Source of the DNA: Schmidtea polychroa
Taxonomy: Eukaryota
NCBI GenBank assembly: GCA_044892525.1
Contig: CM097887.1
Location: forward strand, 18,662,001 to 18,726,000
Length of the DNA: 64,000 nt
Direction of reading: 5' to 3'
Part shown: positions 1-64,000 of the stretch, piece after piece
How the letters are laid out: every line of letters starts with the position of its first letter
Numbering within the stretch: position 1 is the stretch's first letter
Translations under genes and position numbers: made by a program
The notes under the pieces: model-generated
What the model saw: the letters and a program-made list of their open reading frames with translations, nothing else
Told to the model about the DNA's origin: nothing
Database searches by the model: none

Positions 1-76
1 TCATCTATTTATGGAAAAAATTTCAATAAATCTATCAACATAAAAATTTTTAAATCCCTAATAATTGGAGCTGAAC

Positions 77-625
77 CTAGAGATTCTCAGTTTTATTGAA
101 AATTCGGTTATACAGCTCCAATAATGTCGGGTTGTTTTTCGAGTGATTTTGCATAAAAAACTCCCTTCGGAAATCTTTTACATTCACTCTACTTTTTATC
201 ATATCAGGGTATTCATAGTTTGGTAGGCTCAACCTTCGGTAAGCAGATTCATTGGCCTCCTTTCTGATTGAACTATCAACGTGTTTATTAGGTCTTTTTT
301 GAGGTATTATTGTCAAATTGTCATAATCTTCGGAACTAATCCTGGAATACCGACTATTCTTGTCTTGATTAGACATTTTCCGATGATCAATAATTTTTCC
401 TTTTTGCAAATTAAGAAACTCTTTTTCTTTTGAAAGAAGGATTTTCAAATCTTTAAGCGTATTCATTTTCTCTAAAAGAATGGATTTTTCTTTCATTATC
501 CTCCTATCCAAAAGTTTCTGGAAATGTTTATTTTGTCTCCATGCGATGTTTTGGCGCTTATAACTGCTCAAATAATTGATGTTTCTATCATGGAATCCCG
601 CCCCATCAATCCGAATGGCCTGCAT
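77..625 (-). CDS. Hypothetical basic protein, 182 aa, single ORF
   Basis: 549-bp ATG-initiated ORF in very AT-rich DNA; no recognisable domain. Confidence 0.45.
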   Translation of the reverse strand: MQAIRIDGAGFHDRNINYLSSYKRQNIAWRQNKHFQKLLDRRIMKEKSILLEKMNTLKDLKILLSKEKEFLNLQKGKIIDHRKMSNQDKNSRYSRISSEDYDNLTIIPQKRPNKHVDSSIRKEANESAYRRLSLPNYEYPDMIKSRVNVKDFRREFFMQNHSKNNPTLLELYNRIFNKTENL

Positions 626-1423
626 AATTATTTGAAAATTATTATTTAATTGATTGTCAAATAGATTAGTATTATTATTATGTCATTGGAGAAATCGAAT
701 GTCAAAGGATAAAGTTATAAACGGTTTACCTTTAAAGTTATGAAGTTTAAAACGGTTTTTGGAAAGATTTTTTGAAAAAATTAAATTTTTTTTTAATTTC
801 GGCTTTTATTTTAAATAAATGACTGTTGTTGGTATTTACAAGAAAGAACAGAGAAAACGGAAAATTTATGTGTTCGTAAGTCTCTCATAACGAGTAAAGT
901 GCGAAGCGTTGTTAATTAGATTTTTAAATCCTATAATTAATATTCAAAGTGCCCAGTCTACAAGATTTTGAATGTATTTATTTTGTACTTGTATATTTAA
1001 TATTTGGGATGATGTTGTTTGAAAAAATATTTTTGTATAAAAACAAATTTTAGTTTTTAATTTATAAATTTAAATTTATTTTTTATATTAATTAAAAAAA
1101 GATTTTTTGTATGACAATGTTATTTTAATGTATGTTAACGATTTTTGTGCGTTTTTAAAATTTAAATAAGTTTTATGATTAAAAAATGTTTTTCAAAATT
1201 TTATTAAAATATATTTTTGATACAGTTTGATTACCATTATAGTTGTTAATTTGTTATTATTATTTTCGTTTATATGTTACTACGATTCTTAACCTGAAGA
1301 ATAATTTTAAACTGTCGAAATATATAGCAATGTTATATTTTGATATACTTTGTTGGCGATTTTTTATAATAATAAGTTTTTGATCGTTCTTATTTTTATT
1401 ATTTTCATTTTAGGTTCCAACCA

Positions 1424-1622
1424 ACAGATCGCCGAAAAAAGACAAAAATAACAAAAAATATCCCTTTAACCATGACTAAGAATGATATTAGATTGCGATC
1501 AGTCGACCAGTCAGAATTAAAACACAAACTAAAATATTATCGTCTGATCGCCATCTAATATCATTCTTAGTCATGGTTAAAGGGATATTTTTTGTTATTT
1601 TTGTCTTTTTTCAGCGATCTGT
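1424..1622. repeat. Foldback / MITE-like inverted repeat
   Basis: Arms of about 79 bp (1424-1502 and 1544-1622) are reverse complements with 2 mismatches; spacer about 41 bp. Confidence 0.9.
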
Positions 1623-1800
1623 GTTATTTAAGTGCATTTAAAATAAGTTTTGTGTGTAACTTATTGCTTTTTCTCGATTTTATTACTTTTGTTTTAATTA
1701 TTGTTATTCGTGTATTATTTTATTCTTGCTTTACTTGGTAATATTATTGATTTTGAATATTCTTGGTGCATTTTGTTTGTTGTGTGGAGTCATCTCATAC

Positions 1801-3881
1801 TGTTGGGCTAGAACCGAGAATCGAGAGCTTGTTTTAATGAATCAAAAATACATAACATAAAAATCGCACCAAGTTAAATTAAAACACCAATCAATACAAA
1901 TTAAAGTACATAACACATTGATGATAAATAAGACCCGGGTGATAAAATACAGGAACGAAAATAAAGGTCGCAATCACTAACACAATTAGGAGAAACATCA
2001 CATTCGGAATAGCTAACAACTAAGAAATAAAATAATAATAAATAAAATAATGGGTAATAAATTAATTAATAATATGAAAAATTTCTAAATAAATAAATTT
2101 AAAATTTAAAATAAATTATCTAGTAAACTGGTAAAATAATAAAAAGTAGAATAAAAGTAGTTAAATTAGATAAACCATAAAATTTATAAAACTAAATTGG
2201 TTAATGAAAACTAAAAATAAAACCAACAAAATTATTTTAATTATAAAACTTATAAAACCAAATTGTTTAAATTAATGAAACTAAAGTAAAATTAACTAAA
2301 CTTATTTAAATTATAAAACTTGTAAAACTAAATTAAAATTAGCAAAAAAATATTTAAATTATAGAATTTATAAAAATAAATCTTAAAAGTTAATAAAAAT
2401 TAGAATTTTGATTAATTAAATTAATTAAATTAAAAAATAATAATTGCACACATTCATGCATGCATGCAAAAATAAATCAGAATTGCCTCGCATTCTAATT
2501 GGATATAACAGCAGAGAATGCGTAGGCGTATAATTCAATCAGTATAAATACTGAGTGAAATTTCAGTTAAAAAACTCTCACGCTCAACTGGTTACACAAC
2601 AATTCATTTACTGGCAATGAACATATGCTCTCAATTTTCGATTCCATGCCATCGCGGTGAGGTAAATTTGATTTTTGTTTTGTGTAATATAATTTTGTTA
2701 GGTCTAATGTTATTTTAAATTGAAGTTAATTTTAGTTAATGTTATTTAGTTAATTTATTTTGTTATTTAGATAAAGCTATTTTAAATTGGATGCTATTTT
2801 AAATTGAAGTTAATTTTCGGTAATGTTATTTAGTTAATTTATTTTGTTATTTAGATAATGTTATTTTAAATTGAATTTAATTGTTAATATTGGTATGGTA
2901 TTATTCATTTTGTTGTTGTTAAGCCTATTATTATACAATTTTAGGAATTAATAAAATTTTTAACGGAATTTGTTTTTAATTACTTCTTATGTTTGGCGTA
3001 TGTTATTTTGTCCTTTTTGAATAATATTAAAATTTAGGTTGTGTTTTTCTGGATATTTATGTGTCGATGGTCTGGACTGGGGGAAGGTTTGTGGACGGGC
3101 GGCACTACGTGCTGTTAGTCGGCAGATGTTTCACCAGTTGAGTCCATCGGGGTAGGGAATATAGATAGGGAGATGAACGGTTAGAGGGGGTAAAATCAAT
3201 TGCGATAGTTTAGGGCCTATTTAGAGTTAGAAAGTGTAGGACTTTTACTTTATTGAGTATATATTATTGAGTTAGGAGAAATATTAGAATAGTTACGAAC
3301 TGCTGTCGAAGAGGAAGTAGGTTTAGGCAATTTTATAGAAACCACGAATAGCTAAGACATTTGATCGTTCAGGATTAGGAATACAGGCAGATCCCTGCTC
3401 AAATTTTCATGAGAAGTGTGGAAACATGTGTATTAACTTGTGAATAAGGGCCAACCCCTGCTCAACTTTTTTGAAGGATAATTTGGATATTATAGGGAGT
3501 ATATAACAATAATTATTAGATGGACAATAAGAGGGGATCCCTGTGCAAAAATTTTACAGAGGAACAGTTGGAAATACCGTTAATTGAGAACCACAAGTGA
3601 TCTAAAAACAGCATACATAGTGAACAATGACGTAAGACCTTCTATCGGCAGTCTAGAACCCGAAAAGAAAATGCAATGGGGAGTAGTTTTAGTAATGGAG
3701 CTCACCTGCTCATTGTTTTTTCGCCTTTGTGTACATTACCAACATGGTCGTCGCCATGGGTACACAAATGGGTTAAAGTACAATAGTCATGGAGGTGCTT
3801 AGGAAAGAGTCGAGTGCATATATATGATTACCCCTAATGTATTTAAAAATTTTAAAATGACACACCCCTAAGTACCCAACA
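1801..3881 (+). mobile_element. Element E: ORF-less member of the M/D/E family
   Basis: Starts TGTTGGGCTAGAAC, identical to the M2 start, and ends CCCAACA. Flanks ATAC/ATAT (4-bp TSD, 1 mismatch). Carries the family 3' motif (CCTTCTATCGGC..GAACCC, GCTCACCTGCT, stem-ATTACCAA-stem). Confidence 0.75.
2543..2568 (+). promoter_or_regulatory. Putative TATA box plus Inr-like TCAGTT in element E
   Basis: TATAAATA at 2543 and TCAGTT at 2563; resembles the GGTATATATAC..TTTCAGTC box about 650 bp inside the M copies. Confidence 0.35.
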
Positions 3882-4197
3882 ATATGACCATTTACCTTCA
3901 ATTGTTTACTTCATGAAAATTTTAGGAAAAGTAGGAAAAGAAAGAAAAGATATTCCTGTTTCTGGGTTTAGCAACCCTTCAGATAGAATTAACACTTCTT
4001 CAATAAAATTTGGAATTCCCGTCTGATTACATGAATTAGTCGAATTGATTTAGTTGCTTTCCTTGCTTCAGCTTGAAAATATTCGATACTCAAGGAAAAA
4101 ATAACGAACTGCAAGGAAAAAAGCATGTAATAAAGTCATCAATATTTGAAATATTCGTTTTCATGAAAATGTTTATGTAAATGTAGTGAAAGTTTAA

Positions 4198-4282
4198 ATG
4201 AAACCTACAGATCAAAATCTAATATCCTTCTTAAACAAACAGCAATATATGGCAAAAATAGTGGCAAGACTTCCAGCCGTTG
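4198..4282 (+). pseudogene. Fragment of hAT-type transposase, truncated by gap
   Basis: ISFLNKQQYMAKIVARLPAV resembles the segment preceding LIALDGF in the hAT copy at about 7070. Confidence 0.35.
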
Positions 4283-4466
4283 NNNNNNNNNNNNNNNNNN
4301 NNNNNNNNNNNNNNNNNNNNNNNNNNNNNNNNNNNNNNNNNNNNNNNNNNNNNNNNNNNNNNNNNNNNNNNNNNNNNNNNNNNNNNNNNNNNNNNNNNNN
4401 NNNNNNNNNNNNNNNNNNNNNNNNNNNNNNNNNNNNNNNNNNNNNNNNNNNNNNNNNNNNNNNNNN

Positions 4467-4938
4467 GGTTGATGATAATATTTGCAAAGTAAAAATTCTT
4501 ACTCTAACTTCAAACGTGTCTTTAACTGACCCACAAATAAGACTTGGCAACAGAAATCTTTATTGATAATCACAAATAATTTACACTTTACACTGACAAT
4601 CAATTCAACACTCTTCTTGGTGACTATACAATGCTTATTTCAAAACTCATTGCAACACTTCTCTCAGCAATTCTGATATCTTTGACAAGCGGTCAAGATA
4701 TCCCTTTTCCTTTTTGTTCTGTTTTTTGGAATTTAAAATTCCTTTTCTCCTTTGTATTAATTAATTAGTACTGACCTTCTTGTCTGAATTATTTTGTTTC
4801 ATTTTTCTTTATCATTTCTCATTTTTTACTTCCCTCTTCTTTTCCGAGTTTCCATAGATCGTCTCGTTTGTCATGACGATCTTCCCCCAGGTAATTTACT
4901 TATTTATTATACTATTTGTCATTTTGGTATCCTCAACA
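4467..4938 (-). mobile_element. Family L solo LTR, one end lost in gap
   Basis: Aligns to 27837-28440, including the GATCGTC..GACGATC hairpin and GGTATCCTCAACA terminus. Confidence 0.75.
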
Positions 4939-5329
4939 TATATAAGCATTTATTTTTCAAGCATTTATTGATTAAATAATTAAACATACATGACAATGAT
5001 TTAATTATAAGATAATGCCAATCAAGCATTCTTTTCACGATATATTTCGACAGTAATCCTGTAATCATCAGGTGGGATGTAATAACTATGTAAATTAAGG
5101 ATTTTAAACAAATTTATTAATTATATAAAAACTTTTTTATTTAATAAAAACATTTAATTATTTTTTAAAAATTAAAATTAAATTAATATATTATTTTTAA
5201 AAATTTTAAACATTCAAAATTTTATTTAATAATTTAGAAATTTTATTAATTATTTACTTTAACACAACAATCAATACATACAATATACAAGAAAAAAATT
5301 ATTTAAAAACATTTAAAATACAAGTATTC

Positions 5330-5620
5330 ACTGCATTCTGCACATTAATTTTCGGATTCAATGATTTTATCAACAACGCCTCACAAATCACACGTTCTCA
5401 ATAATTATCGAAATTTTTTAATAAAATTTTAAAATCATACATACCTATTTTAATCTTACAGCCCTTATTGTGCTCACTAATACATTTAATGATTTGTGAT
5501 ATAATTTACTAAATGATAAGAATAATATAATGAAATTAATTCATGATTTTTAATTCTTGTTAAAGCGAGGTGGTCACAAAAAATAAATTTCATAAAGATG
5601 CATGCGGAAAATTCAGTCTC
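5330..5620 (-). mobile_element. Possible Penelope-like GIY-YIG remnant
   Basis: Frameshifted LTRIKNH and RVICEALLIK..NPKINVQ resemble the C-terminus of PLE endonucleases; heavily decayed. Confidence 0.3.
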
Positions 5621-7303
5621 ACATTATGTAAATAGACGAGTTAACGAATCGGTGTTATTTAAAAATAAATATTCATTTCAATTCACGTAAAAAAGGCAGT
5701 GCCGAAAATTCATGAATATCAAAAACATCGATATATTTACTGATTCATAGTCAAGCTTTTTAATAAATTTAATTTCAGTGAAAAAGAAATCAGTGGTGAA
5801 ATTTGAAAATATATTAATTTAGAATTGGTAAAATTCTAAAGAAGTTGTACAGCTGATAAACAATCTTGTACTTTGGAATAAATTTGAAGTCGCATCAAAA
5901 CCGATGGTGCCGTTGTCATGTTGTGGACGTTGTGCAAATCTGGTTTTAAAGTTTTTGTTTGAAACTTTAATGGAAAATAATGATAATAGTTCAAGAGTTG
6001 TGGAAGTTTTTTCCTTCCTCATTAAAGAACAAAAGAACCTTTAATAAAGTATCTTCAAACACTCAATTTAATATCCTTCATTAAAAAACTGCATTTATTC
6101 GTTATGCTAACGAAATATTAAATAAATTATTCGGAAAAGAGGTTGATTTTGAAATGGAAATACAAAGTAAAGATTCATCTAGAGAAGATAGAAGAGAAAT
6201 AATTCTAGTTCCTGATATAAATGAAAGATTTTCTGACTCGATAAATGCAGCACTTAAAAAACAGAAAAAAGTTCATTGGTTAATCGCACTAATATCTACA
6301 AATTGAATGGTTTTACTATTTCAATTTCTTTTTTTCATTCCTGTTTCTCATAATTCTGAAACGATACATCCTCTATTTCATCCATTTTAAGTATCGAAGC
6401 GGCTCAACGCAAGTTGAAGTGGAAACGATTTTTGTGTCCTTCTAAGGCATTATAATGAAAAAAGAAAATTTTGAGTTTATAGAAATTAGTTCGTGAATTT
6501 TTTAAATGCAACATTGTATTGTAAATGTAAAATCTAATCTAAAACTATTGAAGTTGAAGATTATAATTTTAAAATTTAAATGCAAAAATTCTAACTATAG
6601 TTCCTCTATCGGTAAAAACCTTTACCATTTACTGGTAAATATGATATTTTTTACGTTACCGTTTACTGTTAAAAATATTTACCACTTTACCGGTAATGCT
6701 GTTATTGTGCAAAATAAAAAAGAGTGAAGAAATAAAATGTGTAAACCAAAACGCTGCGACGATGACAAGTGTGTGCTACTAGCCTACTATTTTTTATTTA
6801 AAATAGAATATGGGTTCTTCAAATGTTTGGGAGCATTGTGTAAAATGAAAAGACAGTAATAAAGAAGCTATAGTCAAATTATGTAAAAAAACCTATTAAA
6901 TTTGATGGTGGTTCAACAAGTGGAATGATTTCGCACCTTAAACTTGTACATCAAATTTTGATCAAAAAAGCAGCTGATGATGATGCCGGTCCTAGTACTT
7001 CTGCCTTTAGATTAAAAAAATAAATTATTAATATCGAGTTATTTACAACGTTAAACTTCTGTTTAGACTAATTGCTTTAGATGGTTTCTCTTATTATGGC
7101 GTGACAAATTCGTCTTTCATTCGACAAAGTATAAATAAACTAGGATACAAGCTGCCAAAAAATTCAACGGACACAATGGAATTGGTAAAAAGTTATTACG
7201 AAAAAATAAAAATACAACTTGTAGAACAATTACACACCAAAATTTCTATTGGAAAACGATTTTTACTTTCTGTAGACGAATGGACAAGCATCAAAAATAG
7301 AAG

Positions 7304-8182
7304 TGTTGTATTATTGAGTTGATAAATTCAAAATTTTACTCTGACTCCAAAGCGTGTTTATTAATTCACAATTCAAAACTCTCGGACACGATAAGCTTTA
7401 TTAATATCCACACCAGATCGTACAAATTTCAATTACAACCAATTACCAATAAACCAATTTATCACACAGAGCTTATTTCGACACTTCGTGAAGAATAGCA
7501 CTTTCTGTACCCACAACAATAATCACTAGCCGTCAACTACTCAATTACAGGGTACGTTGATCGATTGTTCTATTTGCTTTGACCAACAATTTATTTACTC
7601 CACTTCCACTTTATATTCAATTTTACAAAAGATTCTCTTCACTTCTCGTTTCACTCTGTTCTGAACTCTGTTTAATTCTCCCTTTGATTCTCTTTTTTAA
7701 TACTCAAAATTGAATTCTCCTTTTAACTTTAGTTTTCTTCTCTCGTTGTCTCTAATTTTGTTCTGATTTCTCTGTGAACTGTTCCGCTTTATATAGTCTG
7801 TTTCATTTGTGGCACTGGCGACAGATTCTGTTTTCCATTTTCCTTTTCCTCGCGTTAGCCTTTTCTCTGGCAGATATCAAAATGTGCCCTGTTTTTTCTT
7901 TTTTCATGTTGTGCCGACTTTCGTTATCTTTGACAAGCTATCAAGATAAGGCTTTCCACATATTTTTGTTTTTCTGGAATTTGAAATTCCACCTTCATTT
8001 GTACTTCTTAATTAACAATGACCTTTGTTTTAATTTCTTGTTTGTTTCCTTTTATTTTATTTCTGTTTCTCATTTTTTATTTCTTTTTACTCCCGTTTTC
8101 TTTTCTGAGTTCCCATAGATCGTCCCGTTTGTCATGACGATCTTTTCAAGGTAATTTATTTATCATTTAGGTATCCTCAAAA
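7304..8182 (-). mobile_element. Family L solo LTR inserted in hAT transposase
   Basis: TGTTG start, GGTATCCTCAA end, minus-strand TATATAAAG; interrupts KNRR|YCN. TSD degenerate. Confidence 0.75.
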
Positions 8183-8327
8183 AAGATATTGCAATAATAT
8201 TTTGTATGATGACAATTAAAATTACAATCTTGATTTAGCAAGAATCACTGGAAAATGTGAAGCAAAAAATATTAAGGCAATAATAAGAAACCGATTAAAT
8301 GAGTTGAACGTAAATTTTGATCATCAT

Positions 8328-9180
8328 TGTAATGTATAGTTATTTTTTTTTATATTTCAGCGTTCACAATTAGGAATTGTGAATATTATAATATAAATTG
8401 CCACCATCTGGGAAATCCAGATTTTCAAAAAAACTATATAGCGATAATTTACTATGGTAAATTATCGCTATAGAAAATTGAAAAATTAAAAAAAATCGAT
8501 AGGAAATTAAATAACAGTGATAATTACAAAGAACGAAATTAACGAAGAAGATTAATTAAAAGAAGATAAAGTTAAATAAATCTATTCTTAAATTTAATCC
8601 TTAAGAATCGCAAAGGACTGTTTCAAAGAAATCGCTATCCTAAAGTCTGTGATCTTTACGGAGAACGAAATTAACGAAAGACATTAAAAGAAGATAAAGT
8701 CAACCAAGTCTATTCCTAAACTTAATCCTAAAAGGATCGTAAAAGAATAACTAAACTAAATATTAAAAGAAGATTAACAAGAAATAATCGGTGGTAAAGT
8801 ATTCAAAGAAAATTTGAACGCCAAACTAACGCGTGGTAAATATCAAAGCGAAAATCAGAGAGAAGCTAAAGTTAGGGGAAATATTAAAAAGAAACCATAA
8901 AGAAACAGACGACAACGAAACATCAAAAGAAAATTTGAGAGCCGAAAATTTTAATTCTGTGCAGTCCGATTTTCTGAAGTATTATTTATTTTTGTTAAAT
9001 AAAGTTGTAATTTAATTTAATCGTTATTGTGTATTTATTATTATCTTACAAACAAACTCAGCACGCACCCCGATTGTCCCGCCACAAGTTTTAACGGAGA
9101 CTCTTTCGGGTCCTTCAAATTTCTTGACAATAACAATTTCATACCACACACAAATATAATAAGAACATTCTAATATAACA
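8328..9180 (+). mobile_element. Solo LTR of a second family, 5-bp TSD
   Basis: TGTAA...TAACA flanked by ATCAT/ATCAT; AATAAA at about 8999; removal restores the hAT frame. Confidence 0.8.
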
Positions 9181-9351
9181 ATCATATTTTATGTTCAATC
9201 AACGATGGTGTGGCAGTAATGCAAAAATATAATAAAGTTTAGTTGAACCGGTGTTATGCCGAAACCATGCGTTACATTTATCAGTGACAAAGTTCTTCTA
9301 CCAAAAATATTCACATTAGCTCGGGTTCTCCATTAGCTAATTAATTTTTTG

Positions 9352-10558
9352 TTTTTTGTAATTTATTCCTTTTAGGGACCCCCCATTGATTTTATTTTAT
9401 TATAGTTGAACTCATCTCATTATTTAGCATCCGCCCAAACCAGTTGCCCCCGGAAATATTCATTTTCTTAAAAAATTTTAATTTCTTAATTAATATTTTG
9501 CACTTTAAATTTTTATTGTGAATTTGGTGTTTTTATTGATTCTTCACCTCATTTTTGTGCCTCTCCTGTTGAACCCAACATATCATCCCCTTTAATTTAG
9601 ATTCGACCTCGTATCTGCATGTATATAATNNNNNNNNNNNNNNNNNNNNNNNNNNNNNNNNNNNNNNNNNNNNNNNNNNNNNNNNNNNNNNNNNNNNNNN
9701 NNNNNNNNNNNNNNNNNNNNNNNNNNNNNNNNNNNNNNNNNNNNNNNNNNNNNNNNNNNNNNNNNNNNNNNNNNNNNNNNNNNNNNNNNNNNNNGTTTTC
9801 GACTTAGTCGAAATAGTTTAGTTTAAAAATAATATCAATAATGATAATAATAATAAGAAGAATTTCTTTTTCGACTTCAGTCGAAATAATTTAATTTAAA
9901 TAATTGGCAGCTCAGGTAGGTATATTTCTGTTTCCTTACATAATTTTTTTCTTAAGTTTCTATGCTCAATTACTGTCATTTTTTATAGTTATGCAAATAT
10001 ATGTGGGAAATTATGCTGCAGTGTGATAAATTACACGCCAGGAAATTCACATAATTTTAGATGTTTCTATGTAGACCAACTCAGTTAATAATTTAATTTA
10101 ATGTTTTCCTATTATGGATGTCAGTAATTTTTTTATTTATTTTTTTTTCTTCGAATCCCTAATTCAATTTACGTATGAACTGGCTGCACAGAATTGGCTC
10201 ATCTATATTCACTATTCAAACTCGGATAGAAATGTAATAATAACTGCTAATCCATTGCCATCATTATGAATATTCAGAGAAAAATAAGCCAATAGAAATT
10301 CGTCATTGAGAGAAATCCATTATTTCAATTGAATTTTTTTGTAATTTATTCCTTTTAGGGACCCCCACCGATTTTATTTTATTATGGTTGAACTCGTCTC
10401 ATTATTTAGCATCCGCCCATACCAGTTTCCCCCGGAAATATTCATTTTTTTAATTTTTAGGTTTTTTAATTAATATTTTGTAATTTAAATTTTTATTGTG
10501 AATTTGGTGTTTTTATTGATTTTTCACCTCATTTTTGTGCCTCTCCTGCTGAACCCCA
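9352..10558 (+). repeat. Direct duplication of about 230 bp (9352-9580 and 10337-10558) around an N-gap
   Basis: Highly similar segments with scattered substitutions; the first ends in CCCAACA. Confidence 0.8.
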
Positions 10559-11368
10559 AAAATAATATTTTATAATTTCTTGCATAAATTGAATTTGTTG
10601 AACTAATATAATTTTTTTCACGCATGTTATATTTGTGGAGCTAATTACGTGCGTTGTACTTCTGACGCATTGATTTTAAATTTTTCATTTATTATTTCAA
10701 TTCTTTGTTTTAATTTGTAGTGTTTGGTGAGTTATTTACACTTTTGTAATATGAAGAGACATTTTGAATGTTGAGCAAGCAAGTGAAAGAAAAAAAAGCC
10801 GGAACCCGTTAGGAAAGTTAAAGCCAAAATAACGAATTTCCTTTAGAGTAATTGTAATGAAATTGCGAGAGATTTATTAATGGAAACATTATGCAAAAAA
10901 ATCTGACTCAAAATAAGAGAAACTATTGATACTATCAGAGTTGGAACAGAATTAAGAATAGTGAATCGGATTTCCAAAATGTAGATATTCGTCAAAATGG
11001 TGGGTTACAGGAGGTCGAATTTTGACTCTTAGTGCTGTTACCAGAGTAATCCAAAATACAACGTTGTTTTTCCGCTTGATACCTGTTGAGTAATCAACGT
11101 TGGTACTGTACCAAGGGGTTGAGTACTCGCAAAAAGTGAGCGCACCAATGGCACTATAATTGTCAAGCACTCGATGGGTCCACGGACTACCGTTAGAAGG
11201 TATGTGTCCGATTTACTCAGGTCCCTTACTGAAATTGTTCTTCCAAACACCCGAATACAAATTTTCAGTCACCAAACGATTGTAGACCAGAGTACAACAT
11301 ACACTAATTTATTAAAATCATTTGTACAGTAAGTTAATCACATCGTAGGAGATTTCGTCGTTTTTGAT

Positions 11369-11751
11369 TTATTTTGTTGTTCCTGTTCAGCCAATCTGGC
11401 TCTCTTCAGTTTCTCGCTGATATTTCGTCCAAACCGCTTTCGTTTTGGTTTGGTTGCCGCAGCCGGGGGGTATATCTCCGCCAGCTCTACGGCCAGCGGC
11501 CGGATTTGTCTTATTGTGGCTTCGTGTATTATTTGTTTGCTCCGTTTGGTTTCTAACGCGTTTCTACTGGGCAGCTTAGGTCTGAAGTTGGAGAATTTGC
11601 GCGGTCCTCTTTTTCATTTCTGCGGGTCTAAACCAAGTGCCCTCGAATTCCCGGCACTTCTCCTTGAGCTTCTCGACCCGGATCCGGAGGTCTTCGGTTT
11701 GTTGTTGGGCCTGCTCGCGGTCTTTTCGTAGATTCTCGAACAGTTTAAGCA
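11369..11751 (-). pseudogene. M1 ORF2 (coiled-coil TWF protein), disrupted
   Basis: LKLFENLRKDREQAQQQ..GTWFRPAEMKKR, then TAA and TAG stops and a frameshifting deletion. Confidence 0.8.
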
Positions 11752-12027
11752 CTAAAAGAAATGATAATAAGAAAATTTGTTACCGGCATTCGTATACATA
11801 AAAGCAAAATTCGTTTAATTGCACAGCAAAATTATTTAATTGTATGTTAATATCGGGTGTACTGTAACAGACAAACCTAACAAGGCGATACTCAATTGAT
11901 TTATTACACGAAATTTCATAAAAATAAAAGAATTGATACAATTAAAGAAACGTAAGAACTAGTTTTATCACTACAAATTAAACGTCATCCATGTCGTTGC
12001 AAGTCGTGGTTGACGATCATATTTGAA

Positions 12028-12371
12028 TCATAGATGTTTTCGGAGCCTCCCTCGCTTGCGTGGGGGCGCTTCTGCATTCTTTAATTCCTCCAGTGGAATT
12101 CCCTCCCCTTCGGCTCGGATCTGGAGCTCGATTCTCCTCAGCCGAAGTTGGGCGGCCTCTATTTCTATTGCCGCTCTGTCGCGGGCCTCCTGTAACTGAT
12201 CGTTCTTCGGCTCTGTCTTAACCCACGCCGGGGCATCGGGCTCTGGACCATAATTATCCAGATCCAGACCTCGGTTCAATCATGTATTCGGTACCAGATA
12301 TATCTGGTTCGGAGCCGAGTAATACTCTGTCGGTATGATTCTTCCTCGTCGTAGCTGCTTGATTGCGACAT
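12028..12371 (-). pseudogene. M1 ORF1 (AT-hook-like protein), frameshifted
   Basis: MSQSSSYDEEE..ITRLRTRYIW / GPEPDAPAWVKTEP..PPRKRGRLRK; one frameshift relative to M2. Confidence 0.8.
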
Positions 12372-14017
12372 TTCTGTTATCAAATAGGCACAATTAAAGG
12401 TGATGGCAATTTCAATTTTTCTCTAAATCCAAAATTTCGTCTTTTATAGTTTATTCGTTCAACTAAGTTGCAAAATAATGGTTTGATCAATTTGTTAATT
12501 GTCTTATCATAATTTACGTTATAAATTGAAGGGTAATTCGATTATGGATTTTTCAAATTCAAAAATATATTAACTCAAATTAGGATAATAAATTTCTACT
12601 TCTACCTCACCCTGGAAAAATCCGGGTGCTAATCCGTTATGTAATTTGTAAATTTTATCATTTAATCTTTCTACCATTATTAAATTATTGCCACAATTAA
12701 TTTACTAAAATCACTGCTAAACATATGTACCAAATTATTACTTTAAGAGCAAATTTCCAAAAATCTAACTTTGTTTGTCTGTATTAATTATTTTTTCTGT
12801 GTTCCTTTTTTGATAATCATTCACTTTCAATTTTATAGTATTTTCAACATAATTAAAGTTCTAAGATTAATACTGCTTAATTACTGAACTAACCAGCTCC
12901 ATCGGTGCTGGGTGAGCGGTTGGAACTTTAGTTTCACACCTCATCCTCACTTAGACCGGGTTGTCATATTCGGTGTGGTCGTTTTTTGTTTTTATTCTAA
13001 TTCTAGGTCACTTTGATCCATTCCCAGAAGAATATCGATGCAAACATTTTGACGATGTTGGAATCGGTTAATAACTCTTACCTATCCGAAATCGTGGATT
13101 TATGTTTAGTTCTACACGGAGCCGTAAGAATGAGTTCTTATCGGTGGCTTTCATTTGTTAATCTCAGATTAAAGAAGATTAGTACCCTGCTAATATTTAC
13201 GCGCTATCGTTGGGATTTTATTTCTCTGCTCGTGGTTAAACTAATGGAATTTAATTCGGAAGTTATGATTTGTGAACTGGACGGTATAATTTGATCCGAG
13301 GGTTTGTTAGTGCCCCGCTATTATGCTCTTGTTTTCCTTAATTGAATTTCTACATTATTGTGGTTTTGGGTGGTTAAGTTTTGGTTTATTAGTTCGCTTC
13401 AAATTTGAAACTTGAATTGGAGTAATTTATCACGATTGATTGTGCACTAAATGATTAGATACGTAATTTCTATTTTGTTACTTTTATGATTGTAATTAAT
13501 TTAAATGTTTAATTAATACTTGATTTTTTTCTGAATATCATTTAACTCTCTACTTCCCGATTTCATCGATTAAGATTTTGTATTTCTACTGCCCAAGCAC
13601 TTGTTTCATTTAGGGGGCTAACATGTAAGAAAGGGAAGAAGTAGATCTGGAAAAATATAATGTAAATTATCTGGTGATTCACACCGCCTATAGTGATTGG
13701 TTGATCACATGGGAACTAGTTTGTTAATATCCAAATAAAATGTTTTCTTTTTGTCGACATTTCTCTGCAGAAATATGGAGTAGTGTTACTAAAATTAGAA
13801 GTTAGTATTTTCGATGTTTCTATTGGAAGATAGGGTCGCTGAAATCCAATTTAGGTTAGGGGAATTCCAAAATCGATAATTTTAATTTTATAAAGTAGAG
13901 CTAATTATTTAAAGGGTATAAATAAAGTTACTGGAAGCGATTGGGTGGGAAATAAAAAACGTAAAGCGGTAATCATAATATAAAAGGAGTGGTGACATGA
14001 GTGGTAATAATATTAAC

Positions 14018-14073
<56 letters not shown>
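14018..14073. repeat. (AAT)n microsatellite inside M1
   Basis: Perfect trinucleotide run; a degenerate counterpart lies in M2 at about 44720-44825. Confidence 0.95.
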
Positions 14074-14075
<2 letters not shown>

Positions 14076-14700
14076 TGGTATTTTTATAAGATTATCACAC
14101 ATAAACAGCTGGGGGGTTCTTTAAAATTACAAATGAAACTTAATTTAATGCTCAATGAAGGTAATCTGATCTGGTAAAGTTAGCAGCTACAAGATTTGGG
14201 GAGGGGGGGGGGGGGTTATCTAGGAATAATTTCTAAGGTATAACTTCAAATATGATATAAGTCAGTTATATATTAAACCAAATTAATTTAGGGTATTTAT
14301 GGAATGGTTGGTGATTATATAGCTTTAGGGGGTGAGGTCATTTACAAAATTTTCAATTTATGATTTTTTATATATAATGTACGTTTTAGCTTTAGACATG
14401 AGAAAGATCGGGAAATTATATTTTGGGTATTAATGAGTTATTATTTAGGGATAATATATAAATTATACCATACTATAAATTTATAAGTTATCATTTGCGA
14501 ACGATACATACTTATGAGTTATAATTTTAAGTGGTATACGGATTTATAATTTATAAGTAATAAGCAGATATAAATTCTAATATAAAATTATAGTTTATAA
14601 TTTAGAAACTTTATTCATTTATACATTATATTTTCAACATAATATAAAGATATATTTTATAGTTTGGGAGTATTATACATTGATAAAATATACTTCTAAA

Positions 14701-14870
14701 CAACGTTCCCTCTAAGCTGCGCGCGTGCGCGCGCAGCAAAATTATTTTCAGTACAGTATATTTCAATCTTACAACCACGTTATAGCATTTTGACGCTCAT
14801 TTGTATTTAAAGGCTGCTCAGCGCAGCTGACTTTGCGCGCACTGCTGCTTATGGCTTAGAGGGAACATTG
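14701..14870. mobile_element. hAT-type MITE (170 bp) nested in M1
   Basis: TIR CAACGTTCCCTCTAAGC / GCTTAGAGGGAACATTG; 8-bp TSD CTTCTAAA. Confidence 0.9.
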
Positions 14871-17800
14871 CTTCTAAATATATTATAATGATATTTATTA
14901 CAATTTGCGAACACTATACATTTACAAGTTATCCTTTAAGGATAATATAAAATTATATTTTATAATTCGTAATTTATAAATAAGTTATATTTTATAATCT
15001 GAAATTATAATCTATAACTAAAATTATACTATAATTATTATAGTTGAACATTTATAATTTATATTTTCCAAATAAGTTATATTGTATAATTTGAAATTAT
15101 AGTTGAAAACTAAAATTATACTTTGTGATTAATATTTTATAGGTAAGTTCTTTTATACAATTTGAAATTATAGTTTGAAATCTAAATTACACTTCACAGG
15201 TTACCATTTATATTTTATGAATAAGGTATATTTTATAATTTGTAATTTATATTTTTGAAATTATAGTTGATCATCAACGTTATACTTTATAATTCACCAG
15301 TCATGTTTTAGGAATGAGTTATATTTGATACTTCACGAACTTATGATTTATATTTTTACAGAGGATGCTAAATATAATGTATAATTTATGAGTAGTATAA
15401 ATATATAATTTATATACATAGGTAATACAGCTTGTAATTTGAATTCATAATTTTTAATTTGTAAGTAATGTGAATTTATAGTCTATGCCTTCGTGGGTAA
15501 TTTTAAGATACTGGTTATAATAAGATTTTAATTTATTCATGAAAATATTAAGAATTTACACTTTCGAGTCTTTAAATTTTAGATAATCTCAATCGATAAG
15601 TAAACTCTACCGATACGTATGTTGACTATGTTGTCTCATTACATTAATTGAAAGTTCTTTGGGTTACTTGATTATGAGAAAAGTTATTCAGAAAACTAAT
15701 TTCGACAGCCCTATCGGTAGAAGTTACTTCTAGGAAGTTTAACCGTCTAAATTGAGTGTAACTTATAAACTGTGGTTAAGTTAGGTCTGAGATCTACTCC
15801 GATTATTGTTCTAATGTTATTTGTATTATAGTGATTTTTAATGTCGATTTTGATTGTGTTATGCATTGAAATCGGGAAGAGTTCTTGCTTTCGCGGCCCC
15901 ACTGTGACCACTACGACAAGCCTTACTGCTGTGTTAAGTCAACCTTTTACGGCTGACCTGTAATAAATAAGTAGAGTCAGGCGGAGGGGTCTTATCGACT
16001 CAACTCCATGGCAGAACCATGAAGTGGTGCGACCTTTGAAAGACCTGAACAAAAAAAGGAAGGTATAATACAAATAATGCGTGCTGGTGCCTGCAGTTCT
16101 ATAAATTTAACACATGGCTGAATGTAGGACTGAATAGAGACGCAGGTGCATCAATGCGTCGCTGATCACTCGTACATTCAATAAAAAAATAAAAAGGGTT
16201 AAATTGAAACATAAATAATAATATTATTAAATATCAATAAATGAAATACCAAAGCTTACTATCGAATAAAATTAAAATTTTTCTCAAGAAAATAATTTGG
16301 CATAAAGAGTGTTTTGCGACTAAAATGCGTTGGTATATATACCTATTTTTGTGTGTGCAAGTACGTGTGTATGTATTGATGCATTAAAACAAACTCGAAT
16401 TCTTTTTATTCTAGAATTTTCTATTTTTGATATTTTTAATGGCAATTTTAGTGCCATAATTTTTGTTTTTATTTTTAAATTTTTATTTTCTAATTATTTT
16501 TTGCTAAATTTACCTCCATGATGGATTTGGAACGGTTCCAGAACATTCCATATTAATTTTAGATTAATTTTTATTTTAATGATGTTTTCTTAATTTCTTT
16601 TTTCAAATTTTTATTTTTTCAACTAAGTTATTTACTTTTGTTAACTTCTATTGATCTATGTGGCTTTTATGATGGTTGTCACCATTCTTAGGAAATGTTC
16701 TGGGATTTTTCTAGAATTTTTAATGTTTTACCATCTTTCTAAGCTATTCGAGTCTGTTTTTTTGTAATTTGTGTTTCTTTGCTATTTTTGAGTTAGTTTC
16801 TTGCACTACTTCTTGCATTGATGTCATTTTATTTAATTTCTGTGTTTATATTTTTGTTGTTTTTCCTCTTAATTAATATTGTTTATTTGATGTATTTTTT
16901 TTATATTTAACTGAACTTATTGCTATTTGCGTGCTATGTACCCACGCACCTTAGTCACAAATTAGAGTTTTTGGGTCTAGAAATCAGTTCTAACCCAACA
17001 AAAATAATAAAATCATTCCAGAAAGCCAATTTGACATTGAAACTGTAACAATTACTTTTAATAAAATGTAAACATGGAAAATTTTTTTAATTTTTGAAAA
17101 TAAGGAAATTCTAAATTCCACAAAACATTGGAAAAGATGCTTCAAATCATACATTTTATGAGAGAAAGTCGGAATAATTTTTGGGATTTAGTCTAGCAAG
17201 GCCATAATAAAAATAAAAATCACAAAAATTTAAAGAAAATGCATATGTTATGATGGAAAAGGTAAGGCCAATGATGAGACGAATCATCGAGGGGTCACTA
17301 TAATGAAATATTTGAAGAAAATTGCAAATTAATTACCTAAAGGAAAAGTCGGTTAAATCATTGTCAACAAAATTATTAAATGAGTGCCAAGTGAATTGGG
17401 GAAAACTCGAGATAAAAATGAAGTCGATTTTGATTAAAAATTGCCAAGATCTCCAAATAGACAGTAAATTAGTTTAATACAGAAAACACGAGGAGAGAGG
17501 CAAAATTGATTACAAATTGATTTAATTACAAGAACGATATAAAAAGACGAGACAAGTTAGTAAAATTATCAATTGGTCGAAGACAATTTTAAGAAGTTAA
17601 TTCATAAGGTGATTGATAACGTACCAAAGAAAGATCTATCCTAGCCCGAAAGATAAAAGTGTTTTGAGATGTAAAGATTAAGTGTTAATAAAATTGTGTG
17701 GATATAAAGTTTTGTAAACAATTGTGGTAATTTGTTTATAAGTGAGAATTATGAGTGTAGAGATACTAAACTAATTTGCATAAAGTTTTTGTTGAAAACG

Positions 17801-18464
17801 ACATTGAAAAATTTGCTTCAGCAGTCAATGTCTACACGAAAGCATGTGAACTTGATCTGCCGATTGTACTGAGATTGTTGATGAGCTCGCATATGGGCAC
17901 GTCGACTCCAGAAAGGTATGATGTAAAATGATTGGAATATTTATCAGGAACAACTTTGACCATTAACTTCTTTGGCAATCGAAGACGGATGGGTGAGTCC
18001 AGCTAATAAGGAAAATTTCTATGGTTGAATCAAGGTCATCAACAGAGATTTCGACTTGAAAGACAAAGGTTTCAGCTTCTCGAATGATTGGCATTTGTTT
18101 TATAAAGATTTTTGATATGGATTAGTGATAGAAATGGCGAAAGATGTATGAATTGTTAATAATGCTTTTCTTTAAAAATGTTTTTTTTCAATATTTAAAC
18201 AATCATTTTTATTTAATTAATTTAATAATATATTTAATTATTATACAACATCGAAATTAAAGTCTCGGAAAATTTGTTTAAAAATATTATTATGAAATAA
18301 ATTTTTATACTTGGAATAGGAGTGTTTGCTTCTAACCACATTTCATACGGTTCAAATCATCAAGCTTTCTTTTGAATCAAATAATCACTTTATAAATTAA
18401 AAACATTTTTTTATGAATTTAAAATTCCAATATTCCACTTTTATGAACTAGAGGTTGTTAAAAT

Positions 18465-18791
18465 TTAATTTTTTGTCAGTCTATTGGGATTAAATGGCTC
18501 CAGATCAAGTAGATCGCATTTTCCAGTCGTTATCAATTCGGCAATTATATATCCAGTTCCGGTTGAATTGAGAATACCCCAACAACTGTGACCAGTAGCG
18601 ATATATGCACCTTCAATCGGATCAATTTTACCAATTACAGGAACACCATCAGAAGATAATGGCAATAAACAAGCCTGTTCGGTAAGAATTTCTGATGCTT
18701 CAAGATTCGAACAAGCCGAATAAGCCACTTCACGCAATTGGCTGCATTTCCAGCGTTCAACTTTCACATCTTGAGCTTTTTCTGGAAGTTC
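18465..18791 (-). CDS. FAD-dependent oxidoreductase (DAO family, TDA3-like), exon 4 of 4
   Basis: Acceptor ttatag|GAACTT; ELPEKAQDV..EQACLLPLSSDGVPVIG..ATGHSCWGILNSTGTG; stop at 18465. Confidence 0.9.
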   Translation of the reverse strand, partial: ELPEKAQDVKVERWKCSQLREVAYSACSNLEASEILTEQACLLPLSSDGVPVIGKIDPIEGAYIATGHSCWGILNSTGTGYIIAELITTGKCDLLDLEPFNPNRLTKN

Positions 18792-18959
18792 CTATAATTT
18801 ATATTTTTGAGAGGAATCTTTATCTAATACAGTGTCAGGTAACAAGAATCGAATATTATATAAGGAATGATTTTAAATTGCAATTTTTCGGACCCAGGTG
18901 GACAAAAAAGCCACGATGAGAAAAGCGAAATGAGAACAAGATTGCATCAAAATCTATAG

Positions 18960-19130
18960 TTTAAAAAAGCGAAATTATGCGGATGAATACATCAAATATT
19001 GCTTTATTTCTTCTGAGAAATACAAATTACTTAATTTCACTATGAAACCGATCAAGCTAAAAAGACATCTTGAGACAAAACATTTAGAGTATAAGAAAAA
19101 AACGATATTTTCTTTCAGGCTGTACGATAA
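18960..19130 (+). mobile_element. Buster/Charlie-type hAT transposase remnant in intron 3
   Basis: KKRNYADEYIKY..MKPIKLKRHLETKH matches the ZBED5/SCAND3-like BED region. Confidence 0.65.
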
Positions 19131-19989
19131 AGTGTTCCAAAACAATAGAAAAGACTGAAAAGTTTGCGAGTTAAAAAACACTGAGTGTTCAAAATTAAAT
19201 TCGAACTAATTAAGTTTTGAGGGACCATTTGACGTTTATGGGTTTGTAAATAAGCCTCCTTAGCTTGTTTTTATAAGGTGTTAGTATTAAGAATTTCTTT
19301 TATTTTATATCAACTGCATTTAAGAATTTAAAGTTTGGTTTTTTTTCTAATGTATAATGGAAGAATGTAATGAATAAGAATAAAAGGAGGAAAGGCAGTG
19401 TAGAATATTTATCACACAAAACTAAGAATACTAAATAATCAAGAAAATATGCAATTTTCATTCAGAAACTCTTAATCTATAAGGCGATAAAATATCTATG
19501 TAACATTTTAGAAGATAAACTCCCTGAATTTTACTAATAAATAAACTCTTCCAATTCCTAAGAACTAAATAATTACTATAGTATTCACATTGCTTCACGC
19601 AAGTAAAATGCAAATTTCTGTTTGAGAACTGATATCAATCCGTAATTTCTCACTTTCTTTGAAAACCCATCATCAATATCCAATAACGTCGACAAGATGT
19701 ACCAAAGATATGCCTGTCATAGTCGATTCTTAACAAGAGTGTTGTCCGACATTGAAACCCGTGTTTATTGTTCGTGAATAGTGTAATGTGATTAATAACA
19801 ACACTTTTTACTGTTAAGAACAGGTTAGATAAACTACTTAGACGGGAATTTAATTTTCAATATCTAATTTTAAGTATTTCTATTATAATGAAAACACAAT
19901 ACTAATCCGAAATCCAAACTACCATAAATCCAGAACATTTGTATTAATAATGATATATATGTTAGGACCAGTCAGGGGGCAGGGGGGGA

Positions 19990-20290
19990 TGACTTCTACC
20001 TCTGACTGGCTGTGAGAATTTTTGGTAGTTATTATTACGTCTGTGTGCACGTGGGTTTTTGAATTGTTCTCTTGTTGGTGTGCACACACAGACGCGAGGA
20101 ATAGGTCATTTATATTTTTTAATTTTATGTGAATTGATTTTCTGTGGTAAATTGTGGATTTAGAGTTTTCGAGGTGTTTTGTTTAAAAGAGATTTCGATT
20201 TAAATATAAAGTTCCTTCAGATGTTAAATGTGAAAAACGTTTGATGACAAGTGATCTAGATCCTATTATTAGAATACAGCTTTTTGTAAA
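19990..20290 (+). repeat. Dispersed repeat with CAGACGCGAG motif, related to 50590-50900
   Basis: Shared GTGTGC(A/G)CACACAGACGCGAG followed by a similar T-rich tract. Confidence 0.5.
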
Positions 20291-20638
20291 TGATTTGATT
20301 TAAATTAAAGTTTCAATGTATTCTCTTTCNNNNNNNNNNNNNNNNNNNNNNNNNNNNNNNNNNNNNNNNNNNNNNNNNNNNNNNNNNNNNNNNNNNNNNN
20401 NNNNNNNNNNNNNNNNNNNNNNNNNNNNNNNNNNNNNNNNNNNNNNNNNNNNNNNNNNNNNNNNNNNNNNNNNNNNNNNNNNNNNNCAGTCATGGCATCG
20501 AATGTTGGATTGACGTAATATCAATATCAGGTGATTATTGATGTGAAAGAAAGATAAACAATGCAATTTGTTGCCAAAAATTTATTTTGATATTGAAATT
20601 GAAATTTTTTTTGAAACCAACTATTATTTTTATATGTA

Positions 20639-21313
20639 CACCAATACCTCGGTTTGCATGGGTCTTGTTTTGTGTTAATTCATTTTTTGTGATCTTGCGG
20701 TAAACAAAATAAAATTTCAAAATTTCAAACGCGATGTGAATATGGCTTAATTTTAGTTAAAAATTGGTTTTAATCGACACAAACTTCATTCGAAAACCAA
20801 ACAAAAAACCCCATTCAAACGCAAATGTCATTTCGTTAGTCGTTAATAGCTTTTTCTCTGAATTTAATATAATTGTTAGATTTTACATATAGCTAAATTA
20901 ATAATAAATGTGGTTTATAATAAAATATAATATCAAATAATTTGTGTTATTCACGTCATTCTTGATAAAGTAATATTTTTGATTTTTAGTTCATATTTTT
21001 AATAATTTTGTTAATCTGCCAATTTCAAATTATATGGATGTTTCAAGCAAGTCGGGTGTTTTAGGGAATACGATTTCGACTGAAGATGAGACAATATAAA
21101 TTTCAGAATTTCTTTATATGAAATGTGATTTAAACAGATTGAATTGAAATATTTTCTAATTATCTATTTTAAAAATAAATACTGTAAGTTCATTAATATC
21201 TATATATTATAAGTTTAAAAATTAAAATTTTTGGTTTGTGTATTTATAAGGAAAATTGTGTTTTCATTATGTTTTTCTGGTCCTAATTAATCATGCAAAC
21301 CGAGGTATTGGTG
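20639..21313. mobile_element. Tc1/mariner-type MITE
   Basis: 22-bp perfect TIR CACCAATACCTCGGTTTGCATG; TA on both flanks. Confidence 0.8.
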
Positions 21314-22524
21314 TATTTATTTGCTCGATTAGTCCGGTTTCAAACAGTTCTGGATATAAGTGGAATTAGGACTATGTGAGGTAATAATTTATTATTATAT
21401 GTATTTATTAAAATAAATTATATGTTAAACTCATAATGCATGAATCATTCCATTGAGAAAATAAGTGATCTTGTTTCATGAATCAAAATATAGCAATACA
21501 AAATTACAATCATAACGTGACAATTAGAGACTGGTGGCAATAAAACGGTCAGAACTGCATTTTAACTGTTAAAATATTTGAAAAAATAATCATGGAAAAT
21601 TGTTATAAAAATTCATTAAAATATTTATAAAAAATAAATTTGTTTAAATATATATTCTGATTTCTAGAACTTTCAAAAATTCAAAAATATTTGAATCTGG
21701 TTCTAAAATTATTTATTCATTCTCCTATAAAAATCGATAAAAGGGTATGCGATTCCAGAATTCTGAGAACCAATAGTGAGGGAATCAAGGTAAAATGAAA
21801 AGGAAATGGCAAAGAATCGATAAAAGGTCATTCTTAATTAACAAGTACAAATTGAAATGGTAAAACAAAAACAGATTAGAAAATAAAATGACCTTATCTC
21901 GAAAACTTGGCCGAGATAGGGAATGGACCACCTGGGTTGTGCACTAGGTATCACATAAATTATCCACAATCAAAAATTAACTAAATGTTAGAAAATGTTA
22001 ACCTAATTATAATACGCATGCATAATTATTATAAAGATTTTAATTTGATCAATATTTCAATCAATATTTAAATATTCCAATTAAAAATTTTTATTCTTCA
22101 AAACGCTGCAGTTATACGACTGGTTTTAAATTGAAAATGATTGAAACGGCTGAATGTATTAGAAATGGACGAGCATCTCTAGAAAATGGCCTAAATAAAG
22201 CCATTTTAGATTTTGAAGAAGGAATAAAAATACTTTACAGAAGTGCGAATTTCCTAAAAAGGAGAACAAATTACCTAAATATATTCACCAAAAGCCACTT
22301 TCGACTTTTGCAATATCCACCATAGAAATTCGGTATAAGGTGTTAGATTTAACCAAGGAGTTTTATCATAATTCAATATTTAAAACCTTTTCGCGTTGGT
22401 GCCAGCTTTTCATGAAAAGGTGTTTGTTAAATGATTATAATAAACTATTTAAAGTTATTATAAAAGTTTAATTTTAAAAAATAATGAAAATTTGAAATTT
22501 CCGTGTAAAAATAAAGTGACTAAC

Positions 22525-22929
22525 TGGATCATCTCCAAATCCACAAAGATAAATCGTGCCATCAGGTCGAGGATAAATCTCAGGTGACGAAATTCCACGA
22601 TCGTTTTTAAATTGTAGAAACACACATTCAGCAGGAATGGTTACATTTTTTGGAACTTTCATAACAACACTGTGTGCTCTATGTCCATTTATATTTGGGA
22701 AAGAGTTTTTGGGAAACCATTTCAATGCATTTTTGGACCATGGGCCCATCGCAATTACAACTTTATCAGTTTCAATGTTACTTCCAGACTTCAATTTAAC
22801 AGATTTAATTAAAGTACCGGAATCATTGAATTCTATTCCAACTACTGTGTCATTTAAAATTTGTGTGGCATTATTTGTCATTCTTATAGTTTCTTCCAGA
22901 AACTTTTGACACAATTTTCTTGGGTGAAC
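22525..22929 (-). CDS. FAD-dependent oxidoreductase, exon 3 of 4
   Basis: ttaag|GTTCACCCA (VHPRKL..VIAMGPWS..EIYPRPDGTIYLCG..DDP)|gttagt; phase 0 at both ends. Confidence 0.9.
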
Positions 22930-23107
22930 CTTAAGAGAAATAGATTTTAAAAAATGATTTAAGCCAATTTTGTATTGATTGAAACTATGAAAAATCGAAA
23001 ATAAAGTGTGTTGTGATATATTATGTGATGTACAATGGTAAAATAATAGATATATTTGAGGTGAATAAATACTATAGAATAAATATAGAAAACTAGATAT
23101 AGATATC

Positions 23108-23894
23108 GGAATCCCCCCCAGCAAATGATTGGCCAATTTTTAAAAATTAAATAAAAATTAAAATAATCCAAATAAAGACTACCAATTATTTAATTATAAA
23201 ATAAATTAATGTCGTTAATAATTCATTGATTTAAATTCAAGAGGCCAAATGGATTTAATTGACTTGGAAAATTTTAATGAAGATTTAATTCATTATAATA
23301 CCCAAACAACAGAGCAAACAATAACCTGTTACCAATTCATTGAATTTACCGGAGGATTAATTGTAATTTATGGACCTGATACCCTCAAGAAAAACTTCTG
23401 ACGGAGTGAGGTATCGATGTCCGAGGCCGTGCAGAAAAGAATCTTCAAAAAGAGATGCAGCAACGCTGCTACCGATCATTCAAAAGTACATTCTACCTGG
23501 TACCACTGTAGTTTCGGATTTATGGCGAGCCTATAATTGCCTAGGAGATGAAGGCGGTGAATCATTCAATTAATTTCGTCGATCCTATTACTCACGTAAA
23601 TACAGAGTTGAAAATATGTGGATGAGAGCAAAAAGAAGGAATAAAAAAGAATGCGGTACGGCTTAGGATCTTTTAGCATCTTATTTAAGTGAATTTATGT
23701 GGCGCCAGAGATTGAAAAAAACACCGTTTACTGAAATTATTAACGACATTAATTTATTTTATAATTAAATAATTGGTAGTCTTTATTTGGATTATTTTAA
23801 TTTTTATTTATTTTGAATTATTATTTTTATTTATTATTTATTTTTGCCCTCCAAAAATGGGCCAATAATTTGCTGGGGGGTGGGGGGGAATTCC
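23108..23894 (+). mobile_element. Merlin/ISXO2-like transposon, internally deleted
   Basis: Long imperfect TIRs (over 100 bp). RDAATLLPIIQKYILPGTTVVSDLWRAY, VENMWMRAK and YLSEFMWRQ are DDE_Tnp_IS1595-type motifs. No TSD seen. Confidence 0.8.
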
Positions 23895-26779
23895 GAACTT
23901 GCACCGAATAAACTTACATTAAACCTTGTAATTCCAAACATGCAACTTTCCTTTAAATTATTACAGCGTTTGATTATTTATTAGAATAAATGGGTGACAA
24001 TTTATCAATTTGTGATATTTAATTTTGTATGAATATTTAATTATCATAAATATCAAAGAGATTAGAGAAGCTTTATCCTTTATGGATCATAATAAATTTT
24101 TAAATTTCTGTAATAAATTTTTGTAAAAACTATCACGGCATGTGGGACTGCGAAGACTCAAGTTGGGGTAGGTGAAATTTCCGCATGGCTGAATAAGTTC
24201 AAGATAGTAGTCAAATATCAGAAAATCGAGAACCTGTCTTATAATTTTCGTACTGATGCTTGACCTTAATCACTTGTCTGACGAATGCAATGAGACTACG
24301 GCACATTATAAAAATTATGATCAGATGCTTTATAGATGGATGGCTTTATATTTTATGAAAAGTTCGATCCACAATATGTAATGGAGAACCAGCAGATGTT
24401 TTCCTTTCTAACTTACCGCCTGTTTATTAGATTTTGAATATGATTTATTTTTACAAATTTGGTTTGACAAGGGCTTAACTCCCTTACTCTTGGATTTCTT
24501 TTGTTCAATGTACTCTTGATTTCTTTTTTCGACAAAACTGGCACTTGACTACCAGTGTCATGTCTTTTTATACTAGTTTTAATCCTGCGATTTTTGCAAT
24601 TAAATAATTAAATTAGCCAGCAACTAAGATTTACTCAAAACAAAACTATTAAACAGGCGTCATATCGCTTTTGCTCAAAATTCTTATTTCGCTAATTCTA
24701 AAACTAATTATTTTTATAAATTTTGGAAGGAAGCCTAATCTCATTATTCTCTTATTTACAGCTCAGGTTTTCCCGGTTTCCCGGGTTTCCAACATAGCAA
24801 ATAAATTATTTATTTATTTATAATTAATTTCTAATTTTTGAATATCTTTTACAGGAATCCCAATTGATTTTATATTATTATATTATTTGTCTTATTGTTT
24901 ACTATCAATATATACCCTAACCCTAACCCAAAATTTTTAATTATTTTTTTAATTTTTATGTTTTTGCCAATTTATTGATTTGGACATTTACATTTATCTA
25001 GACTTCTAAATTTATTTTGCACTACTACAGACGAACCCCAACAATACAGGGTGCAAATATAGTTTGGAAGAATGAGAAACATTAATGATTGGTTTTTGTA
25101 AAATGTGGTTTATATTTAGATGTCTAGTCAATGACCAATTTTGTGGTTTTAAATTTTATATTTGTGAGTTATTTTTGGAAAATTTAAACCTTGATGAAAC
25201 CCATTGTCTTTATAATTATATAGTCAGGAAAGCTCATAAAACTGTTCATTTAAATTACAATATTGACCATAAATCGACAGTTGGTTTTGTTAATTAGTTT
25301 AAGATCCTGATCATTTTTATATTTTATTGAAACCAGAGACCTTTGTAATACTGATTTAATGAAGGTCGAACTGCTAGTAAAAGTTAATATTAATATGAAT
25401 TGAATTGAGTTTCACAATTTCATTTAAAAAATGATTTATTAAAAACGGCAAGTAATTGGGGAAAATATTATTGGGAATAACGACAATAATATTTTATTAA
25501 TATGGTAAAGTTGTAAAAAATTGTATGTTTTCTAGAAAACTCAAATTTTCTGTCTTTCGTCGTTTTTCCAGGATCTGGTCTTCAAAAAGTTGATCACCTT
25601 CCATAATAGGATACAATTTCAGGTCTGCTCCATTACTCCCTCTGTGAGTAATACTTATTCTTGTGTTCAGTGGTAATGTATATCTTGTTTTAATGAAGTG
25701 GTAGCCATTTCGTTTACACGGCGAAAAATTATTTGAAAAATTTTATAATATGGTCAGTAATATAAATTATAAAGAAAAATGTTAAGTTTCTCATGAGATT
25801 TCCCTCTGGTAAACCTTAGCAAATTGTGAATCAATACCGCAAATATTCGATTATATTTCTCGAGTTGAGTAAGTGCGGGATAATGGTTGTTAGGAACCCC
25901 TCAAGTCACAAGATTTACCATTCAAAGTTTATGACATGAAAATACAATCAATTACAGTAACTGTAGACATTGGTTTCCCTGTCAATTTATTAAAGTTATT
26001 TGAGAAAATTGTGTGTTATGCATTCCATTGTTCAGTAGCAGCAGACATATCAAATTCAGACATATTCATTCTAATTAAAATTATAAAATGAAGTAGACAA
26101 TTGTATTGATTATTTAAATGTAAAATTCAAATTCCAATGATCGATATATTGTTCGACATTTTTCTCTTAATTCATTTTTTAATAATGATAAATATGAGCG
26201 ATGCACCTAATTCAGGACGACTGACAATTCAGTTGGGTCGTTTTAGAAATTTTAGATTTTCTATACTGTGTTCCCGTTTCATTGAGATCAGAGAATCTCT
26301 TCTTGAGTTCGCTAATGCACGGTGTAAATTTTTTTATTTACAGGTATGGAATTTTTCAATTATTATTTATTTTTTAATTATCTATTATTCTCATCCAGTG
26401 GGAAATATCAGACGCGGGGCGTCACCGTGCAGAATGTTTCATGCATACTGTTAATGGGATGTCTATCCGTGCCTTCAATTCCAGGATCCAGATACAGTAT
26501 TCATAGGGTGTCAGAAGTACCGAAATTGATAAAGAATACGATTACTGCTCGAAAGTGGATACTCTCTTTTTATAGTATTTATTATGTATGGCATATTTGT
26601 GAGATAAAGACCGAACAAAGATGTTGAAATAAACCTCAGATATTTGTCAATCATTAAATGTTTTTTCTAGTCAATGAAATCGAACACATGTTATTCAATC
26701 AAAAAAAGTTGAGAACAAGACAATATTCAAGTATACTTAGAACTTGACTAAATAAAATACAGCTTCAATCAATAAGATT

Positions 26780-26970
26780 CTAAATAGTATCAACAAGAAA
26801 TTAACTTGGAGTGAAAAAATAATTATCAACAACCGCCAAACAAGATTCTTCGATGCATTTGAAAATATTCAATTCGGAGATAATGAAACCTTGTTTATTA
26901 GTATAGCTATTCAAAGGTACAAGATTGATTCGAATAATGATATGGCCCAAATTTGGAAAGAATTTCTCTA
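26780..26970 (+). mobile_element. Possible Penelope-like endonuclease C-terminal remnant
   Basis: ETLFISIA..SNNDMAQIWKEFL resembles PLE C-termini; weak. Confidence 0.25.
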
Positions 26971-27528
26971 GGATTTTAGATATTTTATTTTATAAATCTT
27001 TGTAAATCTAGCCTTTTCTTATTTATTTGTTTTATAAATGTAAATAGTAAAAAAGTTAATTAGAAATCTTATCTTAAAATAAATTTTTAGCCTAAAGTAA
27101 ATTTAAATTGAGATTTTTTAATTAAATATCAAATTATTAATAAAGTGTTTTGTTTTATTATTTTAAACAATTAATGTTTTTATTTTAGGTTCATTTAAAA
27201 TATGTCGACTTTTAATGTAAGTGTAATTTTGAAATTAATTTAAATATTCATTTTAGAAAAATCCAGCGAAGAATATTAATCAAAATTTTGAAGGTAAATT
27301 TTTATGACAAAAATTAATCTAATGTAAATTAATTTTTAATGGAATAAATTTAATTTTATTAAATTTTTAGTGTTACTAAATTTTAAGTATTAAACTTTAA
27401 TTTTATCGATTTTGTAATTAACTTAATTTGAAAAATTATCGTTAATGAAATCTAATTTTAGATGAATCTATTTATGATGAACTTTAATATTATGAATATT
27501 AGGGGACTATCTTTATCCCTTTATTTAT

Positions 27529-28830
27529 TGGTGGGTTACATGTATTATATACATTTTACCCTTTCTTGCTGTTTGGAGCGTAACCCAGAATACAATCATG
27601 TATCTTACCGCTTGGTATACCGTGGAGTGATCAACGTTGGTGATGTAGTGGGTGAGTGCTCGCAGAAAGTGAGCGTACTGTAATTGTCGGTCACTCGTTG
27701 GGTCCACGGACTGTCGATAGAAGATTTATGTCCGATTTACTTTGTACCCCTCAGTTAAATTGTTTTCCCAAAATCCACAAACTCGTCAACATTCAAATCA
27801 AGCCGCCATCAAAGCATACTCGTGAAATTAAACATTTGTTGGTTATTGAGTTGGTGATAATTTAAATGTTACTATGACTCCAAACGTGTCTTTATACGAT
27901 CCACAAATAACACTGGACAACAGAAATCTTTATTGATAATCACAAATAAACTTTCACTTTACACTTACAATAAATTCAACACTTTGCTTGGTGACTATAC
28001 AAGTTTCTCTTTATATAGTTTGCTTCTATTGTCGCACTCAAGATAATCAAGTGTTTTTCCACTTTCTTACTCCTGCTTTCCCAGACTGTTCCATTTTTAT
28101 CTCTGGCGGCTTTCAACCTATTTTCACTTTTCCTTTTTTTGTTAAACCGCCTTCTCCCAGCACTTCTGTTATCACTGACAAGCTGTCGAGATAAGAGTAT
28201 TGTTGTTTTTTCTATTTCCCCAATTTCGAAATTCCTTTTTCTTTTTGTACTAATTAATTAGTACTGACCTTGGTTTTTATTTTCATGTTTGATTACTTTT
28301 GTTTCCTTCCTCATTCCTCATTTCTTTTTTCTTCCGCTTTCTTTTTTGAGTTCCCATAGATCGTCTCGTTTGTCATGACGATCTTCCCCCAGGTAATTTT
28401 ATTTATTTATTTATAAATTATTATTTAGGTATCCTCAACACATTTATATTTACACAAGCACTTAGTACACCAGATTTCTATCTACAAAGTCATATTATAA
28501 ATGAGTTGTTTCTTGTTCTTCCCGGTGATCCTGCTCGGCTAGACAGAGTCTCTTCGGTCGACTCTGTCGTCACGACCCAGACTCCTTCGTTTAGATTGAT
28601 CTTGCTGGGTAGGCGGATGGATTTCGGTCAGCTCTGTAGGCATGGGTAGGATGGCTGCTGCAACATGAGCGTCAATGGTCTTCTTATTCTGTTGGGTCTC
28701 CAGGGATCGAACTTGGATAATTGGTGCGCGGATCTCAGTTTTATCCTGTGCTTTTTGCAGTGGAGCTGCTCAATCAGCTTGAACCGTTTCTTCATTTCTC
28801 GAGTTCTCGGCACGCCCCTTGAAATTAATA
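27529..28830 (-). mobile_element. Element M4: truncated, divergent M copy with nested L LTR
   Basis: TGGTGGGTTAC terminus at 27529 and 3' motif (ATCACCAA bulge); decayed ORF2 (CRELE..EMKKR..KRRSLGR) at about 28500-28815. Confidence 0.75.
27837..28440 (-). mobile_element. Family L solo LTR (604 bp)
   Basis: TGTTG...CAACA; TSD CATT/CATT; minus-strand TATA followed by AATAAA (U3-R-U5 order). Confidence 0.9.
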
Positions 28831-31800
28831 ATCCGGCCTAATTAGCCGTATTTGTACGTTGAAATTTAGGTATTTATTTTATTTTTAATTTTGTGTAACG
28901 CCTAGAAGATCCGTCACGCTGTTGACAAGTATTCGGACCAAGTTATATGTTTGAACTCGAGTTGTGACTGCTCAAAGAGGCGAGATCGTCGATTTCTGAT
29001 GGATTTCCTGAGCAAAAATTTGAGATTAGCCGTTGGTAATTTGGTTTGTTTACTTTCTAAATATAATTTTAGCTATACCTAGTTTCAAGCATATACCTAA
29101 AGGTGATTAGCTAATTTCTTTACTCAATTCTCACGATAAAATTCAAGCCCACTTACGGGAAGTTTGACGTTTACAAGATATGGCAAATTATTTATGTACC
29201 CAATTGTTTCGCAAATTTCAACTCGCTCCACGCTCCTAAACTTTTTAGTTCAAGTAAGATTGCTTTTTTCTCCTTTCTCCCTTTTTATCAAAAAAAATTA
29301 TACAAAGCATCTTAACATAAAGTTATAGTAAACCTACAAATCAATATTGATTAAATTATTCATCATTATTAATAATATTTTACTAGTTGTTTAACCGTTG
29401 TTCTTTTCTGTGAATTTTTGATACAAATAAATGTTTATGGGCATTAGTTGGAGTTAATGTTTTCAGATTGTTAGCCGCGACAACTTCGAATTCATGTTCA
29501 ATCTCCATAATTAATAAATTAACCAAATAAAATTAATTTTAATAATTCAATAAATTTATTTTATTCACAAAACTACGCTTTTTTGTAATATTCAAACAAT
29601 CTGTTCGAGGCTTTTTTATTATTTTAATTTTGATGCTGATTTCAATGCTGGTTTAATTTATTTTAATATTTAATATATTTTAATTTATTTTTATATTTTA
29701 AACTTACTTTAATTTATTAATTTAAATATTTATATAAAAATTTATGTAATCTGATAAATACAATTTAAATGTTTATTAGCAATATTCAGTTTTAACTTAA
29801 ACGTGAATTATGCCCTTTCACAGATATTTGATCGTTCCATACAAACAAATGNNNNNNNNNNNNNNNNNNNNNNNNNNNNNNNNNNNNNNNNNNNNNNNNN
29901 NNNNNNNNNNNNNNNNNNNNNNNNNNNNNNNNNNNNNNNNNNNNNNNNNNNNNNNNNNNNNNNNNNNNNNNNNNNNNNNNNNNNNNNNNNNNNNNNNNNN
30001 NNNNNNNNNNNNGAAGCTTGAAAGTTAATTACAGAACTTAAGAATTACTATTAGCATTTGTTGTTACTGTAAAATTTATCTGGTGGGGTTTGGTAGATTA
30101 TTCCCCAAATCTAAAATTAAATGCACCTTTAAAAAAAATATTTTAATTTAACTTCAACACAAAATATCAAATTATTTAGTTGACTTAATTATATGAAAAG
30201 GATGTACTATGATTTCAATTCGACTTATTGTTGATACTTCAATCTCGAATCTTGAGAAAATTTACTGTGCTATATTATCAATAAACAATGAGCGTCAACG
30301 GAATTAGTCCAATAAATCTAATGAAGCCGGATGGACTAATTCACATGATATAGCAATTACGGTTAGTTTAGTGATTGCCGGTTGCACTTGGTTTTTTCTC
30401 TATTGAACTCCTGAATCCAAGGCTCTCATCAAATGATACACATCTACTGCATTTAACCAAAACCGCAAATCGTGCTGAATTGCTTATAGTACCGATGATA
30501 GTATTTAATTCAATATCCGTTCGATTATGTGTTTATTTTATAAAGCTCTGTTTAGGTTTATTTTCAATTCCGATTGATCAGGAATCCATCCGTCTCGCGA
30601 GTGCACAGGACAAAATATATGATTTTGACACTTGTTGGTACACCTTTGCTAGGTTCACATGTTCGAATATCGTTCTGCATTGTTTGTGTGAATTGATAGA
30701 ATCTTAACTCTCGCGTGTTTCTTATCATTCAATAGAAGACAATTCGAGTTGGAGATTACAATGTTTGAAATTCATCGATGCTGAACGAATCAAAAGACAG
30801 TGATCCGAAATCTCTGAATATGGCTTATATCTACAGTGTTAGGTGCAATTCTCGGTATTTGTTCCAGTCAGGTATAATTCCTGTAATCAATAACGATACA
30901 TCTATTTATGGTTTTTATTGTAGTAAAAGGTTTAACAGATGAAGGAAAGATTGAAGGCATAGGAAACACGCCAATACAGTTATAAAGCTCAGAACTACTC
31001 TAATTCCTGATGAAAACAAATCAATTTCGTTTATTTGTATATGTGTGGTACTTACATTGATCTTATTTCAGGTTGTTATAATTCCTTTGCTATTCGTTTC
31101 CAGTATATTCATCACTCAAAGATCTATGTACAATTCAGTGCGCTACTGTCGATATATATTAAATGGTGCAAAATTTCTTCAATTCCTGAATAAAATCGTG
31201 TGGACGATCAAATGTGTATTCCATCATTACTCTTACTTCACATTACAAATTTTGTAATTATATTTATTGGAGTTTATTATTTTCATAAATCTGGGAAACA
31301 TGGAATTTTCTTATTGTGTTATATTATAAACGTTTTAATCTGAATCATTTATTCTAATTATGACAAATTGAAGTGTTCTATAGCATGGGTAGAACATTAA
31401 TTATATATATTAAACTTCAAATTAGCTAGATTTTGTTCAAAGTGAAGTACAAATAAATTAATCAAAAAAATTTTGATTTTTGTTAATAATAGTATTAATA
31501 GACTGTCTGAAATATAAAAGGTGGTTGAAGCGATTTTTTATACAAAATTATGAACCGAATTAAGATAATTAAAATGATTATGAAATCAATGGTTAAATTG
31601 ATTATCTATAAAATTAAGGACTCAAATAATCCAACCATCAAAATTGTCATGAATTGCAGTGATTATATACTTAAAATTATGAAGTATAAAGGCTGGAGTT
31701 AAACAAATAAAAGAGTGGACTAATGGATGATAACATATTTTAAGGTTGAAGATATCTGACTTAAATGGGGTATCTATTTTAAAGATCGTACGTACATTGG

Positions 31801-31952
31801 AAATTATTGATCAGATCCTCAATCAAGCACTGGACGATATTGACAACCTTATAAGGATCAATTGATTGCGGATAAACATATTCATGCACAAATCCCATAT
31901 CACAATTTACATACGCTGTTGAAATATGGATTAAAATTTCAAGATTCTTCAT

Positions 31953-32354
31953 TTAATGACACGTTTCCATCAGCTTAATAACGGGTATTACATTCATTTC
32001 TGTCGTCAAATTTAACGGCTCATTAAATCTGACAGTGGCAGCAGCATGTATGATAACAGATACATTGTTTAATAATTCATTTAAATCGTTATAATTTAAA
32101 CCAAAATTAACATCAGTTACATTTTCAGCAAATGCTGTAATTTTATTAAGTGCTTTGGGATTTTCTATTCTGACTAAATCTATTCTGACTAAATCGAGAA
32201 ACTCTGATGATAAAAGCTTGGCTAATCTTTCGGCTACTGATGCGCCTTCTGATCTTAATAATTTTTCAATAAATGATTTACCTAATAATCCCGTAGCACC
32301 ACTTATAAAAATTGCTTTATTATCATAAAAATCTATAATGCTTCTAATTACCAT
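31953..32354 (-). pseudogene. Fatty acyl-CoA reductase N-terminal fragment inside intron 2
   Basis: IFISGATGLLGKSFIEKLLRS and IIHAAATVRFNEPL are FAR motifs; internal deletion and premature stop at 133 aa. Confidence 0.8.
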
Positions 32355-32570
32355 CTTTTTGGATATTGATATTTAACAATAAGTCACTAAATAAGAATAT
32401 TTATTTTGAAATCACCAAAAATAGCAATATTTAAACAAATGAATTATTTCAACATAATATAAATGTTTTTTTTTATTTTCAATTTAAGTTTTTTGATATT
32501 TTTAATTCACTACAGTGTGTTTTGTAAAATTCAGTGATTCTGTAATCATGTTCATTATGTATACCCGTTG

Positions 32571-32572
<2 letters not shown>

Positions 32573-32613
<41 letters not shown>
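32573..32613. repeat. (TA)n microsatellite
   Basis: Perfect dinucleotide run. Confidence 0.95.
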
Positions 32614-32616
<3 letters not shown>

Positions 32617-34181
32617 TGTGTTATCATTATTGGCCCCAATATTTTGTAATATACACAGGAGGTATTGGGTCAGACTTGACATAGCATCCTACTTTCCATA
32701 CATTTTTCGTTCTTCAAGATGATTGTGTCTCTGTATATTTTTGAAAAATTATTGCAGATAGTCTTCTCTTCTGTACTATATGCTGACATTCGTTATTTGG
32801 TGAAACGAGTTACTATCATCATTATGAGAAATATTTTTTAAAAAACGGTTAAAATCTTACCGCGTAAAATTTAAGATATTTAAGAATTTAAGTTTAAAAG
32901 CGTAAACTGAATGACAACTTTTATATAAAATTTTCTGGAACATTTTTATAAAAAAATATTGAAAAAACTTCTGGAAATATTATGAAATTATTATAAGTAT
33001 GAAATTTTAATTGAATGTTGAATTTGTATGAACGTTCTATTTAAATTATTTTGAAGTGTTTCAAAAATATTCTTTTAAATAATAACAAGAACATCAACTG
33101 GATTTTGACAAGTTTTCATTAAATAATCTTAAATTTTTATTTAGAAACATTGAGTCAGGCGACTTAAATACAATAATAGCTCATTTTCATTAGGATTACA
33201 TTTCTTTCGACTTTCATCCTTTTTAAATAAATATATTTTAAATTATTGCAGCTATTTACATTGTTCATTTATTTAAAACAACTTTACTCATTTATTAGGA
33301 CTTGTCGACCTCATTTGGTAATTTGGGATTCGGTATAGATTGCAATGCCATAGATGTCGAAAGGTTAAACATTATGAGAGTAGAGTTGTGCAACACTTCA
33401 TGTATTGATTAAATGTAAAATATGATAATAATACACTGGCAAAAACATGCTTTAAAGAACCATATATAAAGGTCATCAATAGATTTTTATTCCTTTTGCA
33501 TAGTGAGTGTCATTATTATCTAAATTTTATTTATAATTATTTTTATAAGTATTTTAAAAGTATTTTATTTATTAAGCACTGCTTTCTAATTTAGATGTCC
33601 GAGATTCAAGTAAACTATCTGAAATATAATGTACCGTCCGAGTGCGTGACGATTTCTCACCAATTGTTATGGCATCAGTCGATAGTTTTTTTAACCACTT
33701 CTGTGGTCAACCTCTTGGTAAAAAGTGGGTCTAATTGTTCTCGAAAGATCAAATTACGACATGTGTTACTCAACGCGTGCGATGCATTCTCTGCTCTCGA
33801 GCAAATCACTTTAAAAAGTTTCGTGTACGATTTGCCCGAATCCAGTTCGGGCAAATCGTTGTGTTAGCAAAATACTTACCGAATTGTGTTCGGGCAAATC
33901 ACACAAGGGGTTAATATTAATTTAACATTAATCTTCAAATAGAGAATATGAAAGACGGCAATTATGCTACCATTTCCGATGACGAAACAACTACGACTCT
34001 GATCAAAATTTCAGATGATGATTGTAAAAGATTAATTTTATAGAAAATAATTTTTAAAAACAATTTTAGAATATCTCCCGGAAATTACGAATGAAGATAA
34101 TATTCAAATTGATTCCACAATGACCGATGAGCAAATAAATATGATTTGTATGTGATTGATACAGTACAAAATCTGAGCGAT

Positions 34182-34198
34182 TTATTATAATTATTATA

Positions 34199-34256
<58 letters not shown>
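34182..34256. repeat. (TTA)n microsatellite
   Basis: Trinucleotide run; explains the poly-N ORF at 34085-34312. Confidence 0.95.
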
Positions 34257-34258
<2 letters not shown>

Positions 34259-34807
34259 AATAATAAATAACATACCAGTTATATTTAATTTATGAAAGTT
34301 TATTAAGAGCAAGTTGATAATCTGTTGGAAAATATAACCTGGTACAATCTGTCAAAACGACAACGCTTATCTCTTTAAAATTGAATTACATAAATCTTTG
34401 CCATACCATAATAGCAATTTTCCTGTTTTCTTTCCCTCCTTCCATTGCATCATATGAAAGATAAATAATTCAATTTCATTTGATACCCGAAATCTCCTTA
34501 TCTCAAAAAGAAACTTAATAGTAATAATAATAACTCATGATAGTGGGAATTTCAGCAGTTATTAATCAGGGAAGAGGGTAGGAGAAAGAAGTGAGAAGGA
34601 TGGGAATTACGGCGAAATGTCATTGCCAAGTGTGGCACAGAATAGACCAGGACAACGAATGGTGCTATTCATTAGGAATTGTTTGCAACAAACTAAAAGT
34701 GTGTCAATTGGTACTTATTTACGTTAGTAGGTTAATTAAGTCATTTGTATTTTATTTAAATGACATTACCAGGGACCTTTCATCGACCCAATCATATTAC
34801 AGGGTTT

Positions 34808-34914
34808 CCAAAAAAGTTTCATCCTTTTCCAAAAAAGTTTCATCCTTTTCCAGAAAAGTTTCATCCTTTTTCAAAAAAGTTTCATCCTTTCCCAAAAAAG
34901 TTTCATATTTTTCC
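34808..34914. repeat. 21-bp tandem repeat x5
   Basis: Unit CCAAAAAAGTTTCATCCTTTT. Confidence 0.9.
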
Positions 34915-35044
34915 ACAAAATTTCAACCTCAAATGTAGAAATATTAATATTAATGAAAAATCAAAGATAAAATCAATGTTATTTTATGAATTCTTTAAAT
35001 TTCCCGCCATTTTTGAGGATATAATAAAGCATATTTAAGCCCCA

Positions 35045-35180
35045 ATGGCACCAAGAACAAGACTCACTGACCATCTCAGAGAACTTATATGCGCAAATAC
35101 AATGCCTTAAAACCGATTGTTAAAATTGCCGAAGAGTTGGAATTGAATGTTAAAACGGTTACAGCAGTCATTAAAATATA
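35045..35180 (+). mobile_element. Tc1-like transposase N-terminal HTH remnant
   Basis: MAPRTRLTDHLRELI / IVKIAEELELNVKTVTAVIK, frameshifted. Confidence 0.45.
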
Positions 35181-36331
35181 AATTGTGTAAATTACGGGAT
35201 CGTTTCTAATTTTTTATTTTACATTTTATTTCTATTACAAATTATTAATAATATCTCCTCTAATAACGACTGATCTATTCGATTTCATTTTTCAGATAAA
35301 ATTCATTTCAGAGTTGAGAAAACTCCTTCAACTGAAAACTGGCTAGCAAGGTATAGTCAACACGAATTTATCAATTTTTTAGATTAGTGAATTTTTATTG
35401 TGCCAAAATTCGAATATACGTTTGTATTTACTGGCATAATTTTCATGTTATCAAAATTCTCGAATAATGCAGAAATATTAACTGTTTTTCAATTAAAAGG
35501 TTGATTTAATTTTGCTGTCACATTGAGTTAAAATGTCTATGTTATCTTCAACTTTTTCAATTAATTCAGAATCATCTCCAGTGTTTTAATCAAGTACCAG
35601 TGAATGTTTATATGGATACTAAAGGTGTTTTTGTAAATTCTNNNNNNNNNNNNNNNNNNNNNNNNNNNNNNNNNNNNNNNNNNNNNNNNNNNNNNNNNNN
35701 NNNNNNNNNNNNNNNNNNNNNNNNNNNNNNNNNNNNNNNNNNNNNNNNNNNNNNNNNNNNNNNNNNNNNNNNNNNNNNNNNNNNNNNNNNNNNNNNNNNN
35801 NNNNNNNNNNNNNNNNNNNNNNNNNNNNNNNNNNNNNNNNNNNNNNNNNNNGAAGAGGGTAGGAGAAAGAAGTGAGAAATTTTTACCCTTCATTTCAGCA
35901 TTCAAAAGTAAATTTTATATGATTATTATTAACATTATAATTTATGCACTATCAAATATTGATTTTATTTATGTTTTCTTTGAATTCTTTTTCAAATTGT
36001 ATTTTATATTTCATTCAAGATATCATGACGAGCATTTTTGATTTTATTCATTCGGGATTTTGTCGTTAACTTTGATTTTCATTTGTAACTTCTTGTTAAT
36101 GTAATGACTTTTAATTTTAGGACTTCGTTTTCATTTACTGTCACATGGCAGTAGGTAGTAGAATCTACCTATGATGACTAGCAGGAGCAGTATTGGTAAT
36201 GGTCTGTTGGCAGTTTGTTCCCCAGTCTTTCCTATCCTCACCCATCTGTTAATGAGGTTAGCCATGGAAAGGATTTAACTATAACATAATGGGCAAGGAG
36301 AGAAAAGTTTTATTAATCATAACAAAAGAAA

Positions 36332-37246
36332 TGTTGGGTTATTGGGTTGGTGGCAATATTTATAATAACAATTCTCAAACTAAATAAACATTTATTGATT
36401 ATCACAATTGATTACACGAATGATAACAACACAAATAGGTAATTACACAGAGTTTATTACGACACGACGTGAGGAATAATAACTCTATTCGTATTATTCC
36501 CAATTACTAAACAATCACCAACAGCTGGTCTGATTCAATAATTTGGTAAATTGAATTGAATTCTCCTTTGCTTTGACTTGAATTTATTCATTATACTTTA
36601 AACCTTTTTTATTGAACCAATTTTAGCACAAAAGTTTAATTCCAACATTTTCTCTTCTTTCCAATTTTTAATTTTCTCTACTGTTGAATTCCGAATTATT
36701 TTCTAAACTATCCTATTAATTTTTCCTCGACCACTAATTTCTGATTCCATTAAGAAGACTTTTGCTTTAATATCCTGCACTTGTCCGATACTGGTGATAA
36801 TTCATTTTTTCATTCCTGTCTCTCCATAATTTGTTCAGCTGCTGTGTTATCACTGACAGTTCACCACTCGGGATAATTTGTCATTTTTTCCATTTCTACT
36901 TCTGGCATTTTCCATACTTTTTTTCTATTTCCCACGTTATCTCTGAAAGTTCGGAGATGCCGATTTTGTTTTTGTTTTCCAATTTTGGAATTCCTTTTTG
37001 GTTTCTTGCATTAATTATTTATAAGTGACCTTTCTCCGCTTTATTGTTGCTTTTCTTTTTTTTTGTTATTCCATCCTCATTTCTCAATTTTTTGCTTCGC
37101 TGTTTAATTCTCCAAGTTTCAGAGTGCTATTGATAGTCGAGGAAGCGTTGGAAAATGTTGAAGAACTATTAAAAGAATATTTATCTGTCTCCTAGTTTTC
37201 CCCTTACTTATTTATAATATTATGTATTATTTAGGTATCCTCAACA
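36332..37246 (-). mobile_element. Family L solo LTR, divergent
   Basis: TGTTGGGTTATTGGGTTGG start, AGGTATCCTCAACA end; flanks do not match as a TSD. Confidence 0.65.
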
Positions 37247-39902
37247 TATATATACAATTGTAATGAGTAAACCCTGGTGTCGATAGAGAAATTACCTCAA
37301 TTTCGTCGTATTCAAACTAAACAGCGATTTCGCTGGTATCTGTAAGTTCATCGAAATGGCCACATCATTAGAGAAATTATCATTAGACCTGGACACGATC
37401 AAGTTGGTGGTCACCCGCAAAAGCTAGTCCCCAGTATAAGGACTGCTAATGCACTGACGCACCTTCGGGTTCACGGGCTTACCATTGAATGTGTGCTGTC
37501 CAATATTTCCATATTGATTTCTCCTAACTCTTTACCCTCGACTTACCTTTCAGATTTTATGTCAAAGATTTTAAGTAACGAAGTAAAATGTGAAGAATAT
37601 GTTGGGCTAAAGTTTAGAGTGGAAAAAACTGGATTAAATAGAGAAACGAACCTCGAAAAAATAAATAAAATAAAATAAAAAATAAATTTACCATCAAATC
37701 CCAGTAGTAAATAAGGAGAAACAATAAAATACTCATAAAAGAAATAAGAATAGGGGACAAATTAATAAAACCCCTAAGATTACGAGATAAATCAAGGAGA
37801 AACGATTTAAAACACACACTGAATAAAATAGAATTAGAATAAGCAAAAAAGGTGAGAAAATAAATGAGAAATTAAAGCAATAAATAAAAATAAAACTATT
37901 TTTAATTAAAAACAAAAAAATTATATTGTTATAAAGTAGCAATAAACCAGCAGGAAAAATAGGAGGAAAATAGTAAAAATAAGAAAATAAATAAAATAAT
38001 AAGAAATAAGTTAGTTATTAAAAAATCTAATATAGTATAATAAAAACATAAAAATAACAATAAATAACGAAATTACAAGCTAGTCGCGTCCTGATTGGAC
38101 GGAAAATAGTATATAAGCAACGGAAAATATCTGTAGAGTACCATTTAACCGCTATACTCTACAGGTAAAATTTTATTGTTTTTAACTTGACCATTTAACC
38201 GCTATATTCTACAGCAACCAATTTTCGGATATTACCTTAGAAGACACTCTACAAACGTTACGAATCTGCAAAAACTTTATTACAGCGAACTAGTTCCAGA
38301 ATTCTAATTCAAACTCTAGGAAGAAATCCATAGTAAATTTAGCGACAAACTTATTCAGGAGAAATTTTAGTTTTCAGCCAATTTGATCCGGTTTTGAAAC
38401 TCAAAGTATGTTAAGTCGTTTATGAGTCAATTTAGTAAATTTTTGAATGGTTTAATTTTGTATGGTTAAATTTTTGTAAATATAATGATAAATTTCAGAA
38501 AATAAATTTATTTAAAAGAAAACAGCTTTCTTCATGGTGCTGGCGACTGTACCATCTGGTAACTTCAAGTATGATGCGGATGAGAGGAAATAGCTACGAG
38601 GAATTTTCATGATATGCATTCAGAAGACGTTGAAAAGACATTGGGTTCTTAGAGAATACGATACTGGTCGATGAGACGTCCACCAATGCGACGATCGAGA
38701 GAATGATTAGATGGAGAGAGACATCATATGATAGCCCAAATGATAGGGTCGCCGGGTAGATTTTACTTATTCATTATTTCGTAAATATATTTCGATCATT
38801 ATGAATTATATGCAAATTAACAATTTTTTTTTTGAATGCGAAGGAGTTGATTGGTCCCTCATGACGTTGCAAGAATGGCGGCAGCAATGAATGCCTTCTT
38901 GGGTGTGTCATGGGGGGTGATGAGACTCAGTAGGTTGAGACGTCGATTTTCCCTCACCGATTGCGATTGTTAGTAGGGTACTCCATTGTTATATTCTGTC
39001 GTATCAAATTTCCAATAGCTGCGGAGACGATTTAGATTTCAAAAAAGAGACAATTCATATTGGAAAATCATGTTTACATTAGTGCTGATTAGGGAAAACC
39101 TGCATAGGTAGAGGAACACTTTTCTTGATTCAGCTTACCGACCAGAGATTGGAAGAGGACCTTGTTGATCATAAATTATGAATAAATCTAACAAATTTCC
39201 ATAATACGATGCCTTTTGAGATGTCAGCTGATCTGGATCGCCAGAGCATTAGCGACGAAACCCATCGACGATGTACTTTTAGTCTACAATATTGACTTTT
39301 GAGTTGCTGATAAGCACCGTTTTCCGAAAATTAAGGTAAACAAACCATGAGAAATTATCAGAAATCTTACGATAGAGATGAGAGAAATTACTGACAGAAT
39401 TATCGGTTACGCTTGTATTGACTTGAGGAATCACTGTGGGAGTTATCTGCTAATTGACAAATGAATTGCAGCCAGATTATAACCAACATAATTTAACGAT
39501 CGACTAAACCAGATAGAGTTGATAACCGGTTAACTCCAAAATGATTTGTTTAAGCGGAGCGGGGGTAGACGTTGTTTTGAGTGACCGTTGATAAGCGAAT
39601 TAGATTATGATTCCCAGCTCATTTCACCAGTTACCGAATTGCCACACGCTATCCAAGGCTGATGCTCATATAATATCTAGTAGCAATTCACAGCGACCGT
39701 GTGGTAAACGCATACATTCGCACACTCTATCGTGAAACTCCTTCCAGCAGGATAGCAAAATACTTGAAATAGCAGAGTTTTCGACGACGTCATAATTACA
39801 TAATAGTCTATTCACGATTTTATGAGATAGTTGGATTGTGTGTTTAAGTAGCAGGATAGATCGCTTTATTAACGACGTGATACGACCTCGAACTGCATAG
39901 AC

Positions 39903-40284
39903 CAGTGGTACGCAAACTTTTTACCTCCCGGCACAAAATAGAAAAAAAAAGTCAAGGCACAAATAGAAAGAATGTATCTTTTATATAGAATTTTTTTAAT
40001 GGAATGAAATTACATGTATATATTTTATTTAATGGGATGAGTGCGCTTGTTTTTTGTCGCAAATAAATTTTATACGTGGTTCGATTTTTGTTAAACAAAC
40101 TCGCAACTCATCATCCAACATTTTGTTTTTATTAAATAACTACAAAAAAAATATTTTAACTTCTTTTTTTTATTATAAAAACTAAAAAAAATATTTTCGT
40201 AATAAATATTTTCGCATTAGCGGCACATTTTAAATTCTTTTACGGCACACTAATATGCCGCGGCACATAGTTTGCGTACCACTG
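39903..40284. mobile_element. hAT (Buster/Charlie-type) MITE, 382 bp
   Basis: TIR CAGTGGTACGCAAAC; 8-bp TSD GCATAGAC with central TA. Confidence 0.92.
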
Positions 40285-40949
40285 GCATAGACTGTTAGGG
40301 AGAACGACAACACATGCAAGTACAAGGCTAGATTAAGCTAACCAAACCTACTAACTCGTATAATGAGAACTTAATATGACACAAGTACACGAGTAGGCGT
40401 CACTATGGAAATGAATATAGCGCGCTTTACAAACAATTTATAATCTAAATTTATGATGCATTTTGTTGTACTCTAATGTTGAATTTTCGACGTTGATCAG
40501 AATTTATACCATAAGTGTCACCGGAGTTCGACTCATTTGCATTAGGTATACACAACTCGACCAACCACGGTACTAAGAAGGGGATTTTAAATTAATTTTA
40601 GAATTACAGAGAAAGATAGAATTAACGATTAACGATCAGCTAAAGGTGAATAAATGGGGTGAATAAAGGTGAATAAATCACATCTGAATTTAAACATCGA
40701 CTCTATATTGGGTAAACTAAATTCGGTTAATTTTCCCCGTTTTCTTTCCTTAATTCATATAAATTAGTTGGGAAAATAGTGTATGATTGCCAATGAATGA
40801 TTGTGAATCGAAAAGGATGATGAGATCTGTGAGTTGTCAGTGTACGGAATGATTGGTAGAACTCCAAGTATAAGTCCCAAAATGCGACCATATCGTATTA
40901 GTAAATGTTTTCCCTTCCGAATGAACCTAACAAATGATTGACCTTCTAG

Positions 40950-41381
40950 ATGACTACATCGTCCAACAATGCCAAGGATCTTCGCCCGTGCTTCTCTTGC
41001 GCGGATAAGAGAGCAGACATCGCTCAGCTTCACTCGTACATCGGGGCGCTAAAGAAGCGAATAGACCTCTATGAAGGCACGTGGTTCTCCCCGCCACAAA
41101 TGAAAGAGGAAAGGACTAAGATCCTCAGACTAGAACACTGTAGGGACAGCCTGCTGGAAGAGAGCCGCTGTCAAAGGCTCACAATAAAGGCACAGTCAGA
41201 AGCCCTCCATAAGGTCTATACGGAGGCAGAACTAGCCAAGCGAGTGCGCGAATTTCCTGTCGTGGATGGTACGAACGTGTTCCCTCTCCACCATCAGTCG
41301 TCTACATCTTCTACCACAAGTTGTCAAGGGCACGGCTCCATCTGCCGCCCATCCCAGCCCCGGTATTGTCGGGATATCTGA
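40950..41381 (+). CDS. Element D coiled-coil ORF, distant homolog of M ORF2
   Basis: LKKRIDLYEGTWFSPPQMKEERTKILRL aligns with LKVKCRELEGTWFSPAEMKKRTTHISRL; preceded by cttctag|ATG. Confidence 0.6.
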   Translation: MTTSSNNAKDLRPCFSCADKRADIAQLHSYIGALKKRIDLYEGTWFSPPQMKEERTKILRLEHCRDSLLEESRCQRLTIKAQSEALHKVYTEAELAKRVREFPVVDGTNVFPLHHQSSTSSTTSCQGHGSICRPSQPRYCRDI

Positions 41382-41676
41382 CCCAATTCTCGTGGCACCT
41401 TTTGTCACCCCGGCGGTAGGAGAAAATCCGCCATCCCGCAAACGCAAGCATCCGACTAGGGCCGAGAAGAATAGAAAACGCCGGGATACAATGAAGGCGC
41501 TCGAAACGTCATTATCAGCGGCGCACTCGAAAATTAAGGAAATATCAACAACTCACTCAATCCCCTCAAAGGAAGTTTTCCGCATTGTTCCAGCCAGCAG
41601 TATCAAATTCATATCCGACTGCCGATTACCTGTTGACATCGACGAGATGATCGCCGAAGGGGACAACTTCGTCTAG
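41266..41676 (+). CDS. Element D overlapping ORF with basic motif; may be the frameshifted C-terminus of the previous ORF
   Basis: PPSRKRKHPTRAEKNRKRR resembles PP..KPKRKRLGRN of M ORF2. Confidence 0.4.
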   Translation: MVRTCSLSTISRLHLLPQVVKGTAPSAAHPSPGIVGISDPILVAPFVTPAVGENPPSRKRKHPTRAEKNRKRRDTMKALETSLSAAHSKIKEISTTHSIPSKEVFRIVPASSIKFISDCRLPVDIDEMIAEGDNFV

Positions 41677-43974
41677 AACGGATTCCTATTGCTCTCGATG
41701 TTAGCTGCGAGCCGTAAACGAACTTGAAGATTTCGTCGAATGTCGTATCCTACTTGTTCATATGCTGTTGATTTAATAATTGTGATGATGTATTGTTTTA
41801 TTTTCGTTTCAGTGTCAATATATTTTTCTGTTTGGTTATTATTTTGTAAAGTCTTCATATATTTGGTTTTGCGAATTAGAGTAAACGAATTAGTGCGGAA
41901 GAATGAAGGAATTAGGCCAACGGTCGTCCTCTGGACTAGGATCGGACCGAGATTTAGGTAGGAATGAGGGTAAGCCCTTCTCAGGCACCATGGAACCCGA
42001 ACCGAGAAGGGGTTAGGAGTAGTCCTAAGGCAGGGGCTCACCTGCTAACCTTTTCCGACCCGTGTGGGCAGCACCAACGTGGAACATCACCACGGGCCCA
42101 CGCGTGGGAATATTTGTCTGATCATTAGGAGTATGCAAGGGAAGTGTGATGAGCGGAATGGCGAGGCTTGTGTTGGGCTAGAACTGACTTCTAGACCCAA
42201 ACTTGAATTGTGACTGAAAGGTGCAGGTACACAACATGCAAAAACAAAAAGTGTAGTTAAATATTAAAATTACATCAAATAAACAATATTAATTAAAGGA
42301 GAAAACAACAAAAGCATAAACACCGAAATTAAATAAAATCATACCAAAAGCAAGAAGTTATGCAAAATCTAACTCAAAATGATCAAATAAACATAGAGTT
42401 ACAAGAAACAAACTCGAATAACTTAAAAGCTGGTAAGAACAGTAAAAAATTCCAGAAAAACCCAGAACATTCCATAAAAATGGCGATGACCATCATAAAA
42501 GTTATCTTAAACAATAAAATTTAGACAAAATCAATAAATTAGTAATAAAAATGAAAATTCGTAAAAAGAAATCCATAAAACACCAATTAAAATAAAAATT
42601 AAATTAAAAGTGAAATAGAATGTTCTGGAACCGTTCCAAATCCATCATGGACGTAAAATTAATGAAAAATAATTAAAGAATAAAAATATAAAAATAAAAA
42701 CAAAAATTATGGCAAAAAAATTGCCATTAAAAATATCGAAATTACAAAATAGAAAGTTCTGGAATAAAAAGAATTCGAGTGTTTTAATGCATCAATACAT
42801 ACACGTGTACAAAATAGGTATATATACTGACACGTTTCAGTCACAATCAATCACTATTTTTATGCCAATTTTTACAGAAAGTATTGCCAACGAAAATAGT
42901 AAGAATTGTTGATTTTTTTTTATTGCATTAATGAAGTACTTTTTAAATTAGTTATCATTTTATTTGTTGATTTTTATTATATTAATGAATTATTTTTTTT
43001 AATTTATGATTATTTTATGTGTTGATTACATTAATGAATTACCTTTTCAATTTATGAGTATTTTATTTGTTGAGTTTATTACATTGGTGAATCACTTTTC
43101 AATTTATTATCAATTATGTAGGGGAATCGAAGTAATTGCATTTTTTGATGTCTCTTGCTTTTGATTCTCTCCAGTGATGTACGAAGGTTCGACGGCGTAC
43201 TGGTATTCCTGCGTCGTCGTTCGGTCCTGCATCTAATTTTTATAGGACATGCATTATCAATATTATAGCAATCTAATATTATATCATCCTTTTTTTGTTC
43301 GGGTCTTTCGGGGGTCGAACTACTTCATGGTCCTGCCATGGAGTTAGGTCGAGGAAACCCTCCGTCTGACTCTTTGTATTTATGTAAGGTCGGCCGTAAA
43401 TGGTTGACTCAACACACAACACTAAGGTTTGTGGAAGTGGTCACAGTGGGGCCATGGAAGCAATATTCTTCCCGACTTTCAGTTAATACACATGTAAAAT
43501 CCACATTCAAAATCACGAACAAAAACTCTACATTAAGGTTCTAAATTGAGTAGAACTCGTACCTAAAATGACACAATCCTGCACTCACACTCATGTAGCT
43601 GGTTGACCCTTAATAGTAATTGTAAGTATACTTAGACAGATGCCGAACTAGAATTTGAAATAAGAATTTACAGTAAAGTAATAAAATGAGAAGGATCGTC
43701 GGCATGTGTATAAGTATAGTTTAATTTAGATAGGCTAATTAAAGTAAATGTAGATACCATAAATGTAATTCTCCAGAAACAAATTACAAATTGATCAGGA
43801 ATCCTACTCTAATATATTTGGGTAAATGATAAATGAACAACACGGATAAATCTTAACTATAAAAATAGACCATAAGCAAGTGTATATAGATCAGAAAATA
43901 TAAATCTAGTTATGTATGTATATATTAACTCTAAATAGGTAACCTAGTAAGGATAATAGATAGATTTTTAACCA

Positions 43975-44520
43975 CAAAGATACAAATGTTATATATAATT
44001 TATAATTATAAATTCCAAATGGTTATGGGAAAATTTTGCTTTATAATAATGAAGGGGAATCTCTTTAGTAATCCCTTTAATCTTAGAAATATAAATGAAT
44101 AAAATGTTATATATAAATTATAATTATAAATTCCCAATAGTTACGGTTAAATTTTACCTTATAAGAATGAAAGAATCTCTTTAATAATCCCTTTAATCTT
44201 AGAAATATAAATGATAAAAATGTTATATATAAATTATAATTAGAAATTCCCAAGGGTTATGGTTAACTTTTACCTTATAAGAATGGAAGAATCTCTTTAA
44301 TAATCGCTTCAGTATTAGAAACATAGATGATAAAATGTTATATATGAGTTATAATTATAAATTCCCAATAGTTATGGTTAAATTTTACTCTATAAAAATG
44401 AAAGAATCTCTTCAATAATCTCTTCAACCTTAAAAGCACAAATGATAAAATTATAAATGTTATCTATAAATTATAATTACAAATCCCCAATGGATATGGT
44501 TAAAAGTTATTTGATATAAA
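43975..44520. repeat. Tandem repeat of about 117 bp, about 4.5 copies, inside M2
   Basis: Recurring AATGTTATATATAAATTATAATTATAAATTCCCAA..GAATCTCTTTAATAATC. Confidence 0.85.
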
Positions 44521-45761
44521 TTATAAATATAATCTATAAATAGGTATAAATACGAATTATAGATAGTTATATGTAATACTTAGCTATAAATATACAAAGT
44601 ACAGATAGCGATAATGACCTGCAACGAAGCATACGACGTTAGAATCAGGGCTATAAAAATCTTGCTAGAGTCATGAATTACAAATTGAAATAATTATATT
44701 CATTATTATAACCATCATCATTAGTGTTATTATTACCATTATTATTATTTGTTATTATTATTACTATTATTACTACTATTGTTATCATGGTATTATTATT
44801 ATTATTATTGTTACAATTACTATTGTTATCTCTATCAGCAATTATTGCTCACCAAAATCAATATTCCAATCGAAATATCGATTTAAGGTTTGCCCCAAGT
44901 CAAATTTAGTATCAACCCTTTAGATCCAATAAGAAGGAGCGAAATCCTTAAAAGTTATTTTTAGTAACCCCCCTCTAGAAAATGTTAACACTATCTAAGT
45001 AAATTGGAGATAGGGGCGGAAGTATATTATCAAAACCTATGAGATACCTATCTAAATCATTAATGAATCGTAATCATATCATTTGTTTACTAGAGAATCA
45101 AACCACTATTACTAAAATACCAAAGAGTGCTTTATTATGATTAATAAATTATAAATACAAAACTACTACGAATTCCAAAAGAGAATCCCTAACGAGGAGT
45201 CGTACGACGATTTCCCAAAGCTAAACTCGTCTATCTCCAGCCAAGAAAAATCATCACCCAGCATTCCTAGAAATGAAAATGTGTGGTAAATAAATAAATT
45301 ACCCGAGCTGCTTAAAAGTCGATTGTACCACTCATGACGAGCACGATCAAGGAGAGGTAAGTAAACGAGAACTAAGCTCGCCTCTAATACCTATCACCCG
45401 ATGTGCCCGAATTCAGTAGTAATGTACTAATTCCCGGGAATTCGACAAAATTTAACATAAAGATTTTTAAATTACCATCTCGTGGTAAATAAATGATAAA
45501 TAGTGAAATAGTAAGTTTAAACAAATATGACAGTGAGGGAATTTTTTTTGTCGAGGTATGGACCTTTCAACATTAATGCTTAATCTAGATAAATGTTTTT
45601 TTTTTATTTTTAATTGATTAAGAATTTTATCGATAAATTAAATAAAAAATTTCATGTTAAAAGTAGTTACATTACTTATAGTAACTTTGGTAGTTAAAGT
45701 ATTATTTATTTTGGGTATATTTTCCACATTGGTTATGATCGTTAATATTCGTACTACAGAT

Positions 45762-46127
45762 ATGTCCCAATCAGATGAGTTCAGCGATGAAGAAAACCAC
45801 CGACGGACGATCACCCGCCTCCGGACCCGTTACATCTGGCACCATATACATCGGTGGGGTCAGGGAAGGGACCTAGATTGTACGGAACGAGTAATCCGGA
45901 CAGGCCCCGAAGTAGATGCCCCGGCGTGGGTGAAGGTGGAACCGGAGAATAACCGGCTGCAGGAGGCCCGAGACCAAGCGGCCTGGGAGGTGGAAGCCGC
46001 TCAGATGCGACTCAGGAAGATCGAGTTACAAATCCGGGCGAAAAGAGAAGGAGTGCCCGTGGAGGAGCTAGAGGAGGCCATAGCATCCCCACGAAAGAGA
46101 GGGAGGCCCCGCAAATGCCGAGGGTGA
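45762..46127 (+). CDS. M2 ORF1, intact 121 aa, C-terminal AT-hook (PRKRGRPRK)
   Basis: ATG follows ctacag|AT; homologous ORFs in M1 and M3. Confidence 0.75.
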   Translation: MSQSDEFSDEENHRRTITRLRTRYIWHHIHRWGQGRDLDCTERVIRTGPEVDAPAWVKVEPENNRLQEARDQAAWEVEAAQMRLRKIELQIRAKREGVPVEELEEAIASPRKRGRPRKCRG

Positions 46128-46333
46128 TCAAGGACCAACTATTGACTTACTATAATTGTGTGTATTGTGACAAATAATCAAAATTGGTTGAGGATCATGT
46201 GTTACTCTTTTTAATAAAATATCTTTTGAATAAATTTCTTATTTAATAGCTAAAGTATCGTTATGCATGATATTGACCTTATTATATTGAACAAGGGGAA
46301 TGCTGCAAGCCAGTAATCGTCGTAATTTATCTA

Positions 46334-46804
46334 ATGATCAAACTATGCGAAAATCTACGAAAGGACAGAGAAGAAGCCCAAAAACAGGCCGAGGAGCTCC
46401 GTATACGAGTGGACAAACTCAAGGGACGGTGCCGTGAACTAGAAAGCACCTGGTTTAGTCCTCAAGATATGAGGAAGAAGTTGACACAGGTCCTCCAATT
46501 GCAGACTCAAAACGCGCAGGATCAGATGGAGATCCGGGCCTTGAAACTCTAACTCCGCGCGTTGGAAACCGAACGCAATGAACAAGCGGTTCACGGAGCC
46601 ACCATAAGTCAAATCCGGCCGTTGTCCGTGGAGTTGGCAGCCATTTACCCTCCGGCCGCGAAAGATAAGCCCAAGAGGAAGCGGCTGGGGAGAAACATTC
46701 GTGAGAAATTAAAGAAGGCCAGACTGGCCGAATACGAAAAGCAAGTGGGCTCCTCGCAAATATCTACGACGGGACTAATCGGCCCCACCAACCGGCCAAG
46801 TTGA
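46334..46804 (+). pseudogene. M2 ORF2, 156 codons with one in-frame TAA at 46550-46552
   Basis: The two listed ORFs are in the same frame and align end to end with M3 ORF2. Confidence 0.8.
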
Positions 46805-47009
46805 ACTTCCATTCCTTGATGTGTACTTCTGTAGTGTGTTTATATATCTAGTAGTATTGAAATGATATTTCCTTTGCTTGTTGTTAAAATAATACATGTT
46901 CTGTAGCGTTAAAAAATGTCTGATATATTTTATGATTGTGTGAAAAGTGAGAGTTTGCACGTAAGGTTGGGAAAACAATTTTGATAAGGGACCTAAGGAA
47001 ATCGGACAC

Positions 47010-47216
47010 AAACCTTCTAACGGTAGTCCGTGAACCCATGGAGTGCTCGACGATTATAGTGCCTCGATGCGCTCACTTTTCGCGAGCACTCAACCCTTGG
47101 TACAGGACCAACGTTGATTACTCAACGGGTACCAAGCGGAACCACTAACGTTGTATTTTGGGTTACGCTGGCAACAGCACTAAAGGACAAAATATTTGAT
47201 CATCAGTAACCCACCA
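47010..47216 (+). ncRNA. Predicted structured 3' domain of the M/D/E family; strand and function not proven
   Basis: Stems 47041-49/47083-91, 47096-103/47129-36 with bulge 47104-11, and 47160-66/47206-12; compensatory changes across six copies. Confidence 0.6.
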
Positions 47217-48021
47217 CTTGGTATGTCTCTAAATCGTGGATAAATAACTTTCTTCCCCACCATACACCAACAGTAGTTAGGAGCTCCCCACAGCAAGCAC
47301 TCCTTCCCGGGGGAGGGGGGTAAAAAGTTTTTTTTTGATTACGCGATTTCTGCAGAGGGCTCCAATGTTTGTTTTCAATACATTTAGATAGGCTCTATAG
47401 AAAAAGGCCAACAAATATGAGATTATCTGAACGGCGGGATTTTAATATCATATTATTATAGAGATTGCGATTAAACCACGATTATGTTAGCAGCGAAACA
47501 TGATGAATTCGATTTGGCTAGAAAATGTTATGTTAAATATATCTTGATAAAGACAACGATAATTTTACATCACAGTTCTATGCAGGCCCTGAAAGAGGGG
47601 TAGGAGTTACGTGGGTCTTTTGACGTGGGCCTCCAAAACATAGCTAGCAACATTGTCTATTGTAAACTATACTTCGTAATTTTATGTAAGGCAACAAAAA
47701 TTTATAACTAGAGGCCTTTATGATTGATGCAATCCCACTTTCGACTTGGCTTAGATGTTTTTTCCTTGTATAATTAACTGCCGACACAAATTTGATGTTA
47801 TGAATTTTACATTTAGAACTCAAAATCTATTTCACTCAGAAAAATTAAGAATATCATAACAAAATACAATATAAAAACTTGTAATATTTTGTAAATGAAT
47901 CAAATTCCTCGTGATCAGTTTAATTTAATTATTGTTAAGATTAATTTTAAACTGTAAGTAATAATAAATTATTTAAATAAATTTAGAATATTTTATATTA
48001 TTTTATTTGTATAAAATCAAC

Positions 48022-48122
48022 CTGTGCTGTTGTATCAGCGGTTTCCAGTAATGAACGATTTGTAGCTGGTCCGTCAATCCATTTCAAGTATTCAGAACTT
48101 TTTTTAGAAACGGGTGAATGAA
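48022..48122 (-). CDS. FAD-dependent oxidoreductase, exon 2 of 4
   Basis: gattag|TTCATT..WIDGPA..DTTAQ|gttgat; TTAQ joins VHP of exon 3 in frame. Confidence 0.85.
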
Positions 48123-48172
48123 CTAATCAGAAAAAAATTATTAAAACCCGGTAACAAAAGTCTAATTCTAAC

Positions 48173-48446
48173 TTTTATCTAGAAAAGCAGAATATGTATC
48201 TACATTCCGGTAATCTACTTCAGTAAATGTTTTAGCCAGCTCCATGTGTAAATCATAACTTAAAACTGCTAATTCATTGCAACCATTTGATTTACACCAA
48301 GTTTTTGCTAAAAATCCCCCAGCTTTACCAGAAGCACCGCAAGCAACTTCTTCTTGTTCAATTATGATACATGAAACATTTTTCTTGGCAAGAAAATATG
48401 CACACGATAGGCCTATTATACCTCCTCCACAAATTACTATTTTCAT
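48173..48446 (-). CDS. FAD-dependent oxidoreductase, exon 1 of 4 (full protein about 368 aa)
   Basis: MKIVICGGGIIG (GxGxxG motif)..ACGASGKAGGFLA; donor gttaga. Confidence 0.92.
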
Positions 48447-51040
48447 TTTAAAAATTTCATTAAATCAACTTTATTTCTAAAATTTGAGATTTCAGCGACT
48501 TTGAGTAGTAAAACAATCACAAATTAAAATTGAATTTTCAAAAATTAAGTGCAACTTTTTAATATTATAAATAATGTTTTCAAAATTAATAAAATTTAAT
48601 AATAAATAACCAATTTTATTAACAATCGCGATGAGACTATTGTGGTTTTAAGTTAAAGACAAATCCCGATTTTTCAATGATTTTTATCTCAATACTATTA
48701 ATTTGGCAATAATTCATCAATGATATAAAAATAAGTGTATAAGACTAGAGAAAAGAGTCATGACAAGTTTATTTGGTAAGTCTCTGTTGCTGGTTTTGGT
48801 TGCCTTGTTCCTAAGTAACGCTAAGTTTACCATTAGATTTCACCTAGTTTATCATCCCAGTAATGCCAAACACATTATTTATAGCATAACTAATATTGTC
48901 ACATGTTACGTTGAAAATTTAATCTATTTGTGAAATCTGCATAAAAATGATCGCCTCTATGGAACTGCTTATGCTCAACTTATGATTCCAAATTATTTCT
49001 ACTGAGTTTTCTTTTTGCTTGATGGTAAGTTCAGGTGAGGACCTCATTACTATAGCTTTCCAAACATCGGCAACTACGAACTTTTCACACATTAGACGAT
49101 CAGTGTAACCCCTGTATCTGAAATTTTTACTAAGTATACATACAACGTAAAGATGACAATCCTCGGAAGCTGCTAAGTGTGGCACAATTTTGGATCATTA
49201 GCAGCTGTTAGAAAGATTTACGTCCATTCAAGTATCAATGTAATTAATGTTTTAAAATTTCTTCGTATTTTGACCTCTTACAGAATTTAAAATTATTTTT
49301 GTAAAGATCTTGATCTCAAAGTTTGCTGTATAAGAACATAAATGAAATCCGATATTGCTCCTAATCTAATTATAGTAGGCACTAGTGATTGGTTACCGCC
49401 ATTTATATGTTCTTTTCATGAGTTAAAGATTTCCTATTTTAACTATATGATCAATCTTTGATGGGTAAACCGCAAGTCACTTGTTTTATTCCAGCTCATA
49501 CAAACATGCTTTCTCTGCTCAGATTCAGTATCTTTTTGACTTTTTGTCCTTTCCAGTAAATTTATGATTGTTCTTCCCATTCGTTTTTACCTATTCTACC
49601 ATGAAGGAAAAATCAAACAAACCAGTAACGCCTATTACTTTGCATGGCACTCTCTTAATACATTCTATGATATTCTTAAATAATATTATAAGTACCAGAC
49701 GTATTTAGCTTGCAATCTTATGAATTCTAAATCGTATCAATTTCTAATAATAGAAGACTTTAAATATAATAATATTTATTTAAAAAAAAAGAATTACTGT
49801 ATGATCAAAGTCGAAAATAAGACAATTTTTTTAAAGTAGTTGATAATAATACATATACACCTTCCTTCGGTTGTCCAAATATATCCATATATATTTTCTC
49901 CAAAGGCTCAGAGGTTGTAATTGTTTTAGTTTCTTCTTTTGTTCCTTTTATATATTGTATGTATGTTTCACATGTTTTCTTTATAATATGCCTGCATTCA
50001 TTTATGCAGTTTCTTTTTGAAATTTTATTTTTATATCAAAACTGCTTAGATTATTTTTCAACGTCTGAAACTGTACTTTAATTGTGCTATTTTTGGTCAA
50101 CATAATAGTAATTTTTTTAGTTTGTTTGCTTTAAGACTCTTTTATCATGTAAGTCAGCGCTTCTCTACCTTTTTTGCTTTGAGTACCCCTTGGAAGTTCG
50201 TTATCCTAAATTGTACCCCTTATATTATAAAAAAAATTAAAATATTAATTCATTAAATATTAAATATTAAAATATTAATATATTAATATTTTGTGTATAA
50301 ATAGTGAGCGATAAAACAATTTTTAAGTCCAATATTTGCCACCTCTTTGAAACTAAATTGAGGCGAGAGTTATACTTTTAACATCCGCCATTACTAATAA
50401 TTTACCACGAGTTGGGAATCGCTGATATAAGTAATAGTTGAACCTTTTACAAAAATAATATATTGTTAACATCTTTTTTAGTGATGCATTATCCTCTTTC
50501 ATCACTTCTCATTGCACGTGACCCATACGTAATGACATGTTTGAGTACCACTTCATCTTTCTGCGATAATATTTGTGGAAAGTTGTGAGCTCAATGCGCG
50601 TCTGTGTGCGCGTTGTATTTTGTGATGGGTTTGTGTGCACAGACGCGAGCAATGTCATTTTTGTGTTGGGTTGTTAGTTTATCTCGCGTCTGTATGCGCT
50701 TTTCTTTTCTTTGTTTTTGGCTTGTGTGCGCACACAGACGCGAGCAAGAGGTAGGACAATTTTATTAATTAGGTTTTTGTGAGGTTGTAATTTGTTTATT
50801 TTAGATTTAGATTTTATCGATTTTTGAATTTATGATGAGTTATGTTTCGAGTTTAATGGAGTCGAATTATTTGGGTTTTTAATGATTTTCGGATAAAAGA
50901 TGGCTGATTTTAATGAAGAAATGGAAATGGGAAATACTACCAACGAAATTGATGGTTCCTTTTTTATGACCCCAAGAGATCCTGATAATGTTAATGGTGT
51001 TTCTGGCCAACTAATATTAAATTTATTTGGTGGATGGATT

Positions 51041-51363
51041 TCCGTTGGTATTCGAGGCAATAATTGTGATGTAGTAGCTACACAAAGAAAGGTTCCAGAT
51101 CAAATGATTGAGAAGAGTTCAGCTACAAGATTGTTTAATATTACTGAAAGTCCTGGAGGTGTCATGACTGGTATGATCCCTGATTATCGATCTCAAGTAT
51201 GTCGTGCACAAATGGAAGCAGTTCGATTTAGATATAAACATGGATATGAAATGCCTTGTGACATAATATTGCGGATATTAAGCAGCTTTCTACCCAATCA
51301 ACTGAGACGCGACCATTAGGTTGTTCAATGATGGCATTATCTTATGGTATTGAAATGGACAAA
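51041..51363 (+). pseudogene. PSMA6: Proteasome subunit alpha-6 internal fragment
   Basis: SVGIRG..TQRKVPD..LFNITE..VMTGMIPDYRSQV.RA..EA..RYKHGYEMPCD, then after a frameshift ADIKQLSTQSTETRPLGCSM. Confidence 0.85.
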
Positions 51364-52172
51364 TTGTTATTATTCAAAAATAAAATTATTATTCGTTATC
51401 GTGAATTTAAACAATTTGGGAATGTGAATACTGTTGCTACTATCTTTACTGGTTTCATTTCATCGAATTCTTTGACACATATATCTGCTTAAACTCTTTT
51501 TTCATTATTGTTTTACAAACGCTTTCTAATTCTCATGTCTTCTATGCATAATATTTGATGAATCACTGGTGATAATAATTACATATCCCAAAAACTTCTC
51601 ATCAAGTTCTTCACGCACTTTGGGTTTTGGAAGTATTGAATATCTTCAATATTATTTTTGGTCAGTTTGTATTTATTATGTATTCTAAAAACTTAATTTT
51701 ACTTTTAAAGATCTGATACTTTTTTGAGCTAATTTTTAGTTTTGTTATTTCAATACGCTTTTGAATAATTTCCAAACATTATATGGTGTTTTTCAATAAA
51801 TTTTTGTAAAGATTAGTGGTGGGTTACTGATGACCAAATATTTTGCTCTTTAGTGCTGTTACCAGCGTAACCCAGCATGCAACATTATTTTCCACTTGGT
51901 ACCCGTTGAGTAATCAACGTTGGTGCTGTACCAAGGGGTTGAGTACTCGCAAAAAGTGAGCGCGCTAAGAGCGCTATAATTGTCGAGCACTCCATGGGTT
52001 CACGGACGGCCGATAGAAGGCATGTGTCCGATTTATTTCGGTCCCTTATCGAGATTGCTTTCCCAAACTCTTTTCTGTCAACCGTCCTGCTCTGGACAAT
52101 CACAAATTTAATCACATACCCATCAGACAATGAAATTATTTATTAAAACACTACAATATCACAATGTCGGTT

Positions 52173-52645
52173 TTACCCAGGAGGGATCGCACTCTCAAAC
52201 ATTCCTCCGGATCGTGGAGTGGTTTCAGGCTCTTTCGATTTTTCCTGCTCGGCCAGCCAGGCCCTTTTCAATTTCTCTCGGGTATTACGCCCTAACCGTT
52301 TACGTTTCGGCTTGCTCGTCTGGGCCGGGGGGTATATCTGGGCCAGCTCCATGGGAAGTGGACGAATCTGTTCTCGGAGAGTGTCCTGGATGAACCTTTC
52401 GTTCAATCTACTCTCGAGCGTGCGCACTTGTAACTTCAGTGCTCGTATTTCGAGTTGGTCCTGCTCCGCCTGGGTCTGGAGTCGCGAGATGTGTGTTGTT
52501 CGTTTCTTCATCTCAGCCGGACTGAACCAAGTACCTTCGAGCTCTCGGCACTTGACTTTGAGCTTCTCGACCCGACTTCGGAGGTCTTCGGCTTGTTGCT
52601 GGGCTTGTTCGCGGTCCTTGCGTTGGTTTTCGAGTAACTTGTACA
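52173..52645 (-). CDS. M3 ORF2, intact, about 157 aa coiled-coil protein with TWFSP and basic motifs
   Basis: Open frame after ttttccttcag|TG; no ATG at the homologous start. Confidence 0.7.
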
Positions 52646-52946
52646 CTGAAGGAAAACAATAATAAAATTTCATCGCTCGCTTCCATGTGCGTAAAGGTGA
52701 TTCGATTAATTGCATAAAATTAATAGATGAAGGATGAGAAGGGTCACCTCAAACATGAATACACCCATAAGCCATAAAGTCCAAAATGTAATAGCAGAAA
52801 AACAATTTATTATACTACGAAGATACATGTTGAACGATATTGTCAAAAAGTTAATGAACAAAAATTGTAATGAAGTCAAACGCAAACACCATATCATTGA
52901 ATCAAATTTGTTAGATAGTTTTATTCCAGTTGCCACTGCTGGCGGC

Positions 52947-53263
52947 TTAGGCAGGATTCTTACGGGGCCTCCCTCGTTTTCGTGGAGGAGCATCTGCCTC
53001 TTCTAGCTCTTCGAGGGTTACTCCCTCTGCTTCGGCTCTGAGCTGAAGCTCGAGTCTCTTCAGTCGCCTCTGGGCCTCGTCTACTTCGCCGGCCGCTCGA
53101 TCGCGGGCTTCTCGCAACACATTGTTGGTCGGCTCTACTTTCACCCACCCCGGGGCATCGGGCTCGGGGCCACTTCGGATGACCGGACCATAATTATCTG
53201 GGTCCGGAGCCGCGTGATCCTCTGCCTGTACTCCGCTTCGTCGGGTTCACTTGTTTGAGCCAT
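52947..53263 (-). pseudogene. M3 ORF1, frameshifted by internal deletion
   Basis: MAQTSEPDEAEYRQRITRLRT / VIRSGPEPDAPGWVKVEP..PPRKRGRPRK. Confidence 0.8.
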
Positions 53264-56200
53264 TCTGTTAATAAATAAGGATGGTTAACGATAATGGTCT
53301 TTTCCCTTTTTTTAAAAATTTCATCTTTCTCATCAATCTGCTAAGACGTAAAACAGTGGTTCGAACGAATAGTTACCCTCTGATGGTAATAGTGTTCCGT
53401 GTCGTAAATTAGATGACCAATTTACAGCCAAAATGGATGGTCATTCACTTATCATCACCCTATAGCCTCACCCTGGAAACATCGAAAGGGATCTTCCTAA
53501 TAAATACTTTATTACTAATTCAGCCAGTGACAAAAATTTCCTTTGACCTTGAACTTTATTTTTGCTCGTGGTCGTCTTACCTAAATCGCTCAGATCTATT
53601 AGTTTAACTTTTATTGAAAAATTAAAACATGAATCTAGTTGCTTTATTAAGCTAACATTATTATGTAATTATTTACATCATGGGGATCATTTATTTGCAT
53701 TTGTATTTAAGCTGAATTATTTAATTCAGCTTATATTTTCACTATAATTAGCCCTAGAGAAAGATTTCGCTGGCGAACGGTTTTATTGTCGAACTGTGTT
53801 CCAATACCCTTCGTCGGTGAAGTTAATGATTCATTAGAAATAATAAAGACATATTCTATAACTTAATGACAATACATATCTACAAATTATAGTTTTGAAT
53901 TTTGGGTTGCACTTCAGGATTCAGAGATCATACATATTACCAATTTTTATATCAGGGTAATGTACGTTACTTTCAGAACTGTAGTTATTCAGAAATAATG
54001 AATTCCGTTTAAAATAATCAAGCATTTTCATTTTACTATGTACGCTTGTCGGAACTTCCTTACGAGGATTATTACGTTTACTTCTGAAAAACTTTTATAG
54101 CAACATTAAGATTTATATATATCAATGAGGTCCGACAAACGTACAGGTATAACTGAGCTTTTTAATGAGGTTCAACCGACTATATGTGTTCAATTTGGGT
54201 CTGAGATCTACTCAATTAGAGTCCTAGTGTTTAGTAGTGTGTGAAATTTTTAATGTTGATTTTAATTGTGTGCTGCATTCAAACTCGGGAAGAATGCTTG
54301 CTTACACGGCCCCACTGTGACCGCTACGACAAGCCCTACTGTAGTGTTGTAGTCGAAACATACCACTGTCGACCGATAATAAATAGTTAGAGCCATAGCC
54401 GAGGGGTTTTATCGACACAACTCCATGGTTGAACCATGAAGTGGACGACCTCCGATGACCGAACAAAAAAGATATATAATAAAAATAATGCATGTCTGCA
54501 TGTGGTTTTAGATTTTTAAAGTCTGGTTGAATGCAAGGCTGATCAGAGGTGCATACAATCGGCACGACTCTAATCACTCTTACATTCAACGGTAAAAAAA
54601 CGAAAAAGTTTCAAAAGGAAATATGGATTTGATAACAACTAAATGATAAAACATATTATAATGTAAAACATATTATAACATATCATATAAAACATATCAT
54701 AAAAACATATTATAATGTAAATAAAGTACTCCTTACTATTAAGATTTTTCCAAAGAATTTTCACAAAATCAAAAAAAATGAACTTGGCATAAAGTGATTA
54801 ATTATGACCGAAACGTGTCGGTATATATACCTATTTTGTACACGTGTATGTATTGATGCATTAAAACAAATTCTTTTTATTCCAGAATTTTCTATTTTGC
54901 GATTTTGCATTTTTAATGGCAATTTTTGTGCCATAATTTTTGTTTTTATTTTTAAATTTTTATTTTTTAATTATTTTTTCGTTAATTTGACGTCCATGAT
55001 GGATTTGGAACGGTTCCAGAACATTCCATGTTAATTTTTATTTTATTTTTATTTTAACTGATGTTTTATGAATTTCTTTTTAAGATTTTTTATTTTTAAT
55101 ACTAATTTATTTATTTTCTCTAACTTTTGTTGTTCTAGATGGCTTTTGTGATGGTCTTCGCCATTTTTATGGAATGTTCTGGGTTTTTCTGGAATTTTTT
55201 ACTGTTTTTTTACCGTTTTTTTAAGTTATTCGAGTCTGTTTTTTGTAACTCCGTGTTTATTTGGTTATTTTTGAGTTCTATTTTTGCATCACTTCTTGCT
55301 TTTGTATAATTTTATTTAATTTCTGTGTTTATGTTTTTGTTGTTTTCTCCTTTAATTAATATTGTTTATTTGGTGTAGTTTTCAATATTTAGCTATACTT
55401 TTTGCTTTTTGCATGTTGTGTACCTACACATTTCAGTCATAATTAGAAGTTTGGGTCTAGAAATAAGTTCCAGCCCAACATTAGTATATCATCTAGATAT
55501 AACAGTTCTTTATCTTTCCATAATAATCTTAATATTTTTCTCCTTAATTCTTAAAATGTATCCGTAGGTGCTACAATACCAAATGGCATTCGATTGAAAC
55601 TAAATTGTCATTCTTTCGTTGAGAATGGTTTTTTCTATGTGAGTATTTTTCCACTTTGTCTTAGTAATAGGCGTTACCTAAGTTCATCACACTTAAATAT
55701 TTATCCCAATGTGAATTGTCTAATATTTCTACTACATTTGACATCGAGGTGCCTGTCCTTACTTATCCGTCTTATTTATTTATCTAAAAGTATACAATAG
55801 TTTCAAGGTGAGTTACACTTCCTAATAATTCCGTTGCTTTTTATGTTTTTCATATATTTTCCTTCAAGATTTATTGACTTTATTGTTATTGTTTCTCCTT
55901 CCGTTACGATTTCATGCTTGGTCAGGTACTTAAATTCGATATCGCATTTATCACTCATAAAAACCTATTTATAAGATTCTAAAATTTATTGAAACCCCTT
56001 ATTAGTTCCAATAGAATTACATTTGATTTCTTTGTTCAATTTAAATTAGTAGTTCTGTCTCTGTGTTAATATATGATATGATAATTTTTACTATAATGAA
56101 CCTTATCTTCAATGTTATATCTCCTATTTTAGAATAGACTTCTATTTTATCTAGAGTTTCAAACATGCTGTTGGTTGGGCATCTAAAAAGCTAATTATTT

Positions 56201-59200
56201 CCATTTATTCATCACGTTTATTCTTGCACTTATATCCAATAAACAATCAACTTTTAAACTGTCATTGTGATTCTTTTGTTTTGTCTTATTTCTTATTTTT
56301 ATTTTTTGATTCCTTTTCTGTTCAGACAACTGATAATTTTCTTCACTTTTCCATCTTCTTTGTTGTTATTCTAATCTGCAATTTCTAGTTCTTTCATTTC
56401 TATCTTTTACCTAATCTTTTTATCTTTAATGCAATGGATTATCCAGTATTTTTCAATTTCATCCTAGTTCTACGGATGTGTGAGAAATTATTCTATTGAT
56501 TTTTTTAAATTGTCTATTAATTTTGTTGGCTTTTTGGAAGGTTGTCCGTTACTTTCATTTTCTCCCCTTCTGTAGCTTCGGATTCATCATCTAATGTTCT
56601 GTCCAGCACGGTGTTACCAAAAGTATTTAGTTTTATACTGGTGTCTTCGCTACTTCAAAACCTTTGAAAATCTTTGAAGAATTGCTTTATGTGGCCTATC
56701 TTTGTCAGAATTTACTCAAAGAACGAGAGAATACTCTCAACATTTGTATCAAAGAAAAGAAAGATTTTAAGTAAAAACTAATAATTAATTCAATCTTTTT
56801 GAGATATTTTAGACCAGAAATTAATTAAAGCCTTTGGAGTTATGGGTCTTTTCAATTATTTAACTTTGGACTAATTGAGTATGCTACCTAGACGCGATAC
56901 TCCGCCTTGATCCAGGTTTTACTCTGATTCCAATAATTCTATCAATTTCTAAAATTACTTGCTTTCTTGTCATTTTTTAAAAATTCTTTTCTATCTTGAT
57001 TTATGTAAAATTTGAGGTTGCCTAAAAATAATAAAAAAATCAAAATTAAAAAACCAAATAAAAGTTATCACAAATCAATCAAAAATAGTTTTAAAATAAA
57101 TAATTAAATGAATTACAAATCAATATCTCAATATTATTTAGTATGGAATGGAAACAGATAATAATTACAAAGATAAATAAATTTGAAATTATTTCAAATT
57201 CAGAGGGGGTCATTTGGGGGTAAAAAACATAGAAAAGATTAAGTGAAAATTTTGTATTTCATTAATCATTGTGTTGAGGTCTCGTTCTAAAAATATAAAA
57301 AAATGAATTAAGCTCAAATTTAATTTAAGACTAATGAAAATCAATAAAGTGGAAAAATCAATATATTGGGGGGGGGAGTGGTAACCGGTGACAAATTGAA
57401 AATTGAAGATGGATAAAATTATTTTCAATTGATGGGTTTCTAGGAAGAAAATGAGTTACAATAGGGGTTAAGTAAGTGAACTCACATATCATTGCGGACA
57501 AAGTCTGAAATCGAAATACTGGAAATTGCAAAGTGAGAGTCCGAACAGTGTCAAACCTTTTAGTAACATAACGCACACCGAAAACAATTTAATTTAAAGC
57601 ATGTATTAAATGCAAAATAAACAAATATAATAAAATTAATTGAAGCGATAAGAAGCAGGCATAAAATCATTTAATAAAATCAAATTAATGAAAACCATCA
57701 AATTGTCACCCAAAAAACCGCCAAAAATCAACATGGTAACCAAATGAAATAAATTGACGATGGAAAAACAACATGGCAGAGTAAGGAGAAAAGTTAATTC
57801 AAAAGTAAATTAACTTTAAATGGTAATTTATAAAAATACGTAAAAGACTTACTGCAAAACTGAAACAAATGAAACAAAAACAGGCGAAAAAGGCGCACTT
57901 GTAACACGTGGAAAGATCGGAAACGATTGACCAAAAGAACCACACGCAAACATGTTACTAGAAATACCAAGAGTTTTTTACACCACCTTTTGACTTATTT
58001 CATTTTGAGTTATCATCTATATCACATGTCAGGCCCGTCCAAGCGCATCGAGATAATAGTATGCAAAAGTTCCTCCTTTAATATAAACAAGGTTGAAAGT
58101 TAACAACAGCAGTTACGTCTACCGAAAAACTAACTGGACAAGATCGAAAGCATCTGGCTCAGTCTCGCACAAGTTCACGAGTTACGACGACATATTTTTC
58201 AACTTGGAAAAATCAGGGACAACCTAATTATGGACAGTAGCGTCCAGAAGATCCTGATTAACAAGACAAGCAAGTGACTTATGCAACTGTATACTGAAAC
58301 AAAACTCAAGCAAATGGTTCAGTATATAACGCTGGTAGTAAAACCTGTCTATATTGGTCACAAACTAAAGTTACTGAATAATAAATGCATTTTCATGGAT
58401 TTTTAAATTAATGACACTTTTGGCTAATTTTTGTTTCAGTCTATGAAAAAAACAGAATTCTTGTCCTTCTTGCATTTATATTTAAAAAAACGTCATTTTG
58501 ACCTTCAGTCTAGAATCTAAGAGTAGAAAAGAATTCACACGAATAATGGTTTACAAGAGAGTTAAAATTATCACAGAGTTAAAACAAATGGCCATTTCAC
58601 GACTCCTAAGAACCGCAATGTTATATTAAAGTTTTTTCCCCAGGAACAAATATATAATGACACGAGAAAGTCCAGTGTAAAGACATATTGAAAAATTATT
58701 ATTTATCTTGGAGGTAAAAAATAAACCAATAATCTTCAAAAAGTGGTGGTAAAATAAAAATTATAAAGTATTGAAACAAATATTTCGATCTCTCGATAAT
58801 TTATCTAACTCAATCTTTATAATTGACATTTATATAAAATTATTAAAAAGGACCAAATAATTTCAACGTGAAATAAATATTTAATAATTCCCAATAAAAA
58901 TACTATATTTAAATAATAATTAAATTTTTCAATTAAAAAATTGTAAATAATTAAATGTTACTTTCTAACCTTTGCAATTTTATGAAAGGTTAATCGGAAG
59001 GTTAATTGGAATAATAAAAATTTATTAATTTAATTTGTGATTTGACTTCATTTTAGATTATCTTTGAAATAATGAGTTCCTTTATTAAAGCTTTTACAAT
59101 AACTCGAAATTCTTATTAAATTTCACTAGAATGCTTAAAATTATAACTAAATTTATTTCAATTAAAATTAAAAAAATGATTTTTAAAGGATTTTAATGTT

Positions 59201-59875
59201 TGTTTTGATGGTCAAAAATTAGAAAAAACTTCTTTTTTCACAAAAACTATACACTAAAAGAAAATGATTTCCATCAAGTAAGTTTTATTGTTATTTTAAT
59301 TTATTGTAAAAATCATAATTATTCTAATTTATAATATAACTAATTAATATTAGCAATAAATGACTACCGTATTAAAAATAAATAATATATCATGTAAAAA
59401 TCTTTTTAATTGTTAAAATTACCAGAATTCATTATAAAATTGGAGTTCGAACTATCGTTATAATTATTTAAAATGTCTGATGTGATTTTATATTTGTAAC
59501 CAGTTTAACATAAGAATTAAATAAATTTATGGCTTATATTTTTGATATCAAGAACATTAGCAGATGATTATAATTAAAAATTTAATTAAATAGTTAATTA
59601 TGTTTATAAAAATAAAAACAGTAAAAATAAAATAAACCAGTTGCTCAAATAATTAAAATTTTGAAATTTTTATTTAAATTTAAGGTACAAAAATATAGTG
59701 CTTTATAACCAAATTGAATATTTAATTTAATTAAATTAAAATTATAAACATTTCATTTTACTGTAAATTATTTTAATTTAATGGCTTTGTTTCAATGATA
59801 TACATTTATAAAAATTTAAATTTTTATTCAATACTATAAATTTTAATCCCCTTAATTTTAATATAATTGTAGACG

Positions 59876-60025
59876 ATGGATAGTTCTGATAACTTATTTT
59901 TATATCAAACCGATAACAGAGAACCAGAAGAACAAATGTATATTATAGCTGATGATGGTAATATGCAGTTTGATGGTATTCAAGGTTATGCTATGGCGGA
60001 TGGTACTGGAGAGAATATCATTCAA
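59876..60025 (+). CDS. C2H2 zinc-finger protein, exon 1
   Basis: ATG after ttgtag|ACG; 150 nt; 43-bp GT..AG intron joins in frame to 60069. Confidence 0.75.
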
Positions 60026-60068
60026 GTATTTTTTTTAAATACAAATTCATAAATAATATTTACTTAAG

Positions 60069-61482
60069 TTGAATGATACTAATGGACAAATAGTAGATAT
60101 GAATGGTGAACCTTATATCATATATAACAACGATGACGGATTACATTATATTATTGATGCAAATGCTAGTGAAGGAAATTCAGACAACAATAATAACTTA
60201 GATAGCAATAATAAGTCTGTAACCTATCGATGTCCATCATGTACCTTATCTTATCAAAATGCAAATGCATTTACTAAGCATATGCGCGAGAAGCACTTTG
60301 TTAAAGTTTTCACTTGTCGACAATGTGAAGATTTTTTTGAAAACCTCAGTTTATTATTTCTACATGCCAGAAGAACGCATGTCGATCCTAAAAAGCCCAG
60401 GAAGAATCCCTCTAATTTTAAATTTCATTGTCCGGATTGTGATTATATGACCAACAATGGTGGTACAATGGAACATCACAGGCGTGCTCATTCAGGTGTT
60501 AAACCCTATAAATGTGATATATGTTTTAAAATGTTTGCTCAAAAAGCCAATATGAAAACTCATAAAAATAGACATATTCACAAAGATAGAATCTTCCGGT
60601 GTGAAACATGCAGTAAATCTTTTAATTCCCACGATATCTATTTAGCTCATTTGAGAACTCGAGAACACGAACTTCAAGAACATTTTCAAATTATGATGAC
60701 TTCTAAGATTCGAATTCGTTGTATGGGATGTAATGAAGTGTTCGATAATTACTTTTATGTCAATAAACACTCAAGATCATGTGAGATTCTCAAGAGCCTG
60801 GGCATAAAATTTTGGTGTATTCAATGCGAAGTTGGATTTAGTAATTCTACGGAATTGAAACATCATTTAAAAGGACACGGAGGTAATCAAATGATAATAT
60901 GTCCCGTCTGTGGTGAAAAGGGTTTCCCTGGATTTAATCAGCTCAATCATCACATAACTCGTGCTCACGCGCTCAAAGTCAACCGGCGGAATGTTTGCCG
61001 GTATTGTGAAATGCCATTTGAAACCAAAGATCTTTTGGATGATCATATTGAAGATATGCACCATTCGGAAAAAAATGCTCGTCAATCTAGAGGAGCTGCG
61101 GGTCGTTTAAGATGTCGATATGAGAATTGCGATTTTACTTCGAACTCAGTTATGTTAATGGATCGTCATCACGATCAACATGTTAATAACTCATTACCGA
61201 GTCAGAAAGAAATCAAAACTAGAGGAAGGAAACGTAAACTTCCACCGATAGAAATGCTGGATTTTGAAAAACACGAGCTGATTGACGCGGAAATCGAGCA
61301 TGTTAACTCGACTATTGATCACAATGAGATTCTACGTGATGAGCAAGTTTTGAAATCAACCGTTATTAAATCGGAAATGGTTGAACCAACATTCAAGAAA
61401 GTGAAGCAAGCTCCAATGAAAAGTGTGGAAAGTTTCGATGATATGGATTTAGTCGATTTGCAGAGATTAGCAACAGTGTTCG
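60069..61482 (+). CDS. C2H2 zinc-finger protein, exon 2
   Basis: About ten CxxC..HxxxH fingers and an SGVKPY linker; donor TTCG|gtaaat. Confidence 0.92.
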
Positions 61483-61738
61483 GTAAATTTCTATATATTT
61501 TAAGGTAAAGGTTCTGATTGGAAGGATAAATGTATCTATTAATAGCATTGATTTTCATTGATCGAAATTTTACAAATCACATTTTAATAACAAAGAACTA
61601 ATGTTAGTAATACTCACATTCAAATATTTTCATTTTTAAATATCATTGAAAATAATGCTCATTAATGGAAAATAAAATCTATCTAATTAAACATTTGCCG
61701 ATTTATCTGTGATAATCATTACAAATTTATGTTTATAG

Positions 61739-61902
61739 TTGAAAAAAATCCATCATCACCTCAGGCGGATAGTAGGAAAAAGCGAGGAAGACCGAGAAAG
61801 GCACCAGTCAGATTTGAAGATTACGAAGTCTCAGATATTGACTCACCAAAAATATTCAGCACAGTTAAAAATGAAAACAGTGATACCAACGGCTGGAATT
61901 AA
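61739..61902 (+). CDS. C2H2 zinc-finger protein, exon 3 with AT-hook (total about 575 aa)
   Basis: ttatag|TTGAA in phase 1 gives RKKRGRPRK; total CDS 1728 nt, divisible by 3. Confidence 0.75.
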
Positions 61903-62381
61903 GTGTGCTTACCAAAATGCAATTGTGACGATCAGATGCACTTCACTTATTTCTAAATTTTTATAATAATATCTTTATGATTTTTCTGGTCTGAGTTTGA
62001 ATTTTGATTAAGAGAATTTGTAAATGTATATTTTATGCCATTTAAAGTGTTTGTGTAAATGATTGTAGTGATTGCGATTTTGGTATCAAATGTAATTATA
62101 AATGACTTTAATGGCAATAAATTTTTTTGTCATTAGATTTGTATTTTATATGCCACGTTGTTTTAAATATCATCACAAATTACGTAATATGTTAAACAAT
62201 AATCATTACTGTTGACAGAAATCTTTTACAATACAGATTAGTGTTTTGTTTATTCAACTTAATTCAAAAGTTAATTTTGTTTAATCTAACCATTAAATAT
62301 TTGAAATTTAAAAATTATTTGACAACTCATTTAACAAATTTAAATATTTTCATGATTAATTTTAGATAATAAAATATTAAA

Positions 62382-62536
62382 ATGGATGTACCGGATTATC
62401 GCTTATCAAATACTTGTGGACCGTTCTTTTTTATATTTTGTTTCACAAAAATATTGAAAACAGTGGGAATTTTTCTAAGTTATGATGTTCTGAAAATTTT
62501 ACCGCTATCATTATTTTTATTTTTATACAGTTTCAT
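62382..62536 (+). CDS. SLC30A5: Zinc transporter 5, exon 1
   Basis: FCFTKILKTVGIFLSYDVLK matches the ZnT5 N-terminus; 47-bp intron follows. Confidence 0.8.
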
Positions 62537-62583
62537 GTAGGAATAATTACATTATGTGAACTTATTTCAAATTACACATTTAG

Positions 62584-62650
62584 AATTTCTGGAATTTTAA
62601 TTATTTTACAAAAACCATTTACTTCAGGACCCAAATTGAAAACACATCAA
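62584..62650 (+). CDS. SLC30A5: Zinc transporter 5, exon 2
   Basis: ILQKPFTSGPKLKTHQ|gtaatg, compared with ZnT5 LFQKPFSSG..KHQ. Confidence 0.8.
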
Positions 62651-62693
62651 GTAATGTAAAAGTAATTTAAATTTTAATTCAAAATATATTTAG

Positions 62694-63528
62694 TGGTTTA
62701 AAGTTATTCAATATTCGTTTTGTAATTGTTTAACCCAGATCATTGTTTTGCTTGGCTTAAGTCTATCAGGACCATTGAGATTTATATTAATTTTTGAACA
62801 TAATGAAGTGGTGGTTCTTTCATTGCTAAGCTGTTTATTTTTTATTAATTCCAATTCTACCGCAAAATCTCGTGGAACATTTATATTTATCTGTGCAATA
62901 ATCAGTATTTTATTTTTCGATCACGATCACAAAGAAGAAATATCTATGTCTAAGCCAAATCCAAGATCAGATGTTTTTATATTTAGCTGGATAAGCTCTA
63001 TTTTCAACGTATTTGGTCTGTCAGATCACAAAGCAGGAGTAATTTGTCTAATTATCGGATTGTTGTTGGATACTGCTTGCAAACAAATCCTAAGTAAACG
63101 GATTAACAATTTTATTGGGGGGTTGAAACGATTGAATGCTTTATCAATAATCATGTCGACTCTGTTCTGGCTATTGGTGGTCACAGCAAGCTATTTCAGC
63201 AATCAATATGAGCAAATGCTCAATCAAACCAACAGTATTTATCAATCGAAATGGCATATTTTGTTGGTCGTGTTCTTCATCAGTTTGTCTGTTGGAATAT
63301 TAGATTATTACATCAATTCAATAACGATAACCAAATATGGGAATCAATTCATTGGCAGTTACGGAAACATGATAATGAGTTTCAGTGGAGTATTGCTATC
63401 GATATTTTGGAATCATCCCTACACGACGAGCAAGACAATGCTTCACAAAGTTGCCATTGAAATGTCTGATGTATCTGATCACCAGTTATCCATTGGAGTT
63501 ATCATTAGTGTTCTATTAATAGTTTACG
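62694..63528 (+). CDS. SLC30A5: Zinc transporter 5, exon 3; gene probably continues past the window
   Basis: GPLR..FEH, AKSRG, DHKAG, GGLKRLNALS, LDYY, FWNHP motifs; donor G|gtaagt. Confidence 0.88.
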
Positions 63529-64000
63529 GTAAGTGTTTTGTTATTTTGCATATTGAATTAGAATGCAGTTATTTCATTTAAACAGAAAATTCGATAGAAT
63601 GCTCACGATTTTATTATCCATTTTGAATTATCGAACATTTTTATGATTATATAGATTTTTTTTAAATATATTTCCGAAGTTTATAAAACTAATTTCACGC
63701 CATGAAGGTAAAAGTTTTACATTTTAATATATAATTTTAAATTAAAACTATTTAACTAGGTCATATGTGTTGCTAAAATATTATGATTTCGATAAATTTG
63801 ATTTTTTTGACTTATAAATTTTGCTTAATAATTTTTAAATTGATTAAATATTTTGAATTTTTTTGTTGGAATAACTATGAAATATTAGATTTTATTTTAT
63901 GGATTTTAAATGAACATTTAAATTTAATTCTTAATATCTGCATATAATCGTGTAAAGGAATTAATTTTATTAGTAAATCTAATTGCTAAATATTTCAGCA

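Follow-up and report, generated by a model that had tools for sequence, protein, structure and literature searches.

A 64,000-nucleotide stretch of Schmidtea polychroa DNA (contig CM097887.1, hereafter the window) contains long repeats that begin with TG, end with CA, are mostly flanked by a 4-bp target site duplication (TSD) and include open reading frames (ORFs). What are these repeats, how did they reach their present positions and what might their ORFs do? The initial annotation took them for a family with neither integrase (IN) nor reverse transcriptase (RT), being either giant gene-carrying solo long terminal repeats (LTRs) or a non-autonomous element that borrows an integrase. We conclude, with a probability of about 0.9, that the copies M1, M2 and M3 are solo LTRs of 31-37 kb Ty3/gypsy elements of the planarian Burro layout, and that the LTRs hold two selected genes, likely spliced and likely regulators of the element. 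The element class is already known; the new part is the selected coding ORFs inside the LTR.

The repeats in the window

Table 1. Repeats in the window and features of the M2 LTR
Feature	Position	Strand	Description
E	1801..3881	+	Solo LTR of pol-less Burro-like derivative; TSD ATAC/ATAT, one mismatch
M1	10998..17000	-	Older M-family solo LTR; TSD AAAA
M4	27529..28757	-	Partial LTR; 3′ end 27529-27784, ORF2 remnant 28757-28575
D	37600..47272	+	LTR of sister Burro-like family, split by M2
M2	42171..47216	+	Solo LTR, 5,046 bp, within 3′ end of LTR D; TSD CTTG
Predicted promoter module	42817..42904	+	In M2; function inferred from conservation
TATA-like box	42817-42827	+	In M2
Initiator-like motif	42835-42844	+	In M2
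Splice-donor-like GT	42899	+	In M2
Satellite, 116-bp	43973..44504	.	Inside M2 LTR, likely intronic
LTR ORF1	45762..46127	+	121 aa, open in M2
LTR ORF2 exon	46334..46801	+	About 156 aa, broken in M2
Conserved LTR 3′ end of M2	46967..47216	+	Likely U5
M3	51817..55480	-	M-family solo LTR; TSD TTAG

The terminal sequences are TGTTGGG and CCCACCA, E ending with CCCAACA instead. M1 and M3 are oriented opposite to M2 and the terminal blocks are 74-88% identical. The boundaries and 4-bp TSDs first proposed for M1, M2 and M3 are confirmed, and a wider check found a 4-bp TSD at all six M-type solo copies with both ends examined, M2 included. M4 is partial as described, with a 3′ end and an ORF2 remnant; its 5′ terminus was looked for and not found. 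The layout attributed to the M repeats (TATA-like box, GC block, satellite, ORF1 and ORF2) is present, and the ORFs that these copies were said to carry do exist, although several frames in the window are broken. For E the boundaries and the imperfect TSD stand, but it encodes neither ORF and the idea that it carries genes of its own does not apply. The proposed structured 3′ domain has a fold only modestly better than those of shuffled sequences (z -2.39, 4/200), and M2 gave no Rfam match at the gathering score and one chance match (E 0.74).

The family is present in many copies: a genome search with the two ends of M2 yielded 2087 and 2717 first-look candidates, and the 40 scored per end show 97-100% identity. 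Internal sequence adjoins only four of 19 5′ ends and nine of 47 3′ ends of the M-type LTRs examined, and a primer binding site (PBS) follows nine of those 47 3′ ends. The flanks of D, AATA and GTAG, do not constitute a TSD, and in related D copies the M2 insertion site is empty. The single ORF of D in the window (40950-41673) is a distant, frameshifted homologue of ORF2.

Full-length parent elements

Each of the five pairs of M2-type repeats fetched encloses an internal region of 24-25 kb with a PBS and polyprotein frames, for a full length of 31-37 kb. Along its whole length M2 shares 98.5% identity with the 5′ LTR of one such two-LTR element. The LTRs within an element are 99.3-99.8% identical, and a TSD surrounds the whole element in four of the five pairs, the 3′ LTR of the fifth being truncated. 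The internal genes are gag, MATH, env, PR-RT-RH-IN, ankyrin, TRAF and BIR, with the Pfam domains Retrotrans_gag, zf-CCHC, MATH, aspartyl protease, RVT_1, RT_RNaseH, Integrase_H2C2, rve, Ank, TRAF, BIR and RING. The env-like Monjiviricetes_fusion domain (PF24664) lies in frame between gag and PR with E-values of 3e-66 and 2.5e-71. The pol order is PR-RT-RH-IN with gag upstream, and the best RT matches are Ty3/gypsy-type polyproteins. At the position expected for a BCL2-like domain, before env, the top PDB match is Bcl-xL (E 0.65) and there is no Pfam match.

Since the parent elements of M and D encode integrase and RT, the description of a stand-alone family lacking them is wrong for both. None of the candidates examined gave a clean full-length pair with LTRs of the M1 or M3 subtype. 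At G000:C2:173.20-173.21 Mb half of an M1-like LTR lies next to internal sequence of the M family (87%), and the internal 3′ signature was found at none of 20 M1-like 5′ ends, one regex match being judged spurious. Three loci considered as full-length pairs were rejected, the M1-like candidate at G000:C2:173.18-173.22 Mb as a segmental duplication, the M3-like one at C2:61.92-61.95 Mb as two separate copies and the M-type C2:109.11-109.15 Mb on account of a duplicated flank.

The LTR D comes from an autonomous sister family, also Burro-like. Two full-length D-type copies, of 30.6 and 38 kb, each have a TSD and a PBS; in one the LTRs are 100% identical over 4,236 bp and the internal frame runs to 4,811 codons. 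Whole E-type elements are 17-19 kb long and have two LTRs and a PBS, without pol; a TSD was shown for one, and three of six encode a gag-like protein. Their LTRs keep the promoter-like module and lack the ORFs. The E-type derivative would borrow RT and IN. The non-autonomous alternative thus has a place for E as a whole 17-19 kb element, but not for the 2-kb repeat and not for M or D.

The PBS matches host tRNA-Pro(TGG) plus CCA at 18 of 18 positions, after a spacer of 7-8 nt from the LTR, and agrees with the end of the host tRNA-Pro gene at 15/15 plus CCA in the four of four tested. A polypurine tract (PPT) before the 3′ LTR is a usual Ty3/gypsy feature. None was found here, the last 15 nt holding five to eight purines in all eight copies. 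Instead, a short conserved hairpin lies 20-40 nt upstream of the 3′ LTR and shows no covariation among five sequences. Direct copies around gag-pol with a PBS and a PPT had been named as the mark of an LTR, and we find the pair, the PBS and the whole-element TSD but not the PPT. The absence of a PPT and the 7-8 nt spacer raise concrete questions about reverse transcription and integration.

The ORFs within the LTR

ORF1 has a serine-rich and acidic N-terminus, two helices and a C-terminal AT-hook-like motif, RKRGRPRK. ORF2 comprises a coiled coil, the sequence TWFSP and a basic KRKR tract. In M2, ORF2 has a premature stop and an altered acceptor. Both frames of M1 are frameshifted (ORF1, 12371-12037; ORF2, 11737-11374), and M3 retains an open ORF2 (52646-52173) with a partial ORF1 (53204-52959). 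Genome searches gave at least 2487 and at least 6467 first-look ORF-bearing candidates, which are lower bounds.

The LTR ORFs are under purifying selection. The median pairwise dN/dS, calculated from values that are mutually non-independent, is 0.15 for ORF1 and 0.12 for ORF2, compared with 1.1-3.0 in four of five control frames; an antisense control frame with shared third positions was low as well (0.16-0.26), which was expected, and does not count as independent. The ORF2 loci were not chosen on ORF2, whilst those for ORF1 and the D ORF were picked by protein similarity. For the D ORF the median is 0.09, from the 12 of 29 D loci that the start and end patterns took into the alignment; 20 of the 29 have a frame of at least 240 aa. 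Homology of ORF2 extends across the M and D families, with about 23% identity and an invariant TWFSP.

A word-indexed search gave no homologue of the D ORF. ORF1 has no homologue in a sequence search, no Pfam family and no protein atlas match, and its predicted model (pTM 0.34) matched none of the viral folds at E<=0.001. The predicted model of ORF2 (pTM 0.32) has long helices. ORF2 has ten matches outside the assembly, the best at 2e-26, and several carry tracts of the RRRPNRNRRRR type. One has a Pfam REV match, with an E-value of 0.0013 that is below the curated cut-off and on a low-complexity arginine tract. Nine of the ten exceed 200 aa and eight include host Pfam domains. The motifs of ORF1 and ORF2 suggest possible Tat/Rev-like roles. 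More specifically, and tentatively, ORF2 might be an oligomeric RNA-binding export factor like Rev or CERV, and ORF1 an AT-hook DNA-binding transactivator.

Predicted promoter, splice sites and poly(A) signals

Of the 26 M-type LTR 5′ regions examined, 16 have the TATA-pattern module, at about 630-730 nt. A donor-like site is found in 14 of these 16, preceded by A in 13 of the 14. A candidate acceptor, YAG, stands just before the ATG of ORF1 in 24/25 sequences and directly before the TG that begins ORF2 in 18/18 open copies; across the LTR ORF sets the acceptor motifs number 24/25, 18/18 and 25/25. In M1, M3 and three other LTRs an AATAAA lies about 320-410 nt upstream of the LTR end, adjoining the most conserved block, whereas the last 700 nt of M2 and of four other M-type LTRs have none; the AATAAA noted in M1 and M3 is thus confirmed.

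These motifs point to a probable Pol II start about 0.7 kb into the LTR, with a short first exon probably spliced to the acceptor of ORF1 or ORF2. Because this exon has A as its last base in M-type LTRs and TG opens ORF2, the splice would create the ORF2 start codon. A splice-made start codon may have a precedent in gypsy env, which a literature search did not confirm. Contigs from four runs, three of them presumed to be RNA, contained no junction matching the predicted splice sites; contigs cannot show start, strand or level, and these count on neither side. We judge the ORFs more likely to lie in R or U5 than in U3.

Assessment of the alternatives

Could the repeats be stand-alone TG...CA elements, Ginger-like or TRIM-like, which borrow an integrase and never have an internal region? 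Most copies are indeed alone with their own 4-bp TSD (the six of six solos), and M1 and M3 have no demonstrated full-length pair. However, elements that possess a PBS, RT and IN are bounded by an LTR 98.5% identical to M2, and their TSD encloses the pair as a whole. The integrase of an element makes the TSD, and recombination between its LTRs leaves one LTR with the original TSD, so an excess of solos is what established knowledge predicts. A stand-alone unit is refuted for M2 and D, a Ginger or other stand-alone DDE element is rejected since the repeats are LTRs of RT-encoding elements, and we regard this explanation as very improbable for the family as a whole. The ORFs could instead be captured host exons or non-functional by-products; ORF2 relatives are mostly inside proteins with unrelated host domains (8/10) and many genomic copies are broken. 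This too is improbable given dN/dS values of 0.09-0.15 between subfamilies and the homology of ORF2 between M and D, and we note that the host partners differ in every match, which fits gene models running into intronic LTRs.

On the solo LTR reading, the element's integrase would have made the 4-bp TSD and LTR-LTR recombination would then have left M1-M3. The proposal of giant gene-carrying solo LTRs is upheld by the LTR pairs around gag-env-pol, whilst its analogy with accessory genes in U3 is doubtful because the ORFs come after a conserved promoter-like module. Might genomic RNA nevertheless start near the LTR 3′ end, giving a short R and ORFs in U3, expressed through spliced internal transcripts or from a secondary promoter in U3? 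In favour of this, an R or U5 of 4 kb would be highly unusual, and AATAAA lies beside the most conserved block near the LTR end. Yet the only conserved TATA-initiator-donor module detected sits at 0.5-0.9 kb and is kept in the ORF-less E LTRs, with the caution that the search patterns were narrow and could miss a TATA-less downstream start. We consider this arrangement unlikely, though a serious contender. Of similar standing is our own broadest proposal, in which Burro-type LTRs would be self-contained transcription units with promoter, introns, two Tat/Rev-like genes, of which one has a start codon made by splicing, and a poly(A) site within a 4-kb R/U5; solos in their thousands would stay expressible and provide trans-acting regulators for full-length and pol-less copies as well as for host chromatin, and plus-strand priming would proceed without a PPT.

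Comparison with known systems

The Burro/GYPSM1 elements of planarians exceed 30 kb in total, with internal regions up to 25 kb and thousands of copies (PMC6431247). Their layout includes gag with CCHC knuckles, MATH/TRAF, env, PR-RT-RH-IN, ankyrin and BIR, the env being related to mononegavirus fusion proteins and placed, in frame, between gag and PR (PMC6431247). The likeness extends to size, internal length, gene order and the MATH/TRAF, ankyrin and BIR cargo; it is set by published layout, not by sequence. The Burro1 polyprotein has 4,873 codons (PMC6431247) against 4,811 in the D-type copy, both about 4,800 aa. No named Burro is among the 120 RT matches listed, where a length window of 845-2410 aa leaves out full polyproteins. 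A match to a described family with these ORFs annotated had been named as what would remove novelty. The element corresponds in layout to a described family, but for the LTR ORFs no description was found: the accessible portions of the Burro/GYPSM1 description do not mention LTR ORFs, pol-less derivatives, PBS spacing or a PPT (PMC6431247), nor were ORFs in Burro LTRs found in a literature search whose scope is without Grohme 2018 and Lee 2026, which may cover LTR features. A role of Burro1 in supporting stem cells and regeneration has been reported (cited in PMC13465017). If expressed, the LTR ORFs would be RNAi-testable targets in planarians, and would give a Ty3/gypsy lineage a regulatory layer like that of complex retroviruses.

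LARD and gag-only elements are non-autonomous LTR derivatives, and the E-type resembles them in its two LTRs, PBS, TSD, lack of pol and, in 3/6, a gag-like protein. It is unlike them in its 17-19 kb length and in its link to a Burro-like helper, with which it has an identical PBS and 3′ signal.

The retroviral Rev, Rex, Tat and Tas are small accessory proteins made from spliced mRNAs. CERV of C. elegans Cer1 is a small accessory protein of an env-bearing LTR element (PMC10309623). The ORFs described here would resemble both in coming from spliced mRNAs, splicing being predicted in our case, and Cer1 in the env-bearing context; the basic tract and helical, oligomerisation-type regions of ORF2 add to a possible likeness to Rev and CERV. 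The difference is that the coding exons here are wholly inside the LTR, and the Rev match is sub-threshold. HIV nef and MMTV sag are LTR-overlapping genes in U3, upstream of the main promoter. They share with our ORFs the presence of protein-coding sequence inside an LTR, but the ORFs here follow the conserved promoter-like module, and a solo LTR would therefore keep promoter, exons and sometimes AATAAA. The usual view of solo LTRs is that they are regulatory relics, but those described here contain selected coding genes, in very high copy number.

Paired repeats and the internal region

Searches of the 781-Mb genome found 2087 first-look candidates for one end of M2 and 2717 for the other; the 40 scored for each end show 97-100% identity. 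Same-orientation repeat pairs about 30 kb apart are frequent among the matches and five such loci were taken for full analysis. The initial annotation had proposed looking for direct pairs around gag-pol with a PBS, and all five pairs have this organization: repeat, TACAAATT, PBS, 24-25 kb of long frames and a second repeat. Its statement that the elements lack integrase and RT does not hold for paired M2-type elements, which encode both (Pfam). A 4-bp TSD flanks the whole pair at four of the five loci (CCTG, ATTG, AAGG, GTTG); the GTTG-flanked copy is 51 kb long with a nested insertion, and the fifth pair has a truncated 3′ LTR. Within pairs, the two LTRs share 99.3-99.8% identity.

Pfam places Retrotrans_gag and zf-CCHC first in the M internal region, with a RING gene upstream of gag. 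One long frame follows the order MATH, Monjiviricetes fusion glycoprotein, aspartyl protease, RT, RNase H, integrase and ankyrin, with TRAF and BIR genes downstream. The PBS, 7-8 nt from the LTR, is the exact complement of a host tRNA-Pro(TGG) gene end plus CCA, and this primer tRNA is common to the M, D and E families. The tRNA pattern has 1095 matches per strand genome-wide; a tandem array of 475-bp period occupies G000:C1:130901009-130949020 and beyond (L081-L084).

A polypurine tract before the 3′ LTR was found in none of eight elements. Just upstream of this LTR lies a hairpin, AATTGCG-loop-CGCAATT, conserved across the three families, with no covariation among five sequences. GG(C/T)CCC stands just before the 3′ LTR in all families and could pair with the PBS, and in E-type elements GGTCCCGG, immediately 5′ of that LTR (L043:1441-1507, L167:8353-8419), equals a stretch of the primer tRNA-Pro. 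These likenesses may be due to chance.

Solo LTRs, a sister family and pol-less derivatives

Two readings were offered initially: giant gene-carrying solo LTRs or non-autonomous units. One complete two-LTR element has a 5′ LTR with 98.5% identity to M2. Internal sequence adjoins 4 of 19 M-type 5′ ends and 9 of 47 3′ ends examined, and a 4-bp TSD is present at all six M-type solos with both ends examined. Boundaries, end sequences and TSDs reported for M1, M2 and M3 proved exact on re-inspection; the TSD of E stands except for one mismatch. M1 and M3, opposite in orientation to M2 and 74-88% identical across terminal blocks, probably belong to the M family on homology. One M1-like LTR half abuts M internal sequence; the internal 3′ signature occurs at 0 of 20 M1-like 5′ ends. 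Two candidate pairs from the M1/M3 search were dropped, not being full-length elements. We consider the M elements of the window a real feature and solo LTRs of giant retroelements, with a probability of 0.95 or more. The non-autonomous reading is contradicted for M and D, whose parents encode env-pol, and applies to E-type elements. Of six E-type pairs, five have a PBS, all have the pre-LTR signal seen in M and D, and none matches the env-pol polyprotein. A gag-like frame of 836-875 codons occurs in three; the three closest to E of the window lack a gag match. The E type is a non-autonomous derivative, 17-19 kb long in the three elements measured.

The D-type repeats serve as LTRs in a sister family, of which two full-length copies show both TSD and PBS and an env-pol 57-70% identical to the M polyprotein. 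D of the window is without TSD; two related D solo copies, each with its own TSD (ATAG, GTAG), keep the M2 target site uninterrupted. One full-length copy has LTRs identical over 4,236 bp and is therefore a very recent insertion. Pairs spaced 26.3-26.4 kb are numerous in the assembly (e.g. C1:200299090/200325440), and many copies share one ORF score. This subfamily appears very young, the equal scores pointing to a recent burst.

M2, D and M4 are likely intronic, as they lie between exons of a DAO-family gene.

Features of the window
Feature	Position	Strand	Remarks
Window	G000:C3:18662001-18726000		
E, solo LTR	1801-3881		
Three fragments	4499-4944, 7917-8163, 27869-28446		mutually 74-87% alike; one inside M4 region; probably remnants of a further LTR subfamily
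Direct repeat	9352-9576 and 10335-10556		225 bp, 92%; flanks masked stretch
M1, solo LTR	10998-17000	-	
DAO-family FAD oxidoreductase	48168-48446 and 22474-22881	-	two exons; Pfam
Inverted repeat	23144-23223 / 23735-23814		80 bp, 98.8%; span ~670 bp; MITE-like
M4, partial LTR	27529-28757	-	
Fatty acyl-CoA reductase-like fragment	31953-32354	-	NAD_binding_4
Decayed LTR-like 3′ end	36332-37599	-	TGTTGGGTTATTGGG at 36332; 71% similarity to part of M4; possible insertion site of D
D, LTR	37600-47272		M2 inserted within last 100 nt
M2, solo LTR	42171-47216	+	
Proteasome subunit exon	50900-51319	+	directly adjoins M3
M3, solo LTR	51817-55480	-	
Host C2H2 zinc-finger ORF	60099-61508	+	

Genes within the LTRs

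The M subfamilies share two LTR frames, ORF1 of about 120 aa and ORF2 of about 156 aa; the D LTR has a single ORF of 253 aa, a distant homolog of ORF2. Frames are open in 22 (ORF1) and 19 (ORF2) of 23 M loci analysed and the D ORF reaches at least 240 aa in 20 of 29; the ranking of loci on protein score biases these counts towards intact copies. In the window only M2 ORF1 and M3 ORF2 are open. Median pairwise dN/dS, from pairs that are not independent, is 0.15 for ORF1, 0.12 for ORF2 (loci chosen without regard to ORF2) and 0.09 for the D ORF. Four of five control frames gave 1.1-3.0, and the antisense frame sharing third positions 0.16-0.26. Variation within codons also clusters at the third position, variant codons at third versus second positions numbering 128/44, 205/67 and 215/51, respectively.

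M LTRs carry a TATA-like box about 0.65 kb in, upstream of the ORFs (pattern matched in 16 of 26 regions), and 20 nt past it an initiator-like motif. A donor-like GT follows about 60 nt beyond in 14 of the 16 TATA-matched regions, preceded by A in 13 of the 14; TATA and donor are analogous in D and E LTRs. An acceptor motif lies immediately 5′ of ORF1 (24/25), ORF2 (18/18) and the D ORF (25/25). Since M-type ORF2 starts with TG directly after the acceptor, and M1, M2 and M3 lack a conserved ATG, the predicted splice (A + TG) would create its start codon.

No relatives of ORF1 were detected among sequence homologs, the protein atlas, Pfam or viral folds. Its C-terminus, RKRGRPRK, follows a predicted long helix and fits the AT-hook consensus. 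ORF2 is predicted to form two long helices and one basic helix. When 1.84 billion representatives were searched with an ORF2 profile, 10 matches were obtained: one stand-alone protein of 157 aa (2e-26) and nine longer ones. Eight of the nine also contain unrelated host domains, the outcome to be expected where gene models run into intronic LTRs. Public models P0122-P0129 join an ORF2 exon to mitochondrial L21, an SNF transporter, a CH-domain protein, subtilase, actin, GDC-P and CRAL-TRIO; these are likely annotation artefacts of intronic LTRs, or they may represent real exonisation. RRRPNRNRRRR-type tracts occur in several ORF2 relatives; in one relative, Pfam REV matches below its threshold (E 0.0013). 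By analogy we tentatively propose, at somewhat less than even odds, that ORF2 is a Rev/CERV-like RNA export factor and ORF1 a transactivator. CERV of Cer1 (PMC10309623) provides a precedent for an LTR-element accessory regulator.

Comparison with known elements

The portions available of PMC8532177, PMC13465017, PMC11410931, PMC13238120 and PMC13524379 make no mention of LTR ORFs. A coding LTR with a predicted promoter is a variant not found in the accessible literature, of an element class already known. Where a BCL2-like domain would be expected before env, Bcl-xL is the top PDB match, at E 0.65, and Pfam gives no match. The architecture, together with the low GC, suggests a planarian host. 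In layout the elements are Burro-like: they resemble Burro/GYPSM1, as described in PMC6431247, in size, in the position of env between gag and PR, and in the MATH, ankyrin and BIR cargo.

Follow-up and report, generated by a model that had tools for sequence, protein, structure and literature searches.

A covarying bulged hairpin near the 3' ends of Burro-type LTRs in Schmidtea polychroa and its possible contact with primer tRNA-Pro(UGG)

Burro-type LTRs in the window

We analyzed a stretch of 64,000 nucleotides of Schmidtea polychroa (assembly GCA_044892525.1, contig CM097887.1, positions 18,662,001 to 18,726,000, forward strand), referred to below as the window. All six copies of the motif described here were located near the 3' end of Burro-type LTRs, comprising four complete solo LTRs, one interrupted LTR and one fragment:

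1801-3881, + strand: E solo LTR, from a non-autonomous family; its flanks agree at 3/4 bases
10998-17000, - strand: M1 solo LTR, with a 4-bp duplication
27529-27775, - strand: M4 fragment, a 3' piece of an M-type LTR
42171-47216, + strand: M2 solo LTR, with TG...CA ends, inserted in the 3' end of LTR D
47221-47272, + strand: 3' end of LTR D, separated from the rest of it by M2 and matching the 3' ends of uninterrupted D copies
51817-55480, - strand: M3 solo LTR, with a 4-bp duplication

The sequence around M2 matched other places in the genome at 95-99%. The M2 unit (5.05 kb) was common to other copies at 97-98%, its ends were sharp, and it was flanked by a 4-bp target duplication (42167-42170 and 47217-47220). 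Paired M2-like units flanked longer elements, one of which (about 35 kb) encoded a Gag with a CCHC knuckle, MATH, a mononegavirus-type fusion domain, protease, RT, RNase H, integrase, ankyrin, TRAF and BIR. The hallmarks of Ty3/gypsy elements were found, namely long direct repeats with TG...CA ends, 4-bp duplications (M1, M2 and M3), a primer-binding site (PBS) and the order PR-RT-RH-IN. The Burro anatomy was also found: a length of more than 30 kb, an env-like domain between gag and pol, and MATH, BIR and ankyrin domains. Judged from domain content and description rather than from reference sequences, the host is Burro-type by anatomy. The planarian element Burro (GYPSM1) is 30-35 kb long and has 5-kb LTRs and the same Gag-MATH-fusion-pol-ankyrin-BIR set; the part of its account cited here covers the proteins, without LTR RNA structure, primer identity or LTR-encoded ORFs (PMC6431247).

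The E-type elements were 12-18 kb long. A Gag match was present in 2/5 of those tested, and matches to RT, IN, env or ORF-B in 0/5; they are therefore non-autonomous, yet the motif was retained in them, as would be expected of a cis signal.

A covarying bulged hairpin

The initial annotation had treated 47041-47136 as one stem-bulge-stem motif. This interval covers two domains, and the bulged hairpin proper, called domain III here, occupies 47096-47136 only. The copies in the window were as follows:

3726-3768, + strand: E domain III, perfect copy (pattern scan)
11075-11115, - strand: M1 domain III, imperfect copy with one broken pair
about 27611-27648, - strand: M4 domain III, imperfect copy with the lower stem partly deleted
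42061-42104, + strand: D domain III, perfect copy in LTR D (pattern scan and covariance model)
47096-47136, + strand: M2 domain III, with lower stem, 8-nt bulge, upper stem and a single G opposite (47128)
47104-47111, + strand: M2 bulge, with CCA at 47108-47110 and then A
51895-51935, - strand: M3 domain III, perfect copy (pattern scan)

A scan of both window strands for a paired stem, A-N-N-A-C-C-A-A and a second paired stem gave exactly four perfect copies. The six copies proposed earlier were borne out, M1 and M4 with mismatches or a deletion. The six scored 87-131 bits with a covariance model and the rest of the window scored at most 13 bits; the model was built from 24 copies that included these six, so their matching is by construction.

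The data showed that the bulged-hairpin motif is real and that its stems covary strongly, as had been claimed from stems that differ while pairing is kept. In the alignment of 24 copies, both sides had changed in 13/15 pairs of domain III and 92% of cells were paired, which was equalled by 0/500 shuffles; slid-partner controls paired in only 25-45% of cells. A further 42 distinct copies, fitted to the covariance model, were paired at 93%, and their covariation score was reached by 0/500 shuffles, while the double-change pair count, one of five measures, was matched by 40/500. Seven disjoint pairs of natural subfamily representatives were also compared, which lessened the effect of relatedness among copies. 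Compensatory double changes numbered 11, where the null averaged 1.4 and reached 11 in 0/5000; of the single changes, 8 kept the pair and 10 broke it, and 1 double change left the pair broken.

The conservation of the bulge was determined with 129 distinct full-length copies (partial matches below 125 nt were excluded beforehand), which formed 34 clusters, 14 of them with at least two members. Bulge positions 1, 5, 7 and 8 were fixed in 14/14 clusters, and position 6 in 13/14, the exception being a two-member cluster with a tie. Position 4 was A in 13/14 clusters and U in 8/11 copies of the remaining one, and positions 2 and 3 were variable. The G opposite the bulge was the commonest letter in 14/14 clusters. 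The earlier statement that six of eight bulge bases are invariant thus holds for positions 1 and 5-8, which are essentially fixed, but not for position 4, which differs in one subfamily.

Exact patterns found 3,894 non-M and 1,934 M-type copies in the genome, at least 5,800 in all, with 0 in the controls; as exact patterns only were counted, these numbers are lower bounds. The motif was spread over 14 subfamily clusters, non-autonomous elements among them.

Neighbouring domains and functional strand

Domain III is the last of two well-supported domains, and a further one, domain I, is weaker:

47003-47030, + strand: domain I (weaker), a hairpin with a conserved CCUUCUA in or near the loop
47041-47091, + strand: domain II, a long stem with an inner helix; its 1x3 internal loop (U / CAC) is conserved

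The inner helix of domain II begins AGU/GCU and includes a U-G pair. In 88 distinct non-M contexts, 587/616 cells of the outer stem were paired in register, compared with 45-59% when slid; for the inner helix the slid control did not discriminate, since 252/264 cells paired at +1. The spacer between domains II and III was 12 nt in all 100 listed of the 3,894 pattern matches (12-18 nt allowed). In single-copy folds, domains I and II recurred upstream of domain III, with domain I folding in M copies and inconsistently across subfamilies. Among the upstream motifs described as shared, CCTTCT and GCTCAC were kept, but GAACCC was absent from several subfamilies.

Strand evidence had been regarded as mixed, and it is now settled for the sense strand by domain II, where G-U outnumbered A-C by 77:7 and 88:1. 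This excess argues that the sense (genomic RNA) strand is the functional one. The ratio in domain III was only 115:67, because all copies were counted, decayed ones included.

The comparison with Rfam that had been suggested for the motif matched no known family: the 64-kb window had no gathering match, 10 LTR-end loci gave a single chance-level match (E 4.6), and no T-box match was obtained in either set. A known self-cleaving ribozyme was also considered and rejected, as Rfam gave no ribozyme match and a loose hammerhead-core pattern occurred in just 2/30 regions.

The primer-binding site

The 18-nt PBS after the 5' LTR is complementary to the 3' 18 nt of the genome's own tRNA-Pro(TGG) gene, and it occurred at 1,054 exact sites in the genome (control, 0). 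The spacer from the terminal CA of the LTR to the PBS was 7-8 nt in all subfamilies, longer than the usual 2-3 nt, which implies an unusual end processing by integrase. The bulge was located 112-172 nt upstream of the PBS in all 40 distinct copies (50 PBS-anchored loci), and a U preceded the PBS in 20/20 sites, some of which were found by a pattern requiring that U. By its position, the motif-bearing LTR end would be U5 in the 5' leader of genomic RNA.

The 18th PBS base tells the isoacceptors apart, as A59 is present in TGG genes and U59 in CGG genes. Reverse transcription stops at m1A58 of the primer tRNA, as stated in part of PMC11251516, and the last PBS base therefore records base 59 of the tRNA that was used. 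TGG was matched by 1,054 sites; the 19 of 1,073 (1.8%) that differed were all CGG-type and were scattered over subfamilies, so that 98% of PBS sites record the UGG isoacceptor. By pattern counts, non-TGG Pro genes came to 616, compared with 2,166 Pro genes; of the 616, the first 100 were all CGG, with no AGG among those listed. Of the 19 CGG-type copies, 18 could be parsed, and all had CCAA, without a matching bulge change. The discriminator of the primer tRNA-Pro is C, and its end is C-CCA rather than A-CCA.

No family with another primer tRNA was found in this genome. The 16 sites with a D/E LTR end and a non-G fourth base consisted of 7 point-mutated Pro sites, 2 motif-bearing LTRs with unrelated sequence after TGG, and 7 unrelated sites. 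The tRNA-Pro genes themselves lie in very large tandem arrays, with a 475-bp unit for TGG and a 442-bp unit for CGG.

ORFs encoded in the LTRs

The following ORFs were located in the LTRs:

40950-41676, + strand: ORF-B of LTR D, split over two frames in the D copy
45762-46127, + strand: ORF-A exon in the M2 LTR, with a basic motif at its end and no Pfam family
46330-46807 (approximate), + strand: ORF-B homologue in the M2 LTR, broken by a stop, with a coiled coil and an Arg/Lys-rich helix
52173-52643, - strand: ORF-B exon of M3

ORF-A was found in the M type only, among the loci tested, and its terminal basic motif is one that we take to be AT-hook-like. Homologues of ORF-B were present upstream of the motif in six subfamilies (M, D, F, G, I and J). 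They have in common a coiled coil and an Arg/Lys-rich helix, to which the non-M types add an acidic-hydrophobic tail, and identity between the main groups was only 21-37%. The predicted structure (pTM 0.33) consisted of helices only. Searches of Pfam, PDB and the Atlas gave no link to a known RNA-binding regulator, and no relatives were found outside this genome.

AG acceptor-like sites occur directly upstream of the LTR ORFs, and this context suggests that the ORFs may be spliced accessory genes. The conserved GCTCAC(CTG) (window 42040-42047 and 3700-3709) reads like a 5' splice site on the opposite strand, and in the non-M types a GTAAG directly before CCTTCT resembles a sense 5' splice site, both by comparison with the 5' splice-site consensus. 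Across 30 LTR ends the poly(A) hexamer had no conserved position, and contigs from presumed RNA runs yielded no strand, start, end or splice joint of LTR transcripts.

Possible roles of the motif

We tentatively favour a docking model, in which the bulge would display CCA plus A to the anticodon loop of primer tRNA-Pro(UGG) and so aid primer choice and placement; we regard this as possible and short of probable. The CCAA of the sense-strand bulge would pair with U33-G36 of tRNA-Pro(UGG), an exact complementarity of 4 nt that occurs nowhere else in this tRNA. The primer being tRNA-Pro(UGG), the sense-strand CCA is its cognate codon, and, counted from the bulge's 3' end, it takes up bases 2-4, the register by which T-box specifiers are assigned (10.1101/2020.06.17.157016, in part). 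A precedent is the contact of the A-rich HIV-1 loop with the anticodon of tRNA-Lys3 (parts of PMC2691828 and PMC3185550). The complementarity, the UGG isoacceptor bias, the specifier register and this precedent are among the grounds on which we prefer anticodon docking. Docking would help to select and position the primer tRNA for reverse transcription, with the bulge presumably open for tRNA pairing, and domains I and II may help to hold the tRNA or Gag/RT. G37 of tRNA-Pro is methylated (PMC7577736, in part), and the bulge base that faces G37 in the docking model is the one altered in one subfamily.

Several observations stand against docking. Only four base pairs are available, and the CC of the bulge can pair with the invariant GG opposite, a register that RNAalifold chose. 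The mean unpaired probability was 0.43-0.45, and the open and CC-GG registers were within about 2 kcal/mol of each other in 13/14 representatives. Complementarity over a longer stretch of the tRNA's free part was not beyond shuffles (duplex -40.5 kcal/mol, versus -39.6 for shuffled tRNA). Every tRNA ends in CCA, which also complements the beginning of the PBS; by itself the match is therefore not Pro-specific, and the UGG bias may stem from tRNA abundance or from the 18th pair alone. Bulge A1, the lone opposite G and domains I-II are left unexplained by anticodon docking. An extended form of the model, which we consider rather doubtful, is that Burro-type elements evolved a T-box-like multi-domain leader in which the codon would read the anticodon of tRNA-Pro(UGG), select among near-identical isoacceptors and pass the 3' end to the PBS. 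The eukaryotic convergence on bacterial specifier-loop logic that this would represent is equally doubtful.

Comparison with known systems gave likenesses and differences. HIV-1's A-rich U5 loop is likewise a short unpaired stretch upstream of the PBS that complements the primer anticodon loop, but it lies much closer to its PBS and, in the parts of PMC2691828 and PMC3185550 cited, its role is disputed between isolates; here an 8x1 internal bulge forms part of a larger covarying fold and is 112-172 nt away from the PBS, and the anticodon contact is predicted. In contrast to HIV-1, no conserved PAS was present; GAACCC, which matches the T-arm, has disappeared from several subfamilies. In the T-box specifier loop, too, bases 2-4, counted from the bulge's 3' end, are the cognate codon (10.1101/2020.06.17.157016, in part), a sequence match only. 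However, the host is a eukaryotic retroelement, there is no antiterminator/terminator and no Rfam T-box, the tRNA 3' end is occupied by the PBS, and a UGGN antiterminator-type bulge is present on the disfavoured strand only, where discriminator C does not pair. The T-box likeness would be an analogy at most. Hepadnavirus epsilon, as described in part of PMC8903280, shares a lower stem, a central bulge, an upper stem, a lone unpaired base opposite and two conformations, but our element has a tRNA PBS (1,054 exact sites) and an LTR-type RT instead of a protein-primed RT, and the bulge therefore need not template a protein-linked primer. Ty1 and Ty3, also LTR retrotransposons, have extended or bipartite primer contacts that reach past the PBS; in the part of PMC5371799 cited these are longer helices with the T and D arms, and none was above shuffle level here.

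The initial annotation had proposed a selected structure serving priming, packaging or protein binding, and the covariation and the nearby PBS agree with this. Of such roles, a recognition signal for Gag (nucleocapsid) or polymerase, acting in packaging or initiation like retroviral psi or hepadnaviral epsilon, is somewhat unlikely in our estimate. The binding surface would then be made up of the lone G, both flanking C-G pairs and those bulge bases that are fixed, and this would be compatible with docking. An asymmetric loop between near-invariant C-G pairs fits such a signal, as do A1 and the opposite G, both fixed and not accounted for by anticodon pairing, and a second fixed loop (domain II) at a fixed 12-nt spacing in all 100 listed of 3,894 matches. 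The motif is moreover kept in non-autonomous elements, Gag carries a CCHC knuckle, and the two near-equal folds recall the rearrangement needed by epsilon (PMC8903280, in part). Such a signal does not, however, account for the fixed bases being, in the specifier register, the primer's cognate codon. If the motif lies in U5, it would be present in every LTR-started transcript, and it would discriminate poorly between genomic and spliced RNA unless a splice donor precedes it.

It is improbable that the motif is a TAR/RRE/RxRE-like response element for the basic ORF-B, governing transcription or export. ORF-B homologues lie a few hundred bases upstream in six subfamilies, their coiled coil and Arg/Lys-rich helix give a likeness that we assume to be to Rev/Tat, and E elements could use the protein in trans; but ORF-B is only 21-37% identical between main groups whereas the bulge is fixed, neither Pfam, PDB nor the Atlas ties it to a known RNA-binding regulator, and its basic motif may serve nuclear localisation and nothing more. 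We give still less credence to an intramolecular role, either as a CC-GG alternative register or switch, or by pairing of CCAA with either the UUGG at the beginning of the PBS or the start of U3. The near-equal registers (RNAalifold choice, unpaired probability and energies) would suit it, as would the U before the PBS (20/20 sites, in some of which the pattern required it) and an LTR that begins with the complement of CCAAC(A). Against this, A1, A7 and A8 are unaccounted for, predicted bulge-PBS pairing averages 0.03 in pseudoknot-free folding, and U3 pairing, itself without covariation, must open the covarying upper stem. Highly improbable is the earlier suggestion that the antisense strand functions, as RNA or minus strong-stop DNA, with a UGGN bulge binding the tRNA 3' end like a T-box antiterminator. 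The bulge does read UUGGU there, the M2 hairpin folds as well as in sense (-17.8 versus -17.3), and whole-motif MFE prefers sense in only 55/96 copies. However, the G-U:A-C ratios of domains II and III given above all favour sense, D and E do not refold into the motif on the antisense strand (z -0.08 and 0.13), the primer ends C-CCA with discriminator C, and there is neither terminator logic nor an Rfam T-box match. Anticodon docking remains the reading that we tentatively prefer.

Relatives, novelty and significance

An RH-IN search gave 363 related proteins, the best of which were 44-56% identical. No relatives of the element were found in viral contigs, and 80 metagenome loci (the best 80 of 374) gave no significant covariance-model match, the closest loci stopping short of the LTR; this is therefore no sign that the motif is absent there. 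The host element is known and cis-acting leader structures are a known kind, and the motif itself is apparently undescribed: no description was found in Rfam or in the literature searched, a coverage that lies outside the original Burro account, its supplements and Repbase.

Covariation-supported RNA structures have rarely been defined in animal gypsy elements, and thousands of natural variants are available here. The motif offers a way into the question of how an env-bearing retroelement of 30 kb chooses its primer or packages its RNA. How one tRNA is chosen among isoacceptors whose 3' ends are almost alike is described as an open question for HTLV-1 in part of PMC11251516. If the anticodon contact is true, it bears on isoacceptor choice by retroelements and on T-box-like reading outside bacteria; if it is false, the motif is still a cis signal that is apparently undescribed, and it is well suited as a marker in the annotation of Burro-type LTRs.

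Other features of the LTRs and the window

The M-type LTR end (window 47147-47216) has a 7-bp stem followed by ACCA and on paper looks like a tRNA acceptor end; this feature was absent from the D and E types. A tRNA-like 3' end of a retroplasmid-type element, Penelope/retrozyme and HEART/epsilon protein priming were each dropped, as the ACCA end is the LTR end and is followed by the PBS. The 3' LTR junctions of the E and M families that were seen had, by eye, no adjacent purine run. They share a short hairpin and a GC-rich stretch in place of a polypurine run, and plus-strand priming is left unexplained by them.

A tandem repeat of about 116 bp is present in 4-5 copies in the M LTR (window 43940-44520), and its number varies between copies. 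D-type copies are spaced regularly at 33.2 kb in G000:C1:145062829-145162775, which suggests either whole elements arrayed in tandem or a segmental repeat. ORFs between two D-type repeats resemble what we take to be a Polinton/Maverick insert (ATPase-, integrase- and capsid-like by eye). The window also contains host gene pieces at 22474-23139, 31953-32372, 50897-51319 and 60057-61508, whose identities are FAD oxidoreductase, fatty acyl-CoA reductase-like, proteasome subunit and C2H2 zinc-finger protein.
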